A DNA stretch of 64,000 bases from an uncultured Acidimicrobiia bacterium (GTDB lineage: Bacteria > Actinomycetota > Acidimicrobiia > Acidimicrobiales > Ilumatobacteraceae). Where the stretch lies: assembly GCA_963827075.1 (NCBI GenBank), contig CAWGZN010000002.1:54099-118098 (forward strand), given 5' to 3'. Positions 1 to 64,000 of the stretch are shown piece after piece (within the stretch, counting starts at the first letter, position 1; each line of letters starts with the position of its first letter). The position numbers and the translations under genes are program-made. A model generated the notes under the pieces. The model saw nothing but the letters and a program-made list of their open reading frames with translations. It had not been told where the DNA came from and searched no databases.

Positions 1-426
1 GTCAACTTCCTGATGCACGGCGCGGGCTGGATGGAGGGCGGCCTCTCGGCGTCGGCCGCCAAGCTCGTCATCGACGCCGACCTGCTCGGCATGGTCGCGG
101 CGATCTGCGAGCCGATCGTCGTCGACGAGGCGACGCTTGCCGTCGACGCGATCCGCGAGGTTGGCCCCGGCGGCCACTTCTTCGGAGTCGCCCACACCCA
201 GGAGCGCTTCCGCACCGCGTTCCACCGGCCGATGATCTCGGACTGGCGCAACTACGAATCGTGGGCGGAGGCCGGCGGGCCCGACGCAACCCAACGGGCG
301 ATCGAGCTCGCCCAGGCCTTCCTCACGGCCTACGAGCCGCCGGCGATGGATCCGGCCGTGAGCGAGGAACTCCACACGTTCGTCGCCCGCCGCGTCGCCG
401 AGGGCGGGGTCCCGACCGACTACTGA
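1..426 (+). CDS. MttB-superfamily methyltransferase (trimethylamine/glycine-betaine type), C-terminal part; 5' end outside window
   Basis: Frame 1 is open from base 1 (VNFLMHGAGWMEGGL...). Motifs AGW.EGGL, VIDADL and REVGPGGHFFG..HT are shared with the second MttB-like gene at 5670-7168. Confidence 0.8.
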   Translation, partial: VNFLMHGAGWMEGGLSASAAKLVIDADLLGMVAAICEPIVVDEATLAVDAIREVGPGGHFFGVAHTQERFRTAFHRPMISDWRNYESWAEAGGPDATQRAIELAQAFLTAYEPPAMDPAVSEELHTFVARRVAEGGVPTDY

Positions 427-436
427 AGGGTTCGGT

Positions 437-2884
437 GTGAAGTCATCAGCGCAGGTCGTCGTCATCGGTGGAGGGGTCGTCGGCGCCTCGGTGCTGTTCC
501 ACCTGACCGAGGCGGGGTGGCACGACGTCGTTCTCGTCGAGCGCAAGGAGCTCTCGGCCGGGTCGACGTGGCACTCCGCCGGCGGGATGCACACGCTCAA
601 CGGCGACCCCAACGTGGCCAAGCTGCAGCAGTACACGATCGAGCTGTACCGCACGATCGAGGCCCGCTCGGGGCAGAACTGCTCGATCCACCTGCCCGGC
701 GGACTGATGCTGGCGAGCGACCGCGAGCGCCTCGACTGGCTGCGGATGGCCCAGGCGCGCGGGCGGTACCTCGGCATGGAGCTCGAGATCATCTCCGCCG
801 GCGAGGCCAAGGCGCGGTTCCCGCTGTTGGAGGAGCAGTACTTCGTCGGTGCGCTCTACGACCCCGTCGAGGGCCACGTCGATCCGAGCGGCGTGACGAC
901 GGCCTACGCCCAGTGCGCCCGTCAGGCCGGCGCCGAGATCTACCGCCACACGTGGGTCAACGATCTGCGCCAGCGGCTCGACGGCACGTGGGACGTCGCG
1001 ACTGACCAGGGCGAGATCCACGCCGAGCACATCGTCAACTGCGGCGGGCTGTGGGCGCGTGAGGTCGGGCGGATGATCGGGCTCGAGCTGCCGGTCCTCG
1101 GCATGGAGCACATGTACCTCGTGACCGACGACATGGACGAGGTCGCCGCGTTCAACGCCGAGCACGGGCACGAGCTGCCCATGGCGCTCGACTTCGAGGG
1201 CGAGATCTACATCCGCCAGGAGCAGGGCGGGATGCTGTTGGGCACGTACGAGCAGGCATGCGTGCCGTGGTCACCGCAGGTCGCGCCGTGGAGCTTCGAC
1301 CAGGAGCTGCTGCCTCCCGACCTCGATCGCATCGCCCCGTCGCTCGAGGTCGCCTTCAAGCACTACCCGGCGATGGCGACGGCGGGGATCAAGCGGGTGA
1401 TCAACGGGCCGTTCACGTTCGCCCCCGACGGCAACCCGCTCGTCGGCCCGATCCGGGGCGTCCGCAACTGCTGGGTCGCGTGCGCCGTGATGGCCGGGTT
1501 GTCGCAGGGCGGCGGAGTTGGGCTCGCCCTGGCGAACTGGATGACGACGGGCGACCCGCAGCTCGACGTGTGGGGCATGGACGTCGCCCGGTTCGGCGAC
1601 TGGGCCACGCTCGCCTACACCAACGCCAAGGTGCGGGAGAACTACAGCCGGCGCTTCCGCATCACGTTCCCGAACGAGGAGCTGCCGGCCGCGCGACCGC
1701 TGCACTCGACGCCGGTGTACGACCGGTTCACCGCGCACAACGCGGTGTGGGGCGCCGGGTTCGGGCTCGAGCATCCGCTGTGGTTCCAGCGTCCGGGCGA
1801 GGAACCGGTCGAGGACGTCACGTTCCGGCGTTCGAACGCGTTCCCGGTCGTGGCCGAGGAGTGCCGGGCCGTGCGCGAGCGGGTCGGGCTCACGGAGTGC
1901 TCGAACTTCGCCAAGTACCGCGTGGCCGGTCCCGGCTCGGCGGAGTGGCTGCAGGGGTTGTTCACCAACCGTCTGCCCAAGCCGGGACGCATCGCGCTGA
2001 CCCCGATGCTGAATCCGGACGGCCGCATCGTCGGCGAGTTCTCGGTGGCCCGCACGGGCGAGGACGAGTTCTTCCTGTTCGGCTCGCAGATCGCCGAGGT
2101 GTATCACTCCCGGTGGTTCCTCAGCCACCTGCCGGCCTCGTCGGAGATCCGGTTCGAGGTGCTCGGGCTGTCGCTCGTCGGGCTGTCGGTGGCGGGTCCC
2201 CGTGCGCGTGACGTCCTGCAGTCGGTGACGTCGGAGTCGCTGGCGACCGCCGACTACCCGTTCATGGCATTCCGGCAGGTGGGGCTGGGCATGATCCCGG
2301 CGTGGGTCGGGCGGATGACGTACACCGGCGACCTGGGCTACGAGATCTGGGTCGCGCCGGAGTACCAGCGGGCCCTGTTCGACCTGCTGTGGGACGCCGG
2401 CCGGCCGCACGGGATGGCGCTGTTCGGCTTCCGGGCGTTGATGTCGCTGCGGATGGAGAAGCGCTTCGGGACGTGGTTCCGCGAGTTCCGCCCGATCTAC
2501 ACGCCGCTCGAGGCGGGGATGGATCGCTACCTGAAGCTCGACCACGAGTTCATCGGTCGGGAGGCGCTGGAGGCCGAGATGGCACGCGGGCCGGAGCGGG
2601 CGCTCGTCTACCTCGACGTCGACCCTGATCCCGAGGAGCCCGCCGACGTCATCGGCGACGAGCCGATCTGGCACGACGGCCCAGACGGATGGCACGTGGT
2701 GGGGTGGGTCACGTCCGGGGGCTACGCGCACTACAGCGCCCGGTCGCTCGCCCTCGGCTACGTCCCCGCCGCGCTCGCCCGATCCGGGGCCTCGTTCGAG
2801 GTCGAGATCATCGGCCAGCGGCGGCCGGCACGGCTGCTCGACGAGCCGGTGTTCGACCCGGCGGGCGAGCGGATGCGGGTCTAG
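437..2884 (+). CDS. FAD-dependent dimethylglycine/sarcosine dehydrogenase-family enzyme (DAO domain + GcvT-like folate-binding domain)
   Basis: Uninterrupted 815-aa ORF with a GTG start 10 nt after the previous stop. N-terminal VVVIGGGVVG dinucleotide fold and C-terminal GcvT-type TYTGDLGYEIW motif. Confidence 0.9.
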   Translation: MKSSAQVVVIGGGVVGASVLFHLTEAGWHDVVLVERKELSAGSTWHSAGGMHTLNGDPNVAKLQQYTIELYRTIEARSGQNCSIHLPGGLMLASDRERLDWLRMAQARGRYLGMELEIISAGEAKARFPLLEEQYFVGALYDPVEGHVDPSGVTTAYAQCARQAGAEIYRHTWVNDLRQRLDGTWDVATDQGEIHAEHIVNCGGLWAREVGRMIGLELPVLGMEHMYLVTDDMDEVAAFNAEHGHELPMALDFEGEIYIRQEQGGMLLGTYEQACVPWSPQVAPWSFDQELLPPDLDRIAPSLEVAFKHYPAMATAGIKRVINGPFTFAPDGNPLVGPIRGVRNCWVACAVMAGLSQGGGVGLALANWMTTGDPQLDVWGMDVARFGDWATLAYTNAKVRENYSRRFRITFPNEELPAARPLHSTPVYDRFTAHNAVWGAGFGLEHPLWFQRPGEEPVEDVTFRRSNAFPVVAEECRAVRERVGLTECSNFAKYRVAGPGSAEWLQGLFTNRLPKPGRIALTPMLNPDGRIVGEFSVARTGEDEFFLFGSQIAEVYHSRWFLSHLPASSEIRFEVLGLSLVGLSVAGPRARDVLQSVTSESLATADYPFMAFRQVGLGMIPAWVGRMTYTGDLGYEIWVAPEYQRALFDLLWDAGRPHGMALFGFRALMSLRMEKRFGTWFREFRPIYTPLEAGMDRYLKLDHEFIGREALEAEMARGPERALVYLDVDPDPEEPADVIGDEPIWHDGPDGWHVVGWVTSGGYAHYSARSLALGYVPAALARSGASFEVEIIGQRRPARLLDEPVFDPAGERMRV

Positions 2885-2889
2885 CCACC

Positions 2890-3564
2890 GTGGGCCGACG
2901 GCCCGACGTCGAGCGGCGCCAGGAGCTGCTCGACCGCGTGGTCGCCTATCTCGCCGGCCACGGCCTGGCCGACGTCTCGCTGCGCCCGATGGCACGCGAG
3001 CTCGGCGTCAGCGTGAACGCCCTCGTCCATCACTTCGGCGCCAAGGAGGAGCTGGTGGTCGCAGCACTGCGACGGGCGGCCGACGTCCAGGCCGACCTCG
3101 AGCAGCGCTGGCTCGCCCGCCAGCCCGGGCTGACGGAGGCCGAGCTGTTGCGCCGGTGGTGGCGGTGGATCAACGCGTCGCCGGCGAACCTCGCGGTCGT
3201 GCGCCTCGGCATCGAGGCCGCCGCCCTCGACGCCACGACGAGCGGGTTGCCCGGGGCGGTGCGGGCCGACCAGATCGCCCCGTGGCGGGCGAACATCGAG
3301 CAGCGCCTCGTCGCGGAGGGGATGGACCCGGACGAGGCCGCGCTCGAGGCGCCGTTGGTCAAGGCGATGTTCACCGGCCTCGTCGTGGACCTCCTCGCCA
3401 CCGGCGAGCGGCGCCGGCTCACCGCCTCGCTCGAGGCCGGCGTCGCCCGCCTCGAACGCCGACGTCCATCCGAGTGTCTGACGCCGACCGAGTGTCTCGT
3501 GAGGGAGAGTCCCTCGGCAGACACTCCGACGGCGGGAAACACTCGGATGGCTACAGGTCTTTGA
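2890..3564 (+). CDS. TetR-family transcriptional regulator
   Basis: In-frame GTG 6 nt after the dehydrogenase stop. HTH region LRPMARELGVSVNALVHHFGAKEEL. The last ~30 codons are read out of repeat element A1, so the true C-terminus is uncertain. Confidence 0.75.
   Translation: MGRRPDVERRQELLDRVVAYLAGHGLADVSLRPMARELGVSVNALVHHFGAKEELVVAALRRAADVQADLEQRWLARQPGLTEAELLRRWWRWINASPANLAVVRLGIEAAALDATTSGLPGAVRADQIAPWRANIEQRLVAEGMDPDEAALEAPLVKAMFTGLVVDLLATGERRRLTASLEAGVARLERRRPSECLTPTECLVRESPSADTPTAGNTRMATGL
3466..3550. repeat. Family A nested-palindrome element, copy A1 (85 bp)
   Basis: CCATCCGAGTGTCTGACGCCGACCGAGTGTCTCGTGAGGGAG...CGGCAGACACTCCGACGGCGGGAAACACTCGGATGG. The core CCGAGTGTCT occurs twice direct and twice inverted. 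Related copies lie at 26773, 30226 and 45651. Confidence 0.85.
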
Positions 3565-5590
3565 CGAGTCGCAACGCGTCGTAGACGGCGGCGTGGATGT
3601 TCCGGCCGGCCACGGCGTCGCCGATGCGGAACAGCTGGAACCGGCCGTCGGGGTTCGTGGTCAGCGACTGCGGGCGACCCTCGAGGAGGGCGCCGTAGTC
3701 GACGGCGCCGAGGTTGCGCGACGCCGGCTTGAGCTCGAAGTACAGGTCGGCGGACGCGGCCGTTCCGTGGTCGGTCACCACCCAGTCGACGTGACGCACG
3801 CTCGAGGTGCGGGGAGTGGTCGCTGCCGACCTCGACGCACAGCCGCCCGTGCTCCGGACGCACGGCGTGCACCCGCTGGTTGAGCGTGATCCGCGTGTCG
3901 GTCTCGTTGAACGCCCGGGCGTACGGCACGTGGTTCATCCCGCCGACCTCGATGCCCAGCATCCGCTCGGGTGTGACGATCTCGAGGCGGGCGCCGGACC
4001 GGGCGATCATCTCCGCCGCCGACATTGCCGAGTGGGTGCCGTTGTCGTCGAAGAACAGGACCTCACCGGTGGGCGTGACGTCGCCGCCGATCACGTCCCA
4101 GCTCGTCACCATCCGCTCGGCGCCCTCGTCGATGTCCGGGAGCTGCGGCAGGCCGCCCGTCGCCACGATCACGACGTCGGGATCGAGGGCGGTGACGTCG
4201 TCCCCCTCGGCAATGACGTCGTAGCGCACGTCGACACCGAGGCGGGCGAGCTCGCTCACCCGCCACTCGACGATGCCCAGCAGGTCCTTGCGCCGGGGGT
4301 TGCGGGCGGCCAGCCGGATCTGACCGCCGGCCCACGGCATCGCCTCGAGCAGCACGACGTCGTGGCCGCGCTCGCCGGCGACCCGGGCCGCCTCGAGCCC
4401 GGCCGGGCCGGCGCCGACGACGACCACGCTCCGAGTCGTCGGCGCTTGCGGGATCTCGTGCGGCATCGTCTGCTCGCGGCTCGTCGCCGCGTTGTGGATG
4501 CACAGCGCCTCGCCGAACTCGTAGATCCGGTCGAGGCAGTACGTCGCCCCGACGCACGGCCTGATCTCGGCCTCGCGGCCGGAGATGATCTTGCGCACGA
4601 TGTGCGGGTCGGCGAGGTGGGCCCGGGTCATGCCGACGAGGTCGACCTTGCCCTCCCGGATGGCGTGGCGTGCCGTCGCCACGTCGTCGACCTTCGACGC
4701 GTGCAGGACGGCGAGCGACGTCGACGCCCGCACGTGGCCGGCGAAGTCGAGGTGCGGCGCCGACGGCATGCCGTGGATCGGGATCACGTTGATCAGGCGA
4801 GGGTCGGTCGCGATGTTGCCGCGGATGACGTTGACGAAGTCGACCAGCCCGTCGGCCTCCAGGCGGGAGAGGATCTCCAGCCCGGTAGCGGCGTCGATGC
4901 CACCGGCGCACGGTCTCGTCGACCGCCATCCGGATGCCGACGATGAACTCGGGACCGACCCGCTCCCGGATCGCCGTGAGCACCCGCCAGCCGAAGCGCA
5001 GCCGGTTCTCGAACGACCCGCCGTACTCGTCGGTGCGCTGGTTCGTGAGCGGCGACCAGAACTGGTCGAACAGGTGCCCGTAGGACTCGATCTCGATGCC
5101 GTCCATCCCGCCCGCCTGCATCCGCTCGGCGGCGTCGGCGTACTTGCCGACGATGCGGTCGATGTCCCAGTCCTCGGCCTCCTTCGGCACCGCCCGGTGG
5201 GCCGGCTCGCGCAGCGGCGACGGGGCGACGACCGGCAGCCAGTCGTCCTGGGCCCAGCCGGTGCGCCGACCGAGGTGGGTGAGCTGGATCATGCACGCCG
5301 CCCCGTGCTCGTGGATCTCGTCGGTCATCCGGCGGATCCACGGCACGATCTCGTCGTCGTAGGCGTGGAGGTTGCCGAACGCCGGCGGGCTGTCCTCGGC
5401 GACGACCGCCGACCCGGCCGTCATCGTCATCGCCAGGCCGCCCTTGGCCTTCTCGACGTGGTACAGCCGGTAGCGGTCCTTCGGCATGCCGTCTCTCGGA
5501 GTACGCCGGCTCGTGCGACGACGAGAAGACCCGGTTGCGCAACGTCAGGTGCCTCAGCTGGAACGGCTGCAGGAGCGGATCGTCAGCCAC
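3551..5590 (-). pseudogene. OYE-type NADH:flavin oxidoreductase with C-terminal FAD/NAD(P) domain (N-methylproline/dimethylglycine demethylase-like, 2,4-dienoyl-CoA reductase fold); frame-disrupted
   Basis: Recognisable segments lie in different frames. These are VADDPLLQPFQLRHLTLRNRVFSSSHEP; MPKDRYRLYHVEKAKGG...GIEIESYGHLFDQFWSPLTNQRTDEYGGSFENRLRF; ...RPCVGATYCLDRI...VVVVGAGPAGLEAA...; and ...DAVAGRNIHAAVYDALRLVKDL. Frame switches occur near 5490, 4900 and 3812. Confidence 0.75.
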
Positions 5591-5614
5591 GTCACCAGCT
5601 TCCCACCACCCATA

Positions 5615-5661
5615 GTTCTTGCATCTACCTAGCGCTATCACGCGCAAAGTAGATGCAGAAC
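5615..5661. repeat. Palindromic element E (GTTCTTGCATCTAC ... GTAGATGCAGAAC)
   Basis: 13/14-nt inverted repeat with a 20-nt loop. It sits between the MttB stop (5670) and the flavoprotein start (~5590). It shares GTTCT(G)/CAGAAC termini with family B and element D. Confidence 0.7.
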
Positions 5662-5669
5662 GCGGGTGG

Positions 5670-7168
5670 TCAGTCCCACATGTCCGGCATCTCCGCCTTG
5701 CGGCGGGTGACGAACTCCCGCAGCGCCTCGTCGACGGCGTCGTCGATCGGCGGCGGCTCGTAGGCGGCGAGCAGCTCGGCGACCTTGTCGGCGGCGCGCT
5801 CCTCGACGCGCCGCTCGCCGGCGTCGCGCCACTGCTCGAAGCTCGAGTTGTCGGCCGTCCAGCTGTCCCAGAACGCCGTCTCGTAGTGGCGCAGCGTGTG
5901 CTGGGCGCCGAAGAAGTGCTTGCCGGGGCCGACCTCGCGGAACCCGTCGAGGGCGAACTGCTCGTCGGACAGGTCGATGCCCTGCAGGTAGCGGTGCAGC
6001 GCGCCGCAGAGGTCGGCGTCGACGATGAACTTCTCGTAGCCCATCACCAGCCCACCCTCGAGCCAGCCGGCCGAGTGCAGGATGAAGTTGGCGCCGCACA
6101 GGATCGCCGCCTGCATCGACACCGCCGACTCGAGCATCGCCTGCCCGTCGAGCACCTTCGACGTGGTGAACGAGCCCGAGCACCGCAGCGGCAGCCCGAC
6201 CCGGCGGGCGAGCTGACCGACGACGAGCGAGCCGATCGCCGGCTCCGGCGTGCCGAACGTCGGCGCGCCCGAGCGCAGCGCCATCGACGACAGGAAGTTG
6301 CCGTAGATGACCGGCGACCCGGGCCGGATGAGCTGGCCGAGCGCGACGCCGACCATCGTCTCGGCGTGCGCCTGGGCGATGTCGCCGGCGAGCGTGACCG
6401 GTCCCATCGCCCCGCCGAGGATGAACGGCACGACGACCGGCGCCTGGTTCGCCGCCGGCGTAGGCGCGGATCGCGCCGGTCATCGCGCCGTCCCACACGA
6501 GCGGCGAGTTGACGTTGACGTTGCCGAGGATGACGCAGTTCGACTCGAGGAACTCGGCGCCGAACGCGATGCGCGCCATCTCGATCGAGTCCTCGGCCCG
6601 GCTCGGCACGGTGACCGAGCCCATGAACGGCTTGTCGCTGTAGCGCAGGTGGGCGTACACCATGTCGAGGTGGCGCTTGTTGACCGGCACGTCGACCGGC
6701 TCGCACACGGTGCCGCCCGAGTGGTGCAGCCACGGCGATCGACGCAGGCCAGCTTGACGAAGTTCTCGAAGTCGGCGAGCGATGCCGTACCGCCGACCGC
6801 CGGCGAGGTCGCGGACGAACGGCGAGCCGTACGCCGGGGCGAACACGACGTCGTCGCCGCCGATCTCGACCGACGTGGGCGGGGTTGCGGGCGAGCTGCG
6901 TGAAGCTCGACGGCGCGGTCGCGCACAGCGCGCGCACGTGGCCCGGATCGAAGCGCACCCGTTCGCCGTCGACCGTCGCGCCGGCGTCGCGGAACAGCCC
7001 GACGGCGACGTCGTCGTGGATCTCGATCCCGATCTCGGCCAGGATCTGGTCGGCCTTGGGCTCGATCAGCGCCAGTCCCTCCTCGCCGAGCAGCTCGTAG
7101 GTCGGGATCTGGCGACGGATGAACGCCGGCGCCGACGGCGTCGCGCGCCGCTCCGCGTCGGCCTCCAC
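5670..7168 (-). pseudogene. MttB-superfamily methyltransferase (non-pyrrolysine type); frame-disrupted
   Basis: The C-terminal 253 aa are intact (5670-6431: [12 protein letters not shown]...[10 protein letters not shown]...REVGPGKHFFG). N-terminal segments [59 protein letters not shown] and [37 protein letters not shown] lie in other frames. Switches occur near 6868, 6790, 6740 and 6462. Confidence 0.8.
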
Positions 7169-7205
7169 CCGCGCCTGCCCGGCCGCCCGCTGCGGGCTCG
7201 CTCCG

Positions 7206-9245
7206 TCACTCGGCCACGTGCGTGCGGCCGAGCTCGGTCGACCGGGAGGTGGCAGCGGATGCGGTGCCCGAGCTCGAGCTCGACGACCGGCGGTTCGATC
7301 ACGTCGCACGTGCCCGGCGATGAACCGGTGGCACCGGGTGTGGAACACGCAGCCGGACGGCGGGTTCGCCGGGCTCGGGATCTCGCCGGCCAGCCGGATG
7401 CGTCGCGACGGCTCGCCGTCGACGCTCGGCACGGCCGACAGCAGCGCCTCGGTGTACGGGTGGTGGGGGCCGTCGAAGATCTGCGTCGGTGCGGCCGATC
7501 TCCTGCATCCGCCCGAGGTACATCACGACGATGCGGTCGGCGAGGTAGCGCACGACGCCGAGGTCGTGGCTGATGAACAGGTAGCTCGTCGACTCGGTCG
7601 TCTGCAGCTCGGAGAGCAGGTTGAGGATCGCCGCCTGCACCGACACGTCGAGGGCGCTCGTCGGCTCGTCGCAGACGACGATGCGCGGATCGCCGGCGAA
7701 CGCCCTGGCGATCGCGACGCGCTGCTTCAGCCCGCCCGACAGCTGGCGCGGGCTGCATGTCGAGGTGCCGGGGCGACAGCCGCAACGCCTCGGCCAAGCT
7801 CTCGACCCGGTCCTCGGCGGCCTTGCCCCTTGACCCCGGTGAGCTTGTGCACCGACCGCCTGAGGATGCGGCGCACGCTCCAGTTGCGGTTGAGCGCCGA
7901 GTCGGGGTTCTGGAACACCATCTGCATCGGCCCGCATGGTCGTCGACGTCGCGGGCGCTCGGCCTTGCGCGGCAACGGCTGGTCGTCGAGGCTGATCTCG
8001 CTGCCCTCGTCGGGCGCGTAGATGCCGAGCATCGTCTTGGCGAGCGTCGTCTTGCCGGAGCCCGACTCACCGACGAGGCCGAGCGTCTCGCCGTCGCCGA
8101 GCTCGAGGTCGATCGCCGACCAGCGCCGGGATGTCGTGGCCGCGCTGGCGGAACGTCTTGGAGACGTCGTGGATCTCGATCACGATCCGGCCGCCGAGCA
8201 TGTCGACCGGCGTCTCCGCCGGCGGTTCGGGGATCTGGTCGATCCGGTCGACGTGATGACAGCGCGTGAAGTGGCCGTCGCCGACCGGCGACCACCGGCG
8301 GCACCTCGGCGCGGCAGATCTCGTCGGCGAGCGGGCAGCGGTCGACGAACACGCACGTCGGCAGGTCGGCGTCCGATCTGGGGCAGCGTGCCCGGGATCG
8401 TGGACAGCGCCCGCTCGGTCTTGCGGATGCCGTGACGCGGCAGGCACTGCAGCAGGCCGATCGTGTACGGGTGCTTCGGGTCGTCGAACACCTCGACCGG
8501 CGTCGCCCTCCTCGACGACCTTGCCGGCGTACATCACGCCGACCCGGTCGCACATCGAGCGGATCACGCCGAGGTTGTGGGCGATGAGCAGGATCGCGGC
8601 GTCGGTCTCGTGGCGCAGGGCGCGCACGAGGTCGAGCACCTCGGCCTCGACGGTGGCGTCGAGACCGGTGGTCGGCTCGTCGAGCACGAGCAGCTTCGGG
8701 TCGCACGCCAGCGCCATGGCGATCACGACGCGTTGCTGCATCCCGCCGGAGAGCTGGTGCGGATAGCGCTGCATGACCCGCACCGGGTCGGCGATGCGCA
8801 CGCGGCGCAGCGCCTCGAGGGCGTTCTGCTGCGCCTCGCCTGCGGTCGTGACCGAGGACGCGTGAAGCCTCGACGACCTGGCGGCCGATCTTCAACGATC
8901 GGGTTCAACGCCGGGCCGGGATCCTGGTACACCATCGACGCCGTCGCCGGGCGCGGAACCGGCGCAGCTCGCGTGTCCGACATCCGCGTCACGTCGTCGC
9001 CGCCGACGAGGATGCGGCCGCCGGTGATCACGCGCGTTCGACGGCAGGTAGCGCAGCGCGGCGTAGGCGGTGGTCGACTTGCCGCACCCCGACTCGCCGA
9101 CCAGCCCGTACGCCTCGCCCGGGGCGGACGTGGAACGACACGCCCCGGAGCACCTCCCGCGGGATGCCGCGCACGCGGTAGGCGAGCTGGAGGTCGTCGA
9201 CCGCGAGGGCGTGCGTCGTCGTGCGGTGGCGATCGTGTCGCTCAT
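7206..9245 (-). pseudogene. Fused two-domain ABC transporter ATPase (DppD/DppF-type, peptide/opine/nickel family); heavily frame-disrupted
   Basis: Two Walker A motifs ([18 protein letters not shown]), two signature motifs ([16 protein letters not shown]), two Walker B motifs ([20 protein letters not shown]) and two oligopeptide-type C-terminal motifs ([18 protein letters not shown]) are scattered over all three minus frames. By manual tracing I count roughly 14-16 frame switches. Confidence 0.8.
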
Positions 9246-10200
9246 GCCGCGCACACCGCCTCGATCGAGTCGGCGATCAGGTTGATGGCGATCACCAGGC
9301 TGGCGATGGCCAGCGCCGGGAAGATCGTCGGCCACCACTGCCGCTCTGGATGAGCCGGTAGGTCTCGTTGACCGTCAGCCCCCAGTCCGGCGACGGCGGC
9401 TGGATCCCGACCGCCGAGGAACGACAGCGTGGCGATCGTGAAGATGGCGTACCCGATGCGCACGGTGAGCTCGACGACGATCGGACCGGTGATGTTCGGC
9501 AGGATCTCCCGGGTCATGACGAACAGTCCTGACTCGCCGCGCAGCCGGGCCGACGTGACGTAGTCGAGCTCGGCCTCGGCGATCACGGCCGACCGCACGG
9601 TGCGGGACACGATCGGCGTGAACAGCACGCGACCGTGCCGATCACGATGGTCCTGCGACGACCCGAGCGACGTGACGACGAGGAGGCCCATGAGGATCAC
9701 CGGGATCGCCAGCAGGGCCTCGATGACCCGGCTGATGACCTCGTCGACCCAGCCGCGGAAGTAGCCCATGATGAGGCCGAGCAGCGTGCCGGCGACGACG
9801 CTGAGCACCGCCGCGATCGGGGCGACGATCAGCACGTCGCGCGCCCCGGCCATCACCCGCGAGAGCACGTCGCGACCGAGCTGGTCGGTGCCCATCCAGT
9901 TGGTCGAGTTCGGCGGCAGCAACGGTGGGAACTCCGGTCGCAGCGGCCCGTACGGCGTGATCCGGTCGCCGCCGATGGCGCAGACGATCCAGAACAGCAG
10001 GATCACGACGCCGACGATGAACCCCGGCCGCCGCAGCAGCAGCCGCCACCGCTCCCGGCGGGCCTGGCGCCGCTCGGCGCGCATGTCGATCGGCGGCGCG
10101 CCGGCGTCGACCTCCTCGCCGAGCTCCTCGAACGCCGCTTCTCGGCCGCGACCTCGACGGTGGCCGCCGCCGACGACGGCTCCGGGGGCGGCACGTTCAT
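9242..10200 (-). pseudogene. ABC transporter permease (DppC/OppC-like); frame-disrupted
   Basis: FIVGVVILLFWIVCAIGGDRITPYGP...MGTDQLGRDVLSRVMAGARDVL...ARLRGESGLFVMTREILPNITGPIVVELT. The ATGA overlap with the ATPase start is at 9242-9245. Compensated frame excursions occur near 10140, 9650/9625 and 9420/9350. Confidence 0.8.
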
Positions 10201-10202
10201 GC

Positions 10203-11167
10203 TCACGAGGCTCTGCCCTCCGAGCCGCGCCCGCGGGTTCATCCAGGCGATGATGAGGTCGGCGAGCAGCGTGCAGACCATGTAGATGATGCCGACGAGG
10301 ATGACCGACGCCGACGAGCACCGGGAAGTCCTTGGCTCGCCGCGGCGGCGAGGATCAGACTGCCCAGACCCGGGTAGTTGAAGATCATCTCGATCGCGAT
10401 CAGGCTGCTGAAGACGTAGCCGATCTGCACGCCGATGACCGACACCGTCGGCTGCAGGCGCGTTGCGCATCACGTGCCGCGCGCGACACCGCGCCGCCGG
10501 GAGAGCCCTTCATCACCGCGGTGCGCGTGTAGTCGGCGTCGAGCGCCTGGATCGTGCCGGCGCGGGTCATCCGGGCGATGTACCCGAAGTACACGACCAC
10601 GAGCGCGAGCGCCGGCAGCATCAGGTAGTCGAGCTGGGTGAGGATGCTCGGAACCCGCCGGCGCCAGTGGCGAGCACGTGGAACCAGCCGAGCTTGACGC
10701 CGATGAGGTACTGCAGGATCACGCCGGACACGAAGTCAGGGATCGACGAGCTGGCCAGGCCGAGCGTGACGATCGACCGGTCGGCGATGGTGTTGCGCCG
10801 GCGGGCGGCGAACATGCCGGCGGCGATGGCGAGCGGGATCGTCAGCACGAGGGCGAAGGCGGCGAGCTTGGCCGACCGCCAGAGCGCCGGCCAGAGCAGC
10901 TCCGTGACCGGCACCCGGTACTGGAACGAGTCGCCGTAGTCGAACGTGACCACGCTCTTCAGCAACCGGCCGTACTGGTCGATCAGCGGATCGTCGGCAC
11001 CGAGCTCCTCGTTCAGCGCGTCGACCGTCTCCTGCGGACGCGAACGGTCCGAGGACGCTGCGGCCGACGTCGTCGGGGAACACGTTGATGATCAGGAAGA
11101 CGATCGTCGCGAGCAGGAACAGCGTGAGGATCGACAGGGCGACCCGGCGGATGACGTATCGGGTCAT
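10203..11167 (-). pseudogene. ABC transporter permease (DppB/OppB-like); frame-disrupted, 3' end uncertain
   Basis: MTRYVIRRVALSILTLFLLATIVFLIINVFP..., SIPDFVSGVILQYLIGVKLGWF, YFGYIARMTRAGTIQALDADYTRTAVMKG and IEMIFNYPGLGSLIL segments lie in several frames. As written the reading frame runs into the next permease, so the stop assignment is a guess. Confidence 0.75.
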
Positions 11168-11196
11168 GCGTGACCCTTCTAGCGGAGCGCGGCCGT

Positions 11197-12960
11197 TCAG
11201 ACCTGCGACGCCTTCTCGGTGAACATCTGACCGAGCGCCGACACCCGGACACCCTGGAAGCTGTTCGAGTGCCCGGAGAGGTAGTTGTAGAAGAACGGCA
11301 CGCCGATCGGGCACGTCCTCGTTCAGGATCGTCTGCAGCTTGCCGGCAGCCGCCGTCTGGGCGTCGACGCCGACGGCCTGCTGGAACTCGGTGAAGGCCG
11401 CGTCGAGCTCCGGGTTGGAGTACTGCGACGGAGTTCCAGACCCCGTTCGTCTTGAGCGCGGCGTTCAGGAACACGTCCGGCGTCGGCCGGTGCCCGTAGT
11501 CGACGATGCCCAGCTCGGCGGCCCCCGAGCACGGCGGATCGGCCGGCTCGGCCGGGCACCACTGCGCGCCGTAGAACGTGTCGAGGCTCTCGATGGCGAG
11601 CTCGAGGTTGATCCCCGCCTCGGCCGCGCCGGCCTGGATGAGCTGGGCGAGCTCGCGGGATCTCCTGCAGCTCGGCGACGTGCAGCGTGGCCTGCAGACC
11701 TTCGACGCCGGCGTCGGCGAGGAGCTGCCTGGCCATCTCGATGTCCTTGACCCGCTGCGGCGGCTGCGACGGGTCGAAGAACGGCATGAACGGGGCGATA
11801 GACGTGGTCGTTGCCGATCTCGGCCCGACCCTGGAACAACGTGTTGACCATCTGCTCGCGGTCGAGCGTGAAGGCCAGCGCCTGGCGGACGGCCTTGTCG
11901 GCGAACTGGCCGGTGTCGCAGCGCATCCAGATCTGGCGGTGGGTCGAGGATTCCACCTCGAGCACGGTGAAGTTCGGGTCGTTGAGCAGCGCGTCGCCGC
12001 CGAGGACCGAGAACTGGACGAGGGCGTCGACGGCGCCGCCCTGCATCGCCGTGACCATCGTGCCGACGTCGTCGAAGAACTGCACCTCCTGGCCGTCGAG
12101 CGGCGTCTGGCCGCCCCACCAGTCGGGGTTGCGCTCGAACGAGGCGCCGGTGGCCGGGTCGTAGCTCGCCGAGCATCCACGGCCCGGTCCCGTTGGGCGA
12201 GCCGTCGAGCGTGGTGCCGGTCTCGTAGTTGACCGGCGTGATCAGCGTCTGGGCGTTGAACACCGACACGAGGTAGGGGAAGTTGCCGTTCGGCCCCTCG
12301 AGGTTGAACACGGCCACGTTGGGATCGGTGGCGTCGACGGCGCCCTCGGCGATGACGCCCGCCAGGCCGGCGTTGTCGGCGACGACCAGCCGGTCCATCG
12401 TCGCCGCGACGTCGGCGGACGTGAACGGCGAGCCGTCGGCCTGCCACGTGACGCCCTGGCGCAGCTGGAACGTCCACACGGTGCCGTCCTCGTTCGGCTC
12501 CCACGATTCGGCCAGCCCGGGAGCGATCTCGCCGTCGTCGCCGAGCGTGACGAGGAACTCGAAGCACTGGGCGATGAGCCCGTAGGCGCCGAGGTCCTGC
12601 ATCGTCGATCGGGTCGAGGGTCGCCGCCGGCGTCTGGTAGGCGATCCTGATCGTGCCGCCCTGCTGGCCGGCGCCGGTCGTGCCGGGGGCGCCGGTGGTT
12701 CCGGGCGCGCCCGTCGTGCCAGGGGCGCCGGTCGTCCCGCTCGTTCCGCCCGGACCGGTCGTTGCGGGAGCGGAGGTGTCGTCGTCGTCATCGCCGCACG
12801 CGGCGATCACCGCGCCGATCATCGGCATCGACAGCCCGATGATCGTGCCCCGCCGGACGAAGTCACGCCGGCTGATCTTCCGGCTGGCGTACGCCTCGAT
12901 GAGATCGAGGTGGACGGGACCGACGGAACGACGAGTCCGGTCGAAGCGCTTCCAATCCAT
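11197..12960 (-). pseudogene. ABC transporter substrate-binding lipoprotein, family 5 (DppA/OppA-like), Tat signal; frame-disrupted
   Basis: N-terminus RRDFVRRGTIIGLSMPMIGAVIAACGDDDDD (twin-arginine + lipobox) followed by a (GAPGTT)n linker. Family-5 segments (VTWQADGSPFTSADVAATMDRL, ...FYGAQWCPAEPADPPC...) lie in alternating frames. There is a strong GGGGGAGGA Shine-Dalgarno sequence before the ATG at 12960. Confidence 0.8.
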
Positions 12961-13083
12961 GGGTTCCTCCCCCGGTGGCCCTGCGCAAACGACGGCTCGG
13001 TGTCGCTCGCTGGCCGAACCCTAATGTCGCGCGGCGGACCGTTCAAACCACTGTTCCCGGTACGGATGTACTGTGAAATCCGC

Positions 13084-14253
13084 GTGAGCAGCGGGTTCAG
13101 CCATTCCGGCGGTCGTGTTCCTCCCGTCGCCGCCGGTCCGTGCAGCCTCGAGGTGCTGGCCGAGCCGGCCGGCGTGTTCGGCCGGACCCGGGCCGTGCTC
13201 GTCGTCGACGAGGCGGTGGTCGCCACCGGCTACGTCGATCGCGTGAGGGGCCGCGCTGGACCATCTCGACGCAGTGGAGCTCCACGTGCTGCCGCCGCAC
13301 GAGCCGTCCGCGACCTCGGTCGACGCCGCCGCGGAGGCCGTTCGCGGCGGCGGGCCGGACGATCGCCGTCATCGGCATCGGGGCGGCAGCGCGCCTCGAC
13401 ACCGCCAAGCAGGCCGCCGTCGTCGCCGCCGGGCGCGAAGGCGTCGAGCACTACGCGCTCGGCGCCCATCCGCTGCCCGCCGGCCGCCCGATGGTCGCCA
13501 TCCCGACGACGGCCGGCACCGGCTCGGAGGTGACGCGGACGTGCGTGCTCACGGACGGCCGCGGCCGCAAGGTGTGGACGTGGGGCGACGAGCTGCTGCC
13601 GAGCCGGTCGTCCTCGACCCCGCCGCGGCGGCGACGATGCCGGCCCACGTCACCGCCGCCACCGGTCTCGACGCGTTCGTCCACGCCGTCGAGGCCGTCA
13701 CCGGGCGCCGGACGAACGCGATCGTCGCCGCCCCGGCGCGCCACGCGATCCGGCTCGTGCTCGACCACCTCCCCGCCGCGGTGGCGGGCGACGTCGACGC
13801 CCGCCGGGCGATGCAGGAGGCGGCGCTGCTCGCCGGCCTGGCGATCGACGGCGGCGGCACCGGAATCGCCCACTCCATCGGCCACGCCCTCGGCACGCTC
13901 GCCCACGTGCCCCACGGTGTCGCCGTCGCGGTCGGCCTCGCGGCCGCCTTGGACTGGAACGTCGACGGCGCGCCCGAGGCGTTCGTTCCGTCGCCGCCGC
14001 GCTCGGGCGGACGGTCGCCGAGCTCCCCGAGGCCTACGCGCGCGCTGCTCATCGCCAGCGGGTTCCCCGCCGCGGTGACGCGTGCCGGACCGCTGACCGT
14101 GACCGCGCCGGAGCTCGCCGCGGCGATGGTCGCCGACGAGAACCTTCCGATGTACACAACAACTGCCGGGTCGCCGACGACGCCGAGCGCCTCGCGCTCG
14201 CCGCGTCGACGCTGCGGACGTGGGACGAGCTGCTCGCGGCGGCCGGACGATGA
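13084..14253 (+). pseudogene. Iron-containing alcohol dehydrogenase family; frame-disrupted
   Basis: Segments AVLVVDEAVVATGYVDRV, IGIGAAARLDTAKQAA, AIPTTAGTGSEVTRTCVLTD and TAATGLDAFVHAVEAV...GIAHSIGHALGTLAHVPHGVAVAV switch between three frames about 5 times. The stop at 14251-14253 overlaps the next ATG. Confidence 0.8.
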
Positions 14254-15377
14254 GCGCGATCACCCGCATCGAGATCAGCCATCACCGGCTCCCGCTCGAT
14301 CCACCGTTCCCGGCCGCGTGGGATCCCCGGCCGCGGACCCACTTCCCGGCCACGATCGTGCGGGTCCACGACGACGCCGGACACGTCGGCGTCGGATCCG
14401 GCGACGCGATGTACGGGTTCGCCGACTACGAGTCGTACTTCATCGGCGAGGATCCGCTCGACCTCGATCGCCACGCCGCCGTGCTCGCCAACGTCGACTT
14501 CCACGCCGGCCGACCGTGGCCGCTCGACGTCGCGCTGTGGGACCTCGCCGGCCAGATCACCGACCGTCCGGTGTGGGCGCTGGTCGGCGGGCGCGACCGG
14601 CGGGTCCGGGCGTACGCGTCGTCGGCGTGCACCGGCCGCTCGCCGAGATGGTCGAGATGGCCGGCGCCGTGCAGGACCATGGGTTCGCCGCGCTCGAAGG
14701 TGCGCTTCGGCGACGGTGAGGTCTCCGACGACGTCGCGGTGGTGCGGGCGATCCGCGACGCCGTCGGCGACGCGCTCGAGCTGATGGTCGACTGCAACCA
14801 GGGCTGGCGGATGCCGTGGGACACTCGCCCGGCCTGGGACCTCGACCGGGCCACGACCGTTGCGGCCGCGCTCGCCGCCGAGCAGGTGTACTGGATGGAG
14901 GAGCCGCTGCACCGCGGCGACTACGACGGTCTGGCCGAGCTGCGCCGCCGGGTCGACGTCCGCATCGCCGGCGGCGAGCTGACCCGCGAGCCCTACGAGT
15001 TCGGCGAGCTGCTGCGCCGCGACTGCCTCGACGTGTTCCAACCCGACTGCGTCTGCACGCAGGGCATCACCGGTCTCCGCGGGCTCGCCGCCGACGTCGT
15101 CGCCGCCGGCAAGGTGTTCACGCCGCACACGTGGGGCAACGGCATCGGGCTGCTCGCCAACGCCCACCTCACGGCCGGCACCGTCGGGGCACCGTTCCTC
15201 GAGTTCCCGTTCGACCCGCCGGAGTGGACGACCGCCCGCCGCGACTTCGTGCTCACCGAGACCGTCGAGGTCGACGGCGACGGCTGGATCACGTTGTCGG
15301 ACCGCCCCGGCCTCGGCTGCACCCTCGACGAGGCCGTCCTCGCCCGCACGGCGAGCGACGCGGCCACGTTCACCTGA
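14250..15377 (+). CDS. Enolase-superfamily enzyme (mandelate racemase/muconate lactonizing enzyme family)
   Basis: Open 375-aa frame (MSAITRIEISHHRLPLDPP...). It has the family motifs ALWDLAG, LMVDCNQGW, YWMEEPL and IAGGE. A ~72-nt stretch (about 14625-14697) is out of frame and restored by a second indel (see findings). Confidence 0.85.
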   Translation: MSAITRIEISHHRLPLDPPFPAAWDPRPRTHFPATIVRVHDDAGHVGVGSGDAMYGFADYESYFIGEDPLDLDRHAAVLANVDFHAGRPWPLDVALWDLAGQITDRPVWALVGGRDRRVRAYASSACTGRSPRWSRWPAPCRTMGSPRSKVRFGDGEVSDDVAVVRAIRDAVGDALELMVDCNQGWRMPWDTRPAWDLDRATTVAAALAAEQVYWMEEPLHRGDYDGLAELRRRVDVRIAGGELTREPYEFGELLRRDCLDVFQPDCVCTQGITGLRGLAADVVAAGKVFTPHTWGNGIGLLANAHLTAGTVGAPFLEFPFDPPEWTTARRDFVLTETVEVDGDGWITLSDRPGLGCTLDEAVLARTASDAATFT

Positions 15378-15397
15378 CGTCGGCAGTCTGGGCGCGA

Positions 15398-16246
15398 TCA
15401 GAGACGGCGGCGGAGTCGGGCGAGGTGGGCCGGGACGGCGGTCGGCTGGACCTCGGCGTCGCGGATCAGGCCGTCGAAGTGGCGGCTCAACGTGCGCACG
15501 TGCTCGGCGGACGTGAGCACGAGGTACAGCTGGCCGAGGTAGAGCGCGGCCCGCTGGCCCGAAGACGGTCACCGGGCGCGGCGTAGCGGCGCAACCCGTC
15601 GAACAGGAACCAGCGGAACGTCGGGTAGAGCTCGTCGACGAGCTGGATCATCCGGTCGAGCTGGTCGCGGCGGGTCGCCACGCTCAGCCGGCTCCAGATG
15701 CCCTCGCCGCGGGCGAACGAGTGATCGCCTGCACCGACGAGCAGCACTCCATCTCGGTGTCCGGGTGACGGGCCCAGGCCAGCCGGGCCGCGGTCGTGTC
15801 GATCGTCTGGGCCGCGTCCGGGCCCCTCTGAGCGAGATCGCTCGAAACGGATGACCGCGTCCGTCTTCAACAGGTCCGGCAGCGTCGCCGGGACGTAGCG
15901 GATCTTGTAGTCGGCCGCCTCGCTCAGCCACCCGAGGAGGCGCTCGTCGATCGGCGACGGACCCGGGGCTTCGAACGACGTGTGCTGGATCAGTCTCGGC
16001 CTCGACCGGGCCGACGTTGGAGAGTCCGACGAGCCAGTCGATCGACAGGTCGTGCGCCGCCGCGAGGCCGACGATGGTGTCGAGGCGGGGCAGCCGGCGG
16101 TTCGCCGGCGACAGCAGTTGCGACAGCGTGGTGCGGTCGACGCCGGCGCGCTCGGCGAACTCGCTCTTGCTCAGCCCGGTGCGACGGATCGCCTCGTCGA
16201 GGCGTTCCCGCAACACCGCTGGTGGTGCCGTGCGCTTATCCATCAT
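15398..16246 (-). pseudogene. XRE-family helix-turn-helix transcriptional regulator (~280 aa); frame-disrupted
   Basis: N-terminus MMDKRTAPPAVLRERLDEAIRRTGLSKSEFAERAGVDRTTLSQLLS (HTH_3). Downstream segments (LKTDAVIRFERS..., QLDRMIQLVDELYPTFRWFLFDGL..., ...AHLARLRRRL*) lie in other frames. Confidence 0.7.
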
Positions 16247-16318
16247 CCGTAGCGTATACACGACAGATGTGCCTGAATCCATCACCACGCGGGGCCGCTT
16301 GACTGTTACAAGTGACTC

Positions 16319-17224
16319 GTGAGGACGACGCGGGTCGAGTGGCCGACGGTGGCCGTGGCAGTCGCGATCGCGGCCGGGTTCGCGGGCGTGCTCACCGGCC
16401 ACGAGTCGCTGCCGACCGCGGTCGTCGTCGGCGCGCTGGCCGTGCTCGGCGCCTGGTACAACTCGCTGCAGCACGAGGTGATCCACGGCCACCCGACACC
16501 GTGGACCGGCGTGAACACCGCCATGGCGACGGCCCCGCTCGGACTCGTCGTCCCGTTCGCCGTCTACCGCGAGATCCACCTCGCCCACCACCGCGCCGAG
16601 CAGCTCACGGATCCGGACCTCGATCCGGAGAGCTTCTACGTCTCGGCGGCGACGTGGGAACGCTGCGGACCGGTTCGCCGGGCGGGCCTGCGGATGCTGC
16701 GCACGCTCGCCGGGCGGCTGGTGCTCGGGCCGCCCGTCGCCGCCGTCCGCTGGTGGGGCCGCATCGTGGCTGACCGTTCGCCGCTCGCCGTGGCGCGGCT
16801 CGTCACGCACGTCGCGGCCGTCGCGCTGGTGCTCCTGGCGGTGCGCGCGTCCGGGCTCCCGATCTGGGTCTATGTCGTCGGGGTCGTGTGGTGCGGAGGT
16901 GCGTTGTCGTTGCTGCGCTCGTTCGTCGAGCACCGCCGGACCGAGACCGGCACCCCGTCCGCGGTCGTGCGCGCCGGTTGGTTCTTCTCGTTGCTGTTCC
17001 TCAACAACAACCTTCACCACACCCACCACGTCCGGCCCGGCGTGCCGTGGTACGGGCTCCCGGACGTCCACGCCCGGTTAGACGGGGACCGAGCGGCCGC
17101 CGAGGGCGCCGGGCTGTACCGCGGCTACGGGGAAGTCGGCCGGCGCTACCTGTTCCGGCCGTTCGACGAGCTCGTCCTGCCGCCGACCGCAACGGCGACG
17201 GCGTTCACGTCGCAGGCGGACTGA
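16319..17224 (+). CDS. Membrane fatty-acid desaturase family protein
   Basis: Intact 301-aa ORF with three His boxes (HEVIHGH, HLAHHR, HHTHHV) and hydrophobic segments. It is divergent from the XRE regulator. Confidence 0.85.
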   Translation: MRTTRVEWPTVAVAVAIAAGFAGVLTGHESLPTAVVVGALAVLGAWYNSLQHEVIHGHPTPWTGVNTAMATAPLGLVVPFAVYREIHLAHHRAEQLTDPDLDPESFYVSAATWERCGPVRRAGLRMLRTLAGRLVLGPPVAAVRWWGRIVADRSPLAVARLVTHVAAVALVLLAVRASGLPIWVYVVGVVWCGGALSLLRSFVEHRRTETGTPSAVVRAGWFFSLLFLNNNLHHTHHVRPGVPWYGLPDVHARLDGDRAAAEGAGLYRGYGEVGRRYLFRPFDELVLPPTATATAFTSQAD

Positions 17225-17516
17225 CCCGACGGGTCCAGGCGTTCGTGACGGCGTGCTGCGCGGCGCGCCGGCCCACGGACGCCGCGATGCCGGCAGCGGC
17301 CGCGCCGGCGAGCGCCGCGAGCCATCCGATCCGGTCTGCCGACGACTTACCCCGTATCCGCTTCTGACCGGCGCCGACCGCGCCCTTGATGAGCGAGGCG
17401 GTCACCAACCCGGCAACCATCGCGGCGATCCGCCACGCCCACGGTGGGGCCTGGCCGGACGCGTCCCGGGCGCGTGCGATCGGGTTGTCGAATGGCGTCG
17501 TCCTGGCGGCCTTCAC
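17205..17516 (-). CDS. Small hypothetical membrane protein (DUF4235-like by eye)
   Basis: 103-aa ORF with a GTG start and two hydrophobic Ala/Gly-rich helices. The family call rests on architecture only. Confidence 0.4.
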   Translation of the reverse strand: MKAARTTPFDNPIARARDASGQAPPWAWRIAAMVAGLVTASLIKGAVGAGQKRIRGKSSADRIGWLAALAGAAAAGIAASVGRRAAQHAVTNAWTRRVSPPAT

Positions 17517-17524
17517 GCCCCCAT

Positions 17525-17573
17525 CCTTCCCGACCGCGCCGGTGTCAATCCCATTCCGGCGCGGTCGGGAAGG
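17525..17573. repeat. Perfect 18-bp inverted repeat hairpin (CCTTCCCGACCGCGCCGG-N13-CCGGCGCGGTCGGGAAGG)
   Basis: The arms are exact reverse complements. The stop codon of ORF 17545-17841 sits in the loop. It is terminator- or REP-like and has no U-tract. Confidence 0.8.
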
Positions 17574-17841
17574 CGGTGGGGGGAGGGCTCCGGTGACTCA
17601 GGCGGCCGCGTTCGCGGCCGGCGCGGACAGACGTGAGGGTGGCGAGCTCGGTCGCCACCCGACCGAAGGCCCGGAGCCGAGCGACTTCGGGCTCGGACGG
17701 GTCGGCGAGGACGTCGACGAGTACCGGTGACACGCCAGCCGCCCGGGCGGCCCGGATGATCGGCCGGAGGGCCACTTCCTGGCCGGCGAACCCAAACGAC
17801 TCCAGGTCCGAGGCCAGGTCGAGGAGCTGGGGGGTGCTCAT
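17545..17841 (-). CDS. Hypothetical protein
   Basis: 98-aa ORF with an ATG start, divergent from the LysR gene. I recognise no family. The C-terminal ~10 codons are encoded by the hairpin arm. Confidence 0.35.
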   Translation of the reverse strand: MSTPQLLDLASDLESFGFAGQEVALRPIIRAARAAGVSPVLVDVLADPSEPEVARLRAFGRVATELATLTSVRAGRERGRLSHRSPPPTAFPTAPEWD

Positions 17842-17880
17842 GAGGTCGACTGTACGGAATCATCATCGACAGCAAAAGCG

Positions 17881-17895
17881 ATGATCAGTCATCAT
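17881..17895. promoter_or_regulatory. Candidate LysR-type T-N11-A box (ATGATcagtcATCAT)
   Basis: Imperfect dyad in the 68-bp divergent region directly upstream of the LysR gene. Further ATCATC/GATGAT repeats lie at 17860-17880 and 17911-17920. Confidence 0.35.
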
Positions 17896-17909
17896 GTCGA
17901 TCAGCTACC

Positions 17910-18848
17910 GTGATGATCATGCCCCAGCTCCGCGATCTCGAACTGCGTCATCTCGTCGCCCTCGACGCCGTCGCCACCGAGGGCACGTTCGGACGGGCGG
18001 CGGTGCGGCTCGGCTACACCCAGTCGGCGGTCAGCCAGCAGATCGCTGCCCTCGAGCGGCTCGTGGGCGGGTCGCTGTTCGACCGCCCCGGCGGACCCCG
18101 GCCGGTCGCGTTGACCCCGCTCGGCAAGCTCGTCCTCGGGCACGCGCGTGAGATCATCGCCCGCGTCGACGCCGCCGGCGAGGCCGTCGAGCGGTTCCAG
18201 GCCGGGGAGGGGGGCCGGATCGACGTCGGCACGTTCCAGAGCGTCTCCAGCATGCTGCTACCGGCGATCGTGGCTCGGCTGCGCGCCACCCACCCCAACA
18301 TCGACATCCGCCTGTTCGAGGACGAGGACAAGAACCACGGCCCCGGCAAGGTGGTCACTGGCGAGCTCGACGTCTCGTTCACGGTCGGCCAGCCAGCCGC
18401 ACCCGATCTCGAGTCGGTGGTCCTCCTCGACGACCCCTTCGTGCTCGTCACCCGGCGCGGCGACGTGCCCGAGGGACCGTATCCGGTCGCCCAACTCGAT
18501 GGTGCGTCGCTGATCGGCTACCCGGCGAACCTCTGCCAGCAGGAGATCGAGGACGGTCTCAGGGCGCGCGGTGTGATCCCCACGTTCGTGTTCCGTACGT
18601 TGGACAACGGAGCTCAGCTGGCGATGGTGCGCGCCGGGATGGGGTGGGCCGTGATGCCGATGCTCTGCGTCGACACGCGGGACCCGGCGATCGACATCCG
18701 CCCACTGCAACCGGCGATCCCGCCGCGCCAGGTATGCCTCGTCTGGCGCCGCGATCGCACGCTGTCCCCGGTCGCGGCCCGGCTGATCGAGCTCGCCCGT
18801 GAGGTCGCCGCGGACCTGGGCAACACCGACCTCGCCGCGATCGCCTGA
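17910..18848 (+). CDS. LysR-family transcriptional regulator
   Basis: Intact 312-aa ORF. The N-terminal HTH is LRHLVALDAVATEGTFGRAAVRLGYTQSAVSQQIAALE. The start could be the ATG at 17919. Confidence 0.9.
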   Translation: MMIMPQLRDLELRHLVALDAVATEGTFGRAAVRLGYTQSAVSQQIAALERLVGGSLFDRPGGPRPVALTPLGKLVLGHAREIIARVDAAGEAVERFQAGEGGRIDVGTFQSVSSMLLPAIVARLRATHPNIDIRLFEDEDKNHGPGKVVTGELDVSFTVGQPAAPDLESVVLLDDPFVLVTRRGDVPEGPYPVAQLDGASLIGYPANLCQQEIEDGLRARGVIPTFVFRTLDNGAQLAMVRAGMGWAVMPMLCVDTRDPAIDIRPLQPAIPPRQVCLVWRRDRTLSPVAARLIELAREVAADLGNTDLAAIA

Positions 18849-18867
18849 GCGGGCCGGTCATCGGTCG

Positions 18868-19831
18868 ATGCGATTTATCGTCTATGGCGCGGGTGCGGTC
18901 GGCGGGGTGGTCGGCGGACGCATGTTCCAGCACGGACACGATGTCGTGCTCGTGGCGCGCGGCGAGCACCGCCGGGCCATCGCGGCCGACGGCTTGACGG
19001 TCGAGTGGCCGCACGGGTCGGTGACGCTGAAGGTCCCAGTGGTCGGGCACGCGTCGGAGTTGACGGTCGACGACGGCGACGTCGTGATCATCGCCGTCAA
19101 GAGCCAGGACACCCATGGCGTGCTCGACGCGCTGGCCGCCGTGGCGTCGCCGTCGACGCCGATCGTGTGCCTGCAGAACGGCGTCGCCAACGAGGCGGCG
19201 CGCGCTGCGCCGGTTCGCCAACGTGCACGGCGTCACGGTGATGGCACCGACGTGGCACGTCGAGCCGGGAGTCGTCCAGTCGTACACGCCCAACGCCACC
19301 GCAATGCTCGACGTCGGGCGGTGGCCGCAAGGGACCGACGAGGTCACCGACGCCGTGGCCGCAGCCTTCGTCGCGTCCGGGTTCGAGTCGATCGCCCGGC
19401 CCGACATCGCCCGCTGGAAGTACACCAAGTTGCTGCTCAACCTCGGCAACCCGGTCGACGCGCTGTGTGTGCGTGACGCCGACGCGGCGACGCTCGTCGA
19501 TCGAGCCCGCCAGGAGGGAGCCGAGGTGCTCGCGGCGGCGGGCATCGATCACGTCAGCGAGGAGGAGGACAAGGCCCGGCGCGGCGACGTCCTCCGCATC
19601 GTGCCGATCGACGAACGCCGCCGGCCGGGCGGCTCGACGTTCCAGAGCCTCGCCCGCGGTGGGACGGTGGAGGTCGACTACCTGAACGGTGAGATCGTCC
19701 TGCTCGGCCGGCTGCACGGCGTCCCGACGCCGGTCAACGAGCTGCTCCAGCACGCCACCCATCGCGCCGTCGCGGAGGGCTTACAACCGGGAACCACGGC
19801 TGCGGCTGAGCTGATCGCGGAGCTCGCTTGA
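18868..19831 (+). pseudogene. 2-dehydropantoate 2-reductase (ketopantoate reductase, ApbA/PanE family); one frame switch
   Basis: MRFIVYGAGAVGGVVGG...IIAVKSQDT...CLQNGVANE, then a frame switch near 19195, then ...ARWKYTKLLLNLGNPVDAL...STFQSLARGGTVEVDYLNGEIV. Confidence 0.8.
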
Positions 19832-19833
19832 AC

Positions 19834-19885
19834 CGTTCTGTCGGTCGGAAAGCGCCGAATGGCGCGTGTTCCGACCGACAGAACG
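19834..19885. repeat. Family B palindromic element, copy B1
   Basis: CGTTCTGTCGGTCGGAA-N18-TTCCGACCGACAGAACG (perfect 17-nt arms). The loop holds a second hairpin, GCGCCgaatGGCGC. It fills the gap between two convergent stops. Confidence 0.85.
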
Positions 19886-19887
19886 CT

Positions 19888-21838
19888 TCAGCGGCGGGCG
19901 AACCAGTCCAATGACGTCGGATCCGCCAGGGATTCGCGGGACGCCGCCTCGTCCGGCGCGACGCCGGAGAGGATGCGCTTGACCGGCACCTCGAGCTTCT
20001 TGCCCGAGAGCGTGCGGGGGACCACGGGCACCGCCTCGATCGCGTCGGGGACGTGGCGCGGCGACAAGTCACGGCGCAGGGCAGCACCGATTCGTGTGGC
20101 GAGGTCGTCGTCGAGGCTCACGCCGGGCGCCAGCGCGACGAACAGGACGAGCCGGCCGCCGTCCCCGTCGTCGCGCCCGTCCTCGAGATGAACCACCAGG
20201 CTGTCGACGATCTCCTCGAACCCCTCCACCACGGCGTAGAAGTCACTCGTCCCGAGCCGCACCCCACCGCGGTTCAGCGTGGCGTCGGAGCGACCACTGA
20301 TCACGCACGCCCCGTCATCGGTGAACGTCACCCAGTCGCCGTGCCGCCACACGCCCGGGAACTCGTCGAAGTACGCCGCCCGGTACCTCGCTCCGTCGTC
20401 GTCACCCCAGAATCCGACGGGCATCGACGGCATCGGCGCGGTGAGCACGAGCTCGCCGGTCACGCCCGGCGGGCACGGCCAGCCGTCGGGCGTGAACGCC
20501 TCGACGGCGCAGCCGAGCATCCGGCAGCTGATCTCACCCGCCCGCACGGGAACGAGCGGCGACGAGCCGACGAACGCCGTGCACACGTCGGTGCCTCCGC
20601 TGATCGACGACACCGGCACTCCGACGTGCTCGTGGACCCAGCGAAACCCGGCCGCCGGCAACGGCGCGCCGGTCGAGCCGACCCAGCGGAGCCGGGATCG
20701 CGGCGGACGCACGCCGGCCTTGCGGCACGCCATGAGGAACGGTGCCGACACACCGAAGACCGTGATGCCGGTCTCGGCGGCGACGTCCCACAACGTGTCC
20801 AATGTCGGCGCGGCCGGGTCCCCGTCGAAGAGCACGATCGTGGCGCCCGTGAGCAGGCCCGAGACGAGGTAGTTCCACATCATCCAGCCGGTGGTCGTGA
20901 ACCAGAAGAAGCGCTCGCCGGGCCCGACGTCCTGGTGCAACCGGAGCACCTTGAGGTGCTCGGCCACGATGCCGCCGTGGCCGTGGACGATCGCCTTGGG
21001 CACGCCGGTGGTCCCGGAGCTGAACAGCACGTACAGCGGATGGGCGGCGGACACCGGGTGCGGCTCCGCCGCCGGCGGTCCGTCCGCGACGAGCTCGGTC
21101 CAGCTCACCGCGCTGACGCCGTTCGGCAGCGCCGGCGGATGCGCCGCCTCGTCCAGATAGCCGATCGTCACGACACTCCGCAGCGTCGGCAGGGCGGAGG
21201 CGATCGCGCCGACCTCGTCCCGCCGGTCGATCGTGCGGCTGCCGTAGCGGTACCCGTCGATGGCGACGAGCACGACGGGCTCGATCTGGGCGAATCGGTC
21301 GATCACGGCCCGCCGGCCGAACTCGGGCGCGCAGCTCGCCCACACCGCACCGAGCGACGCCGCGGCGAGGAACGCCACGAGCGTCTCGGGGATGTTCGGC
21401 GCGTAGGCGACGACGCGGTCGCCCGCCCCCACCCCGAGCCGGCGCAGGCCCTCCGCCGCCGCGCCCACCTGCGCGGCCAGCTCGGCCCAGGTCAGCTCGC
21501 TCGGGCCGCGGGTCTGGCTGCGGGCGACGACGGCGACGCCGTCCGGGTCAGCCGCGGCCGGCGCCAGGGCGTGCTCGGTGTAGTTGAGCGTGCCGCCGGG
21601 GAACCACGACACCCCGGGCATCTCACTGCCCGTCACAGATCGCGCGAGGCGCCTCGTGCCAGCGCATCCCGGTGAAGTCGGTGGCCGCGCGCCAGAACGA
21701 CTCACGTTCGGCGACCGACCACGCATGCAGCGACGCGTAGTCGGTGAACCCCTGCGCGGTGGCGAACCGCCCCGCCGCGGTCGCCGTCCACACGTCGGCC
21801 GGTGGCGTCCACAGCACCTCGCCCCGGTCGGTGTTCAC
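19888..21838 (-). pseudogene. Acetoacetyl-CoA synthetase (acetoacetate-CoA ligase); one frame switch
   Basis: 612-aa main ORF with AMP-binding motifs (LFSSGTTGVPKAIVH, WMMWNY). The N-terminal 65 aa (VNTDRGEVLWTPPADVW...ESFWRAATDFTGMRWHE) are in another frame, with a switch near 21635. The GTGA overlap with the upstream gene is at 21835-21838. Confidence 0.85.
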
Positions 21839-22929
21839 GGGTTCCCGGCTCGGGGCGCGAGCTGCGACTCGTGGGCCGCCTCGGCAGTCGCCGCCGCCTC
21901 CAGTGCGTTCCCCGTGCGCGGCAACAGGGCGGCGAACACCAGGCCAGGCACGAGCGGGATCCAGAACGCGAACACCCGGTGGGCGATCACCGCGACGAGC
22001 GCGATCTCGAGCGGAACGCCGACTGCGGTCAGAGCGAACGTCGTCGCCGCGTCCATCCCGCCGGTGGCGACGAACGGGATCGGCACGGACTGGGCCAAGT
22101 ATCCGGTCGTGTACACGAGCGTGAGCGCGATGAGGCCCGGGTTGCCTTCGAACGCGAACAGTGCCGCCCAGAGGCTGGCGATGTCGCCCGCCCAGTAGAG
22201 CAACGCCCAGCCGAGCACCGGCCGGCCCTCGGTCCGATCGCAGGCAGCCCGGCGCACCCACCACGCCGCACTGATCCCAGTCGAGAGGCCTTGGCGGAGA
22301 AGTCCGCCGCCCGGCGCGGCCCAGCGCTCGACCCTCCCGGCATCCGTGAACCAGTACGCGGCGAGAAGTACGAGCGGGACGGCGATGAGCCAGGGCAGCG
22401 TCATCCCGAGCGGCGCCCGGCTGAGCACGAGGGCGAGTAGGGCGGCCGTCCAGCCGATCAGACCGAAGACGAGGTAGACGGCCGTGCTGAGGCCGATCAA
22501 GCGGATCGCCGCGTCCCGCCGCGCCATGCCCACGCGCCGCAGCGCCCAGTAGGTGATGGCGAGACCGGCGACGCCGCCGGCGGCGAAGAGTTGGGACAGG
22601 GCGAAGCTGGCGAGCACGACGCGCAGGGAGAGTCCGGTCTCGATGCGCGGGCCGCCTTCGAAGGCAATGGCCCGTCGCAGGGCGCCGGCATAACCGGCGA
22701 ACACGACGACCTGCCCGACGGCGCAGACGGCGAGCCACCCGATGTCACCGTCCCTCAGGACGTCGGTGAGCCTGCTGAAGCCGGCGAGCTTTCCGATCCC
22801 GACGACGAGGACGACGCCGACGGTGAGCGCGATGAGGAGGCCGAGCAGGATCCGGGCCGGTGTGAGGTGGGGCTCCCGGGGCTCCGCGCCGAGCGCCGCC
22901 TCGATCAGCTTCGGCGCCTGGTCACTCAC
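21835..22929 (-). CDS. Flippase-like / lysylphosphatidylglycerol-synthase TM-region family membrane protein (UPF0104)
   Basis: Polytopic hydrophobic ORF. The GTG at 22929 overlaps the upstream stop (GTGA). The longer 407-aa version begins with an Arg-rich stretch lying inside the upstream gene. Confidence 0.65.
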   Translation of the reverse strand: MSDQAPKLIEAALGAEPREPHLTPARILLGLLIALTVGVVLVVGIGKLAGFSRLTDVLRDGDIGWLAVCAVGQVVVFAGYAGALRRAIAFEGGPRIETGLSLRVVLASFALSQLFAAGGVAGLAITYWALRRVGMARRDAAIRLIGLSTAVYLVFGLIGWTAALLALVLSRAPLGMTLPWLIAVPLVLLAAYWFTDAGRVERWAAPGGGLLRQGLSTGISAAWWVRRAACDRTEGRPVLGWALLYWAGDIASLWAALFAFEGNPGLIALTLVYTTGYLAQSVPIPFVATGGMDAATTFALTAVGVPLEIALVAVIAHRVFAFWIPLVPGLVFAALLPRTGNALEAAATAEAAHESQLAPRAGNP

Positions 22930-23584
22930 CGCGCCAACCGCCTGGCAAGCGCGGCGAGCGCCGCGCCAGCGGCGACGTCGACGACGAAGTGGTTGCCCGT
23001 GGCGACGACGACGATGGCCACGAACGGCGCGTACCCGCGCCACGCCCGGCGAAGCCACCGCCCCGACGCCCGTACCGCCAGCCCCTCACCCGTGACCGCG
23101 GCGAACGCGACGTGATGACTCGGCATCGCGGCGATCGGGTTGTACAAGCGCACAAGCCAAGGATGGCCCAAGTCGATGCCACGATCGGCGAGCGTGTCGA
23201 CGAACCCCTCCTGCGTGCGAGGGGGCGCAGTCGGGAAGGCGAGGAACACGGGCAGCGCGGCGGTGAAGGCGATGACCGCGGCTCGCCGCTCGGGACGGAA
23301 CGCCTCGTCGCCACTCGCGTACAGACGCATCAACCAGCCCACGCTCATCGCGACGTTGCCGGCCGCGTAGCCGGCGTTCAGCACATCGACCACGCGGGGG
23401 CGCGCAGCGCCAGCGCCTGCACCCGGGGCTCGACGAAGAGGCCGAGCCGGCGCTCGACGTCAATCAGGCGCCGGGCGTTGCGGGCCGCGCGAGCGCGGCC
23501 GGCCTCCGTCCACACCACCTGACGGACGGAGAGGTAGGCGGCGTAGGCGCCGAGGCCGATCGCGATCTCGCGGCGACCGCTCAC
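22926..23584 (-). pseudogene. PAP2-superfamily (PAP2_3-like) membrane phosphatase/phosphotransferase; one frame switch
   Basis: The C-terminal 155 aa are intact (…AAMPSHHVAFAAV…GNHFVVDV). The N-terminal part REIAIGLGAYAAYLSVRQVVW...LIDVERRLGLFVEPRVQ is in another frame, with a switch near 23395. There are GTGA overlaps at both ends. Confidence 0.7.
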
Positions 23585-24546
23585 TCTCGAGCGCGCCAGC
23601 GGATCCGGTACGCCGCCGCCCACTGGTCCGGATGGGCCCGGATCAGCTCGCTCCACCGGTCGGCGAGGATCTGGAGCACCTTCTGTTCCTCCTCGGCTCC
23701 GCCGTCGCGCCCGGGAGGCCCGATCGCGGGGTCGAGCACGGCCCGCCAGCGCCGCGGCCCGATCGGCAGCACCGCGAAGCCGACGATCGGCGATTGGCAG
23801 AGCCGGGACAGCGTGACCACTCCGGCGGGGAGGTCGGCAGACGAGTCGAGGAAGTGCACCGGGTACGTGCGCGGCTCGGAGCCCCAGCCGTCGTCGCTGA
23901 GCACGAGCAAGGCTTCGCCCGCCTGCAGATGCCGGGCGGCGCGGATCGCCGGCGCCGTGCGATAGAGCACGCGCAGACCTGCCGTCACTCGCATGTGGGC
24001 GATGGCCCACGCCAGCCAGTCGTCGGCGACGATCACCGAGGTCGGCACGGGGATCTCGGCCCGCGGGATGGCCGTCGCGACCTCCCAGCCACCGAGGTGG
24101 ATGCCCGAGAGGATGACCCCATCCCCCGCGGCGGCAGCCGACTGGGCGTGCTCCATCCCGTCGAGCTCCACGGTGGCGAGGAAGTCGTCCGGTCGACCGA
24201 GCGCCCAGAGCAGGTCCGCGGAGCGGTGCGCCTCGTTCACGATCTCCTGCCGGACGGTGCGGCGCACGGTGGGGACATCGGGGGTCGTCCCGAGCGCGTG
24301 GGCGATGTTGACGCCGAGCGCGCGGCGCTTGCCCGGTCGGACCGCCCACTCGACGTGGCCGCCGACAGTCGCGAGCGAGTGGGCGACGCCCGCCGGGACG
24401 CGGCAACCGGCCCACACCGCCCCGTCGATCACCTGCGCCAACACCCGGGCCGCGAGCGGCCCCCGGCCGAAGGGGGCGTCAGGGCGGGGAGCACCGTCGG
24501 GCGCCAACCGGAGCTCGCCGAGGCGGGCTCGTAGGACGTCGCGCAC
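23581..24546 (-). CDS. Lipid A biosynthesis lauroyl/PIM acyltransferase-family protein (HtrB/MsbB/PatA-like)
   Basis: Intact 321-aa ORF with a GTG start. It is first in the 4-gene string. The call rests on overall length and composition and on the segment SGIHLGGWE, which I read as HtrB/PatA-like by eye. Confidence 0.65.
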   Translation of the reverse strand: MRDVLRARLGELRLAPDGAPRPDAPFGRGPLAARVLAQVIDGAVWAGCRVPAGVAHSLATVGGHVEWAVRPGKRRALGVNIAHALGTTPDVPTVRRTVRQEIVNEAHRSADLLWALGRPDDFLATVELDGMEHAQSAAAAGDGVILSGIHLGGWEVATAIPRAEIPVPTSVIVADDWLAWAIAHMRVTAGLRVLYRTAPAIRAARHLQAGEALLVLSDDGWGSEPRTYPVHFLDSSADLPAGVVTLSRLCQSPIVGFAVLPIGPRRWRAVLDPAIGPPGRDGGAEEEQKVLQILADRWSELIRAHPDQWAAAYRIRWRARE

Positions 24547-24659
24547 GGGTGTCTCCCCCTTTCTCGAGACGGGGCCGGTTCACGCACCAGAATGCTCGGC
24601 CGTGCCGTGGAGAGCGAAGCCTTTCGCTGGCACCAGCACCGGGAAGTCCGCCCCATGCC

Positions 24660-24783
24660 GGTTCTGATTGCGATTCACCCTCGCGGGTGACCGATTGCGC
24701 GCGGAACAATCGCGAGCACCGAACCACCGTCGGTTCTCCCGCGCGATCTGCGTCAGGGGTGACGGTGAATCGCAATCAGAACC
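24660..24783. repeat. Palindromic element D (124 bp, 20-bp perfect terminal inverted repeats)
   Basis: GGTTCTGATTGCGATTCACC ... GGTGAATCGCAATCAGAACC. The internal core GATTGCG/CGCAATC is reiterated. It lies between the galK stop and the acyltransferase start. Confidence 0.85.
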
Positions 24784-24788
24784 CGTAC

Positions 24789-26011
24789 TCACGCCACCCT
24801 TCCGGCGGGGGCGGCGGCCCGGGCGAGGAGGAAGGCGGGGCGAAGGAAGCCGGCGTCGATGAAGGCGCGGTCGATCGAGGTCGCCACGGCGTGCTCGGTC
24901 TCGGCGGGGACGAGGGCGATGGCCGAGCCGCCGAACCCGCCGCCGGTCATCCGGGCGCCGAGCGCGCCTTCGGCGCGAGCCACGTCCACGGCGAGGTCGA
25001 GCTCGACACACGACACTGCGAAGTCGTCGCGCAGTGAGCGGTGCGACGCATCGAGCACGGGACCGATCTCGCCGATCTGGCCCGCCTGCAGCGAACGAAC
25101 GACACAGTCGACGCGGTGCATCTCCGACACGACGTGGCGGGCGAGCGGATAGCTCTCGTCACCGACGACAGGCTTCAGCGCATCCTCCACCGCACCCTCG
25201 CTCGCCGCGTCGGCGACCTCGCGCAACGTCGTGACACCGAGCAACCGGGCCGCCCGTTCGCAGCCGCGCCGGCGCTCCTCGTAGCGGCCGTCGACGTTGC
25301 GGTGGGCCACCCGGGTGTCGATCACCAACAGCGCCAGCGCGGCGGCATCGAGCTCGAACGCGATCGGCGTCGCCGTGTCGTCGCGGCAGTCGAGCAGCAG
25401 CGCGTGCCCCGCCGTCGCCCGCATCGCCACGGCCTGGTCCATGCCCCCGGTCGGTGCGCCGACGAACCGGGTCTCGGCGTCCACGCCGACGGCCGCGAGC
25501 GCCACCTTGGTGGCGGGTCGGCGGGATCACCCCATCCCGAGAGCTCGGCCGCCGCCGACGCGACCGAACAGATCAGCGCGGCGGAGCTGGACAGTCCGGC
25601 TCCGATCGGCACGTCACTGTCGATCACCACGTCCAGGCCGGGGACGTCGGCGCCGGCCCGCTGCAGCGCCCACACCGCACCGGCCACGTACCGGACCCAG
25701 CCGCCGATGCCCGCTGCGTCGAGTTCGGCGACCGCGCCGGACCACGGCGGATGGCCCTGGGCCGACGCCACGTGCAGCTCGCCGTCGCCGCGCCGGCGAA
25801 CGGCGCTGAACGTCCGGTGGGGCAGGGCGATCGGGAGGCAGCGACCGGCGTTGTAGTCGACGTGCTCGCCGATCACGTTCACCCGACCGGGTGCTGCCCA
25901 CACGCCGTCCGGCCGGCCGCCCATCAGCGCGTCGAACGACTCGACCAGCCGCGCGACGGCGGCCTCGACGCCGTCCGACCGGTGCCAGTCGATCCCGTCC
26001 TCAGCTCCCAC
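24789..26011 (-). pseudogene. galK: Galactokinase; one frame switch
   Basis: N-terminus APGRVNVIGEHVDYNAG (galactokinase signature) and GAGLSSSAAL. The C-terminal frame has GAPTGGMDQ and RMTGGGFGGSAIALV. The switch is near 25515. The start overlaps the galT stop. Confidence 0.9.
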
Positions 26012-27203
26012 CGGCGAGCTCCCGCAGCCGGGTGGCGATGCGCTCCGGGGTGGTGTCGTTCACCCACGCCCCCATCGCCGACTCCGAGCCGGCGAGGTAC
26101 TTGAGCTTCCGCGGTGCCCGCATGATCGAGAACATGTCGAGGTGCAGCCGGCACAGGTCACGGCCCTCGCCGACGGGCGCCTGATGCCACGCGGCGATGT
26201 ACGGGACGGCGGCGACCTTCGGGTAGAACTCGTCGAACCGGCGCAGCAGCTCGGGATAGAGGCGGGCGAGCTCGTCGCGCTCCCCGTCGTCGAGGGCGGC
26301 GAGATCGGCCACGTGGCGATGGGGCACGACGCGGAGCTCCACTGGCCACCGCGCCGCGACGGGGACGTACGCCGTCCAGTGCTCGCCACGCGCCACGACC
26401 CGGGTGCCGGCCGCGACCTCCTCGGCGAGGAGATCGCCGAGCAGATCGCCCCCACCCCGCCCGCGATGCTGCTCGGCCTGCCGCAGCATCCCGGCCGTGC
26501 GCGGCACGACGAACGGGTAGGCGTAGATCTGACCGTGGGGATGGTGGAGGGTGACGCCGATCTCGCGGCCCCGGTTCTCGAACACCGACACCTGGGCGAC
26601 CCCCGGCCGGGCGGACAGCTCGGCCGTGCGATCGGCCCACGCCTCGATCACGGTGCGCACCCGCCCGACGTCGAGCTCGGCGAAGTGGGTGTCGTGGTCG
26701 CTCGTGAAGCACACGACCTCACACCGTCCGACGGCGGGCATGTCGGCCGTCTGCGCATCCGAGGGTTTACGGTCATCCGAGTGCGTCGTCCGGGACCCTC
26801 CCGCAGTAGACCCTCGGTCGGACTGAGACACTCGGATGGGGAGGCCGGCGAAGGACGGGAAGCGGTTCTCGAACACCGCCACGTCGTAGTCGTCGGCGGG
26901 GATCTCGGTCGGCTCGCGCCCGGGCCGGGTCGGGCACAGCGGGCACAGGTCGGCCGGCGGGAGATGGGTGCGGTCCATGCGGTGGGTCGCGAACGCGATC
27001 CACTCCCCGGACAGCTCGTCGAAGCGCATCCGGCTGTCGCTGGCATGCGGCTCGAGGGGACGGCGGTCGTCGAACGATCGTTGCGCCCGGCCGGACACGT
27101 ACGGCTCGGAGTCGTCGAAGTAGATCAGCTCCCGGCCGTCGGCGAGGTGGCCGCTCGACCGGCGGACCCGAGCCTTCCGGTGACGGGCGCGCGTCGCCGT
27201 CAT
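26001..27203 (-). CDS. galT: Galactose-1-phosphate uridylyltransferase
   Basis: Open 400-aa ORF with CPLCP, FENRFPSF, GRCEVVCFTSDH and HHPHGQIYAYPF motifs. It carries repeat A2 in-frame between FENRFPSF and GRCEVVCF. Confidence 0.9.
   Translation of the reverse strand: MTATRARHRKARVRRSSGHLADGRELIYFDDSEPYVSGRAQRSFDDRRPLEPHASDSRMRFDELSGEWIAFATHRMDRTHLPPADLCPLCPTRPGREPTEIPADDYDVAVFENRFPSFAGLPIRVSQSDRGSTAGGSRTTHSDDRKPSDAQTADMPAVGRCEVVCFTSDHDTHFAELDVGRVRTVIEAWADRTAELSARPGVAQVSVFENRGREIGVTLHHPHGQIYAYPFVVPRTAGMLRQAEQHRGRGGGDLLGDLLAEEVAAGTRVVARGEHWTAYVPVAARWPVELRVVPHRHVADLAALDDGERDELARLYPELLRRFDEFYPKVAAVPYIAAWHQAPVGEGRDLCRLHLDMFSIMRAPRKLKYLAGSESAMGAWVNDTTPERIATRLRELAGGS
26773..26839. repeat. Family A element, copy A2 (shorter, 67 bp), inside galT coding sequence
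   Basis: TCATCCGAGTGCGTCGTCCGGGACCCTCCCGCAGTAGACCCTCGGTCGGACTGAGACACTCGGATGG. It has the same termini and GGGA/CCCTC centre as A1, A3 and A4. Confidence 0.8.
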
Positions 27204-27204
27204 C

Positions 27205-27324
27205 TCACCCGCTGCCGTCGACGACGATCAGCCGGCCGACCTGCGCCTCGAGTGCCCGCCGGGCGGCCTCGGGCAACTTGTCGTCGGTGACGAGGATGTC
27301 GACCTCCGAGATCGGTGCGAGCAT
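27205..27324 (-). pseudogene. 39-codon remnant of a DeoR/GlpR-family regulator C-terminus
   Basis: Translation is MLAPISEVDILVTDDKLPEAARRALEAQVGRLIVVDGSG*. It resembles the conserved end of DeoR sugar-binding domains. Its ATG overlaps the GH42 stop (ATGA) and its stop lies 1 nt before the galT ATG. Confidence 0.55.
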
Positions 27325-29346
27325 CAGTCGCCCGGCGCTTCCCGCACCACCGCGCAGCCACCGGCCTCGACCGTCAACACGCCCTCGACCGCCCGATCAC
27401 TGACCAAATCATGCCCGCTGACGCCGACCGACACGTCGGAGGATCCGTGGTTGAGGACGAACAGCCAGGAGCCGTCGGTGCCCCGGCGGCGGGTCAGGTC
27501 GATCTCGTTCGGTGAACCAGCCGGCGTCACCGCCACCGGCGGCGTCACCCCAGCCTCCGCTGTCACGCGCGCGAGCAGGCGCTCGAGCGATGCGTCATCG
27601 AGCGCGGTGGCCACGTACCACGCGACCCCGGCGTCGACTCGGCGCACCGTGATCGCCGGCACGCCGGCGAGCGGCGCCGCCGTGTGGGCCGCGACGACCT
27701 CGGCACCCTGGCCCGGTGTGAGCCGCACACGTTCCGTCCAGATGCCGGCCCGGCTGCCGTCGCTCAGCTCGACCGTCGCGTCGGCAGAAAGGGGGAAGAA
27801 CTCCTCCACCAGCACCCCGAGGAGCTCCCGGAACGCGCCCGGGTAACCGCCGAGGCGCACGTGGTCGTCCTCGTCGACGATGCCGGAGAAGTACGTGACC
27901 ACGACGTGCGCGCCGGCGGCGGCCGCGTCCGCAACCGCAGTCGCCGTGCGATCGTCGCAGAGGTAGAGCGTCGGCACGATCACGACTCGGTACGCCGACA
28001 GGTCGTCGTGTGGGTGCACGACGTCAGTCGTCACGCCCATTCCGCGCAGGACGCGGTGGTAGGCGCGGGCGGCATCCGTTCCCCGCACGAGTGAGCTCGG
28101 CAGCGACGGTGCGTTGGTCGCCCACACCGACGGCCAGTCGAAGAGCATCGGCAACGTCGGCCGCGACGGTGCTGCCGCGCAGCTCCGACAACCGGCCGAC
28201 CACGGCCCCGAGCTCGGCGACCTCGCGGAAGCGGTGGGTGTCGGCGCCGGCGTGGGGAACGAGCGCGGAGTGGAACTTCTCCGACCCCGCCTGGGCGGCG
28301 CGCCACTGGAAGAAGGCGACCCCGTCGGCGCCTCGCGCGACGTGGCCAAGGGACGTGCGCATCATCTCGCCCGGCGCCTTGGCCCGGTTCACCGGCTGCC
28401 AGTTGACCGCACTCGTCGAGTGTTCCATGAGCAGCCACGGCTGCCCGCCGGCGACTCCTCTCGTGAGGTCGGCCACGAAGGCGAGGTGGGCGAGCGGGTC
28501 AGGCAACGCCCCGAGCACGTAGTGGTCGTTGGCGACGAGATCGAGCTCGGCCGCCCACGAGAAGCAGTCGACGCTGGCCTCGTGGCTCATGATGAAGTTC
28601 GTCGTGACCGGCACCGTCGGCGTGTGCTCGCGCAACAGATCCCGCTCGGCGACGAACTGGTCGCGCAGCGTGTCGGAGCTGAACCGGGCGAAGTCGAGCA
28701 ACTGGGTCGGATTGCTGAACGTCGTGCTTCGTCCGGGCGGCTGGATCTCTTCCCAGTCGCCGTACGCCTGGCTCCAGAACGTGGTGCCCCACGCCCGGTT
28801 GAGCTCGACGAGGTCGCCGTAGCGCTGCTCGAGCCAGCGCCGGAAGTGGGCGGCGCTGACCGGGCAGTAGCACCGGGCGTTGTGGCATCCGAGCTCGTTG
28901 CTGACGTGCCACATCGTCACGGCCGGGTGCCCACCGAACTCCTTGGCCAGCCGGTCGACGAGGACGAGCGAGTGCTCCCGGTACACCGGTGAGCTCGGGC
29001 ACCACGTCTGGCGACTGCCGAGCGCGTACCGCGCGCCGCGCTCGTCGACCGGGACGATCTCGGGGTGGAGGCGAGCGAGCCACGGCGGCGGCGAGGCCGT
29101 CCCCGTGGCCAGATCGACGCGGATGTCGGCGTCGTGGAGGCGATCGAGGACGCGCCCCATCCAGTCCGGATCGAACACGCCGGGGCGGGGCTCGAGGCGC
29201 GCCCACGCGAACACGCCGACCGTCACGAAGTTGACCCCCGCCCGGCCCATCAACTCGACGTCCTCGGCCCACACCGGCTCGGGCCACTGCTCGGGGTTGT
29301 AGTCCCCGCCGAAGGCCATCCGAGGCATTCCCCACGTCGGAGCCAT
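27324..29346 (-). pseudogene. GH42-family beta-galactosidase; one frame switch
   Basis: N-terminal 400+ aa (FGGDYNPEQWPEPVWAEDVELM...MWHVSNELGCH...WLLMEHSTSAVNWQ). The C-terminal trimerisation/beta domains (...VVIVPTLYLCDD...) are in another frame, with a switch near 28140. The start is 29346, 29328 or 29319. Confidence 0.85.
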
Positions 29347-29360
29347 CCGACAATTTCTCA

Positions 29361-29412
29361 CGTTCTGTCCTGTGGCACCGACCGCATCCGGTCGATCTCA
29401 AACGACAGAACG
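29361..29412. repeat. Family B palindromic element, copy B2
   Basis: CGTTCTGTC...CGACCGcatCCGGTCG...GACAGAACG. It contains the stop codon of the HMG-CoA lyase gene and the most upstream GTG of the GH42 ORF. Confidence 0.75.
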
Positions 29413-30219
29413 GATGAAGCCGAGTGCGGCGACGAGCTCCGGGACGCTGACGCCGGTCTCGTAGCCCTCGGCTTCCAACAACTGAACCAGATGCTCGGTC
29501 GCCAGGTTGCCGCCGGCGTCGGGCGCGAACGGGGAACCGCCGAGACCGCCGAGGGCCGTGTCGAACCGGGTGACGCCGAGATCGATCGCCGTCCACGCGT
29601 TGAGCAGCGCGGTGCCGCGGGTGTCGTGGAGATGCAGCCCGACGTCGGTGCCGACGCGGTCGAGCACGGCACGCACGCGCCGCGGCGTGCCGACCCCGGT
29701 CGTGTCGGCGAGCGTGACCTGATCGACTCCGGCGGCGCGGGCGTGGTCGACGAACACGGCGATGTCGTCGGGGGCGATGTCCTCGCCGTCGAACGGGGAG
29801 CCGAAGGCGCACGAGATCACCTCGTCCAGCACCGCGTCGGGCGCGGCGGCCCGGATCGCCTCGACCTGAGCGCGCGCCTCCTCGACGGTCATGCGGACGT
29901 TCTTCTCGCTGTAGGCGGGTGAGGCCGACACGGTGATCGTGAGGTGGTCGACCCCCGCGGCGGTCGCCAGCTCGGCGCCCTTCACGTTCGGCACGAGCGC
30001 CCACACGGTCACCCCGTCCGGCACGTCGGGCAGGACGGCGGCGACCACGTCGGCTCCGCCGGCCATCGCCGGCACCGCCTTCGGCGACACGAACGAGGCC
30101 GCCTCGACGTCGCGCAGCCCGGCGGCGAGCAGCCGGCGGACGAGCTCGATCCGGTCGCCGACATCGACCGGGCGCTCCCCCTGTAACCCGTCGCGGGCCG
30201 TCACATCGCGAATCCGCAT
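29398..30219 (-). CDS. Hydroxymethylglutaryl-CoA lyase
   Basis: MRIRDVTARDGLQ...FVSPKAVPAMA...HLHDTRGTALLNAW...GGLGGSPFAPDAGGNLATE, the HMGL-like TIM barrel. The ORF extends upstream into repeat A3, but the ATG at 30219 fits the family N-terminus. Confidence 0.88.
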   Translation of the reverse strand: MRIRDVTARDGLQGERPVDVGDRIELVRRLLAAGLRDVEAASFVSPKAVPAMAGGADVVAAVLPDVPDGVTVWALVPNVKGAELATAAGVDHLTITVSASPAYSEKNVRMTVEEARAQVEAIRAAAPDAVLDEVISCAFGSPFDGEDIAPDDIAVFVDHARAAGVDQVTLADTTGVGTPRRVRAVLDRVGTDVGLHLHDTRGTALLNAWTAIDLGVTRFDTALGGLGGSPFAPDAGGNLATEHLVQLLEAEGYETGVSVPELVAALGFIRSVV

Positions 30220-30225
30220 GCATCT

Positions 30226-30309
30226 CATCCGAGTGTCTTCAGCCAATCGAGTGTCTGGTGAGGGAGGGACCCGCACAACGCACTCCGATGGCACAGAGAC
30301 ACTCGGGTG
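30226..30309. repeat. Family A element, copy A3 (84 bp)
   Basis: CATCCGAGTGTCTTCAGCCAATCGAGTGTCTGGTGAGGGAGGGACCCGCACAACGCACTCCGATGGCACAGAGACACTCGGGTG. It fills the spacer between the carboxyltransferase stop and the HMG-CoA lyase start. Confidence 0.85.
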
Positions 30310-30313
30310 AACG

Positions 30314-32089
30314 TCAGACCGGGGGGATCCCATGTCGACGGTCCGCGAAATGTCGGTTCCTTGTTCGCGCCAGGGCGAGCCGGCGGATCAGCTCGTCACG
30401 CAGCCGGGACGGGTCGATCACGGCGTCGATCACGAGCTCCGACGCCAGGCGGAGCAGGTCGACGTCGGTCTCGTACAACGCCCGCTGCTCGGCGACGAAC
30501 TGCTGGCGCTCGTCGGGGTCCTCGATCGCCGCGATCTTGTTCGCGTAGACGGCGTTGATCGCGGCCTCCGGCCCCATCACGGCGATGCGGGCCGTCGGCA
30601 GGGCGATCGTGGCGTCGGGCTCGAACGCCGGACCTGACATCGCGTACAAGCCGGCGCCGTACGCCTTGCGCACGATCACCGAGAACTTCGGCACCGTCGC
30701 CTCGCTCACCGCCGTCACCATCTTCGCCCCATGGCGGATGATCCCCTGGCGCTCGACGGCGGAACCGATCATGAAGCCGGGCACGTCGGCGAGGAAGATC
30801 AGCGGGAGATTGAACGCGTCGCAGCACCAGATGAAGCGGGCGGCCTTGTCGGCCGAGTCGACGAACAGGGTGCCGGCGAGATGGGCCGAGTTGTTGGCGA
30901 CGATGCCGACCGGCTGACCGGCGAGGCGCCCCAATCCGACGATCAGCTCGCGGGCGTAGAGCGGCTTGATCTCGAAGAAGCTGTGCCGGTCGACGATCCC
31001 GTCGATCATGACGTGCATGTCGAACGGCACCCGCTCGTCGGCCGGCACGACGTCGTCGGCGAGCTCGACCTCGGGCGGTTCGCTCTCGTACACCGGCGGT
31101 TCGTGGCGCCATGACCGCGGGAAGTACGTCAGGTACGCCCGGGCCTGGTCGATCGCGTCGTGGTCGTCGGTGGCGAGGTTGTCGGCGCAGCCCGACTGCG
31201 TCACGTGCATGCGGGCGCGATTCATGACGTGCATGTCGAACGGCACCCGCTCGTCGGCCGGCACGACGTCGTCGGCGAGCTCGACCTCCGGCGGCTCGCT
31301 CTCGTACACCGGCGGCTCGTGACGCCACGAGCGCGGGAAGTACGTGAGGTACGCCCGGGCCTGGTCGATCGCGTCGTGGTCGTCGGTGGCGAGGTTGTCG
31401 GCGCAGCCCGACTGCGTCACGTGCATGCGGGCGCCACCCATCTCCTCGAGCGTCGTGATCTCCCCGACGACCATCTCGGCCATCCGCGGCGAACCGAGGT
31501 ACATCGAGGCGTTGCCGTCGACCATGAACACGACGTCGCAGAACGACGGCACGTACGCCCCGCCGGCCGCCGACGGGCCGAACAGACAACACACCTGCGG
31601 GACCTGGCCGGACAGCCGCACCTGGTTGTAGAAGATCCGGCCGGCCCCGCGCCGCCCCGGGAACAGCTGGACCTGATCGGTCAACCGGGCGCCCGCCGAA
31701 TCGACGAGCCACACGATCGGGACCTGCTCGGCCAGCGCGGCCTCGGTCGCCCGCACCATCTTCTCGACCGTGCGGGCGCCCCACGATCCGGCCTTCACCA
31801 TCGGGTCGTTGGCGACCACGACGGCCGGCACGCCGTCGATCGTGCCCCGGCCGGTCACGACCCCGTCGGCCGGCAGCCCAGTCGCCATGGCGTTGGCCAG
31901 CACGGCGTCCTCGACGAACGACCCGGTGTCGAGGAGCAGGTCGATGCGCTCGCGGGCGGTCAGCTTGCCCTGGCCGCGGATCTTCTCCAGGGCCCGCTCG
32001 TCGGGCGTGAAGGCGCGTTGCACGGCCGCCTGGATCTGCTCGCGCATCGCCGCCAACGGTACGCGATCCTTCGTTCTGTCGGTCGCCAT
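30314..32089 (-). CDS. Acyl-CoA carboxylase carboxyltransferase (beta) subunit, methylcrotonyl/propionyl-CoA type, with internal 72-aa duplication
   Basis: Open 591-aa ORF with carboxyltransferase motifs (KLTARERIDLLLD, SAGARL, FGPSAAGGAY, FLADVPGFM.G...E..GIIRHGAKM). The residues MHVTQSGC...FDMHVMNRAR occur twice in tandem. The first 7 codons are read from repeat B3, so the start may instead be the ATG at 32047. Confidence 0.88.
   Translation of the reverse strand: MATDRTKDRVPLAAMREQIQAAVQRAFTPDERALEKIRGQGKLTARERIDLLLDTGSFVEDAVLANAMATGLPADGVVTGRGTIDGVPAVVVANDPMVKAGSWGARTVEKMVRATEAALAEQVPIVWLVDSAGARLTDQVQLFPGRRGAGRIFYNQVRLSGQVPQVCCLFGPSAAGGAYVPSFCDVVFMVDGNASMYLGSPRMAEMVVGEITTLEEMGGARMHVTQSGCADNLATDDHDAIDQARAYLTYFPRSWRHEPPVYESEPPEVELADDVVPADERVPFDMHVMNRARMHVTQSGCADNLATDDHDAIDQARAYLTYFPRSWRHEPPVYESEPPEVELADDVVPADERVPFDMHVMIDGIVDRHSFFEIKPLYARELIVGLGRLAGQPVGIVANNSAHLAGTLFVDSADKAARFIWCCDAFNLPLIFLADVPGFMIGSAVERQGIIRHGAKMVTAVSEATVPKFSVIVRKAYGAGLYAMSGPAFEPDATIALPTARIAVMGPEAAINAVYANKIAAIEDPDERQQFVAEQRALYETDVDLLRLASELVIDAVIDPSRLRDELIRRLALARTRNRHFADRRHGIPPV
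31007..31438. repeat. Tandem direct duplication, 2 x 216 bp, in-frame within the carboxyltransferase gene
   Basis: 31007-31222 and 31223-31438 align base for base. They differ at 31073, 31079, 31100, 31106, 31112, 31115 and 31130, plus the last few junction bases. ACGTGCATG occurs at both unit boundaries. Confidence 0.95.
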
Positions 32090-32123
32090 CGACCGAATCC
32101 GGCCGCTCCCGACCGACAGAACG
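32072..32123. repeat. Family B palindromic element, copy B3
   Basis: CGTTCTGTCGGTCG-N24-CGACCGACAGAACG. It lies between the FAH-family stop (32126) and the carboxyltransferase, and it contains the annotated ATG at 32087-32089. Confidence 0.85.
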
Positions 32124-32125
32124 GG

Positions 32126-32960
32126 TCAGCGGGTCACGCGGTTGACCAGCGTCCCGACCGCTTCGATCGTGATGCGGATCTCGTCCCCGACCTCGAGCGT
32201 GAACTCGTCCTCCGGTACGACGCCGGTGCCGGTCATCAGGTAGCAGCCGTTGGGAAACTCGTCCTCGCGGAACAGCCACTCGACCAGCGACGGCAGCGGC
32301 CGCCGGATGCGACTGATCGACGTCGACCCCGCGAACACCGACTGCCCGTCCCGCTCGATGGCCATCGCGATCGTGGTGTCGGGCGGCGGCAGCTCGGCGC
32401 TGACGATCAGCCGGGGACCGAGGGCTGCCGAGCCGGCGTAGATCTTGGCCTGCGGCAGGTACAGCGGGTTCTCGCCCTCGATGTCGCGGCTCGACATGTC
32501 GTTGCCGATCGTGTAGCCGAAGATGGCGCCCGCCGAGTTGACGGCGAGCGTCAGCTCCGGCTCGGGGACGTTCCAAGCCGAGTCGCCGCGGATGCGCACG
32601 TCCCCTCCCGGCGCGGCGACGCGGTGGGGCATCGACTTGAGGAACAGCTCGGGGCGCTCGGCGTCGTACACGCGGTCGTAGAACGAGCCACCGCCCGCGT
32701 CGCTCGACTCCTCGATGCGCGCCTCGCGGCTGCGCTCGTAGGTCACGCCGGCCGCCCACACCTCCTGGGACGCGATCGGGGCGAGCATCGACGACGGGAC
32801 GCCCGCGATCTCCTCACCGGCGGCGAACGCCTCGCGCGCCGCGCCGACTGGATCCGGCGACCGGAACAGATCGTCGAGCGTGAAGTCGCGCACGCGCCCG
32901 GACGACCCGACCCCCGTCCTCGATCACGAGGCCGTCAGCCGTGAGCGTGAGCGCGGTCAA
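32126..32960 (-). pseudogene. Fumarylacetoacetate hydrolase (FAH)-family protein; one frame switch near the 5' end
   Basis: The 255-aa ORF shows family features (VWAAGVTYERS, PELFLK, EPELTLAV, GYTIGNDMSSRD, MTGTG). The likely N-terminus LTALTLTADGLVIEDGG is in another frame from a TTG at 32960, with a TTGA overlap onto the permease stop. Confidence 0.75.
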
Positions 32961-33818
32961 CCGCGGACCGCCCCCGAGGCGAGCCCGCTCACGATCTGAC
33001 GCTCGGCGAAGACGTAGAACACCAGCGCCGGCACCATCGAGAGCGACGTGAACGCGAGCACCCGCGCCGTGTCCGACGAGTACTGCGTCGAGAAGTTGGT
33101 GACGCCGAGCGGCAGCGTCCACAGATCAGGGTCGCTGAGCACGATCAGCGGTAGCAGGAAGGCGTTCCAGCTGGTGACGATCACGAGGACCGAGACCGTA
33201 GCGAGCACCGGCCGCGAGAGGGGCATGACGATCGTCCAGAAGAAGCGGAACGAACCGCACCCGTCGATCGCCGCCGCCTCCTCGAGCTCGGCCGGGATGC
33301 TGCGGAAGAACGGGCGCAGCACGATGATCATCGTCGGCAGGGCGAACGCCGCCTGGGGGAGAGCGACGCCGAACCAACTGTTGATCAGGCCGAACGTCCG
33401 CAACGAGATGAACAGCGGCAGGATCGCCACGGCGACCGGGAAGAGCAGCCCGAGGGTGAAGAAGATGTACACCACTTCCCGCCCCTTGAACGAGAAGCGG
33501 GCGAGCACGAACGCCGCCAGCGACGCAGCCGGGACGACGACCGCCATCGTGATCGCGGCGATCAGGACGCTGTTGCGGACCTGTCGCCAGAACGTGCCGG
33601 ACGTGATGATCTCGCGGTAGTTCTCGAAGACCCACGGGTCGGGCAGGTCCACCGGCTGAGCCGAGATCTGCCCGGTCGTGCGGAACCCGCCGAGGACGGC
33701 GTAGATCATCGGGACGAGGACGACCAGGACGACCCCGATGGCGATGGCGTACATCACGACCCCGGGACAGCGTCCGGCGCATCGGGCGGCTGCGCACCAC
33801 GGGGGCGGCGATCACCAT
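32957..33818 (-). pseudogene. Carbohydrate ABC transporter permease (MalG/UgpE-like); one frame switch
   Basis: 266 aa are intact with the EAA loop (PAELEEAAAIDGCGSFRFFWTIVMPLSRP). The first ~20 codons from the ATG at 33818 are in another frame. There is an ATGA overlap with the upstream permease. Confidence 0.85.
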
Positions 33819-34758
33819 CAGACGGCGCCCATCCTCGTCAGTGCGCCCTGGACGTCGCGGCGCAGGACGAAGCGCTGATAGGCGAGCGCGATCACGAAGC
33901 AGAGCGAGAACACGATCACGGCAACGGCGCTGCCGTAGCCGAAGCGCGAGCGCTCGAAGCCGCGGTCGATCATGTACACGGCCATCGTGTTGGACGCGTT
34001 GACCGGGCCGCCGCCGGTCATCACCCACACCAGGTCGAACAGCTGCAGCGACCCGATGATCGACAGGAACACCGAGATCCGGATGGTCGGGCCGAGCAGC
34101 GGCAGGGTCACGTGGCGGAACGTCTTCCACTTGGTCGCCCCGTCGAGCGCCGCCGCCTCCTCCAGCTCGCGCGGGATCTGCTGCAGCCCGGCGAGGTACA
34201 GGATCATGTGGAACCCGAAGTACTTCCACGTGACCACGACGAAGACGGTGTAGAGAACGACGTCGGGGTTGGCCAGCCACTCCTGCGGAGAGCCCGCCGA
34301 GACCGATCGCGTCCAACGTGCTGTCGGCCAGCCCGTTGGGCTGCAGCAGCAGCCGCCACACGACCGCGGTGATCACCTCGGACAGCACGTACGGGAGGAA
34401 GAAGAGCAGCCGGAAGACCGCCCGGCCGCGGATCCGTTGATTGAGCAGCACCGCGAGCCCGAGGGCGAACGGCAGCTGGAGGATGAGCGACAGGACGAGG
34501 ATCAGGAAGACGTGCCGGATCGAGGCGAGGAACACCGGGTCGGAGAGCGCCTCGCGGTAGTTGTCGAGCCCGACGAAGTCGGTGAGCGGGGCCAGACCGT
34601 TCCAGTCGAAGCCGCTGTAGTAGATGCCCTGGACGATCGGCACGAGCACGAACAGCACGTACAGGAGCGACGCGCCGGGAGCAGGAACAGGACGATCGTC
34701 GTGCGTTTCCGCCACGCCGCCCCGACCCGGCCCTGGCCGCGCCCGCCGGCCGGAACAT
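33818..34758 (-). pseudogene. Carbohydrate ABC transporter permease (MalF/UgpA-like); frame-disrupted
   Basis: The C-terminal 139 aa are intact (PRELEEAAALDGATKWKTFRHVTLPLLGP). N-terminal segments (LLYVLFVLVPIVQGIYYSGFDWNG...FFLPYVLSEVITAVVWRLLL) lie in another frame. Switches occur near 34740, 34680 and 34290. Confidence 0.8.
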
Positions 34759-34766
34759 CCGTGCCC

Positions 34767-36242
34767 TCAGAAGAGCTGGGCGGCGGGCCGTAGGGAGCGG
34801 CCCGCCGCTCGATCGAGGCGGTCGCGCCGCTCAGGCCCTCGCGGCATCCGCGATCGTCTGGGCCACCTGCTCCGGCGGAGGCCTGCCCGGCGTAGAGCTC
34901 CGCCACCGCGTCGTTGATGACCGCGCCGAGCTCGGGCGGGTACGCCTGGTCGAGGTAGAGCTGCACGTACGACGCGTCGGCCCGGGCGTCGAGCACGCCC
35001 GTCAGGTTCGGGTCGGTGATCGAGCCGTCGGCGCCGATCGTGACGGGCAGGATCCCGCTGTTCGTCTCGCCCCACCGGTTGGCGACGTCGAGGCTCGTCG
35101 CGTACTGGAGGAAGTCGACGGCCTCGGGCGGAGCGTCCTTGCCGACGGCGAACCCGTTGCCCCCGCCGAAGACGTCGGTCGGCGCACCGGCGCCGCCCTC
35201 GACGGCCGGGAACGGGAACCAGCCGAGCTTGTCGCCGAGGCCCTCGCCGTCGGGCGAGTTGGCGTTCTGCGTGCCCGGCGCCCACTGCCCCATCAGGTGC
35301 ATCGCCGCGCCCTCGGTCGCGATCGTCGCGGCCTGCCCGCCGGCACCGTCCCACACGGCCGCCATGAAGCCGTCCTGGAACGGATCCATCTCGACCAGGC
35401 GCTGGAGCTCGGCGCCGGCCTGGACGAACGGTTCGGAGTCGAACGAGCCGTCCTCGCCGGCCTGCAGCATGGCGTCGGGTCCGCCGATGCGCAGCGCGAG
35501 GTACGCCCACCAGAACATGCCCGGCCACTTGTCCCCCTCGCCGAGGGCGAGCGGCGTGATCCCGGCGTCCTTCAGCGTCTGGACGTCCTCCAGGAACTCC
35601 TCCCACGTGGCCGGCGGGGCGTTGATCCCGGCCTGCTCGAACAGGTCCTTGTTGTACCAGAACCCGACCATGCCGAGATCGAACGGGATCCCGTACTGCA
35701 CGCCCGTCGACCTGGTACATGCCGACCGCCGCCTCGTTGAGGTCGCCGATCCAGGGCTCGACGTCGTCGGTGATGTCGCGGACCAGCCCGGCGTCGACCT
35801 GCTCCATCAGCCCGCCGCCGCCCCACGACTGGAAGAGGTCGGGCGGGTCGCCGGCCTGCAGGCGCGGGCGCGATCGCCGTCTTGAACGCCTCGTTCTCGT
35901 AGACGGTGATGTCGATCGTGACGTTCGGGTGCTCCGCCATGTACTCGTCGGCGACGTCCTGCCAGAGCGAGAGACCGGGGTCGTTGTTCTGGATGTGCCA
36001 CCACTCGATCTCGACCGGCTCGCCGGAGTCCGGGGCCTCCGTCGCCGGGGCTTCGGTCGCCGCGGGGGCTTCGGTCCCCGGGGCTTCGGTGGCCGGCGCT
36101 CGGTGGCCGGCGCGTCGGTCGCCGCGGGGGCGTCGGATGCCGGCGGGGCGGCGTCGTCATCGTCATCGTCGCCACCGCACGAGGCGGCGACGAGCGCGAA
36201 GGCGCCGAGCAACAGGGTGGTGCGAGCGAGCCGACGACGCAT
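34767..36242 (-). pseudogene. Carbohydrate ABC transporter substrate-binding lipoprotein (family 1); frame-disrupted, 3' end uncertain
   Basis: MRRRLARTTLLLGAFALVAASCGGDDDDDD lipobox, then a (T/A)EAP(A/G) linker. The segments EIEWWHIQNNDP, LQAGDPPDLFQSWGGGG and a 300-aa block (YGIPFDLGMVGFWYNKDLFEQAGI...) lie in three frames. Confidence 0.8.
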
Positions 36243-36315
36243 GATCGAGTCCCCCTTGTGAGCGTGCGAGAGCGGTCCCGCCGCCGAGCGTGGCACAGCC
36301 CGCGAGGCGTTGTCA

Positions 36316-36338
36316 ATCGTTATCGATATCGTTATCGA
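36316..36338. promoter_or_regulatory. Candidate operator: tandem 11-bp direct repeat ATCGTTATCGA-T-ATCGTTATCGA
   Basis: It is the only AT-rich, internally repetitive sequence in the 129-bp divergent region between the sugar SBP gene and the LacI gene. It is flanked by TGTCA/CGACA. Confidence 0.4.
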
Positions 36339-36371
36339 CACCGATCTACAGCGCGAGAGTATGCTCGCCCG

Positions 36372-37382
36372 GTGTCGCGCCGTCGAGTGACGATCGGGGA
36401 CGTGGCGGCCGAGGCCGGGGTCTCGATCGCCACCGTGTCGAAGGTGATCAACGATCGCTACGGCGTCGCCCCCGACACGTTCAGCCGGGTCAAGGCCGTG
36501 ATCGCCGAGCTCGGCTACGAGTCCAGCCTCGTCGCCCGCAGCCTGCGCAGCCGGCGCACCAACGTGATCGGCATCCTCGTCGCCGACATCGAGCCGTTCA
36601 GCGCCGAGCTGCTCAAGGGGGCGGCCGCGGCGATCCGCGGCAGCGACTACGAGCTGATCGTCTACTCCGGCAGCGGCCACGGCAAGGAGCACTCCGGCTG
36701 GGAGCGCCGCAACGTCTCCCGGCTGAGCGGCACGCTCACCGACGGGATCATCCTCGTCACCCCGACGGTCGACGACGTCGGGGACGCCGGGGTGATCGTG
36801 GCCGTCGACCCCCACGCCGGGCCGTCGAGCCTGCCGAGCGTGCACTCCGACAACCTCGCCGGCGCGATCACGGCGACCGAGTACCTCATCGGGCTCGGTC
36901 ACCGCCGCATCGGCTTCCTCGCCGGCCGGCCCGACCTGGAGTCGGCCCGGCTGCGCGAGCAGGGCTACCGCGACGCGCTGGCGGCCGCCGGCATCCCGTA
37001 CGACCCGGAGCTCGTCCGGGTCGGCGAGTACGAGCTCGAGACGTCGGAGGAGCCGGCCCGCCAGCTGCTCGAGCTCGCCGAACCGCCGACCGCCATCTTC
37101 GCCGCCAACGACCTCTCGGCGATCCAGACGATGAACGTCGCCCGCTCGCTCGGCCGGTCGGTGCCCGGTGATGTCTCGGTGATCGGGTTCGACAACATCC
37201 CGGAGTCCGCGCTCACCGAGCCGCCGCTCACCACCATCGACCAGTCGATCCAGCGGATGGGCCGCGAAGCCGTCGAGCTGCTCATCGACCTGATCGAGGA
37301 GCGCACCACCGAGCGTCCGGAGCAGATCACACTCCCGACCCGGCTCGTCGTCCGCCAGTCCTGTCGCCCGATCGCTCCATGA
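36372..37382 (+). CDS. LacI-family transcriptional regulator
   Basis: VTIGDVAAEAGVSIATVSKVINDRYGV HTH followed by a periplasmic-binding-protein-like domain. It is intact. The GTG start is at 36372 or 36387. Confidence 0.9.
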   Translation: MSRRRVTIGDVAAEAGVSIATVSKVINDRYGVAPDTFSRVKAVIAELGYESSLVARSLRSRRTNVIGILVADIEPFSAELLKGAAAAIRGSDYELIVYSGSGHGKEHSGWERRNVSRLSGTLTDGIILVTPTVDDVGDAGVIVAVDPHAGPSSLPSVHSDNLAGAITATEYLIGLGHRRIGFLAGRPDLESARLREQGYRDALAAAGIPYDPELVRVGEYELETSEEPARQLLELAEPPTAIFAANDLSAIQTMNVARSLGRSVPGDVSVIGFDNIPESALTEPPLTTIDQSIQRMGREAVELLIDLIEERTTERPEQITLPTRLVVRQSCRPIAP

Positions 37383-39771
37383 GCACGCTCGACGGGACCG
37401 CCGCGCCGGCGGGTGCGGCCGGTGCCGACGCCGCCTATCGCGACCCCGACCTTCCGATCGGTGAGCGGGTGGCCGACCTGCTCGGGCGGATGACGGTGGA
37501 GGAGAAGGTCGCCCAGCTCGGGAGCGCGTGGGTCTTCCAGCTCGCCGACGGCGCCGAGCTGGCGACCGAGCGAGCCGCCGGGCTGCTCCGCCACGGGCTC
37601 GGCCAGGTCACCCGCATCTCCGGCGCGAGCAGTCTCTGTGGACGGGACGCGGCCACCCTCGCCAACGCCATCCAACGCCACCTCGTCGACGAGACCCGCC
37701 TCGGCATCCCGGCGATCGTGCACGAGGAGATCTGCTCGGGCCTGATGGCCAGCGGCGCGACGATCTTCCCCCAGGCGATCGGGCTCGCCAGCACGTGGGA
37801 GCCCGCCTACGCCACCGCGCTCGCCGATGCCGTTCGGGTGCAGATGCGGACGATCGGCGCCCACCAGGGACTGTCACCCGTGCTCGACGTCTGCCGGGAC
37901 CCCCGGTGGGGACGCACCGAGGAGACGTTCGGCGAGGACCCCCACCTCGTCGCCCGCATGGGCGTGGCGTTCGTGCGGGGACTGCAGGGCGACGATCTCG
38001 CCGAGGGTGTGATCGCGACAGCCAAGCACTTCGTCGGCTACGGCGCGTCCGAGGGCGGGATGAACTGGGCGCCGGCCCATCTCGGTCGGCGCGAGCTCCG
38101 CGAGGTCTACCTGCACCCGTTCGAGGCCGCCGTGAGCGCCGCCCGTCTGCGCTCGGTGATGAACGCCTACACCGAGCTCGACGGGGTGCCGGCCGCCGCC
38201 GACCGCGGCCTGCTCACCACCACACTCCGCGACGAGTGGGGGTTCGCCGGTTGCGTCGTCGCCGACTACTTCTCGGTCCGCCAGCTCGCCGACTACCACC
38301 GGCTGGCCGCCGACGACACGGAGGCCGCGGCGATGGCGCTCGAGGCCGGGCTCGACGTCGAGCTCCCCGGCACCGACTGCTACGGGGAGCCGCTGCTGAA
38401 GGCGGTGCGCGAGGGCCGGGTGTCCGAGGCGACGCTCGACACGTCCGTCGCCCGGGTCTTGCAGTCCAAGTTCGAGCTCGGGCTGTTCGAGCGTTCGTTC
38501 GTCGACCCCGACGCGGTGGCCGCGGTCACCGACACCGCCGACCACCGCCGCCTCGCCCGCACGATCGCCGAGAAGTCGATCGTCCTCCTGCGCAACGACG
38601 GCGTGCTCCCGCTGCCGGCCGACGTCGGAACGGTCGCCGTGATCGGGCCCAACGCCGACCACGCCCGCCACCTGTTCGGCGACTACACCTACCCGGCCCA
38701 CGTCGAGTCGTTGATGGAGGTGCTGCGCAGCGGGCGCAACGTGTTCTCCATGCCGATCGACGACGACCATGCCCTGGACCCGGTCCAGTCCGACGCGGCG
38801 ACCGTCGTCGGTGCGCTGCGGGACCGGCTCGGCGCCGTGGTGCGCTTCGCCAAGGGGTGCGACGTCAACAGCCCCGACCGCAGTGGGTTCACCGAAGCCG
38901 TGGAGCTCGCCGCCCGGTCCGACGTGGTCGTGATGGTGATGGGTGACAAGGCCGGGCTCACCGACGACTGCACGAGCGGGGAGAGTCGCGACGTTTCAAC
39001 CCTCGACCTGCCCGGCGTGCAGGAGGACCTCGTCCGCGCCGTGATCGACACCGGCACGCCCGTCGTGCTCGTGCTCGTCGCCGGCCGGCCGCTGGCGAGC
39101 ACCTGGGTGCACGAGCACTGCCGAGCCGTTGTGCTGGCCTGGCTCCCCGGACAGGAAGGCGCCCACGCGATCGCCGACGTGCTGACGGGCGCCGTCAACC
39201 CCGGCGGCAAGCTGCCGATCTCGTATCCCCGGTCGGCGGGACAGATCCCGGTGTTCTACGGGCACAAGGTGTCAGGCGGTCGCTCGCACTGGAAGGGCGA
39301 CTACGTCGACTGGCCCGACGAGCCCGCTCTACCCGTTCGGCCACGGGTCGAGCTACACCACGTTCACGCTGACGGCAGCGACGCTCGCCGCGACGGACGT
39401 GTCGTGGCACGACGGTCATCGTCACGTCGGTCGACGTCACGAACACCGGAGCCCGGGACGGCGACGAGGTCGTCCAGCTGTATGTCCGCGACCCGGCGGC
39501 CAGCGTCACCCGTCCCGTGCTGGAGCTCAAGGGCTTCGTGCGCGTTGCGCTGGCCGCCGGTTCGTCGCGGACGGTCACGTTCGAGACGCCCGTCGGTCAG
39601 CTCGGTTACTACGACCGCGACCTCACGTACGTCGTCGACCCGGGCGAGATCGTCGTCTTCGTCGGCACCTCGGCGGCCGAGCTGATCGAGGTCGGGACGG
39701 TGACCGTGAGGGCTGACCCGACAGGTCGGCAACCCGCGAAGATGTACGAGGAAACGGTCACGGTCCGCTGA
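37379..39771 (+). pseudogene. GH3-family beta-glucosidase/beta-xylosidase; three clustered frame switches near the 3' end
   Basis: About 640 aa are intact (RISGASS..., GLSPVLDVCRDPRWGRTEETFGEDP, KHFVGYGASEGG, ...GESRDVSTLDLPG). The frame is lost about 39300-39420. The fibronectin-like C-terminus (VVQLYVRDPAASVTRPVLELKGF...) resumes in ORF 39517-39771. There is an ATGA overlap with lacI. Confidence 0.85.
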
Positions 39772-39779
39772 GCGAGGGG

Positions 39780-41123
39780 ATGCAGATGGACGAGTTCTTC
39801 ACCGACGTCACCGAACCGATCCGGTACGAGGGCCCGGACAGCGACGACCCCCTCGCCTTCCACTGGTACGAGGCCGACCGCGTCGTCGCCGGCCGGCGGA
39901 TGGAGGAGCACCTCCGCTTCGCGGTGTGCTACTGGCACTCCTTCAACTGGGACGGCTTCGACATCTTCGGCGCCGGCACCCTCGACCGCCCGTGGCACCC
40001 GACGTTCGCCCCCACCGCCGACCCGCTCGACGCGGCGAAGCGGAAGATGGCCGCCGCGTTCGAGTTCTTCACCAAGCTCGGCGTCCCCTTCTACTGCTTC
40101 CACGACCGCGACATCGCGCCCGAGGGCAGTTCGTTCAAGGAGTCCGCCGCCCTGCTCGACGAGATGGTCGACGCCGCCGCCGAGCACCAGGAGCGCACCG
40201 GGGTCGAGCTCCTCTGGGGGACGGCGAACCTCTTCTCCAACCCCCGCTACCAGGCCGGCGCGGCCACCAACCCCGACCCCGAGGTGTTCGCCTACGCCGC
40301 GGCCCAGGTCACCCACTGCCTCGAGGCGACGCACCGCCTCGGCGGTCACAACTACGTGCTCTGGGGCGGGCGCGAGGGCTACGAGACGCTGCTCAATACC
40401 GACCTGCGCCGCGAGCTCGAGCAGCTCGCCCGTTTCTTGACCATGGTCGTCGAGCACAAGCACCGCATCGGGTTCACCGGCACGATCCTCATCGAGCCCA
40501 AGCCCTTCGAACCGACGAAGCACCAGTACGACTACGACGTGGCCGCCGTGCACGCGTTCCTGCAGCGCTACGACCTGCTCGAGGACGTCAAGGTCAACAT
40601 CGAGGTGAACCACGCGACGCTGTCCGGCCACGACTTCGCCCACGAGGTGGCGATGGCCGTCAACGCCGGGATCTTCGGATCGATCGACGCCAACGCCGGC
40701 GACGACCGCCTCGGCTGGGACCTCGACCGGTTCCCGGTGTCGGTCGAGCAGATGACGCTCGGCATGCTGGAGATACTCCGCGGCGGCGGGTTCACCACCG
40801 GCGGGTTGAACTTCGACGCCAAGCTGCGCCGCCAGTCGATCGACCGCACCGACCTGTTCCACGGTCACATCGGGGGCATGGACACGATGGCCCGAGCACT
40901 GCTCGTCGCCGTCGCGATCATCGACGGCGGTGAGCTGGACGCCAACCGCACCGACCGCTACGCGGCGTGGAACGGCGAGCTCGGGCAGTCGATCCTCGCC
41001 GGCACCACCGACCTGCCGGCACTCCACGAGCGGGCGTTCGATCGCGGCGAGCCGGCCCGCGTGTCCGGTGGCCAGGAGCGCTTGGAGAACCTCGTCGCCC
41101 GCTACGTCGCCCGCACGCGCTAG
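39780..41123 (+). CDS. xylA: Xylose isomerase
   Basis: Intact 447-aa ORF with [52 protein letters not shown] and NIEVNHATL motifs. Confidence 0.95.
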
Positions 41124-41143
41124 CCCGCATGGGATGATCCGGC

Positions 41144-42556
41144 ATGCCCCTGGTCGCCGGCGTCGACTCGTCCACGAGCGCAACCAAGGTCGAGGTGCGC
41201 GACCTCAACAGCGGTCGCGTCGTCGGTCGCGGCGCGGCGCCTCACGCTCCGACCCAGCCCCCGCGGTCCGAGCAGGAGCCGGCGGGCTGGTGGAGCGCGT
41301 TCGAGTCCGCCTACGACGAGGCCGGGGCGCCCGTGCTGGCGGCGATCAGCGTCGCCGGCCAGCAGCACGGGATGGTCCCGCTCGACGAGCAGCTCCACGT
41401 CATCCGCCCGGCCAAGCTGTGGAACGACACCGAGTCGGCCCCCGACGCCGCGTGGCTGATCGACCAGCTCCCCGGCGGCCGGCAGGCGTGGGCCGACGCG
41501 TGCGGGTCCGTACCGGTGGCGAGCTTCACGATCACCAAGCTGTCGTGGCTCCACCGCAGTGAGCCCGACGCGTGGTCCCGGCTCGCCCACGTCGTGCTTC
41601 CCCACGACTGGCTGACGTTCAAGCTGACCGGCCGGCTGGTCACCGACCGCGGGGACGCGTCGGGCACCGGGTACTGGTCAGCCGCCACCGGGAGCTACCG
41701 CCCCGACCTGCTCGCGATCGTCGACCGCGACCGGGACTGGTCGCCCGTCGTGCCCGCCGTTCTCGGGCCGGGCGAAGTCGCCGGCGAGTGGTCCGGCGCG
41801 GCGGTCGCCGCGGGCACCGGCGACAACATGGCCGGCGCACTCGGCGTCGGGCTGCGGACCCGGGACGTCGTCGTGTCGATCGGGACGTCGGGCACCGTCT
41901 ACGCGGTCAGCGACGAGCCGACCGCCGACCCGACCGGGATCGTCGCCGGGTTCGCCGACGCCACCGGCCGGCACCTGCCGCTCGTCTGCACGCTGAACGC
42001 GACGAAGGTCACCGAGGCCGTCCGCCGCCTGCTCGGGGTGACCCACGAAGAGTTCGACGAGCTCGCCCTCAGCGCTGCTCCAGGCTCCGGGGGCGTGACC
42101 CTGCTCCCCTATCTCGACGGCGAGCGGACGCCTGATCGGCCGAAGGCGACCGGCGTGCTCGCCGGGCTGCGCAGCGACGTCTCCCGTGAGCAGTTCGCCC
42201 GAGCGGCCGCCGAAGGCGTCGTGTGCGGGCTCCTCGACGGCCTCGACGCGCTGAGCGCGTTCGCGCCGACCGACGGGCGGCTGTTCCTCGTCGGCGGCGG
42301 CGCGCGGTCGCGTGCTTTCCGGCAGGTGCTCGCCGACCTCAGCGGGCGGCCCGTGCTCGTGCCCCACGACCAGGAGCAGGTCGCCACCGGCGCGTGCGTG
42401 CAGGCGGCGGCGATGGCCAGCGGCGCCGAACCGGCCGACGTCGCCGACAACTGGAGCCTGGACGCCGGTGAGCTCGTCGAGCCCGGCCCTGGCGCGGGGT
42501 CGGCGGCCGACGTGCGCGCCGCCTACGCCGCGCTCCGCGACGCCACGGCCGGATGA
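41144..42556 (+). CDS. xylB: Xylulokinase (FGGY family)
   Basis: Intact 470-aa ORF directly after xylA. Motifs are VAGVDSSTSATK, GQQHGMV, LWNDT and GTGDNMAGALG. Confidence 0.9.
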   Translation: MPLVAGVDSSTSATKVEVRDLNSGRVVGRGAAPHAPTQPPRSEQEPAGWWSAFESAYDEAGAPVLAAISVAGQQHGMVPLDEQLHVIRPAKLWNDTESAPDAAWLIDQLPGGRQAWADACGSVPVASFTITKLSWLHRSEPDAWSRLAHVVLPHDWLTFKLTGRLVTDRGDASGTGYWSAATGSYRPDLLAIVDRDRDWSPVVPAVLGPGEVAGEWSGAAVAAGTGDNMAGALGVGLRTRDVVVSIGTSGTVYAVSDEPTADPTGIVAGFADATGRHLPLVCTLNATKVTEAVRRLLGVTHEEFDELALSAAPGSGGVTLLPYLDGERTPDRPKATGVLAGLRSDVSREQFARAAAEGVVCGLLDGLDALSAFAPTDGRLFLVGGGARSRAFRQVLADLSGRPVLVPHDQEQVATGACVQAAAMASGAEPADVADNWSLDAGELVEPGPGAGSAADVRAAYAALRDATAG

Positions 42557-42616
42557 ACGGGCGGCCTGCGGGCTGTGCGACTCTGATGGCATGACGAGCG
42601 TCGCAGCGGCAGTGAC

Positions 42617-44263
42617 ATGACCGAGATGACCGGCGGCGAGGCGGTGGTGGCCGGGCTCCGCGCCCTCGGCGTGGAGCACGTGTTCGCCATCGTCAGCGTG
42701 CACAACCTCCCGACGCTCGACGCGATCGCCCGCGATCCCGACATGACGCTCGTCCCGGCCCGCCACGAACAGGGCGCCGTGCACGCCGCGGACGGGTACG
42801 CCCGGGCGACGGGCCGGCTCGGCGTGGCGATCACGAGCACCGGCCCCGGCGCGGCGAACGCCGTCGGGGGGCTGTTCGAGGCCCACTTCGCGTCGTCGCC
42901 GGTCCTCATGATCACCGGCCAGGTCGAAACCCCGTGGGTCGGCCGAGGACGGGGCGCGCTCCACGAGGCCGACCAGCAGATCGAGATGCTGCGGGCCGTG
43001 ACCCGACGGGCCGAGAGCGTCCGCCACCACAACGAGATCGCGGCCACCGTCGTGCGGTGCGGGCTCGACGCGCTGACCGGCCGTCCCCGGCCGGCGGCGA
43101 TCGAGATCCCGATCGATCTGCAGTACCACCGGGGCGAGGTCGAGGTGCCAACCGTCCACCGGCACCGTGAGCCGCCCGCCGACCTCGCCGTCGAGCGCGC
43201 CGTCGATCTGCTCGCCGGCGCGGAACAGCCGCTGCTGTGGGCTGGCGGCGGCGTCATCACGGCCAACGCGGCGGTGCCCTTCACCGCCCTCGCCGAGACT
43301 CTCGGCGCACCGGCGCTCACATCTGCGCACGGCCGCGGCGCGATCCCCGAGGACCACCCGCTCGCCCTCGGCGCCACGTTCGACCACGCGACGATGGATC
43401 CGATGATCGCCGGGGCTGACGTCGTGCTCGCCGTGGGCACCCGCTTCCAGATGACCGGCAACATCGAACGGGCAATGACGATCCCGGGCCGGCTCATCCA
43501 CAGTGACGTCGATCCCACCGTGATCGGCCGCAACCATCGCGCCGACGTCGCGCTCGTCGGCGACGCCCTGCTCACGCTCGAGGCCCTCGGTGCCCGGCTC
43601 GCCGAGCGGGCGGTACCGCCCGTCGACCCGGTGTGGGCGGAGCAGGGCCGGGCCGCGCGCGCCGCCGTCGAGGCCGAGATCCGGGACGCGATGGGCCACG
43701 ACCTGGAGAAGCTGATGGACGGCATGCGGGCCGCCCTGCCGCGTGACGCGATCGTCGTCAAGGACTCGACGATCGCGGCGTACCTGTGGGCCAACCGGCT
43801 GCTCGGCACGTACGAGCCGCGGACCACGATCCGCCCCCAGTCCGCGGCGATCGGACCAGGAGTGCCGCTGGCCATCGGGGCGGCGCTCGGTACCGGCCGG
43901 CGGACCCTCGTCATCCAGGGCGACGGCGGGCTGATGCTCAGCCTCGGCGAGCTGGCCACCGCGGTCCAGCAGCGGCTGCCGATCGTCGTCTGCGTGTTCA
44001 ACGACCGCGGCTACGGCATCCTGCGGTACCTCCAGGACGTCCTGCTCGACGGCCGGCGCACGGGTGTCGACCTCACCACTCCCGACTTCGTGGCGATGGC
44101 CCGGGCGATGGGGATGGAGGCCGAACCCGTCGACAGCGTCGAGTCGTTCGAGGACGCGTTCGCCCGCGCCTGCCGCGCCGACGGGCCGTGGCTGCTCGAC
44201 ATCGATCTCACCCGCTTCACCCCGATGGAGATCCGGCCCCAGCGGCCCCCGCGGAGGAACTGA
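42617..44263 (+). CDS. Thiamine-diphosphate-dependent enzyme (acetolactate synthase large-subunit family)
   Basis: Intact 548-aa ORF with [27 protein letters not shown] and the ThDP motif [17 protein letters not shown]...VFNDRGYG. Confidence 0.85.
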
Positions 44264-45649
44264 TGGACACGTTCGACGTTGTCGTGATCGGGGCCGGGCC
44301 GGCCGGCGAGAACGTCGCCGGGCGGTGCGCGGACGCCGGACTGGAGACGGCGATCGTCGAGCGCGAGCTGGTCGGCGGCGAGTGCTCCTTCTGGGGCTGC
44401 ATCCCGTCCAAGACGCTCATCCGGCCGGGCGACCTGCTCGGCCGCGGCGCGGCGCGCTCCCGGTGCCGCCAGCGCGGTCACCGGACGGCTGGACGCCGAG
44501 GCGGCGTTCGCGTGGCGCAACCAGATGACGAGCGACTGGGACGACGCCGGCCAGCTGCCCTGGCTCGAGGACCGCGGGGTAACGCTCGTGCGAGGGATCG
44601 GACGCCTCGCCGGCGAACGCCGCGTCGACGTCGAGGCCGGCGACGGCTCGTCACGCGCCCTGTCGGCGCGACAGGCGGTCGTGCTCGCCACGGGGACCGG
44701 TGCATCCAGGCCGCCGGTGCCCGGCCTCGGCGACATCGAGGTGTGGGACAACCGCGGCGCGACCGCGGCGACCACGGTCCCGAATCGGCTGCTCGTGCTC
44801 GGCGGCGGCGCGATCGGCGCCGAGCTCGCCCAGGCGTTCCGCCGCCTCGGCGCCGACGTGACGGTGGTCGAGGTCGCCCCGCGGCTGATCGCCCGGGAGG
44901 AGCCCTTCGCCAGCGACGAGGTGCTCGCCGGTCTGCAGGCCGACGGCATCGACGTCCACCTCGGCGTCAAGGTCACGCACGTCGCGCGCGAGGGCACGGG
45001 CCCGGTCACGATGGGCCTCGACGGCGGCACGGAGCTGAGGGGCGACGAGCTACTCGTGGCCGCCGGCCGCCGCCCGTCGACTGGAGATCTCGGACTCGAC
45101 ACGGTCGGGCTCGAACCGGGCAAGTACGTCGACGTCGACGACCAGCTCTGCGCCACGGGTGTGGACGGCGGCTGGCTCTACGCCGTCGGTGACTGCAACG
45201 GTCGGTCCCTGCTCACGCACATGGGGAAGTACCAGGCCCGCATCGCGGCCGACGTCATCGCGGGCAAGGACGTGCGCAGCGTCGCCGACGACGGGATCGT
45301 CCCCCGGGTCACGTTCACCGATCCCCAAGTGTGCGCAGTCGGGCGGACCGAGGCCGAGGCGCGCGACAAGGGGATGGACGTGCGAACCGTCCGCTTCCCC
45401 ACCGGTGACGTCGCCGGGGCCTCGGTGCTCGGCGAGGAGTTCCCCGGCACGAGCCAGCTGCTCGTCGACAACGAGCGCGACGTCCTCGTCGGCGCGACGT
45501 TCGTCGGACCGGGCGTGCAGGAGCTGCTCCACTCGGCCACGGTGGCGATCGCGGGCGAGGTGCCCCTCGACCGCTTGTGGCACGCGGTGCCGTCGTTCCC
45601 GACGGTCAGCGAGGTGTGGCTGCGCCTGCTCGAGGCCGACGGCCGCTAA
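44263..45649 (+). pseudogene. Pyridine nucleotide-disulfide oxidoreductase (dihydrolipoyl dehydrogenase/mercuric-reductase-like); one frame switch
   Basis: [13 protein letters not shown]...[13 protein letters not shown] redox-active disulfide. There is a switch near 44440, then 374 aa are intact including the dimerisation domain. A TGATG overlap joins it to the ThDP enzyme gene. Confidence 0.85.
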
Positions 45650-45650
45650 C

Positions 45651-45733
45651 CACCCGAGTGTCTTCGTGCATCGGAGTGCGTTGTGAGGGGCCTTCCCGCA
45701 CGCGGCACTCGGTTGCGACAAGACACTCGGATG
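45651..45733. repeat. Family A element, copy A4 (83 bp)
   Basis: CACCCGAGTGTCTTCGTGCATCGGAGTGCGTTGTGAGGGGCCTTCCCGCACGCGGCACTCGGTTGCGACAAGACACTCGGATG. It begins 2 nt after a TAA stop, between convergent genes. Confidence 0.85.
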
Positions 45734-45751
45734 TGGTGATGACGAGAGGAA

Positions 45752-46107
45752 TTAGATGCCGAGCAGCTTGGCCTTGGCGGCGGCGAACTCCTCGTCGGTG
45801 AGGATCCCCTGCTGCTTGAGCTGAGCGAGCCGCTCGAGCTCGGCGATCGGGTCCGGTGCCGCGGCGGGCGCGGCCGCTTGTTGCGCGGCGGCCTGCTGCG
45901 CGGCGGCCTGCTGGGCGGCGGCGTCCATCGCGGCCTGCTGCTGCTCCTGCTGATAAGCCTGGGCGTCGGCGGCCTGCTGTGCTTTCGCCTGCTGGCGGTG
46001 GCTCACGCCGCCGACGACCGCCGTGGCCGTGCCGGCGACGACGGCAGTGCGGGCCGCCGTGCCGATCAGGCTGGGCCGGCCGACCCGACCGATTCCGCGT
46101 CTCATCA
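45752..46107 (-). CDS. SHOCT-domain protein with Gln/Ala-rich low-complexity linker
   Basis: MMRRGIGR... with a GAGGAG Shine-Dalgarno sequence upstream. The C-terminus is ELERLAQLKQQGILTDEEFAAAKAKLLGI (SHOCT). The (AAQQ)n stretch lies at about 45880-45960. Confidence 0.7.
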
Positions 46108-46139
46108 TGACTGTCTCCTCTCGGGGTGTGCGTATGTTC

Positions 46140-46586
46140 TCAGTCCTCGGCGCCGCTCGCCGCCATCGCGGCGGCCACGGTCTCGGCGTCGAGGCGATCG
46201 TGGGCGACGAGTCTTCCGCCGGCATCGCGGACCGCGGTGACGAGGCGACGGGCCCAGGTGTTCTCCCACACGACCAACATCGCCGAACTGCCCGGCGACA
46301 GCGCCTCGCCCGCCTGCAGGAGATCATCGTCGCTCAACAGGCCATTGATCTGGCCGTCGAGTTCGTCGAACGCGGCGGCGGTCTCGTCATCGAGGTCGTC
46401 GAGCTCCGCACCGATCACCGTGCCGTCCTCGTCCTTCATCACGAACGCCAAGTCGATGATCGTCACGATGCCGCTCTCGACGAGCTCGATCATCGCCGGG
46501 ACGATCTCCCCCTTGAACTGACTGCCGGGGAACTCGACGACGGCGATCTCGACAGCACCGGTGGACTCTTCGTCGGACATGCACAC
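46140..46586 (-). CDS. DUF6325-like small acidic protein
   Basis: VEIAVVEFPGSQFKGEIVPAMIELVESGIVTIIDLAFVMKDEDGTV...GSSAMLVVWENTWARRL matches my memory of the family usually paired with SHOCT proteins. The start may be the ATG at 46580. Confidence 0.6.
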   Translation of the reverse strand: MCMSDEESTGAVEIAVVEFPGSQFKGEIVPAMIELVESGIVTIIDLAFVMKDEDGTVIGAELDDLDDETAAAFDELDGQINGLLSDDDLLQAGEALSPGSSAMLVVWENTWARRLVTAVRDAGGRLVAHDRLDAETVAAAMAASGAED

Positions 46587-46637
46587 CTCCGTGTAGACCG
46601 CTGCGACAGTAACGCGCGCAGCGATTGCGCCGCACCG

Positions 46638-46709
46638 TGCCCCCCCAGGGGCTCGAACCCTGAACCAATGGATTAAAAGTCCACTGCTCTACCGTTGAGC
46701 TAGAGGGGC
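46638..46709 (-). tRNA. tRNA-Lys (anticodon UUU)
   Basis: Manual cloverleaf on the minus strand. Acceptor GCCCCTC/GGGGGGC, D arm GCTC-AACGGTA-GAGC, anticodon arm GTGGA-CTTTTAA-TCCAT, T arm CAGGG-TTCGAGC-CCCTG, discriminator A. No CCA is encoded. Length is 72 nt. Confidence 0.9.
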
Positions 46710-46761
46710 GTCGCGCGTCAACGTACCGGCCGGCGAGGGCTCCTTCTCTAGCCTCGACCGC

Positions 46762-47395
46762 ATGACGTCACCGGCCGCCGCCGAGCGAAGCGCGTTGTGC
46801 GACCTCTTCCTCGAGGTCGGCCCCGACGCTCCCACGCTGTGCACAGGATGGACGACCCGCGACCTGGCCGCCCACCTCGTCGTGCGCGAGCGGCGACCCG
46901 ACGCCGCGGCCGGAATCGTCCTGCGACCCCTCGCCGCCTACGGCGAGAAGGTCCGCCTGACCGAGGCGGCGCGCCCGTGGGAGGAACTCGTCGAGTTGGT
47001 GCGGCGCGGCCCGCCGCGCTGGAACCCGATGCGGGTCGACGCCGTCGATCGACTCGCCAACAGCATCGAGTTCTTCGTCCACCACGAGGACGTCCGCCGA
47101 GCCCGGCCGGGCTGGGTGCCTCGCGCCCTCGACCCCGCGCTCGAAGACGCCCTCGCCACCTCCATCGCCCACGGCGGGAGACTGCTCGACGCGCAAGGCC
47201 GGCGTCGGCATCACGCTCGAGCCGTTGGGACGCGAGCGGATCGAGCTGCGCAGCGGGACCACAGCGGTCTCGATCCGGGGACCGCTCCCGGAGGGAGTGC
47301 TCTACCTGTACGGGCGCAAGGACGTCGCCCAGGTCGAGCTCGACGGCCCGCCGGACGCGGTCGCGGCGGTCCGCGCTACCCAATTCGGCTTGTGA
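46762..47395 (+). pseudogene. Mycothiol-dependent maleylpyruvate isomerase-like (DinB/TIGR03085-type) protein; one frame switch
   Basis: ERSALCDLFLEVGPDAPTLCTGWTTRDLAAHLVVRE...EFFVHHEDVRRA, then a switch near 47185, then ...ITLEPLGRERIELRSG...VELDGPPDAVAAVRATQFGL*. Confidence 0.7.
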
Positions 47396-47418
47396 GCGCC
47401 CGGCGATAGGTTGCCGCG

Positions 47419-49839
47419 ATGACCGACACGATGCGCAGAGTGCCCGGCTCGATCCTCGGTACCAGGGTCGTGCGGACGGAGGACCCCGATCTGCTCACCG
47501 GCGCGGCGCGCTACGTCAACGACCTCGACCTGCCCGGGAAGCTGCACGCCGCGTTCGCCCGCTCCGAGAACGCCCACGCCGAGCTGCGCGCCGTCCATGT
47601 CGACGACGCCCTCGCCGTCCCCGGGGTGGTCGCGGTCTACACGGCGGCCGACCTCGGTGTCGCGCCCCACCACGGCTTCGTGACCGTGCACGCCGACTTC
47701 GCCCGACCGCCGCTGGCCGACGGCGTGGTGCGGTTCGTGGGCGAGGCGATCGCGATCATCGTCGCCGAATCCGTCGCCGCCGCGGTGGACGGGGCCGCCG
47801 CCGTCTGGGGCGACTACGCGCCGCTTCCCGCGGTCACCGACCCAGAGGCGGCCCTGGATGCCGATGCGCCGGTGATCTTCCCGGCGCACGGGTCGAACCA
47901 GGCGCTCGTGGCGACCGACGCGGAGCCGATCGACCTCGGCGACGGGGACAACGGCGTCGTCGTGGTCCGTGGCCGCTACGTCAATCAGCGCATGGCGGTC
48001 GTGCCGATGGAGCCGAACAGCGCGGCCGTGGTTCCCGCCGACGGCGACCGCATGACGTTCTACGCCTCGAACCAGATGCCGCACATGGTGCGGAACCAGC
48101 TGGCCGGCGTGCTCGGCATGGACGCCGAACAGATCAGGGTCATCGCCCCCCAGGTGGGCGGCGGGTTCGGGGGGAAGCCCGGGCTCGTTCCCGAGTACTC
48201 CGCGATCGCGGCCGCGGCCAGGCACCTCGGGCAGCCGGTGACGTGGACCCCGACGCGCAGCGACGACCTCATCGCCCAACCGCACAGCCGCGGTCAGGTC
48301 CAGTACGCCGAGCTCGGCTGCCGCCCCGACGGGACGTTCACCGGATTGCGCGTGCGCCTGCTCGGTGACGCCGGTGCGTATCCCGGCATCGGGGCCTTCC
48401 TCCCGGGCGGCACCAAGCGCATGGCGAACGGCACGTACCGCTTCCCGGCGATCCAGTTCGACGTCGCCGTCGCCGTCACCAACACGACCCCGATGGGCGC
48501 GTACCGCGGCGCCGGCCGCCCGGAGGCGACCGCCCTGCTGGAACGCCTCGTCGACCACGCCGCCCACGAGCTCGGCATCGACCCGATCGAGCTGCGCCGG
48601 CGCAACCTGCTCACCGACGACGTGTTCCCGTTCCGGACGCTGACCGGGCTGACGTACGACAGCGGCGCCTACACCACGCCGCTCGATCTCGCCGCCGAGG
48701 CGGTCGGCTACGAGGCGCTGCGCCGCGAGCAGGCCGAGCGGCGCCAACGGGGCGATCGTGTCGCGCTCGGGATCGGCGTCGCCACGTACGTCGAGATCAC
48801 GGCCGGTGGCGGCACGGGCGAGTTCGGCGCGGTGGAGGTCCACGACGACGGCTCGGCCACGGTACGTGCGGGCACGTTCTCCCACGGCCAGGGCCACCAG
48901 ACCGCCTTCGCCATGCTCGTCACCGAGCAGACCGGCATCCCGGTCGACCGCATCCGCCTCGTCGACGGCGACACCGACCGCGTGCCGCGTGGTGGCGGCA
49001 CCGGCGGATCGCGCTCGCTGCAGCTCGGCGGCACCGCCGTGCATCAGGCGACGGAGGCGATGGTGGCCAAGGCCAAGCGGCTCGCCGCCCACGCCCTCGA
49101 GGCCGCCGAGGCCGACATCGTGGTCGACACGGCCACGGCGAGCGTGGGCGTCGCCGGCGTGCCGGCGCGGGCACTGACCTGGGGCGAGCTCGCGGGCAGG
49201 GCGAAGGACGCTCCGCCCGAGCTCCTCGACGGTGAGCCCGGCCTGTTCGCCGAGGCCCAGTTCGACCAGGCCGACTCGACGTTCCCGTTCGGCGCCCACA
49301 TCGCCGTGGTCGAGGTCGACCTGGACACCGGCCGGGCGCGGGTCGTGCGGCACGTCGCCGTCGACGACTGCGGCACCGTGATCAACCCGCTGCTCGTCGA
49401 GGGTCAGCAGCACGGCGGCGTGGCCGCCGGTATCGGGCAGGCCCTCTACGAGGAGGTGCTGCACGATTCCGACGGCAACCCGCTGACGGCGACGCTGGTC
49501 GACTACGGCATCCCGACCGCGGCCGAGCTGCCCAGCTTCGACGTGCGCTCGACCGAGACCCCGACCCCGCTCAACCCGCTCGGGGCCAAGGGCATCGGCG
49601 AGGCGGCGACGATCGGCTCGACCCCGGCAGTGCAGAACGCGGTGATCGACGCCCTCGCCCACCTCGGCGTGCGCCACCTCGACCTGCCGTGCACGCCCGA
49701 GCGGGTCTGGCGGGCGATCCGGGACGCCGAGGCCGGCACCCTGCCCGACCCGTGGCGGGACCCGCCCGCCGTGTTCGACGACCTCAGGTCCGGTGAGTCC
49801 GCCGACGCCGAAGGCGTGGAGGCAGCCGAGGGGATCTGA
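47419..49839 (+). CDS. Xanthine dehydrogenase-family molybdopterin-binding large subunit (CoxL/aldehyde oxidase-like)
   Basis: Intact 806-aa ORF with RVEDPDLLTG, GGGFGGK, GAYRGAGRPEA, SHGQGH.T and PLGAKGIGE motifs. No FAD or 2Fe-2S subunit genes are adjacent. Confidence 0.88.
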   Translation: MTDTMRRVPGSILGTRVVRTEDPDLLTGAARYVNDLDLPGKLHAAFARSENAHAELRAVHVDDALAVPGVVAVYTAADLGVAPHHGFVTVHADFARPPLADGVVRFVGEAIAIIVAESVAAAVDGAAAVWGDYAPLPAVTDPEAALDADAPVIFPAHGSNQALVATDAEPIDLGDGDNGVVVVRGRYVNQRMAVVPMEPNSAAVVPADGDRMTFYASNQMPHMVRNQLAGVLGMDAEQIRVIAPQVGGGFGGKPGLVPEYSAIAAAARHLGQPVTWTPTRSDDLIAQPHSRGQVQYAELGCRPDGTFTGLRVRLLGDAGAYPGIGAFLPGGTKRMANGTYRFPAIQFDVAVAVTNTTPMGAYRGAGRPEATALLERLVDHAAHELGIDPIELRRRNLLTDDVFPFRTLTGLTYDSGAYTTPLDLAAEAVGYEALRREQAERRQRGDRVALGIGVATYVEITAGGGTGEFGAVEVHDDGSATVRAGTFSHGQGHQTAFAMLVTEQTGIPVDRIRLVDGDTDRVPRGGGTGGSRSLQLGGTAVHQATEAMVAKAKRLAAHALEAAEADIVVDTATASVGVAGVPARALTWGELAGRAKDAPPELLDGEPGLFAEAQFDQADSTFPFGAHIAVVEVDLDTGRARVVRHVAVDDCGTVINPLLVEGQQHGGVAAGIGQALYEEVLHDSDGNPLTATLVDYGIPTAAELPSFDVRSTETPTPLNPLGAKGIGEAATIGSTPAVQNAVIDALAHLGVRHLDLPCTPERVWRAIRDAEAGTLPDPWRDPPAVFDDLRSGESADAEGVEAAEGI

Positions 49840-49863
49840 GGCGATCTGCCCCGCCCGCTCCGT

Positions 49864-49944
49864 CCAATCTGGGCGCGATCGTTCTCACGGACCGATCTGG
49901 GCGCGGTTATTTCCACCTCCCGAGAAGAATCGCGCCCAGATGGG
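49864..49944. repeat. Family C palindromic element, copy C1 (81 bp)
   Basis: CCAATCTGGGCGCGATCGTTCTCACGGACCGATCTGGGCGCGGTTATTTCCACCTCCCGAGAAGAATCGCGCCCAGATGGG. The core ATCTGGGCGCG occurs twice direct and once inverted. Copies lie at 60731 and 61764, with a fragment at 15385-15400. Confidence 0.85.
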
Positions 49945-49977
49945 AGTGGCACGGCGCGACTGCGCTACAAACGCGCG

Positions 49978-50833
49978 ATGGCGTACGAGCAGATCCTCTA
50001 CGAGGTCGACGACCCGGTCGCGACCATCACCCTCAACCGGCCCGAGGCGCTCAATGCCTGGACCGACACCATGGCCGGCGAGGTCCGCGATGCCGTCGGC
50101 CGCGCCGAGCACGACCAGTCCGTGGTCGGCATCGTCTTGACGGGCGCCGGCCGCGGGCTTCTGCGCCGGCGCCGACATGAACCGCCTCTCGGCGCTGTCC
50201 GGCGCCGACGGTGGCGGCGGCACGGCCGGCCAGGAGACCTCGACCCCGTTCACCGAGGCGTCGATCCCGAAGCCGGGCGACGAGTCGTGGGGCGACGATC
50301 TCCGCGGCACCTACACCTACTTCCTGTCGGTGCCCAAGCCGATCGTCGCGGCGATCAACGGCCCCGTCGCCGGCATGGGCGTCCCGATCGCCCTCGCCTG
50401 CGACCTCCGGTTCATGAACGAGGCGACCGTGCTCACGACGTCGTTCGCCCAGCGCGGCCTCGTCGCCGAATGGGGGCTGTCGTGGCTCCTCACCCGACTG
50501 GTCGGCCCGGCCCACGCGCTCGACCTGCTGTTCACGGCGCGCCGCGTCGGCGGCGAGGAGGCTGCCCGCATCGGACTCGTCAACCGGGCCCTCCCCGCCG
50601 ACGAGGTGCTCGCCGCCGCCCAGGACTACGTCCGCGAGGTCGCCCGCACGTCGTCGCCGACGTCGATGGCGATCATGAAGCGGCAGGTGTACACCGAGCT
50701 GCACGCCGGCCTCGGCGCCGCCGAACGCAACGCGCTCGAGCTGATGCGGGCGAGCTTCGAGCGCCCCGACTTCGCCGAGGGCGTCGCCTCCTACATCGAA
50801 CGCCGCGACCCGAAGTTCCCCCGTTTGGACTAG
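49978..50833 (+). pseudogene. Enoyl-CoA hydratase/isomerase (crotonase) family; one frame switch
   Basis: ILYEVDDPVATITLNRPEALNAW...IVLTGAGRG, then a switch near 50155 (extra G), then ...FCAGADMN...KPIVAAINGPVAGMGVPIALACDLR... Confidence 0.85.
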
Positions 50834-52269
50834 CCGAACGGCCCCCGGTGCCAGGGGCCCCAGATCGCGACCGAGTACCCGCTGCTCGACTGGATGTTGA
50901 CGAACAGGGTCTGGAAGTCGGGGCTGAACCGGGCGCCGGCGAACTCCTGGCCGACCTGGCCGGCGTCGGCGTTGCGGGCGAACGTGAACAGCTCGCCGTC
51001 CTTCGTCAACCCGCGCAGGAAGTTGTCGCCGGCCCCGTCCTCACACAGCACGAGCGCCCCACGGCGGCTCACCGCGACGTTGTCGGGCAGGTCGAGCACG
51101 GTGTCCGACGGCGACTCGTAGACCAGCTCGAGCCGCTCCGCGCCGGGCTGGTACGACCACACCTGGCCGCGGCCGGTGCCGAAGCCGGTCGTGACGGGCG
51201 GCGTCCCGGCGCCGCCCTGCGTCGACGTGAAGAACACGCGACCACGCGACCACACGATGCCCTCCAGCCGGCTGAAGTGGGCCGCCCCCTGGGCCCGACC
51301 CTGGGCACCGACGGCGACGAGCGCCTGATCGTTCGTCGTGCCGGCGGCGAACGTCGGATCCGGATCGTCGATGTCGACCCACCGCACCCGGTAGCTCGTG
51401 CCCACGGGCTGGCCGAGCTGCAGCTGGGCGTTGGGCTGGTCGCGTACGGCAAGCATCTGCAGCCGCCCGCCGTTGGCGACGAATCCGTCCCGCCGGGGCC
51501 GGTTCGGGATCAGGTACCGGTAGAGACCGGACGGGAAGGCGAAGTTGTCCTCGGTGAGGTAGAGCACGCGCCCGGCGGCGTCGGACACCACCGCTTCGTG
51601 GGCGAAGCGCCCGGCCGACGTGATCGGCTCGGCGTCCGACACCCCGCCCGACGGCACCTCGAACACATAGCCGTGCTTGCGCAGCGTGTTGTTGGGGACG
51701 CCCGTGAAGTCAGGCCCGACGTCGGAGCCGTTGACCGTCTCTTCGCACGTCAGCCAGCTGCCCCACGGCGTCGGACCGCCGGCGCAGTTCATCTGGGTCC
51801 CGCTCAGCGACACCGTGGCGCCGAAGACGTTGCCCTGCCCGTCGACGTCGACGGTGACCGTTCCTCCCTTCGCCAGCGGGTCGTAGCCGCCATTGGCGGG
51901 GGTCCCGAGCACCGGCTCGGTGCCGCCGCCCGGTCCCGAGTTCCCGTTGATCTCGTGGTTGCGCACGAGGATCGTGCGACCGTTCGGTCCGGGGAACGCC
52001 GCCATCCCGTCGTGCCGGCCGGGCAGGACCGTGCCGTCGACGATCTCGCCCCGCGCGTGGAAGCTGCGGTACTGGAACCCGGCGGGAAGCTCGAGGCGGA
52101 CGACGTTGCCGCGCGGATCGACCACAGGGGCCAGCGGCCCGTACCCCGCGCTCCCCGGCCGCCCGCGTGCCGCGTGGGCCGCGAACCCCTCGAACGGGCC
52201 GGCCAGCGCCAGCCCGATGGCGCCCGCGGCGCCCCCCTTGAGCAACGTGCGACGACTGATATCGGTCAT
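50830..52269 (-). CDS. PhoX-family (DUF839) secreted phosphatase, Tat signal
   Basis: Intact 479 aa from the ATG at 52269, with a GGGGAGAGG Shine-Dalgarno sequence. Features are MTDISRRTLLKGGAAGAIGLALA, NCAGGPTPWGSWLTCEE, FAHEA and beta-propeller repeats. Confidence 0.85.
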   Translation of the reverse strand: MTDISRRTLLKGGAAGAIGLALAGPFEGFAAHAARGRPGSAGYGPLAPVVDPRGNVVRLELPAGFQYRSFHARGEIVDGTVLPGRHDGMAAFPGPNGRTILVRNHEINGNSGPGGGTEPVLGTPANGGYDPLAKGGTVTVDVDGQGNVFGATVSLSGTQMNCAGGPTPWGSWLTCEETVNGSDVGPDFTGVPNNTLRKHGYVFEVPSGGVSDAEPITSAGRFAHEAVVSDAAGRVLYLTEDNFAFPSGLYRYLIPNRPRRDGFVANGGRLQMLAVRDQPNAQLQLGQPVGTSYRVRWVDIDDPDPTFAAGTTNDQALVAVGAQGRAQGAAHFSRLEGIVWSRGRVFFTSTQGGAGTPPVTTGFGTGRGQVWSYQPGAERLELVYESPSDTVLDLPDNVAVSRRGALVLCEDGAGDNFLRGLTKDGELFTFARNADAGQVGQEFAGARFSPDFQTLFVNIQSSSGYSVAIWGPWHRGPFG

Positions 52270-52335
52270 AGGTGCCTCTCCCCTTCCCCCGGAGCCGCCG
52301 ACGTTAGCCGTCGATCGCCGTGGTTGAATGCCGCC

Positions 52336-53700
52336 ATGCACCGGTGGGACGAGAGCACCGACCTCCTCGCCCACTCGGTGATCGGCTACGCGATCGAGCG
52401 GCTCAAGATGTCGAAGGACCCCACGTGGGGCGCCCGCTCGGCCGAGCAGCTCGCCACCGCCCTCGACGGGGCGATCTGCCCCGAGGGCATCGGCGGTCAC
52501 GAGGCGCTCGCCCTCTTCCGCGACGTGCTGATGCACGCCTGCCGGCCGATGGACCACCCGATGAACCTCGGCCACGTGCCGACGGCGCCGACGCCGGCCG
52601 CGAACCTGTTCGATCTCGTCGTCAGCGCCTCGAGCATCTTCGCCGGGCTCTGGGAGTGCGGCGCCGGCGCGATCGCCGCCGAGAATCAGGCGCTGCGCTG
52701 GCTCGCCGGCCTGGCCGGTTTCCCCGACGGAGCGGGCGGCTGCTTCGTCACCGGCGGCTCGGCCGCCAACCTCTCGGCGCTGGCGACGGCGCGGCACCAG
52801 GCCCGGACCCGCCACGGGGATCCGCCGGGCGGCCGCTGGCGCTTCGCCACGACGGGTGAGACCCATGCGTCGGTCCACGCCGCGGCGCGGGTCATGGACG
52901 TCGACGTCGTGCTCGTCCCGCCGGACGAGCGCGGCCGGATGACGGGGCCCGCCCTGCGCGGGGCCCTCAGCGAGACCGGCACCGACGGGCTCTTCGCCGT
53001 CGTCGCCAACTTCGGCACCACCAACACCGGCGCGGTGGACGAGCTCGATCCGATCGCCGACGTCTGCCGCGAGCTCGACGTGTGGATGCACATCGACGCG
53101 GCGTATGGCGGCGCGGCACTGTGCGCGCCGTCGACGACGGAGGTCCGTGAGGGATTCGAGCGGGCCGACAGCTTCGGCGTCGATCCGCACAAGTGGTTGT
53201 TCGCGCCGTACGACTGCGCCGCCCTCCTGTACCGCGATCCGTTGCTCGCCGCCGGCGCGCACGCCCAACACGGCGCGTACCTCGACACGGTCAGTCGCGA
53301 GGAGTGGAACCCGAGCGACTTCTCCTTCCACCTCTCCCGCCGCGCCCGAGGCCTGCCGCTCTGGTTCAGCGTGGCGACGCACGGCACGGACGCCTACGCG
53401 ACGGCGGTCGAGACGACGCTGCAGACGACGCGCTGGCTCGCCGCCGAGCTCGACCGGCGGGACGGGTTCACGCTGCTCCTCGAGCCGCAGCTGTCGGTCA
53501 CGCTCTTCCGCGTCGAGGGATGGAACGACGACCGGTACCCGGCGTGGAGCACGAGCCGGGCCAAGGCCGGGCTCGCCCTCGTCCTGCCCACCACGTGGCG
53601 GGGCGAGCGCTGCTTCCGGGTCTGCATGGTGAACCCGCTGACGACGCCGGAGATGCTCACCGAGGTCCTCGACGACATGACCGGGTTCGGGCCCGGCTGA
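52336..53700 (+). CDS. Pyridoxal-phosphate-dependent group II decarboxylase (aromatic amino acid/glutamate decarboxylase-like)
   Basis: 454 aa from the ATG at 52336. Features are GGSAANLSAL, HIDAAYGG and the PLP-lysine motif SFGVDPHKWLFAPYDC. It is the real 3' part of the artefactual 1240-aa ORF. Confidence 0.85.
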   Translation: MHRWDESTDLLAHSVIGYAIERLKMSKDPTWGARSAEQLATALDGAICPEGIGGHEALALFRDVLMHACRPMDHPMNLGHVPTAPTPAANLFDLVVSASSIFAGLWECGAGAIAAENQALRWLAGLAGFPDGAGGCFVTGGSAANLSALATARHQARTRHGDPPGGRWRFATTGETHASVHAAARVMDVDVVLVPPDERGRMTGPALRGALSETGTDGLFAVVANFGTTNTGAVDELDPIADVCRELDVWMHIDAAYGGAALCAPSTTEVREGFERADSFGVDPHKWLFAPYDCAALLYRDPLLAAGAHAQHGAYLDTVSREEWNPSDFSFHLSRRARGLPLWFSVATHGTDAYATAVETTLQTTRWLAAELDRRDGFTLLLEPQLSVTLFRVEGWNDDRYPAWSTSRAKAGLALVLPTTWRGERCFRVCMVNPLTTPEMLTEVLDDMTGFGPG

Positions 53701-53709
53701 CGAGCGGTC

Positions 53710-54639
53710 CTACGTGCGCTCGTAGCGGCCGGCGAGCCGCGCCGGTCCCCCGTCGACCACCCGGACGGTGCCGTCGTCGACGAGCTTCGCCAAGTGCGCG
53801 AGGACGCTGCGGCCGGCGGCCTTGTGCAGCTCCTGGGCGACGTCCGCGTACAGCCGGGCGACGATCGCCGGGATCTCGTCGACGCCTTCACCGACGGCGT
53901 CGAGGATCTGGCGCTCACGGTCGAGGCGGTGGGCGACGAGCGCGTCGACGTAGCGCTGCGGGTTGGGGATGGACGGTCCGTGCGTCGGCCAGTAGGTCGC
54001 GTCGGCCCGTCCGGCGACCTTGCGCAGCGAGTCGACGTAGGCGGCCATGTCGCCGTCGGGCGGGGACACCACCGTCGTGCTCCACCCCATCACGTGATCG
54101 CCCGGGAAGAGCACGCGCTCTTCGGCGAAGGCGAAGCAGGTGTGGTTCGACGTGTGCCCGGGCGTGTGGACCGCGGTGATCGTCCAGTCCGGGCCGGTGG
54201 CGGCGACGTCGCCGTCGACCACCCGCACGTCCGGGGCGAAGGCGAGGTCGATCGCCTCCTCCACCTTCACCCCGTCGTCGAGCTCCTCGCTCACCTCGTC
54301 GTCGGCGGGCGGAGGGTGCGGACCGAAGGCGATCGTCGGCGCGCCCGTCTCCTCGCGCAACCACGCGGCGAGCGGGGAGTGGTCGCTGTGACAGTGGGTC
54401 ACGCAGATCGCCGTCACCCGTTCACCGTCGATGGCGGCGGCGAGCGCGTCGCGGTGCGAGTCCAGCGTGGGCCCGGGATCGACGACCACGACCTCGCCGC
54501 GACCCACGATGTACGTCCCCGTCCCGCGGTACGTGAACTTCGACGGGTTCTCGGCGATGACCCGCCGGATCATCGGTGAGACCTGGTCGACCCGTCCGTA
54601 CACGACGTCGTCGAGCGGGCGGAACTCAGGCCCGGTCAC
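53710..54639 (-). CDS. MBL-fold metallo-hydrolase
   Basis: 309 aa from the GTG at 54639 (GTGA overlap). It has THCHSDH, TPGHTSNH and a C-terminal winged-helix-like tail. Confidence 0.85.
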   Translation of the reverse strand: MTGPEFRPLDDVVYGRVDQVSPMIRRVIAENPSKFTYRGTGTYIVGRGEVVVVDPGPTLDSHRDALAAAIDGERVTAICVTHCHSDHSPLAAWLREETGAPTIAFGPHPPPADDEVSEELDDGVKVEEAIDLAFAPDVRVVDGDVAATGPDWTITAVHTPGHTSNHTCFAFAEERVLFPGDHVMGWSTTVVSPPDGDMAAYVDSLRKVAGRADATYWPTHGPSIPNPQRYVDALVAHRLDRERQILDAVGEGVDEIPAIVARLYADVAQELHKAAGRSVLAHLAKLVDDGTVRVVDGGPARLAGRYERT

Positions 54640-55569
54640 GGCGCTCCCACCAGCGCCCGCACCCGCCCGACCGGCTCGCCGTGGCCGAGGACGGGCTCGA
54701 CGAACGCATCGGCGTCGATGTCCACGCCGATCATCCGCAGCGCGGCGACCGTCACCGGCACCCGGGCCCGCTGGCTGCCGTCGGCGATCTTCACGGCCAC
54801 GGACCGGCCGTCGGGGAGAGCGGCGACCTGCACGCCCTCGGCGCCGTCCTTGACGAGCAGACCGGGTACCAGCCGCATCAGCATCGTGACGTCGCGGGTC
54901 GGTCCGCCGACCATCTCCGGGTAGCCGCGTCATCGCCCGGTGCACCTGGTGGTGCTCCACCGCGAGGCGACGCACGGCACCGGCCAGCCGGCTCAGGGAC
55001 ACGGTCGCCGCGGGCGCGCCGCAGCCGTCGACGCCGACGTGCTCGACCGGTCCGACCTCACGGGCGAGGTCGTCGAGGATCCGGTGCTGCACCGGGTGGT
55101 CGGGGGCGAGGTAGCCGGCGGTCGGCCAGCCGTTGACGACGGCGGTGGCGAGCATCCCGGCATGCTTGCCGCTGCAGTTCTGGGTGATCGACCTCGGCGG
55201 CTCGCCGGCGCGCGTCGCCGCGGTGCTCGCTTCGGGGTCGAGCGGGAGGGTGGGCGTGTTGGCGAGGTCGCTCGCGTCGAGGCCGGAGCCGGCGAGGATC
55301 TCCGTGACCGCGGCGATGTGCTCGGGCCGGCCGTCGTGACTCGCGCAGACCACGGCCAGCAGCCGGTCGTCGAGGTCGAGTCCCGCGCCGACCATGCTCG
55401 CGGCCTGCAGCGGCTTCAGCGCCGAGCGGGGGTAGATCACGGTGTCCGGGTCGCCGGCGGACCACACCACGTCACCGTCGGGGCCGAGGGCGACGACAGC
55501 GCCGCGATGGACGCTCTCCCGGAATCCGCTGCGCTCGGCGACCGCCACCGGCACGAACGGGTCGTTCAC
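54636..55569 (-). pseudogene. Asparaginase (asparaginase_II/PF06089-type); one frame switch
   Basis: SGFRESVHRGAVVALGPDG...PRSALKPLQA...CASHDG...NCSGKHAGMLA...VDGCGAP, then a switch near 54925, then ...GGPTRDVTMLMRLVPGLLVKDGAEGVQVAAL. Confidence 0.8.
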
Positions 55570-56789
55570 TTTTCCTGCGCCCGACGGATCCTCGCCGCGC
55601 GCTTCCACACCCGATGGTGCCGGACATCGGTCAGGTCGCTCTTGATCACCTGGTGACGGTCGCCGGTCTCGCTGATGATCGCCTGCGCCATCGCCGCCGC
55701 AGGCAGGGCGAGGATCGCGCCGATCGCGCCGAAGAGGGCGATCCCGCCGAGCGCGGCGCCGAACGCCAGGGCCGGGTGGACCTCCATCGTCCGGGCGGTG
55801 ATGCGGGGTGAGAACACGTAGTTCTCCACCTGCTGGTAGAAGACGATCGCGATCAGCACGACCGCCGCCTTGAACGGCGAGTCGAGGAACGTGAGCAGCA
55901 CCGGCAGGGCGCCGGCGAGGTACGTGCCGACGACGGGCAGGAACTGGCTGACGACGCCGACCCAGACCGCCAGCGCGACCGGAGCGGTGGTTCCGACGGA
56001 CTGGAAGACGATCCAGTGGAAGAACGCCGAGATCAGGGCCAGCAAGGCGCGCGAGTACAGGTAGCCGCCGGTCTTGGTGCCGGCCAGCTCCCAGATCGCG
56101 AGGACGCGCTCCTGCCGTGCGGGGGTGAGCCGGCTGCAGATCGCCCGGCGCATCTTCGGCCCATCGGCGACGAGGTAGAAGGTGAACAGCAGCACCGTCA
56201 GGATCTGCAGCATGACCCCGAGCGCGGCGACCGAGAGGTCGACGACTTCGTCCCGCTGGTCGCGGATGAACTCCTGGACCGCGCCGTTGGGGTCGTTGAA
56301 GTCGTCGATCACCTCCTCCGCGTCGAGATTGGTGCCGAACGTGTCGTTGACCGTGGTGACGGTGTCGGTGATGTACTGCTCAGAGTTCTCCAGCAGGTCG
56401 GCGACCTGGGAGAAGACGAGCGTGCCGATGGCAACGACGAAGACGGCAAACGCGAGCAGCGTGCCGAACAGGAGGAGCGCGGTTGCCGTGCCCCGTCTCC
56501 ACCCCCGGCGGCCGAGGCGGTTGACGCCGGGTTCGAGGGCGAGGGCGAGGAACACCGAGATCGCGAGGAGGAGGAAGAGACCGCTCAGCTGGCCCCAGAA
56601 GAAGCGCACGACGAGCGTGGCGAGGAACCCGGCCCAGAACACGACCACCGTCGGCACGACCCATCGGGGAACGCGACTCGACTCGCTCGCCGTCGACTCG
56701 TCCGCCGCGGCCGGCTCCGGCTCCGGGGTCACCGACTCGGGCTGCGGCCGCAGTGGACGCAGCTCGCCGGGTTCGGGTTCCCTGGCCAC
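55566..56789 (-). CDS. AI-2E family transporter (PerM/UPF0118)
   Basis: About 407 aa from the GTG at 56789. It has multiple TM segments and the conserved ...FLPVVGTYLAGALPVLL...QQVENYVFSPRI region. In this sequence it is fused in-frame to the upstream gene only because that gene's stop is lost. Confidence 0.8.
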   Translation of the reverse strand: MAREPEPGELRPLRPQPESVTPEPEPAAADESTASESSRVPRWVVPTVVVFWAGFLATLVVRFFWGQLSGLFLLLAISVFLALALEPGVNRLGRRGWRRGTATALLLFGTLLAFAVFVVAIGTLVFSQVADLLENSEQYITDTVTTVNDTFGTNLDAEEVIDDFNDPNGAVQEFIRDQRDEVVDLSVAALGVMLQILTVLLFTFYLVADGPKMRRAICSRLTPARQERVLAIWELAGTKTGGYLYSRALLALISAFFHWIVFQSVGTTAPVALAVWVGVVSQFLPVVGTYLAGALPVLLTFLDSPFKAAVVLIAIVFYQQVENYVFSPRITARTMEVHPALAFGAALGGIALFGAIGAILALPAAAMAQAIISETGDRHQVIKSDLTDVRHHRVWKRAARIRRAQEK

Positions 56790-56812
56790 GTGCGGAGCGT
56801 ATCGATGCGGTG

Positions 56813-58043
56813 TCAGGCCGCCGCGGCCACCCGTGCAACTGGCGCGCCAGATCAGACGGCACGGCAGCGGCGAGATCGCCGCGGTCCGTCTTGACCACGC
56901 CCGCCGAGACCGAGCCAGCCGGCCATCAGCTCCAGCTCGACGGCCAGCGCGGCTGCCGACCGTCGGCGGCGTCGATCGTCGGGCTCGCCGTGGACGGCCT
57001 GCACGAGCAGCTGGCCATTGGCCGCGGTCGGCCTTCAGGTCGACACGCGCCACGAGGCGGTCGCCGTGCAGGAACGGCAGGACGTAGTAGCCGTACACCC
57101 GCTTCGGGGGTGGGACATAGATCTCGATGCGGTAGCGGAACCCGAACAGCCGCTCGGTGCGGTCGCGGTTCCACACCAGCGAGTCGAACGGGCTGAGCAG
57201 CGCCCGACCATCGACGCGGCGCGGCAGCTTGGCGGCGGGATGGACGAAGGCCGGCTGCTTCCACCCTTCGACCTCGGCCGCGACCAGTCGGCCCTCCTCG
57301 ACGAGCTCAGCCACGAGCGGGCGACACGACGGGATGTCGTGGCGGTAGTAGTCGGAGAGGTCGCCCAGGGTGCCGACACCGAGAAACCGGGCCGCCAGCA
57401 CCAGCAGCTCCTTGCGGGCGTCGGACTCGGTCGGCGTCGGCGCGGCCAGCACATCCGCCGGCAGCACCCGCTCGGAAAGGTCGTAGACCCGCGCGAAGTC
57501 GTTCGACCGCCGGGTGACGGCGAGCTGACCGGTCACGAAGAGGTACTCGAGGGCGACCTTGGCGTCGTCCCAGTCCCACCACGGTCCCTTGCGACCCTCG
57601 CGCTCGCTGAGGTCGGCGGCGACGACCGGGCCGTTGTCGCGGATCCGGGTGACGACCTCGCCGAGGTAGCCGTTGCGGCTGGTTTCCATCTCCCTGATCA
57701 CGCGCCACGGGTGCCGGGACGGTTCCATCCGCCAGCGGAAGAGGCGATGATGGGCCGTCGGGATGTGCGAGGCCATGTGGCCCCAGTACTCGAACAACTC
57801 CCCCGCCCGCGTCGCATCGGGGATGAGCGTGCGCGGATGCGGTCCGAGGCGGGCGAACAGCGGCAGCTCCTGGCTGCGCGCCAGCACGTTCACCGAGTCG
57901 ATCTGGATCAGCCCGACGCGGTCGAGCACCCGCCGCAGGTGGCGGCGGTCGACCCGGCCCGCGGGACGCCGGTCCGTGAAGCCCTGGGCGGCGAGAGCCA
58001 TCCGGCGGGCCTCGTCGGCGCTCAGCTCGACGGTTGGGGCCAT
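56813..58043 (-). pseudogene. YcaQ/AlkZ-like winged-helix DNA glycosylase family (DUF1006); frame-disrupted at 3' end
   Basis: MAPTVELSADEARRMALAAQGF...VGLIQIDSVNVLARSQELPLFARLG...FEYWGHMAS...RIEIYVPPPKRVYGYYVLPFLHGDRLVARVDLKADR, then switches at about 57040-56830. The only reachable stop before the next gene is the TGA at 56813. Confidence 0.7.
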
Positions 58044-58047
58044 CGGG

Positions 58048-59342
58048 TCAGGCGAGTCCTTCCCGACGTCGGCAGAACTCGCCGACGGCGTCGACGAAGG
58101 CGTCGAGGTGTTCATCGGTGATGTCCATGCTCAGCGCGAGGTAGCCGCGCGGGGAGATGTAGAACCCGGCGTCGAGGAGGTCGTGGAAGATGAGCTCACG
58201 CCAGCGGGGATCGGCGGCGCGCAGGTCGGCGGGGGCGCGTACCGGGCCGGGGACGGGATGGACGTTCACGAGTGATCCCCACCCGGTCGCGGTGAACGGC
58301 AGGGGTGAGGCGGCGAACGCCGCGTTGAGCGCGTCGCGCAGCCCGTCGCCCCGCTTGTTGACCGCGGCGAGGGTGTCGGCGTCGACCAGCGACTCGTGCA
58401 CCGCCGCGCCGACGGCCATCGTGAAGGCGTTGTTGTTGAACGTGCCGCCGTGGGTGAGCCCGCCGGCATGCGGGTCGAAGGCGGCCATCAGGTCGCGCCG
58501 GCCGCCGAACGCACCGAACGAGAGCCCGCCGGCGAGGTACTTGCCGACCGTCGTCATGTCCGGAGTGATGCCGAGCAGTTCCTGCGCCCCGCCGACGGCG
58601 AGCCGCGAGGTCATCACCTCGTCGAAGATCAGCACGCGTGCCGCTTGCCTCGGTCACACGGCGCAGCGCGGCGAGGAACGCCGGGTCGCCGGGGATGCAC
58701 CCGGCCGCGCCCATCATCGGCTCGACGAGAACGCGGCCGTCGACGCGCCGTCGGCTGGCGAACTCCGTCTCGACGGCGGCGATGTCGTTGTACGGCAGCA
58801 CGGAGAAGTCGAACGGCGCCCGCAGCGGGCCGACCGCCCGGACCGAAGTAGAGCAGGCCGCCGTGGTACGCACCGTCGAACACGACGATCCGGTCGCGTC
58901 CTGTGGCGTGACGGGCGGTGAGCAGGGCCATGAGGTTGGCTTCGGTGCCCGGAGTTCGTGAAGCGCACCTGCTCGACGGACGGGAAGCGGGCCACGACGG
59001 CTTCGGCGAACGCCGCCTCCGGTTCGCTCATCGCGCCGTACGACCAGCCGCGGTCGAGCACGCCGCGGATCGACGTCGGCGACGTCGGGTGGCGACCGAG
59101 CAGGCCGGCGGAGTAGTCGCCGAGCAGGTCGACGTAGGTGTGACCGTCGGCGTCGTGGAGATGCGCGCCGTCGGCGCCGACGACCCGAAAGGCGAACGGC
59201 TCGATGTGGAGGACGGAGCGGGTGTTGCCACCGGGCATGACCGCCGCGGCCCGCGTCGGCCAGCTCACGGCTGCGCGGATGTTCGGCCACGTACGTTCGC
59301 GGTGGCCGCGGCGACGACGTCGTCGAGGGTGTTGCCGGTCAT
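58048..59342 (-). pseudogene. Class-III (GSA-aminomutase-like) pyridoxal-phosphate aminotransferase; 5' half heavily frame-disrupted
   Basis: The C-terminal 195 aa are intact ([17 protein letters not shown]...TVGKYLAGGLSFGAFGG). N-terminal segments ([64 protein letters not shown]) are spread over three frames between about 58630 and 59342. Confidence 0.8.
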
Positions 59343-59368
59343 CGACCGCCGACAATTACCGGCGGCGG

Positions 59369-60136
59369 TCAGACGGTCGGCCAGAGGTTGACGGTGGCGT
59401 GGATGCCGCCATCAGCCGAGATGATCTCGCCGGTGATCGCGCGGGAGGCGTCGGAGGCGAGGAACACGACCGTGTCGGCGACCTCCTCCGGGGTCGAGAC
59501 GCGTCGGGTCGGAATGACGTCGAGGACGGCGTCGGCGACGCCGGGCTTGGCGAGGTTCTCGTGCCACAGGTCGGTGTCGACGACGCCGGGCGCGACGGCG
59601 TTGGCGCGGATGCCGCGCGGCCCGTACTCCATCGCGAGGGCGCGGGTCATCCCGTCCAGCGCCGCCTTCGTCGCCGCGTACAACGCCCGTCGGGGCGCGC
59701 CGCGGCGCCCGCTGATCGAGCTGATCGACACGATCGATCCCGAGCCGCCCTGGAGCATCGCGGGGAGGACGGCGGCGGTGAGCAGGAGGGCGGCACGGAC
59801 GTTCACGTTCCACAGCCGGTCGGCCTCCTCGACCTGGATCCCCTCGCTTTCCTTGCGAACGGCGATGCCGGCGTTGTTCACGAGCACGTCGAGGCGCCCA
59901 TCGAAGGCGGCGAGCGCCGCGGCCGCGGCCGCGCCGGGACCCTCGGCGGTGCCGAGGTCGGTCGGGAGAACGACCGGGTCGTTGTCCAGATCGGCCGCGA
60001 CGGCACCGAGCAGTTCGGCGTCGCGGGCGACCAGCGCGACCCGGGCTCCTGCGGCGTCGAGGCCGCGGGCGACGGCGGCGCCGATCCCGCGGCTGGCGCC
60101 CGTGACGATCGCGGTGCGTCCGTCGAGCGCGCCCAC
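59369..60136 (-). CDS. SDR-family oxidoreductase (FabG-like)
   Basis: Intact 255 aa with TGASRGIG, NNAG and YAATKAAL motifs. Confidence 0.9.
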   Translation of the reverse strand: MGALDGRTAIVTGASRGIGAAVARGLDAAGARVALVARDAELLGAVAADLDNDPVVLPTDLGTAEGPGAAAAAALAAFDGRLDVLVNNAGIAVRKESEGIQVEEADRLWNVNVRAALLLTAAVLPAMLQGGSGSIVSISSISGRRGAPRRALYAATKAALDGMTRALAMEYGPRGIRANAVAPGVVDTDLWHENLAKPGVADAVLDVIPTRRVSTPEEVADTVVFLASDASRAITGEIISADGGIHATVNLWPTV

Positions 60137-60140
60137 GGGG

Positions 60141-60707
60141 TCAGTCGGCTTCGGTGATCGTGACGGAGTTGATGACGACGTCGTCGACCGGACGGTCGCC
60201 CGAGCCGGTCTTGACCCCCTGCATCTCGTCGAGCACGTCGAGGCCCTTCACGATCTGACCGAAGAGGCTGTACTGCGGCGGGAGGCGGACGCCGTCGCGG
60301 CCCGAGATCAGGAAGAACTGGCTGCCGTTGGTGTTGGGGCCGGCGTTGGCCATCGCGACCGACCCGATCTGGTAGTCGCCGGACTTGGGGAGCTCGTCGG
60401 CGAAGCGGTAGCCGGGCCCGCCGCGGCCGGTGCCGGTCGGGTCGCCGCCCTGGCACATGAACCCGTTGATGATCCGGTGGAAGATGACGCCGTCGTAGTA
60501 GTGGTGGAGGGCGAGGAACACGAAGTTGTTCACCGTCTGCGGTGCCTTCACCGCGTCGAGGGCGATGACGATCTCGCCGAGCGACGTGTCGAGCGTCGCC
60601 GTGTACCGCTTCGCGGGGTCGATCCCCATCGCCGGCGGCTCCGAGAACTGCTGACGTTGGGGCGCGGAACCATCGAGCGGCGGAAAGTCGGATGCCATGG
60701 CGGGCAC
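60141..60707 (-). CDS. Cyclophilin-type peptidyl-prolyl cis-trans isomerase
   Basis: Intact ORF with FHRIINGFMCQGGDPTGTGRGGPGY...MANAGPNTNGSQFF. The start is the GTG at 60707 or the ATG at 60698. Confidence 0.9.
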   Translation of the reverse strand: MPAMASDFPPLDGSAPQRQQFSEPPAMGIDPAKRYTATLDTSLGEIVIALDAVKAPQTVNNFVFLALHHYYDGVIFHRIINGFMCQGGDPTGTGRGGPGYRFADELPKSGDYQIGSVAMANAGPNTNGSQFFLISGRDGVRLPPQYSLFGQIVKGLDVLDEMQGVKTGSGDRPVDDVVINSVTITEAD

Positions 60708-60730
60708 CCTAACGGCCCACCCCTCCCTCC

Positions 60731-60808
60731 CCCATCTGGGCGCGATTCCTTCTCACGGACCGATCTGGGCGGCAATTCTTCTCAGCTGTTGAGAACATCC
60801 GCGCCCGG
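60731..60808. repeat. Family C element, copy C2 (right arm degenerate)
   Basis: CCCATCTGGGCGCGATTCCTTCTCACGGACCGATCTGGGCGGCAATTCTTCTCAGCTGTTGAGAACATCCGCGCCCGG. It overlaps the last ~18 codons and the stop of the DUF559 gene. Confidence 0.8.
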
Positions 60809-61721
60809 AACGAGGTGCGGAGCCCACCGACGGAGGATCCGCACGGATGCGTTCGGCCTCCCTGGCCGCGTGCCGGGTGATCCCGCGATAGCTGAAGCGG
60901 ACGACGATCCACCCCATCGCGGTGAGCTCGTTGTCCCGCACCCGGTCCTTCTCGAACTGCCACTTGTTGCGACCGTGCGTCTCCCAGCCGTCGCACTCGA
61001 GGATGACGATCGAATCGATGAAACGGAAGTCGACCTCGTAGCCGCTGACGATCGGATGGAACTCCACTGGCGGCAGCCGATAGGTCGCCACCAGCTTGCG
61101 CATGGCCGGCTCGAGCACGCTGTCGACCGGCTTGCCGTCGATGACCCATTCGTCGAGCGCATCTCGCAACGCAGGAACGCCGGCCCGGCCGCGCCGTGAA
61201 TGGCGGATGACGGCGCGGCGCAGCGCGACCGGGGATGCCAGTCCGTTCGTGATGACGTGGCCCACCGCGCCCGGCACCGAGTCGCAATCGAGGGCGCCGA
61301 GATCACAGAGCGTGCGGAGGATGTTCGTGGCCCGGATGCCCTTCCTGAGCACGGGCTTGAGATCGAGGTGGTCGCGAGGACGGTGGATGCACGCGCCCTC
61401 GATCGTCGCTCGGCGAGTGCGCTCGACCAGCATGACGTCGGGCGATTCACCCTCGGGACGTGGAATGCCCCAGAGGTGGGCCGCAGAGCGGTGCGACGCC
61501 ATCGCCCGGTCGCCGGCTGCGAGAACAGCTGCAGCGATGGTCTGCTCCACCGTGATCTCGGCGCCGTACATGCGAGCGACGTTCTGGTGCACCCGCTCGA
61601 GCGACCCATTGTCCAGGGCGCGGTACCACGTCGCCGTCGAGATGCCGAGCCGGCGGGCTGCTGCCCGGGTCACCAGTCCGTGGTGATCGTGGGCGTATTC
61701 GTCCAAACGTTGAAGGTCCAT
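60753..61721 (-). CDS. DUF559 (Vsr-like endonuclease fold) protein with N-terminal AbiEi-like HTH domain
   Basis: MDLQRLDEYAHDHHGLVTRAAARRLGISTATWYRALDNGSLERV (AbiEi_4-like) ... YEVDFRFIDSIVILECDGWETHG...DRVRDNELTAMGWIVVRFSY (DUF559 core). The ORF is open to 61790, but that start lies inside repeat C3. The C-terminal tail is encoded by repeat C2. Confidence 0.75.
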   Translation of the reverse strand: MDLQRLDEYAHDHHGLVTRAAARRLGISTATWYRALDNGSLERVHQNVARMYGAEITVEQTIAAAVLAAGDRAMASHRSAAHLWGIPRPEGESPDVMLVERTRRATIEGACIHRPRDHLDLKPVLRKGIRATNILRTLCDLGALDCDSVPGAVGHVITNGLASPVALRRAVIRHSRRGRAGVPALRDALDEWVIDGKPVDSVLEPAMRKLVATYRLPPVEFHPIVSGYEVDFRFIDSIVILECDGWETHGRNKWQFEKDRVRDNELTAMGWIVVRFSYRGITRHAAREAERIRADPPSVGSAPRSGRGCSQQLRRIAAQIGP

Positions 61722-61763
61722 ACCCCCTGGGGGGTGCGCACCGCCGAAAGGGGAAAGCGCACT

Positions 61764-61842
61764 CCATCTGGGCGCAGAATTTCTCGACATCTGGAAAGAA
61801 CCGCGCCCAGATCGGTCCGTGAGAAGGATCGCGCCCAGATCG
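61764..61842. repeat. Family C element, copy C3 (inverted relative to C1/C2)
   Basis: The reverse complement reads GATCTGGGCGCGATCCTTCTCACGGACCGATCTGGGCGCGGTTCTTTCCAGATGTCGAGAAATTCTGCGCCCAGATGG and aligns with C1 over its whole length. Confidence 0.85.
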
Positions 61843-61853
61843 TGGGTGGGGGG

Positions 61854-63377
61854 TCAGTTGCGGGCGTTGTAGTCGGCGATGAGGGCGTCGGACTGGTCGG
61901 CCGCGTCGGCGAGGGACGACGCCACGTCGGCGCCGTTGAAGATCGCCGCCACGGCGGAGGCAGTCACCGAACGCACCTCGCGCAGCGGTCCGATCACCGG
62001 CCCGACGGCGGCGAAGTCGTCGGCGCCGGCGACGACCTGGTCGTAGGACACCTTGAACCGCGGGTCGTCCCGATAGGTCGCGCGCAGCGGGTCGAGCCGC
62101 AACGCGCCCTGGTTCACCGGCGCGTAGCCGGACCGGGCCGCCCACTCCGACTGCGTCTCGGCCTTGACGAGGTACGTGATGAAGTCCCACGCCGCCGCGA
62201 CTTCTTCGTCCCCCTTGCCGGCGGTGAGGTAGAGCGCACCGCCACCGACGGTCGCCGATTCGGTCTCGCCCGGCCCCGGCATCGGACCGACCCCCACGTC
62301 GGCGGGGGTGAGTCCGGGGATCAGCCCCCCGCCGAGGGCGTCCAAAACGGTGCCCAACGCGGCGGACGTGGCGATCGCCATCGCCGCCGGGGCGTCTGGG
62401 TCGGCGAGCTTGAGCAGAGCGTCCTGCCCCTGGGGGTTGTCGCCCACCGTGACCGCCAACCCGTCGTTGATCAGCGACTGCACGTACGTCATCACCTCGA
62501 CCCCGAACGGCCCGGCGTACAGCACCCGCGTCGCCGGCGCCAGGCGACCGTTGCCGTTGTCGGCGTACGGCTCGCCGGCGCGGGCGAACCACTGCTCGAG
62601 GAACCACCCACCGCCCGAATCAACGCCAGAGTCGAGGGCGATCCCCGTCCCCGCCGCGCCCGAGTCGACGAGCGCCTGGGACGTCGCCCGCAGCTGCTCG
62701 AGCGACACCGGCGAGACATCGGGATCGAGGCCGGCCTCCTCGAACATCTTGCGGTTGTAGTAGAGGACGGGGTTGCTGACGTTGAACGGCATGCCCCACT
62801 GCACCCCCTCGGTCTGGTAGGCGAGGAGCGCCCGGGGAAGCAGCGGCGTCGTGTCGTAGTCGCTCGACTCGATGCATGCTCCGACCGGGATGACCGAGTC
62901 GGAGTCGGCGAGCTGCTGGACCGTGTACTCGGGGAAGATCGCCAGCCCGGGCCGGCCGCCCTGCCGGCTCTGCGTGAACTTGTCGATCACCTCCCGGTAC
63001 CCGCCCTGGTTCTCGATGCTGACTCGCACCTTGTCCTGACTGGCGTTGTAGGCGTCGGTCAGTTCGGTCAGCACCCCCTCGAGGACGCCGCTCAAGCCGT
63101 ACCACAGCGTGATCTCCACCGGGTCGGTGACACCATCGAGGGCGTCGACCGGGCACGGCGGCAGCGCGTCGAGCGGCGTCGTGGTCGTGGTGGCGATCGT
63201 CGGCGGGCTGGTGGGCGGCAGCGTCTGCCCGGGCACCGTGCTCGGCGGCGGTCCGGCGACGGTCGTCGCGGTCGTCGTGACCGGTACCTCCTCGTTGCCC
63301 GCCTGCAGGATCGACTTCCCCGACGAACACGCGGCGAGCAAGACGCACGCGAGCAGCGCCCGCCGGACCGCGCTCAA
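61854..63377 (-). CDS. ABC transporter substrate-binding lipoprotein, family 1 (sugar/glycerol-3-phosphate type)
   Basis: Intact 507 aa with an LLACVLLAACSSG lipobox and a Thr/Pro-rich linker. The SBP_bac_1-type body includes ITLWYGLSG..., GMPFNVSNPVLYYNRKMFEEAGLDP. It overlaps the upstream permease stop. Confidence 0.85.
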   Translation of the reverse strand: MSAVRRALLACVLLAACSSGKSILQAGNEEVPVTTTATTVAGPPPSTVPGQTLPPTSPPTIATTTTTPLDALPPCPVDALDGVTDPVEITLWYGLSGVLEGVLTELTDAYNASQDKVRVSIENQGGYREVIDKFTQSRQGGRPGLAIFPEYTVQQLADSDSVIPVGACIESSDYDTTPLLPRALLAYQTEGVQWGMPFNVSNPVLYYNRKMFEEAGLDPDVSPVSLEQLRATSQALVDSGAAGTGIALDSGVDSGGGWFLEQWFARAGEPYADNGNGRLAPATRVLYAGPFGVEVMTYVQSLINDGLAVTVGDNPQGQDALLKLADPDAPAAMAIATSAALGTVLDALGGGLIPGLTPADVGVGPMPGPGETESATVGGGALYLTAGKGDEEVAAAWDFITYLVKAETQSEWAARSGYAPVNQGALRLDPLRATYRDDPRFKVSYDQVVAGADDFAAVGPVIGPLREVRSVTASAVAAIFNGADVASSLADAADQSDALIADYNARN

Positions 63378-64000
63378 CCCTTCACCGCCCCAGACGTCAA
63401 TCCCCGCACGAGCTGGCGCTGGAAGATCAGCAGCCCGACGAAGATCGGGATGGCAGCGATCACCGTGCCCGCCATCACCAGGTTGGGCTCGTCGAGGCGG
63501 GCCTCGCTGATCTGCTTCAGCCCGACCGGCAACGTGTTCATGTCCGACTCGGTCGTGATCAGGACCGGCCAGAGGTACTGGAACCAGGAGGACAGGAACG
63601 TCAACAACGCGAGCGCCCCGATGGTCGGCCGCACCAGCGGCACCGCGACGTGGCGCAGGAATCCGACGTGTCCGACACCGTCGATCGCCGCCGCGTCACG
63701 GAGATCGCGTGGCAGGGTGAGGAAGACCTGGCGAATGAGGAACGTCCCCAACGCAGTCGCCAGGAACGGAACCGCCAGACCTTGGTACGTGTTCAGCCAC
63801 CCCAACGTGTCGACGGTGCGCCGGTTGACCACCACCGTCGCCTCGAACGGGACGAGGAGCGTGGCGAGGAACACGACGAACAGCAGCGTGCGACCGGGGA
63901 ACTCGAGGATGGCGAAGGCGTAGCCGGACAGCACCGACGTCACGATCTGGGCGACCATCACGAGCACCGTGACCACGATCGAGTTGACCATGTAGCGCCC
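63374..64000 (-). CDS. Carbohydrate ABC transporter permease (UgpE/MalG-like), 5' end outside window
   Basis: It has the EAA loop LPRDLRDAAAIDGVGHVGFLRHVAVPLVRP and the C-terminus ...FQRQLVRGLTSGAVKG. The frame is open to the window edge. Confidence 0.85.
   Translation of the reverse strand, partial: GRYMVNSIVVTVLVMVAQIVTSVLSGYAFAILEFPGRTLLFVVFLATLLVPFEATVVVNRRTVDTLGWLNTYQGLAVPFLATALGTFLIRQVFLTLPRDLRDAAAIDGVGHVGFLRHVAVPLVRPTIGALALLTFLSSWFQYLWPVLITTESDMNTLPVGLKQISEARLDEPNLVMAGTVIAAIPIFVGLLIFQRQLVRGLTSGAVKG

Follow-up and report, generated by a model that had tools for sequence, protein, structure and literature searches.

An RPE-like palindromic element lies in-frame in the galT gene of an uncultured actinobacterial clade

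Results

The galT gene of this uncultured actinobacterium carries a genuine in-frame palindromic element, similar in kind to the Rickettsia palindromic elements (RPEs) and belonging to a dispersed repeat called family A. Four copies of family A, the galT copy included, occur in the window (the whole stretch of 64,000 nt that was analysed), and the galT copy is a degraded, atypical member of the family. The original prediction that the galT ORF stays open across such an element was confirmed by its stop-free translation (...FENRFPSFAGLPIRVSQSDRGSTAGGSRTTHSDDRKPSDAQTADMPAVGRCEVVCFTSDH...) and by a full-length match of the galT copy to a family A profile (model positions 2-84, E 6.7e-15, nhmmer, 1.86-Mb search space). 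This profile was built from only the three other window copies (3467-3549, 30226-30309 and 45651-45733), the galT copy being excluded. The peptide quoted in the prediction and its flanking motifs FENRFPSF and GRCEVVCF were also correct. The relevant features at the galT locus are as follows.

26001-27203, minus strand: galT (galactose-1-phosphate uridylyltransferase) ORF of 400 aa, with Pfam PF01087 and PF02744 and matches to GalT entries of the PDB in sequence and fold
26730-26849, minus strand: 40-aa loop, codons 119-158, between strands 108-112 and 160-165 of the AlphaFold2 model
26756-26839, minus strand: full family A copy, delimited by the profile and by alignment with the other copies; core 26756-26838, 83 nt; encodes IRVSQSDRGSTAGGSRTTHSDDRKPSD
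26773-26839, minus strand: sub-segment of this copy bounded by a perfect 10-bp inverted repeat, CATCCGAGTG / CACTCGGATG

The product of 26001-27203 is a GalT (HIT superfamily, branch III) by its domains, HPH motif, Cys/His ligands and fold. Both the N- and the C-terminal GalP_UDP_transf domains were matched (Pfam), residues C87, H170, H221, H223 and Q225 are invariant in a 118-sequence alignment in which C90 is kept in at least 90% of the sequences, and the structural model matches 6k5z, 5in3 and 1hxp with E values of 1e-23 to 1e-26 (Foldseek). The stretches CPLCP, SDH and HHPHGQ contain what we take to be the equivalents of the metal-binding and active-site residues of E. coli GalT.

The element had initially been placed at 26773-26839 (67 nt). 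It actually extends over 26756-26838/39 (83-84 nt), and the shorter interval covers the perfect inverted repeat only. Pairing there is between the outer-left arm (CATCCGAGTG) and the inner-right arm (CACTCGGATG), a shifted register that differs from the canonical nested hairpin of the family. Since the core runs from the third base of the P122 codon to the first base of the A150 codon, encoding I123-D149, the extra peptide amounts to 27-28 aa instead of the ∼22 residues first proposed. The estimate of ∼40 aa for the linker between FENRFPSF and GRCEVVCF was accurate (40 aa, residues 119-158); the equivalent E. coli linker (M83-R103) is presumably ∼21 aa, part of it being visible in the alignment.

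When mapped on a structure model, as had been suggested, the insert falls in a low-confidence loop between two strands. The AlphaFold2 model has a mean pLDDT of 88.3 and a pTM of 0.90, and the 10-residue blocks of residues 121-150 drop to pLDDT values of 64, 46 and 55. The element-encoded insert is predicted to form a hydrophilic, floppy surface-loop segment of GalT. Among the matches listed (n=166 actinobacterial orthologues), the length of this loop varies from 4 to 71 aa with a mode of 23, and the comparison of orthologues supports a loop that would tolerate length change.

The three other copies of the window are dispersed outside galT.

3467-3549: family A copy whose arms are of the GTGTCT type and whose hairpin is strong (-56.7 kcal/mol)
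30226-30309: family A copy filling the spacer that separates two minus-strand genes, one for a carboxyltransferase (stop 30314-30316) and one HMG-CoA-lyase-like
45651-45733: family A copy beginning 2 nt past the stop of a pyridine-nucleotide-disulphide oxidoreductase gene (44525-45649, plus strand)

The family A unit is ∼83-84 nt long and has no coding capacity of its own. It is composed of two direct 13-nt arms (CATCCGAG[T/G]GT[C/T]T, with a period of 18 nt), a G+C-rich apical stem-loop and both arms inverted, so that it is bounded by 13-nt terminal inverted repeats with the termini CATCCGAG...CTCGGATG (CATCC...GGATG). Four to five of the six frames are stop-free in most copies. Besides the internal copy of galT, two ORFs were seen that enter copies at their 3' ends. 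The TetR-like ORF 2689-3564 (plus strand) runs into the 3467-3549 copy, its last 32 aa corresponding to the element plus 15 nt, and an acetyl-CoA-synthetase-like ORF of the relatives' locus L081 also reads into a 3'-flanking copy and is 30 aa longer than its counterpart in locus L172.

In relatives, copies outside galT were found at L085 208-292 (orthologous to the window copy 30226-30309), L081 16713-16795 and L172 11660-11779. Neither the galT peptide nor the repeat was found in ∼160 loci (∼1.7 Mb) of other, more distant Actinomycetota, and family A was seen in this survey only in the window and in loci of close relatives. The occurrence of the peptide in genomes free of family A had been put forward as the finding that would speak against an inserted element; it was not observed, as the peptide carriers L085, L081 and L172 all hold non-galT copies. 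A pattern scan of viral contigs returned no match. At the gathering threshold, Rfam reported no family in the whole window except a tRNA, and at a relaxed threshold it gave sub-threshold matches of miRNA-precursor hairpins to the 3467 copy only and nothing at galT. Scanning the galT region for promoters and terminators gave no hit either. Finally, a protein-database search with concatenated element peptides gave no match at E <= 10, a result that is uninformative since a query of 27 aa is too short to reach significance against 5.8 billion sequences. Judged from these sequence comparisons, family A appears to be a genuine, undescribed and lineage-specific actinobacterial repeat family with a REP/MITE-like nested palindrome.

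The named GalT relatives of the window, best among the matches listed, belong to Kineosporiaceae, Pseudonocardia and Quadrisphaera (62-65% identity). Scanning genome contigs with GalT yielded relatives that are all at most 63% identical among the matches listed, which served to survey loop lengths but offered no empty site, and scanning metagenome contigs yielded relatives of at most 61% identity and no close orthologue DNA. The DNA loci of close orthologues were consequently those traced one by one from protein-database entries. Eleven independent metagenomic orthologues with 80-94% identity have the element, or what is left of it, at the same codons, and orthologues with at most 79% identity are without it. 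The expectation that the extra residues would be missing from orthologues is borne out at or below 79% identity but fails for the close relatives (80-94%). As the element is shared down to ∼80% identity, close relatives show no empty site, and its presence at the same site in these orthologues indicates that the insertion is not recent.

The galT copies of the clade differ in their degree of completeness. Full-length copies are found in P0001/P0130, P0003 and P0002, and the longest loops of the clade are those of the window and P0002. An 18-nt (six-codon) outer-left arm unit is missing in P0005 and P0004, additional right-side losses of 18-30 nt are found in P0006, P0007 and P0012, the element is mostly deleted in P0011 and P0008, and it is absent from P0013 and P0015-18. 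Full-length and shortened forms co-occur in three sequence groups (drawn from the identity matrix) and the P0130 and P0003 copies have homologous spacers, which argues for the full-length form being ancestral. The element was recovered from independent assemblies of several samples, and in relatives it resides in operons whose called genes are full length: L085 and L172 have GH42-deoR-galT-galK, and L083 has GH42-deoR-galT with galK continuing past the contig end.

The rate at which the element changes is strikingly uneven between lineages. The elements of P0130 and P0003 are 0.85 identical (0.83/0.83/0.90 at the three codon positions), compared with 68% for third positions and 61% for fourfold sites in the rest of galT; third-position identity of this pair is highest over the element. 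In the window lineage, the element accumulated 15 derived substitutions versus 3 in the sister lineage, i.e. five times faster, and its rate is about twice the third-position rate. These derived changes fall evenly on codon positions in the element (5/6/4) and mainly on third positions in the rest of galT (4/1/30), where 35 derived changes include only 2 amino-acid changes. The distribution of changes shows purifying selection on the rest of galT in the window lineage. A slow element in P0130/P0003 together with a fast one in the window lineage implies that simple neutral decay fails to fit all the data.

The uneven rates are paralleled by the hairpin state. The canonical nested hairpin, in which outer arms pair with outer arms and inner arms with inner arms, is kept in P0130 and P0003 and lost in the window galT copy. 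The latter folds in the shifted register with a minimum free energy of -37.4 kcal/mol (z -0.05 to -2.5) and is the sole one among nine copies in which columns 10/78 and 29/60 depart from the subtype covariation. In codon-shuffle folding, the window copy and the shortened orthologous forms are not significantly structured, and we do not claim for this reason a universal selection on the hairpin.

Discussion

We favor, with good confidence in the account as a whole, a scenario of insertion, translation and vertical decay. One copy of family A would have entered the codons of the GalT surface loop in a common ancestor of this uncultured actinobacterial clade, with a net insertion of a multiple of three nucleotides. 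Because four to five of the six element frames are stop-free, the galT ORF could have remained open. The element would then have been inherited vertically and have diverged through point substitutions and in-frame deletions, two of which match a lost 18-nt arm unit in size and position, such as direct-repeat slippage might give. Since the arm period of 18 nt equals six codons, the loss of a unit preserves the reading frame. The window copy would represent a late, degraded stage, during which the flanking GalT stayed under purifying selection, and we infer that GalT is made and active with its insert. Points that count against this scenario are the length of the element core (83 nt), which three does not divide, the misfit of simple neutral decay described above, and the damage to neighbouring gal genes in the window described below.

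Could the intragenic copy instead be maintained for its nucleotide sequence, as an mRNA or DNA hairpin or as four protein-binding arms, with the peptide as a by-product? This explanation is on the unlikely side. The P0130 and P0003 elements are far more similar (0.85) than fourfold sites elsewhere in galT (0.61), and P0130, P0003 and P0002 form hairpins of -50 to -60 kcal/mol with z scores of -6 to -8 against mononucleotide shuffles and, for two of them, of about -5 against codon shuffles. The P0002 and P0003 elements both fold fully while being only 57% identical. Besides, the arms show compensatory changes (GGGTTT:AAACCC to GGTTTT:AAAACC, and CTT:AAG in P0007), such changes affect 12 of 32 pairs family-wide, the observed covariation was reached by none of 500 shuffles, and hairpins are also retained by the window copy 30226-30309 and its intergenic orthologue L085 208-292. 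However, the constraint is not universal, as the window copy is without the canonical hairpin (z -1 to -2.5), shortened forms fold no better than codon shuffles and several lineages have deleted most of the element. The samples are also small (87 nt), conservation of the arms extends beyond pairing to their sequence, quasipalindrome-templated mutation or gene conversion could mimic selection, and no terminator, promoter or Rfam family was found in scans of the galT region. Putative targets of such a dual use include mRNA stability or processing, ribosome pausing and DNA topology in the gal operon, and this reading supplements the insertion scenario without replacing anything in it. In its most elaborate version, the galT copy would be a selected dual-coded element (a ∼40-bp hairpin or four-site array) regulating the fate of the gal mRNA or DNA structure, and freed from selection in the window lineage roughly when the upstream DeoR-type gene was deleted; we view this version as doubtful. 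It assumes nucleotide conservation across the clade with synonymous sites near saturation. From the sequence patterns, a nucleotide-level function of the galT element is possible.

An alternative is repeated ectopic gene conversion, by which dispersed copies overwrite the galT copy, whole or patchwise. Such concerted evolution would cover both the palindromy kept in relatives and the mosaic arms of the window copy. In the latter, the outer-left (GTGTCT) and inner-right (GTGCGT, reverse complement) arms are like those of the dispersed window copies, whereas the inner-left (GGGTCT) and outer-right (GGGTTT, reverse complement) arms are like those of the relatives' galT copies. Three diagnostic derived sites agree with all three dispersed copies, the changes came as a burst (15 versus 3 in the sister lineage) and the inner-left arm of P0002 is identical to that of the dispersed L081 copy. 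Conversely, the window galT copy is not closer to dispersed copies (0.66-0.74) than to orthologous galT copies (0.74-0.76), L172 and L085 each combine a galT copy of the GGGTTT type with dispersed GTGTTT-type sequence on one contig, and the A-type sites are non-contiguous. Agreement with the dispersed consensus is limited to 4 of the 15 derived sites, no more than expected by chance, so gene conversion is kept here simply as a rival, and an improbable one. It is also rather improbable that the apparent tolerance of GalT is illusory in the window genome, galT being part of a decaying, non-functional gal cluster. Compared with L172, 633 nt of deoR and the 2.1-kb GH36 gene are missing from the window, and 1-nt indels (near 25517 and 28149) split its GH42 and galK genes, so that the activity of the gal pathway is uncertain in this genome. 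Yet the galT ORF itself is intact, 30 of the 35 derived changes outside the element are at third positions with only 2 amino-acid changes, one of the indels falls within a run of C and may have arisen in assembly, and relatives with full-length operon genes bear the element. A recent insertion private to the window genome, with an empty site in close relatives, was implied by the original prediction and would agree with the window loop being, together with that of P0002, the longest in the clade. The same-site element in the eleven independent 80-94% orthologues refutes it, leaving it a very small probability. Finally, a native low-complexity loop resembling the repeat by chance, or an assembly artefact, has next to no likelihood. 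G+C-rich DNA folds well by chance and the folding energy of the window copy is unexceptional, but this reading is contradicted by the profile match over the full model (E 6.7e-15) and by the copies of relatives in independent assemblies of several samples; in addition, the other long GalT loops of the 166-orthologue survey are tandem peptide repeats without hairpins.

How does this insertion compare with known repeats? The consensus and length of family A are presumably unlike those of RPE-1 to RPE-10, and its 2+2 arms with an 18-nt (six-codon) period are a further distinction. The galT element may best be viewed as analogous to RPEs and is not filed as a member of them. The proposal of an actinobacterial RPE analogue tolerated in an enzyme surface loop holds in the sense that the insertion is in-frame at a fold-compatible position, with an open ORF, a low-confidence and length-variable loop, and purifying selection acting on the rest of the protein. 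RPEs were described by Ogata et al. (2000 Science 290:347; 2002 Genome Res 12:808; summarised in PMC10969869). Within the scope of that summary, both RPEs and family A appear as short dispersed palindromes located between genes and in-frame in housekeeping or metabolic genes, translated as a fold-compatible extra peptide and common to the orthologues of related species (PMC10969869). As summarised there, RPEs differ by their host (Alphaproteobacteria versus high-G+C actinobacteria), their length (∼100-150 nt versus 83-84 nt) and their dozens of in-frame copies in R. conorii, versus one internal copy and two 3'-end run-ins for family A (PMC10969869).

Other small repeats share part of these properties. 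Enterobacterial RU/ERIC sequences, for which intragenic cases are documented (Delihas 2007, PMC2759123; review PMC3184786), are MITE-like palindromes, mainly intergenic, with some intragenic copies that add open reading frame, as in family A; they occur in another taxon, measure 127-168 bp and presumably have another make-up. In contrast to them, the intragenic family A copy is conserved clade-wide, with conservation at the nucleotide level. REP/BIME sequences resemble family A as G+C-rich imperfect palindromes located just past stops or between co-directional genes, with a lineage-specific consensus and compensatory maintenance of the stem (PMC3733652). A REP is, however, a single hairpin of 20-40 bp, tagged at one end by GTAG or CGTC, and is associated with RAYT transposases (PMC3733652), whereas family A is a nested palindrome of 83-84 nt with the ends CATCCGAG...CTCGGATG and without a GTAG/CGTC tag. 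As for MITEs, family A has 13-nt terminal inverted repeats, is small, non-autonomous and multicopy, and forms in-frame fusions with host ORFs (PMC10969869). A target-site duplication is not visible at any family A copy compared, none flanks the nine copies consistently, and no parent insertion sequence with matching ends came to light in the DNA analysed.

To our knowledge, in-frame protein-coding palindromes are textbook matter only for Rickettsia, with scattered enterobacterial cases. The galT case extends them to free-living, high-G+C and uncultured actinobacteria. Full-length, arm-unit-reduced and near-erased copies at one orthologous site offer a record of how an insert ages in an enzyme gene. 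The main point of interest lies in the rates: in two lineages the element evolves more slowly than synonymous sites, and in the window lineage it changes about twice as fast as third positions. These uneven rates make it testable whether nucleotide-level selection or palindrome-specific mutation acts on intragenic palindromes, for which the galT element provides a small and tractable system.

An in-frame palindromic element in galT

Repeat finding and alignment delineated four related segments in the window, every one of them a nested palindrome of ~83–84 nt:

3467-3549: 3' end of a TetR-like ORF, which reads into the copy
26756-26839: inside the galT ORF (26001-27203, minus strand, 400 aa, both Pfam GalT domains)
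30226-30309: fills the gap separating a carboxyltransferase gene from an HMG-CoA-lyase-like gene
45651-45733: begins 2 nt past a stop codon

From 5' to 3', this family A repeat consists of an outer arm (CATCCGAGTGTCT), a 5-nt spacer and a direct second arm (18-nt period), then a G+C-rich apical stem-loop and both arms inverted. Since the test had to stay independent, an nhmmer profile was made from the three non-galT copies only; in a search space of 1.86 Mb, it matched the galT copy at 26756-26838 across model positions 2-84 (E 6.7e-15). Together with the open ORF, this match confirms the original prediction of a family A element embedded in frame in galT, with corrected boundaries. The interval initially proposed, 26773-26839, does belong to family A but is therefore just a portion of the element, where the outer-left and inner-right arms happen to make a perfect 10-bp inverted repeat. 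Re-translation of the ORF also reproduced the predicted open frame, peptide and both flanking motifs, the frame being stop-free over FENRFPSF-AGLPIRVSQSDRGSTAGGSRTTHSDDRKPSDAQTADMPAV-GRCEVVCFTSDH. The element core begins at codon position 3 of P122 and ends at codon position 1 of A150, and the fully element-encoded residues are I123-D149 (27 aa).

The galT product matches PF01087 (8.6e-28) and PF02744 (3.2e-15) in Pfam as well as the E. coli and human GalT structures through sequence, and its predicted fold matches GalT structures in Foldseek (E 1e-23 to 1e-26). In an AlphaFold2 model built from 118 sequences (mean pLDDT 88.3, pTM 0.90), the insert is placed between strands 108-112 and 160-165, with 10-residue pLDDT blocks of 64, 46 and 55 over residues 121-150. 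Such low values would be expected of a flexible surface loop.

GalT was translated from 166 listed actinobacterial loci, and the loop was defined as the segment from the FENRFPS[FL]-type motif to GRCEV. Its length ranges from 4 to 71 aa (mode 23; window 40). Long loops of other lineages are tandem peptide repeats encoded by DNA that does not form hairpins (codon-shuffle z ~0), and palindromic loop DNA is found among these loci only in the clade studied here. Loci L146, L153, L167, L125 and L009, from other Actinomycetota, have loops expanded to 39-71 aa by such repeats (e.g. RGAGPAL x4, GTGQP-type), likewise devoid of hairpin-forming DNA. The GalT loop is, in general, prone to expand in frame.

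An ancient, probably single insertion followed by deletions

The original prediction had envisaged that the extra residues might be missing from close relatives. The element is not confined to the window genome. Metagenomic GalT orthologues share 75-90% identity with the window protein by BLASTP (70-95% by alignment), and in the DNA of twelve of them codon alignment and profile search traced the element, located at the same codons where present.

State of the galT element in metagenomic orthologues
Full-length: P0001/P0130 (94% identity to the window apart from the loop), P0003, P0002
Outer-left 18-nt arm unit missing: P0005, P0004
Outer-left unit missing and another 18-30 nt gone on the right: P0006, P0007, P0012
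Mostly deleted: P0011, P0008
Absent: P0013, P0015-P0018 (<=79% identity)

Three of the four sequence groups that we drew from the identity matrix mix full-length and shortened elements, and the window's group holds full-length ones only. The P0130 and P0003 elements have homologous spacers. The simplest history would be a single 2+2 insertion in an ancestor, after which in-frame deletions occurred repeatedly. The left-side gap has a size and position that suggest slippage between direct-repeat arms; as the 18-nt arm period equals six codons, such slippage would drop whole codons. An ancient, clade-wide insertion, degraded in the window copy, is the supported reading.

Family A outside galT

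Beyond galT, the profile search retrieved family A copies elsewhere only in contigs of close relatives:

L085, 208-292: collinear with, and hence orthologous to, window 30226-30309 (83% alignment, 2 gaps)
L081, 16713-16795: full family A
L172 (closest relative), 11660-11779: two short 1+1 forms

There was no match in ~160 listed loci (~1.7 Mb) of other Actinomycetota, nor in viral contigs. Peptide-bearing orthologues lacking family A repeats had been named beforehand as counter-evidence; relatives' contigs instead hold copies outside galT. Arm sequence differs between genomes and sites: the window's dispersed copies carry GTGTCT, those of L085 and L172 carry GTGTTT, and both the L081 dispersed copy and the relatives' galT copies carry GGGTTT.

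Several copies touch genes. The TetR-like ORF (2689-3564, plus strand; HTH at residues 86-126) runs through 3467-3549, so its final 32 aa are element plus 15 nt. The 30226-30309 copy spans its entire intergenic spacer, and no obvious Shine-Dalgarno precedes the HMG-CoA-lyase-like gene; within window 30213-30233, an in-frame ATG for this gene is contributed by the copy's terminal ...CTCGGATG and lies 9 nt ahead of the gene's likely start (ATGCGGATTCGCGATGTG, MRIRDV). The acetyl-CoA-synthetase-like/ApbA-like spacer contains a different palindrome in each genome, namely the L081 and L172 forms listed here and, at window ~19835-19885, a mismatch-free 16-bp stem (GTTCTGTCGGTCGGAA...TTCCGACCGACAGAAC) unrelated to family A. 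This spacer looks like a hot spot for palindromic-element insertion. The L081 acetyl-CoA-synthetase-like ORF is 30 aa longer than that of L172 because it runs into the family A copy.

Nucleotide conservation in relatives and decay in the window

In an alignment of nine family A copies, 85% of cells are paired, compensatory changes occur at 12 of the 32 pairs, and none of 500 shuffles attained the observed score; the nested hairpin is maintained family-wide through covariation. In P0130, P0003 and P0002, the galT copy still folds at -50 to -60 kcal/mol, equal to intergenic copies, with a codon-shuffle z of ~-5 for the first two.

Identity between P0001/P0130 and P0003
Overall: element 0.85; rest of gene 0.82
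Codon positions 1/2/3: element 0.83/0.83/0.90; rest 0.87/0.91/0.68
Fourfold-degenerate sites: element 0.92 (12 sites); rest 0.61 (185 sites)

Both lineages thus keep the element conserved at the nucleotide level, in a pattern unlike that of amino-acid conservation.

Derived substitutions, P0003 as outgroup
Element (87 sites): window lineage 15; P0130 lineage 3
Element, codon positions 1/2/3: window 5/6/4; P0130 2/1/0
Rest of galT (1074 sites): window 35; P0130 33
Rest, codon positions 1/2/3: window 4/1/30; P0130 5/8/20
Amino-acid changes, rest: window 2; P0130 8

The contrast between element and rest is significant (Fisher p 0.017; when P0002 serves as the outgroup, 0.0017). In the window lineage, the element evolved at about twice the third-position rate and lost the canonical hairpin, its galT copy being the sole breaker of subtype covariation among the nine, while the substitution pattern indicates that GalT itself remained under purifying selection. 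Ectopic gene conversion of the window galT copy is suggested by its arms, which seem to be a mosaic of window-type and GGGTTT-type sequence; however, the dispersed consensus is matched at only 4 of the 15 derived sites, which is chance level, and conversion is therefore retained as a rival only.

The gal cluster and other features of the window

Compared with L172, the window has lost ~633 nt (211 codons) of the gene for a DeoR-type regulator, which lies between GH42 and galT, and the 2.1-kb GH36 gene after galK. The deoR gene occupies this interval in all relatives' contigs fetched (L172 1495-2277); its remnant lies at window 27204-27323, with a junction at ~27291-27320 where the two alignment blocks overlap by 30 nt. 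At the GH36 (alpha-galactosidase) place (window ~24644-24783; L172 4822-6919), there is instead a 53-nt inverted repeat (24660-24712/24731-24783), and an inverted duplicate of part of the galK 3' flank. Single-base changes split two genes into overlapping ORFs: galK (24789-26011, minus strand) lost one C from a C-run near 25517, and the GH42 beta-galactosidase gene (27324-29361, minus strand) gained one base near 28149. These deletions and indels could be real decay or assembly errors. The strongly synonymous pattern of galT argues for a gene that was functional until recently at least, and the relatives' element-bearing galT genes lie in operons with full-length called genes.

Elsewhere, an FAD/NAD-dependent oxidoreductase ORF (3030-4787, minus strand) has an Arg/Pro-rich nonsense translation beyond ~residue 330, which suggests another frameshift. 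The carboxyltransferase gene (30314-32089, minus strand), whose domain is split into two stretches by Pfam, contains a 216-nt tandem duplication at 31006-31437 (72 codons, copies 96% identical). The longest inverted repeat of the window is a 77-nt pair, 49867-49943/61764-61840 (86% complementary, 11.8 kb apart), unrelated to family A.

Relation to known elements

According to a recent review, in-frame fusions of intragenic MITEs are not unusual, Rickettsia palindromic elements (RPEs) being the extreme case (PMC10969869; PMC2759123). The galT copy behaves like RPEs and intragenic enterobacterial RU/ERIC elements. However, family A differs from RPEs, as described rather than by sequence, in phylum, length and architecture; unlike REPs, it is not small and carries no GTAG/CGTC tag (PMC3733652). 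Rfam holds no matching family, no consistent target-site duplication surrounds any copy and no parent IS was identified. Family A is not a REP, and it is probably not a member of the RPE or RU/ERIC families. A limited literature search, which is weak evidence, found no such element described in Actinobacteria, and the review PMC10969869 is silent on the phylum.

To conclude, the in-frame element in galT is confirmed and its interpretation as a translated palindromic insert is supported. More interestingly, its conservation at the nucleotide level among relatives may be due either to function or to mutation and conversion specific to palindromes.

Follow-up and report, generated by a model that had tools for sequence, protein, structure and literature searches.

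An in-frame 216-nt tandem repeat with allele-like silent differences in an Acidimicrobiia carboxyltransferase gene: a probable product of long-read assembly

The carboxyltransferase gene and its neighbours

The window analysed here is the whole of a 64-kb stretch of DNA from an uncultured Acidimicrobiia bacterium. On its minus strand, the longest carboxyltransferase ORF (30314-32089) comprises 591 aa. Judged by its sequence matches, this ORF encodes the carboxyltransferase (beta) subunit of an acyl-CoA carboxylase. The Pfam profile Carboxyl_trans (PF01039) matched with E = 9.2e-171 and 569 bits, against a cut-off of 22.3, in two stretches that are broken at the duplication described below. Significant matches to proteins of solved structure were to PccB (3ibb/1xnw, E ~1e-101), AccD1 (4q0g, E = 2e-98), and MCC-beta (3u9r, E = 7e-85); AccD5 was also among the solved homologues matched, the range of E-values being about 1e-101 to 1e-85. 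The protein resembles these members of PF01039 in that the match extends over the full length of both crotonase-fold halves. The sole noteworthy NCBIfam match for the carboxyltransferase, mmdA, scored 442 bits, far under its cut-off of 998.8.

Orthologues of the carboxyltransferase start at MREQI, which corresponds to the ATG at 32047. The deposited gene call uses a TTG start at 32056 and gives a protein of 580 aa (entry P0133 of the protein collection). The 14 extra N-terminal codons of the longest ORF are spurious; they are the arm of an intergenic hairpin at 32072-32123. A second copy of this near-perfect hairpin element, with arms CGTTCTGTCGGTCGG / CCGACCGACAGAACG, is located at 19834-19885, and each copy follows a minus-strand gene, beginning 3 nt past its stop codon (...CGCTGA + hairpin). 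As RNA, the copies at 32072-32123 and 19834-19885 are predicted to fold with energies of -43.6 and -55.5 kcal/mol (z = -4.6 and -9.4). Five occurrences of the arm motif were counted in the window, where 0.8 would be expected, and 82 related loci contained none. The element could represent a terminator or be REP-like and intergenic.

The gene order around the carboxyltransferase matches that in relatives (Table 1 lists the features of the locus). Because the downstream HMG-CoA lyase-like gene overlaps the carboxyltransferase stop, the two genes probably form one operon. The presence of this neighbour, a likeness to leucine-catabolic clusters, hints at leucine catabolism. The overlap between the carboxyltransferase stop and the longest lyase-like ORF is 20 nt long (30314-30333), compared with 4 nt in the relative L081, and suggests translational coupling or a later true start of the lyase.

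Table 1. Coordinates of the genes, repeat copies, and junction elements in the window.
Feature	Coordinates	Strand	Remarks
GH42 beta-galactosidase	27324-29361		split between two overlapping ORFs, one with the catalytic domain and the other with the M and C domains
HMG-CoA lyase-like gene, downstream	29398..30333	-	Pfam HMGL-like E = 1.7e-34; NCBIfam PRK05692 248 bits, cut-off 246
Acyl-CoA carboxylase beta subunit (carboxyltransferase) gene	30314..32047	-	577 aa from the conserved ATG 32047
C-terminal-side repeat copy (A292-M361)	31006..31218	-	G, G, A, C, A, A, C at the variable positions
58-nt patch with all seven silent differences	31073..31130	-	counterpart in the other copy 31289-31346
Junction, three novel bases 'gat'	31219..31221	-	no in-register match to either flank; read from the sequence itself
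N-terminal-side repeat copy (A220-M289)	31222..31434	-	third positions that vary read C, C, G, T, G, G, G on the coding strand
ACGTGCATG 9-mer, MHV codons	31011..31019; also 31203-31211, 31227-31235, 31419-31427		inside the units
FAA-hydrolase-family gene, upstream	32126..32893	-	Pfam FAA_hydrolase E = 7e-16
ABC-transporter permease	33818-34715		in frame only at profile positions 60-181
Sugar-type solute-binding protein	34502-36902		in frame only at profile positions 105-302

The repeat and its junction

Tandem Repeats Finder reported a two-copy tandem repeat with a period of 216 nt at 31006-31434 (96% matches, 0 indels, score 809), and a separate repeat finder recovered the same pair. This is the sole repeat with a period of at least 40 nt in the 64-kb window, and it is far beyond what chance would produce. 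An initial annotation of the window had described a 216-bp in-frame tandem duplication in the carboxyltransferase; the period and the intact ORF bear this description out. In a base-by-base comparison, 213 nt align (31006-31218 versus 31222-31434) with seven mismatches, at positions 31073, 31079, 31100, 31106, 31112, 31115, and 31130, all within 58 nt. These are the seven clustered silent changes that had been annotated: each falls at codon position 3 of the minus-strand gene and is synonymous (L, R, S, R, E, E, P, with the codon pairs CTC/CTG, CGC/CGG, TCG/TCA, CGT/CGC, GAG/GAA, GAG/GAA, and CCG/CCC). The register first assigned to the units, 31007-31222 versus 31223-31438, preserves the period but yields ten mismatches instead of seven, the last three at the border.

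The identical repeated peptide is 70 residues long (A220-M289 and A292-M361, in the numbering of the 591-aa ORF), where 72 had been annotated, and the junction contributes a new N-R. Inside the unit, the patch is flanked by identical stretches of 66 nt on one side, as annotated, and of 88 nt (rather than 86) on the other. The patch encodes the linker ...LTYFPRSWRHEPPVYESEPP... that joins the two crotonase-fold halves. In an alignment with Streptomyces coelicolor PccB, the repeat unit corresponds to approximately residues 227-301; it runs from the final helices of the N-terminal half through the variable linker and includes the first helix of the C-terminal half. No member of the carboxyltransferase family examined, solved or in the databases, repeats this segment.

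Elsewhere in the window, imperfect tandem repeats of short period (15-36 nt) were observed in GC-rich coding sequence, at 36030-36143, 12670-12739, and 45868-45944. The one at 36030-36143 is located in the N-terminal low-complexity linker of a solute-binding lipoprotein (signal peptide ...LVAASCGGDDDDDD...).

The sequence spanning the junction of the two units is CATGAATCGCGCC. On the coding strand, the join reads CATGA[A]TCG/CGCCCGC, or in longer context ...ATGCACGTCATGA[A]TCG/CGCCCGCATGCAC..., with the slash at the join; the native sequence downstream is CATGATCGACGG, and the native sequence upstream is GGTGGCGCCCGC. The join amounts to a 215-nt duplication plus one extra A in an A run, and the shared microhomology is at most 1 nt. 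The junction bases create two new residues, N290-R291 (...FDMHVM-NR-ARMHVTQ...).

The 9-mer ACGTGCATG had been placed at the unit borders in the initial annotation, as the footprint of a microhomology-mediated duplication. Its copies are internal to the units, two in each, and are spaced 192 nt apart; they therefore do not explain the 216-nt period and would have given one of 192 nt. The MHV codons are already found twice in the native protein. The junction falls in the 15 nt between the second and the third occurrence of the 9-mer, and does not lie within a short direct repeat shared by both ends of the duplicated segment. The junction is not as expected for slippage between direct repeats. 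It is compatible with an end-joining-type event, or else with two concatenated sequences whose seam was left unpolished; the near-zero microhomology and the extra base in the A run suit an unpolished join better than slippage.

Relatives, contig quality, and structure model

In a protein search, the duplication was absent from the 120 best-scoring of 8000 homologues scored, which were either about 505 aa long or frameshift fusions, and it was absent from the 13 closest proteins when these were aligned. The best 80 loci kept from a scan of GTDB species-representative genomes also lacked it. Four further contigs, bringing the related loci to 84, each gave two alignment pieces overlapping by one unit, which is the mark of a single copy in that contig, and none contained the duplication. 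No duplication was found in the members of the gene's own 90% cluster or of five neighbouring clusters; the sequences of the over-long members (P0187, P0148, P0151, and P0198) were read, and the duplication was absent from these as well. The nearest relatives found (L082, L084, L083, L008, and L006) have 92-94% DNA identity to the window, and all are single-copy. When one unit is removed from the window's protein, 505 aa remain, the exact length of nearly all close orthologues. The expectation that orthologous beta subunits would be about 72 aa shorter was thus confirmed to the residue, at 505 aa versus 577 aa from the conserved start.

The JGI metagenome contigs contained no match to the degenerate junction pattern MHVMNRARMHV and no match to either allele of the 58-nt patch; these contigs therefore provide no independent support for the duplication and no single-copy sighting of either allele. 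An evolved repeat would be expected in related genomes or in independent samples, and it was present in none of the homologues and loci examined.

Three of the eight neighbouring genes are frameshifted, all within 5 kb of the repeat (the beta-galactosidase, the permease, and the solute-binding protein in Table 1). The Pfam domains of these three genes carry on in another reading frame, and the broken neighbours indicate an indel-rich consensus and not pseudogenes. The source contig is a 161,904-nt record in NCBI and ENA. Its closest genomes are Microflora Danica MAGs, whose records are named 'contig_N'. The Microflora Danica MAGs were assembled from nanopore reads only, using Flye --meta and one Medaka round (PMC12313526). 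We infer that the window comes from the same kind of nanopore/Flye assembly. Neither the window nor 554 kb of related loci, many of them from the same project, yielded another tandem duplication with a period of at least 60 nt.

Orthologous carboxyltransferase genes on long ENA contigs are often frameshifted or fused to the downstream HMG-CoA lyase gene (examples of frameshifted orthologues are P0047, P0040, P0043, P0045, P0187, P0148, and P0151), and gene calling broke the carboxyltransferase of L083 into small pieces. The confirmed 'contig_N' records of the Microflora Danica type are L081/L008 (P0047), L083, and L084; the others were assigned by ENA source and long contigs only. The frameshifts in the relatives' orthologues and those in the window belong to the same class of error.

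The 577-aa protein was modelled with AlphaFold2 using an alignment of 108 homologues, which consists entirely of gaps over the extra unit. The model therefore speaks to the place of the insertion and says little about whether the insertion folds or is tolerated. The initial annotation had asked where the 72 additional residues would sit; in the model, they are at a surface-exposed domain boundary, directly after the EEMGG motif. The C-terminal unit occupies the native position with pLDDT >90. Residues 200-281, which form the N-terminal unit, are unstructured with pLDDT 21-33, and the conserved segment preceding them (a strand) drops to pLDDT 47-48.

Origin of the repeat

The probability that 7 of 7 changes would be silent under unconstrained divergence in place is 3e-5 to 1e-4, and the clustering of the seven silent sites in 20 of 70 codons has p = 0.0015. 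These values uphold the earlier remark that neither a fresh nor a decaying duplication predicts such a pattern; the seven differences cannot have accumulated as unconstrained mutations after the duplication. The differences between the window and L082 are scattered over the whole unit, and 6 of about 15 alter the amino acid; the patch is thus not a mutational hotspot. Sequencing errors were rejected as the source of the seven differences, which are all silent substitutions at polymorphic sites; the contig's errors elsewhere are indels. A paralogue as donor of the patch, proposed in the initial annotation, was likewise rejected: the window contains no paralogue, and in the PccB alignment the patch encodes the least conserved linker of the family, so that only a near-identical orthologous allele could have given 20 codons without an amino-acid change.

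The seven sites are ordinarily polymorphic among relatives. Each copy has derived states of its own: three G-to-A changes in one and a single C-to-T change in the other. The differences, being silent and patchy, look like those between alleles, unlike sequencing error or decay. Both copies share the T in MHVTQ and the V-M in MHVM, which most relatives lack; these lineage-specific residues make the two copies each other's closest relatives. From the sequence, the two units appear to be two orthologous alleles of one lineage and not the outcome of post-duplication divergence, and this much is common to all viable readings. In the simplest reading, two diverging strains acquired the differences at a time when each had the segment as a functional single-copy gene, and the two versions were later placed next to each other. 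One of the strains probably carried a short imported recombination tract, since the patch is locally 12% divergent.

On balance, we consider the tandem arrangement of diverged units to be a likely, though far from certain, product of long-read metagenome assembly or polishing, in which two strain alleles were written in tandem; we think that the arrangement as written exists in no single genome. The units would be strain-level alleles of a normally single-copy segment in a 505-aa beta-subunit gene. The assembler may have concatenated two haplotypes of a locus that varies between subpopulations, in which case the junction would be without read support. Alternatively, the draft may have followed a minority read carrying a fresh, identical duplication, and reads of the more abundant single-copy strain would then have overwritten the 58-nt patch in one copy during polishing. 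According to a survey of long-read metagenome assemblies, assemblers at times join subpopulation-specific variants of one locus end to end; the survey also describes contigs built on a minority variant and duplications with zero supporting reads (bioRxiv 10.1101/2025.04.22.649783). Concatenation of two strain alleles by the assembler was one of three readings in the initial annotation, and the indel-rich assembly and this published precedent make it the best fit of the three.

An origin in assembly or polishing accounts with a single cause for the repeat itself, its allele-like patch, its odd junction, and its uniqueness, in an assembly that is demonstrably error-prone. We counted in its favour that removing one unit restores the orthologue length of 505 aa, that every orthologue examined is single-copy, and that the contig is indel-rich and has nanopore-only relatives. 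In the haplotype concatenation of Trigodet et al., slightly different versions of one locus likewise follow in succession in a mixed population, with a spurious extended ORF, in an assembly rich in indel errors. However, their cases were found through read clipping in PacBio HiFi and are mostly longer, whereas the repeat described here is 216 nt long, in frame, and was found from the sequence only. Other points argue against an artefact: the unit is in frame, which an artefact would give one time in three; published false duplications are mostly longer than 216 nt; and no specific Flye or Medaka failure mode was found to account for the exact structure. The lack of further long-period duplications argues against a frequent systematic artefact, although that screen says little in either direction about this repeat.

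An unlikely but not negligible alternative is a real tandem duplication whose units truly come from two strains. This joint assessment covers two variants. DNA from a related strain may have integrated through homologous recombination on one side and illegitimate recombination or end joining on the other, or one unit of a fresh duplication may later have received a short tract by recombination with a related strain. Either way, the protein would carry a 72-aa insertion where its two domains meet, and the enzyme may or may not still work. The allele-like differences agree with such a history, as do the in-frame unit and the intact ORF amid a frameshift-rich contig, yet it requires a rare combined event or two rare events in the same 216 nt. 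End joining and illegitimate recombination yield small untemplated insertions with little microhomology, and actinobacteria often have Ku/LigD; the small untemplated insertion and near-zero microhomology at the junction are in keeping with this. The rest of the gene has about 96% protein identity to P0001 despite 6-7% DNA divergence, which argues for normal purifying selection and against an old pseudogene. On the other hand, two direct repeats that are perfectly identical over 66 and 88 nt should recombine away fast unless selected, and no relative or independent sample examined has the repeat. The low pLDDT of the extra unit and the lowered strand before it also count against a real duplication, weakly, as the alignment does not cover the extra unit.

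Spontaneous RecA-independent, short-junction intragenic duplications in bacteria resemble the repeat in being head-to-tail, in frame, and confined to one lineage. Duplications of that type start out as identical copies, and their junctions usually fall at short direct repeats; the repeat in the carboxyltransferase, in contrast, has an allele-like silent patch and a junction with at most 1 nt of homology and an inserted base. We consider it rather improbable that the duplication is real and kept in a living Acidimicrobiia population, having arisen through a single inter-strain event, homologous and end-joined, with an enzyme that tolerates or exploits the insertion.

An older duplication, with purifying selection on both units and gene conversion homogenising the flanks, is very unlikely, and it is the least likely of the three readings in the initial annotation. 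The seven silent and zero replacement changes and the identical flanks could be accommodated, but the patch differs by 12% from copy to copy versus about 7% between either copy and L082, and all relatives at 90-94% DNA identity are single-copy. The native fold position fits only one unit, so that equal constraint on both would be unexpected, and it is ad hoc to assume conversion that homogenised 66 and 88 nt yet left the intervening 58 nt untouched. Duplication by slippage or microhomology at the ACGTGCATG 9-mers, whether or not a paralogous carboxyltransferase supplied the patch, is contradicted by the sequence and hardly credible: the 9-mer does occur four times, but its spacing of 192 nt inside the units does not match the period, the junction with its novel bases lies between two 9-mers, and a paralogue would have brought amino-acid changes into the most variable linker. 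A small remaining share of the probability, slightly above that given to an older duplication, is left to causes that we have not thought of.

The repeat is real in the sequence and is most probably no biological feature; the protein deposited at 580 aa probably represents a mis-assembly of an ordinary acyl-CoA carboxylase beta subunit of 505 aa. If the repeat is an artefact, then an in-frame tandem repeat with allele-like silent differences would be a recognisable signature of haplotype concatenation in long-read MAGs, and the in-frame repeat pattern would be usable as a quality-control flag. If it is real, the understanding of carboxyltransferases would be unchanged, and the repeat would be a modestly interesting inter-strain recombinant duplication at a domain boundary in a conserved enzyme, showing in nature how recombination between strains makes such duplications.

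What the first reader, a model, noticed from the sequence alone, without database searches (positions are those of the whole stretch)
60731..61842. DUF559/AbiEi-like gene bracketed by two family C elements in inverted orientation
C2 (60731-60808) and C3 (61764-61842) face each other with the same end outward. Each is preceded on the outside by a C-rich tract (CCCACCCCTCCCTCCC and, on the other strand, CCCCCCACCCAC). They enclose a 1.1-kb unit whose only gene is a Vsr-fold DUF559 protein with an AbiEi-type HTH. C2 supplies the gene's C-terminal tail and stop, and C3 contains the longest ORF's start. The geometry resembles a small composite or TIR-bounded mobile unit carrying a nuclease-fold gene. 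DUF559/AbiEi-like genes are typically multi-copy in actinobacterial genomes. I know of no demonstrated mobility mechanism for them.
Basis: partly seen in the sequence, partly recalled or inferred. Interest (0 to 1): 0.65.

Follow-up and report, generated by a model that had tools for sequence, protein, structure and literature searches.

The report
Nuclease gene framed by its own repeats
A gene for a DNA-binding nuclease sits between two inverted copies of a 75-base palindromic repeat that is also scattered alone around the genome, an arrangement that recurs across a whole bacterial lineage and resembles the known REP/RAYT partnership, but with an unrelated enzyme.

Summary
C2 (60734-60810) and C3 (61766-61840) are inverted copies of a 74-77 nt element made of three ~21-nt units, two direct and one inverted. 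They bracket one gene, an AbiEi-type DNA binder fused to a Vsr/DUF559 nuclease.

It is not a recent insertion. Relatives with 57-82% protein identity carry the gene and both repeats in the same SBP-PPIase interval, and dN/dS is 0.11-0.17.

The module still behaves as a unit:
- Two genomes have an empty SBP-PPIase interval of 54-65 nt.
- Five have the module flipped in that interval.
- Others have it at different loci, always with the repeats.
- 23 of 29 homologue loci show significant flank inverted repeats, and the repeat sequence is lineage-specific.

The same element occurs alone 37 times in eight Acidimicrobiia MAGs. It always lies at a gene 3' end and never next to a homologue.

Best reading: a REPtron-like partnership in which the protein binds and probably cuts its cognate repeats. 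It does not belong to the RAYT family. I found no paper describing this arrangement.

No target-site duplication was found. The window copy carries a 1-nt frameshift that removes the conserved C-terminal tail.

Interest 0.72. Novelty: new variant of a known kind.

The parts
61766..61840 (-). Upstream element C3, 75 nt, reading '>><' on the minus (gene) strand. It starts 13 nt after the SBP stop and ends 44 nt before the gene's conserved ATG. The longest-ORF ATG (61788-61790) lies in its hairpin loop.
61744..61758 (-). Conserved box GCTTTCCCCTTTCGG (TTYCCnnTTC) between the upstream element and the start codon. It is present in nearly all homologue loci, even those with unrelated flanking repeats. 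It is followed by ACCC..GGGGG(T)ATG, a candidate promoter/leader signal and ribosome-binding site.
   Evidence: read by eye, not scored
60782..61721 (-). Gene for the AbiEi-type (wHTH plus second domain, ~residues 1-200) and Vsr/DUF559 nuclease (~residues 215-300) fusion. It would be 312 aa if one base is removed at about 60839-60840. As it stands, the reading frame runs on to the stop at 60753-60755.
60839..60840 (-). Apparent 1-nt insertion (CC on the plus strand, GG on the gene strand). It shifts the frame after ...EAERIRA and removes the conserved RWAP tail. A real mutation cannot be told from an assembly error.
   Evidence: sequence
60734..60810 (+). Downstream element C2, 77 nt, reading '>><' on the plus strand and so '><<' in gene orientation. 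Its inner unit (60790-60810) encodes the orthologue-type C-terminus and its loop holds the orthologue-type stop. It ends 35 nt from the PPIase start (60698).
60716..60733 (+). C-rich outer flank on the PPIase side (CCCACCCCTCCCTCCCCC). On the gene strand it reads GGGGGAGGGAGGGGTGGG, which matches the G-run next to the 4-nt core in the empty sites L079 and L082.
61841..61853 (-). C-rich outer flank on the SBP side (CCCCCCACCCACG on the gene strand), directly after the SBP stop codon (61854-61856).
49867..49941 (+). Solo copy C1 of the same element, 28 nt after the stop of the upstream 806-aa ORF and 36 nt before an enoyl-CoA hydratase gene. A decayed copy sits at the orthologous site in L043.

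Best explanation
This is a REPtron-like module. A single, vertically inherited gene encodes a sequence-specific DNA binder (an AbiEi-type winged helix plus its second domain) fused to a Vsr/DUF559 nuclease. The gene is framed by two inverted copies of its cognate 75-nt palindromic element.

Shown:
- Gene and repeats travel together, are absent together and are inverted together.
- Each protein lineage has its own repeat sequence.
- The same element exists as solo copies at the 3' ends of other genes.
- The gene is under purifying selection and its nuclease-motif residues are invariant.

Inferred:
- The winged helix binds the bipartite unit (ATCTGGGCGC, 4-5 nt, TTCTCA).
- Binding to the upstream units represses the gene's own expression, as AbiEi does at its promoter repeats.
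- The nuclease nicks or cuts at or near the conserved ATCT/AGAT termini.
- Repair of that cut copies, homogenises or occasionally relocates the elements and, rarely, the whole module.

Solo copies would then be one of two things. They may be non-autonomous copies moved in trans. Or they may be footprints left when a full module lost its gene by recombination between direct units of the two arms, which predicts exactly the '>><' and '>><<' forms that are seen. Recombination between the inverted arms explains the repeated flips.
For: Architecture and significance.

Same synteny with both repeats at 57-82% protein identity.

Empty intervals: L079 has TGA..CCCCCC AGAT GGGGGAG.. and L082 has ..GCCC ATCT GGGGAG.. 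The window has TGACCCCCCACCCACG[module]GGGGGAGGG.

Flipped modules with unchanged outer flanks: L044, L050, L056, L077, L083.

Other contexts with the same '>><' gene '><<' layout.

Flank inverted repeats: 23 of 29 homologue loci have z > 9 against shuffles.

Lineage-specific repeat sequences that track the recognition-helix motif.

Solo copies: 37 in 8 MAGs, none with a homologue within 8 kb. They are 74-75 nt long and never lie between divergent genes.

Genome-specific variants:
- The solo in L043 has the same variant as that genome's gene flanks.
- The GGAC variant flanks the L059-type gene, and the solos of CAWJQF, CAVUCK and CAVZDR are also the GGAC variant.

Protein: residues ~1-200 match AbiEi 6y8q (E 2.7e-6) and Rv2827c. 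The C-terminal ~95 residues match the catalytic domain of homing endonuclease I-Bth0305I, 3r3p (E 6.7e-4, TM 0.74), then DUF559 3hrl and Vsr. D231, E242, D244 and H249 are invariant in 64 sequences.

Selection: dN/dS is 0.11-0.17 at dS 0.9-1.2, yet the outer unit is identical between these genomes.

Precedent: AbiEi-family proteins bind inverted repeats in their own promoters (PMC7319586).
Against: - No binding or cleavage has been shown.
- Solo density is low: 1 in this 64-kb window, and none in the 20-kb loci L044, L045 and L049. Copy number was counted only with one strict pattern.
- Solos persist at orthologous sites across ~77% nucleotide identity (and the shared flanks of L016/L025 and L023/L038). 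Current mobility must therefore be low.
- I could not show, for any one genome, both the gene and many solos. CAVUCK has solos but an empty SBP-PPIase site, and its gene copy was not located.
- The match between helix motif and repeat variant is confounded by phylogeny.
- The window's own copy is frameshifted.
- Four to six homologue loci have weak flank similarity or none on one side. L048 and L070 are the clear cases. L064, L065 and L075 scored low but show hairpins by eye.
Confidence: 0.55

Rival explanations
1. The protein is a host DNA-binding factor, and the dispersed elements are its functional binding sites at gene 3' ends, acting as terminator, roadblock or nucleoid sites. The copies around its own gene serve autoregulation and insulation. 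The nuclease domain is inactive or used for something else, and nothing is mobile today.
For: - Solos always lie at 3' ends, usually 7-44 nt after a stop codon.
- They persist at orthologous sites in diverged genomes.
- The gene is vertically inherited under purifying selection.
- AbiEi-type proteins are known autoregulators that bind inverted repeats (PMC7319586).
Against: - The nuclease motif residues are invariant across 64 sequences.
- The module occurs in at least five contexts, in both orientations and with empty sites, so it has moved.
- Binding sites of a regulator would not be expected to frame its gene symmetrically at both ends in 23 of 29 loci.
Confidence: 0.22
2. It is an autonomous homing-type or transposon-like element. 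The whole module is the mobile unit, the nuclease cuts a palindromic C-run/G-run target, and solo elements are only footprints of former modules that lost the gene.
For: - Empty sites keep the C-run, 4-nt core and G-run exactly where the module sits.
- The closest solved nuclease domain is a homing endonuclease.
- Module flanks are complementary beyond the units (p = 0.002).
- Deletion between direct units of the two arms predicts the observed '>><' and '>><<' solo forms.
Against: - The gene appears to be single-copy where this could be examined.
- All 37 solo loci lack the gene.
- Solo flanks show no locus-specific complementarity (p = 0.66).
- Synteny is conserved across dS of about 1.
- There is no target-site duplication.
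Confidence: 0.15
3. It is an invertible (phase-variable) cassette. The 75-nt inverted arms exist to flip the gene or its promoter relative to the SBP operon and the PPIase gene.
For: - Both orientations occur in the same interval, interleaved with phylogeny: L083 is inverted at 70% SBP identity, L043 is direct at 68%, and L044 is inverted at 64%.
- The arms appear to be homogenised beyond the units.
Against: - No recombinase gene is adjacent.
- This reading does not explain the solo copies, the other genomic contexts or the lineage-specific repeat sequences.
- Flips may simply be a by-product of any long inverted repeat.
Confidence: 0.05
4. It is coincidence. Two solo elements inserted independently at the 3' ends of the SBP gene and the DUF559 gene, which is the habitual location of this family.
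For: Both flanking copies do sit at gene 3' ends, like the solos.
Against: The same two-sided arrangement, with matching lineage-specific sequences, recurs in 23 of 29 homologue loci in several unrelated contexts. Solos, by contrast, occur roughly once per tens of kb.
Confidence: 0.02

Closest known systems
REPIN/REP-RAYT systems (REPtrons) of Proteobacteria
   Same: - A single-copy, vertically inherited gene is framed by inverted copies of short palindromic repeats.
- Those repeats are also dispersed in extragenic positions.
- Each gene lineage has its own repeat family.
- The system persists over long times (PMC3116915, bioRxiv 10.1101/2021.07.10.451892).
   Different: - The enzyme is unrelated. 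Here it is an AbiEi-type binder plus a Vsr/PD-(D/E)xK-type nuclease, not an IS200/IS605-type Y1 HUH transposase.
- The element is a three-unit '>><' block of 75 nt with sharp ATCT...AGAT ends.
- Copy numbers seen here are dozens at most, not hundreds.
- The host is Acidimicrobiia (Actinomycetota).
AbiEi antitoxin of the type IV AbiE toxin-antitoxin system (S. agalactiae AbiEi, M. tuberculosis Rv2827c)
   Same: - The N-terminal ~200 residues have the two-domain AbiEi fold and match AbiEi profiles.
- AbiEi proteins bind inverted repeats in their own promoter (PMC7319586).
- Repeats lie just upstream of this gene too.
   Different: - There is no AbiEii/DUF1814 toxin gene next to it.
- A nuclease domain is fused instead.
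- The repeats are on both sides of the gene and dispersed in the genome.
Vsr-like 'EDxHD' homing endonucleases (I-Bth0305I) and DUF559 proteins
   Same: - The C-terminal domain is structurally closest to the I-Bth0305I catalytic domain (3r3p), then to DUF559 protein 3hrl and Vsr.
- The acidic and histidine motif residues are conserved.
- Occupied and empty sites exist in relatives.
   Different: - It is not inside an intron or intein and is not in a phage.
- It is flanked by long inverted repeats.
- It is syntenic and apparently single-copy.
- No dcm-type methyltransferase partner is among the immediate neighbours.
MITEs and composite transposons
   Same: The elements are small, have terminal inverted repeats and occur in multiple copies. 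Two inverted copies frame a gene.
   Different: - No target-site duplication was found.
- No DDE transposase is present.
- The framed gene is the presumed actor itself rather than cargo.
- The elements are stable at orthologous sites.

Membership tests
REPIN-RAYT / REPtron | The gene is flanked by its repeats in inverted orientation | tested here: met
REPIN-RAYT / REPtron | The same repeats are dispersed in extragenic positions of the same or related genomes | tested here: met
   C1 in the window. 37 solo loci in 8 MAGs, 16 of them in one MAG. A solo in L043 with that genome's variant. Copy number per complete genome was not measured.
REPIN-RAYT / REPtron | The gene is single-copy and vertically inherited | tested here: inconclusive
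   Synteny is conserved. There is no paralogue in the window or in the 37 solo loci. No whole genome could be scanned.
REPIN-RAYT / REPtron | The gene encodes an IS200/IS605-type Y1 (HUH) transposase | tested here: not met
   Pfam, PADLOC and the fold search give AbiEi plus DUF559/Vsr.
AbiE type IV toxin-antitoxin system | AbiEi-fold antitoxin | tested here: met
   (6y8q E 2.7e-6; 1zel)
AbiE type IV toxin-antitoxin system | An adjacent AbiEii (DUF1814) nucleotidyltransferase toxin gene | tested here: not met
   The neighbours are the SBP and cyclophilin genes.
Vsr / DUF559 nuclease | Vsr-like fold with conserved acidic and histidine residues | tested here: met
Vsr / DUF559 nuclease | T:G mismatch repair role partnered with a Dcm-type methyltransferase | not tested
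   Only the immediate neighbours were examined, and none is a methyltransferase.
Homing endonuclease gene | Occupied and empty alleles of a defined site exist in relatives | tested here: met
   L079 and L082 are empty; the window and others are occupied.
Homing endonuclease gene | The enzyme cleaves the empty site | not testable with these tools
   Needs biochemistry.
Transposon / MITE with DDE-type mechanism | Target-site duplication flanking the terminal inverted repeats | tested here: not met
   No direct duplication is seen at the module or solo junctions.
Rfam RNA families | Match to a curated structured-RNA model | tested here: not met
   Only a tRNA reaches the gathering score. The weak RAGATH-5 hit (E 0.76) lies outside the elements.

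The most novel reading that the evidence does not exclude
AbiEi-Vsr fusion proteins are a second, independently evolved class of 'REP-associated' enzymes. Each is a site-specific nuclease that maintains and spreads its own family of palindromic elements in Acidimicrobiia genomes, and perhaps in the much larger AbiEi/DUF559 fusion family of Actinomycetota. This would parallel RAYT-REPIN partnerships but use PD-(D/E)xK-type rather than HUH chemistry.
Probability: 0.35. Interest if true: 0.85.

Novelty: new variant of a known kind. Interest (0 to 1): 0.72.

Why it matters
Gene-plus-cognate-repeat partnerships that persist vertically are so far known essentially from RAYT/REPIN systems. A second example built on an unrelated enzyme would show that this lifestyle evolved more than once.

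It would also give a first functional lead for a very large set of unexplained proteins. The query has 5,146 clusters at 50% identity with E <= 1e-10, many annotated only as 'very-short-patch-repair endonuclease' or 'AbiEi antitoxin'.

The prediction is directly testable, because the protein and its 21-nt candidate site are both defined. The lineage-specific site variants offer a natural series for studying how recognition co-evolves.

Tried and rejected
- **Structured RNA or riboswitch:** no Rfam match. Fold z-scores are strong only for C1.
- **Classical intrinsic terminator or sigma-70 promoter:** none found in the elements.
- **CRISPR or integron attC:** the tandem units have constant 7-nt linkers and no spacers. 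The termini do not resemble attC cores, and no integrase is present (from the sequence and my own knowledge).
- **AbiE defence system:** no toxin gene is adjacent.
- **Plasmid or mobile-island origin:** no homologue in 72,556 plasmids, and no GC anomaly.
- **Insertion into pre-existing locus-specific hairpins as a general rule:** solo flanks are no more complementary than permuted pairs, although module flanks are.
- **Strong orientation bias of solos relative to the upstream gene:** only 15 versus 9 among tandem contexts, which is not convincing.
- **Linking a MAG's solos to its own gene copy:** not possible.
- **dN/dS rows involving L043:** invalid because of a one-codon register error, and ignored.

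Full report
**1. What is in the window**

C2 (60734-60810, plus strand) and C3 (61766-61840, minus strand) are two copies of one element. A third copy, C1, lies at 49867-49941.

Each copy is 75-77 nt and consists of three ~21-nt units. Two units are direct at a 28-29 nt period, and a third is inverted, so that it forms a hairpin with unit 2 or unit 1 (written '>><'). The unit consensus is ATCTGGGCGCGATCCTTCTCA. The ends are sharp: ATCTGGGCGC...GCGCCCAGAT.

The unit matches four times at up to 3 mismatches, against none in 100 shuffles. C2 and C3 share a 25-nt perfect inverted core.

C2 and C3 face each other with the two-unit side outward. The whole module is '>><' gene '><<' and spans 60734-61840 (1,107 bp). 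C-rich tracts lie just outside both ends.

Rfam has no match for the elements.

**2. The gene**

The enclosed ORF matches AbiEi_4 at the N-terminus and DUF559/MTES_1575 at the C-terminus. PADLOC AbiEi profiles cover residues 4-180.

An AlphaFold model of the 90%-identical P0001, built from 64 sequences, has mean pLDDT 90.4. The fold search gives these matches:
- Residues ~1-200 match the AbiEi antitoxin 6y8q (E 2.7e-6) and Rv2827c.
- The last ~95 residues match the catalytic domain of the Vsr-like homing endonuclease I-Bth0305I, 3r3p (E 6.7e-4, TM 0.74).
- Weaker matches follow to DUF559 protein 3hrl and to Vsr.

D231, E242, D244 and H249 (numbering from the conserved start) are invariant in 64 homologues.

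All orthologues start at the ATG corresponding to 61721, not at the longer-ORF ATG at 61790 inside C3.

The window copy has one extra base at about 60839-60840. Removing it gives a 312-aa protein ending ILRRWAPHLVPGADVLNS*, like the orthologues, with the stop (60782-60784) in the hairpin loop of C2. I cannot tell whether this is a real mutation or an assembly error.

Against L001, L004 and L005, dN/dS is 0.11-0.17 at dS 0.9-1.2.

**3. The same locus in relatives**

Homologues of 57-90% identity are abundant in Ilumatobacteraceae/Acidimicrobiia metagenomes, and nearly all are ~306-312 aa.

*Occupied, same orientation.* L001-L005, the P0018 contig and L043 all show SBP, this gene, cyclophilin, SDR and aminotransferase in that order. 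Wherever DNA was available, both flanks carry family-C elements. Strains with the identical protein P0006 have 4, 7 or 8 tandem units upstream.

*Empty.* Searching by the SBP instead of the gene found two empty intervals:

| Locus | Sequence between the SBP stop and the PPIase start |
|---|---|
| L079 (54 nt gap) | TGACTCGCGATCCCCCC-AGAT-GGGGGAGCGG...GTTAGGGTGC |
| L082 (65 nt gap) | ...GCGCCCGCCC-ATCT-GGGGAGCGGG...GTTAGGGTCC |
| Window (occupied) | TGACCCCCCACCCACG[ATCTGGGCGC...module...GCGCCCAGAT]GGGGGAGGGAGGGGTGGGCCGTTAGGGTGCC |

The module is therefore present or absent as a whole, between a C-run and a G-run, with no target-site duplication.

*Flipped.* In L044, L050, L056, L077 and L083 the module sits in the same interval but inverted, with unchanged outer flanks.

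*Decayed.* L080/L081 hold a truncated, inverted, AbiEi-only remnant with extra genes inserted beside it.

**4. Other loci and lineage-specific repeats**

The metagenome scan returned 33 further homologue loci at 40-75% identity. They fall into other contexts:
- upstream of ndk (L046-L048);
- upstream of a ychF-like GTPase gene (L062, L067, L070-L072);
- next to an SDR gene (L045, L058, and probably L054, L055 and L059 in the other orientation).

Almost all have a hairpin repeat 35-50 nt before the ATG and another at or just after the stop. In a shuffle test, 23 of 29 loci with both flanks available had upstream/downstream inverted similarity at z > 9. Some of the low scorers still show hairpins by eye.

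The repeat sequence differs by lineage: TCTGGGCGCG..TTCTCA, TCTGGGCGGG..GTCCCG, TCTGGGCGCC..CGCCA, TCTCGGTCGG, TTCTGGTCCG, ATCTGTGTCGA, TCTCGTCGCG and others. These variants track motifs in the predicted recognition helix (S-x-x-T-W-Y-R-A, S-R-x-x-W-Y, E-R-S/T-W-Y, S-x-S-A-W-K/H/Q). That tracking is confounded by phylogeny.

A TTYCCnnTTC box and an ACCC...GGG-ATG leader are shared even by lineages with unrelated repeats (read by eye).

**5. Solo elements**

A strict two-unit pattern found 37 loci in eight Acidimicrobiia MAGs out of 185,579 species representatives, 16 of them in one MAG.
- None carries a homologue of the gene within the 8-kb locus.
- The solos are 74-75 nt long. Most are '>><' and two are '>><<'.
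- They never lie between divergent genes.
- In about two thirds, the two-unit side begins 7-44 nt after a stop codon (using a crude GC3-based gene finder).
- C is enriched at -6/-5.
- The hairpin is kept in all 34 distinct copies, but the central 4-5 nt of a unit need not pair. The unit therefore looks bipartite, as a protein site would.

Variants are genome-specific. JBKOUV and the window share GATCC..TTCTCA. CAWJQF, CAVZDR and CAVUCK share GGACG..TTCTCA, the variant that flanks the L059-type gene. The solo in L043 shares that genome's TTCCCA variant with its gene flanks.

Solos are old. The site orthologous to C1 in L043 holds a decayed copy, and several MAG pairs share insertions.

**6. Interpretation**

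Several features match what defines RAYT/REPIN systems (PMC3116915):
- the two-sided, lineage-specific association across several contexts;
- presence, absence and inversion as a unit;
- dispersed solos;
- vertical inheritance under purifying selection.

The enzyme, however, is unrelated. It joins an AbiEi-type binder, a family known to bind inverted repeats in its own promoter (PMC7319586), to a nuclease domain whose closest solved relative is a homing endonuclease (PMC3239194).

I therefore propose three steps, all inferred rather than shown:
1. The protein binds the units.
2. It autoregulates through the upstream copy.
3. It cuts at or near the element termini, with repair copying or homogenising the elements.

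Two routes to solos fit the data. One is movement in trans. The other is loss of the gene from a former module by recombination between direct units of the two arms, which yields exactly '>><' and '>><<'.

Module flanks are complementary beyond the units (7.56 versus 6.75 of 11, p = 0.002), whereas solo flanks are not (p = 0.66). This fits arm-to-arm recombination, which would also produce the flips.

**7. Literature and scope**

Full-text searches found no paper linking DUF559, AbiEi_4 or MTES_1575 proteins to flanking or dispersed repeats.

The query has 193 clusters at 50% identity with E <= 1e-30 and 5,146 with E <= 1e-10. No plasmid homologue was found.

**8. Limits**

- There is no biochemistry.
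- No complete-genome census of genes against solos was possible.
- Solo density is modest.
- The gene finder for the context statistics is crude.
- The helix/site co-variation is not phylogenetically corrected.
- The window copy may be a pseudogene.

Noticed in passing
window 3467-3552, 26756-26841, 30226-30292, 45651-45736: A second palindromic repeat family of ~85 nt, with two direct plus two inverted units of CATCCGAGTGTCT-type. Four copies are present, apparently intergenic. It is unrelated in sequence to family C.
   Followed up: partly
window 19834-19894 and 32072-32132: A third hairpin family, CGTTCTGTCGGTCGG...CCGACCGACAGAACG. Its arm resembles the TCTCGGTCGG-type repeats that flank more distant homologues of the gene (L060, L061, L063, L069). 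This raises the possibility that the genome holds a second gene-repeat pair elsewhere.
   Followed up: no
window 24660-24783: A large imperfect palindrome with 53-nt arms (GGTTCTGATTGCGATTCACC...), 75% complementary, with 18 nt between the arms.
   Followed up: no
window 31006-31437: A perfect-register tandem duplication of 216 nt, two copies at 96% identity. It is probably inside a coding region.
   Followed up: no
L001 5742-5954, L002 5714-5954, L003 668-796: The upstream element is expanded to 7, 8 and 4 tandem 28-nt units in three contigs that encode the identical protein P0006. The array varies fast in copy number.
   Followed up: partly
L080 6558-7154 and L081 3630-4226: At the SBP-PPIase site of another relative there is only a 198-aa AbiEi-domain remnant, inverted and without the nuclease domain. 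MIP and AbrB-family genes are inserted before the PPIase gene. The site looks like a rearrangement hot spot.
   Followed up: partly
L030 about 3930-3960: A unit of a different variant (ATCTGGGCGGGAATCGTCGCA) lies ~35 nt from a family-C solo. More than one variant can therefore coexist in one genome.
   Followed up: no
window 61722-61765 and the equivalent region of L001-L078: The leader between the upstream element and the ATG has a conserved TTYCCnnTTC box. It also has a C-run/G-run pair (ACCCCCCAGGGGGT in the window) that could sequester the ribosome-binding site.
   Followed up: no
window 46638-46709: A tRNA gene on the minus strand, the only Rfam match in the window.
   Followed up: no
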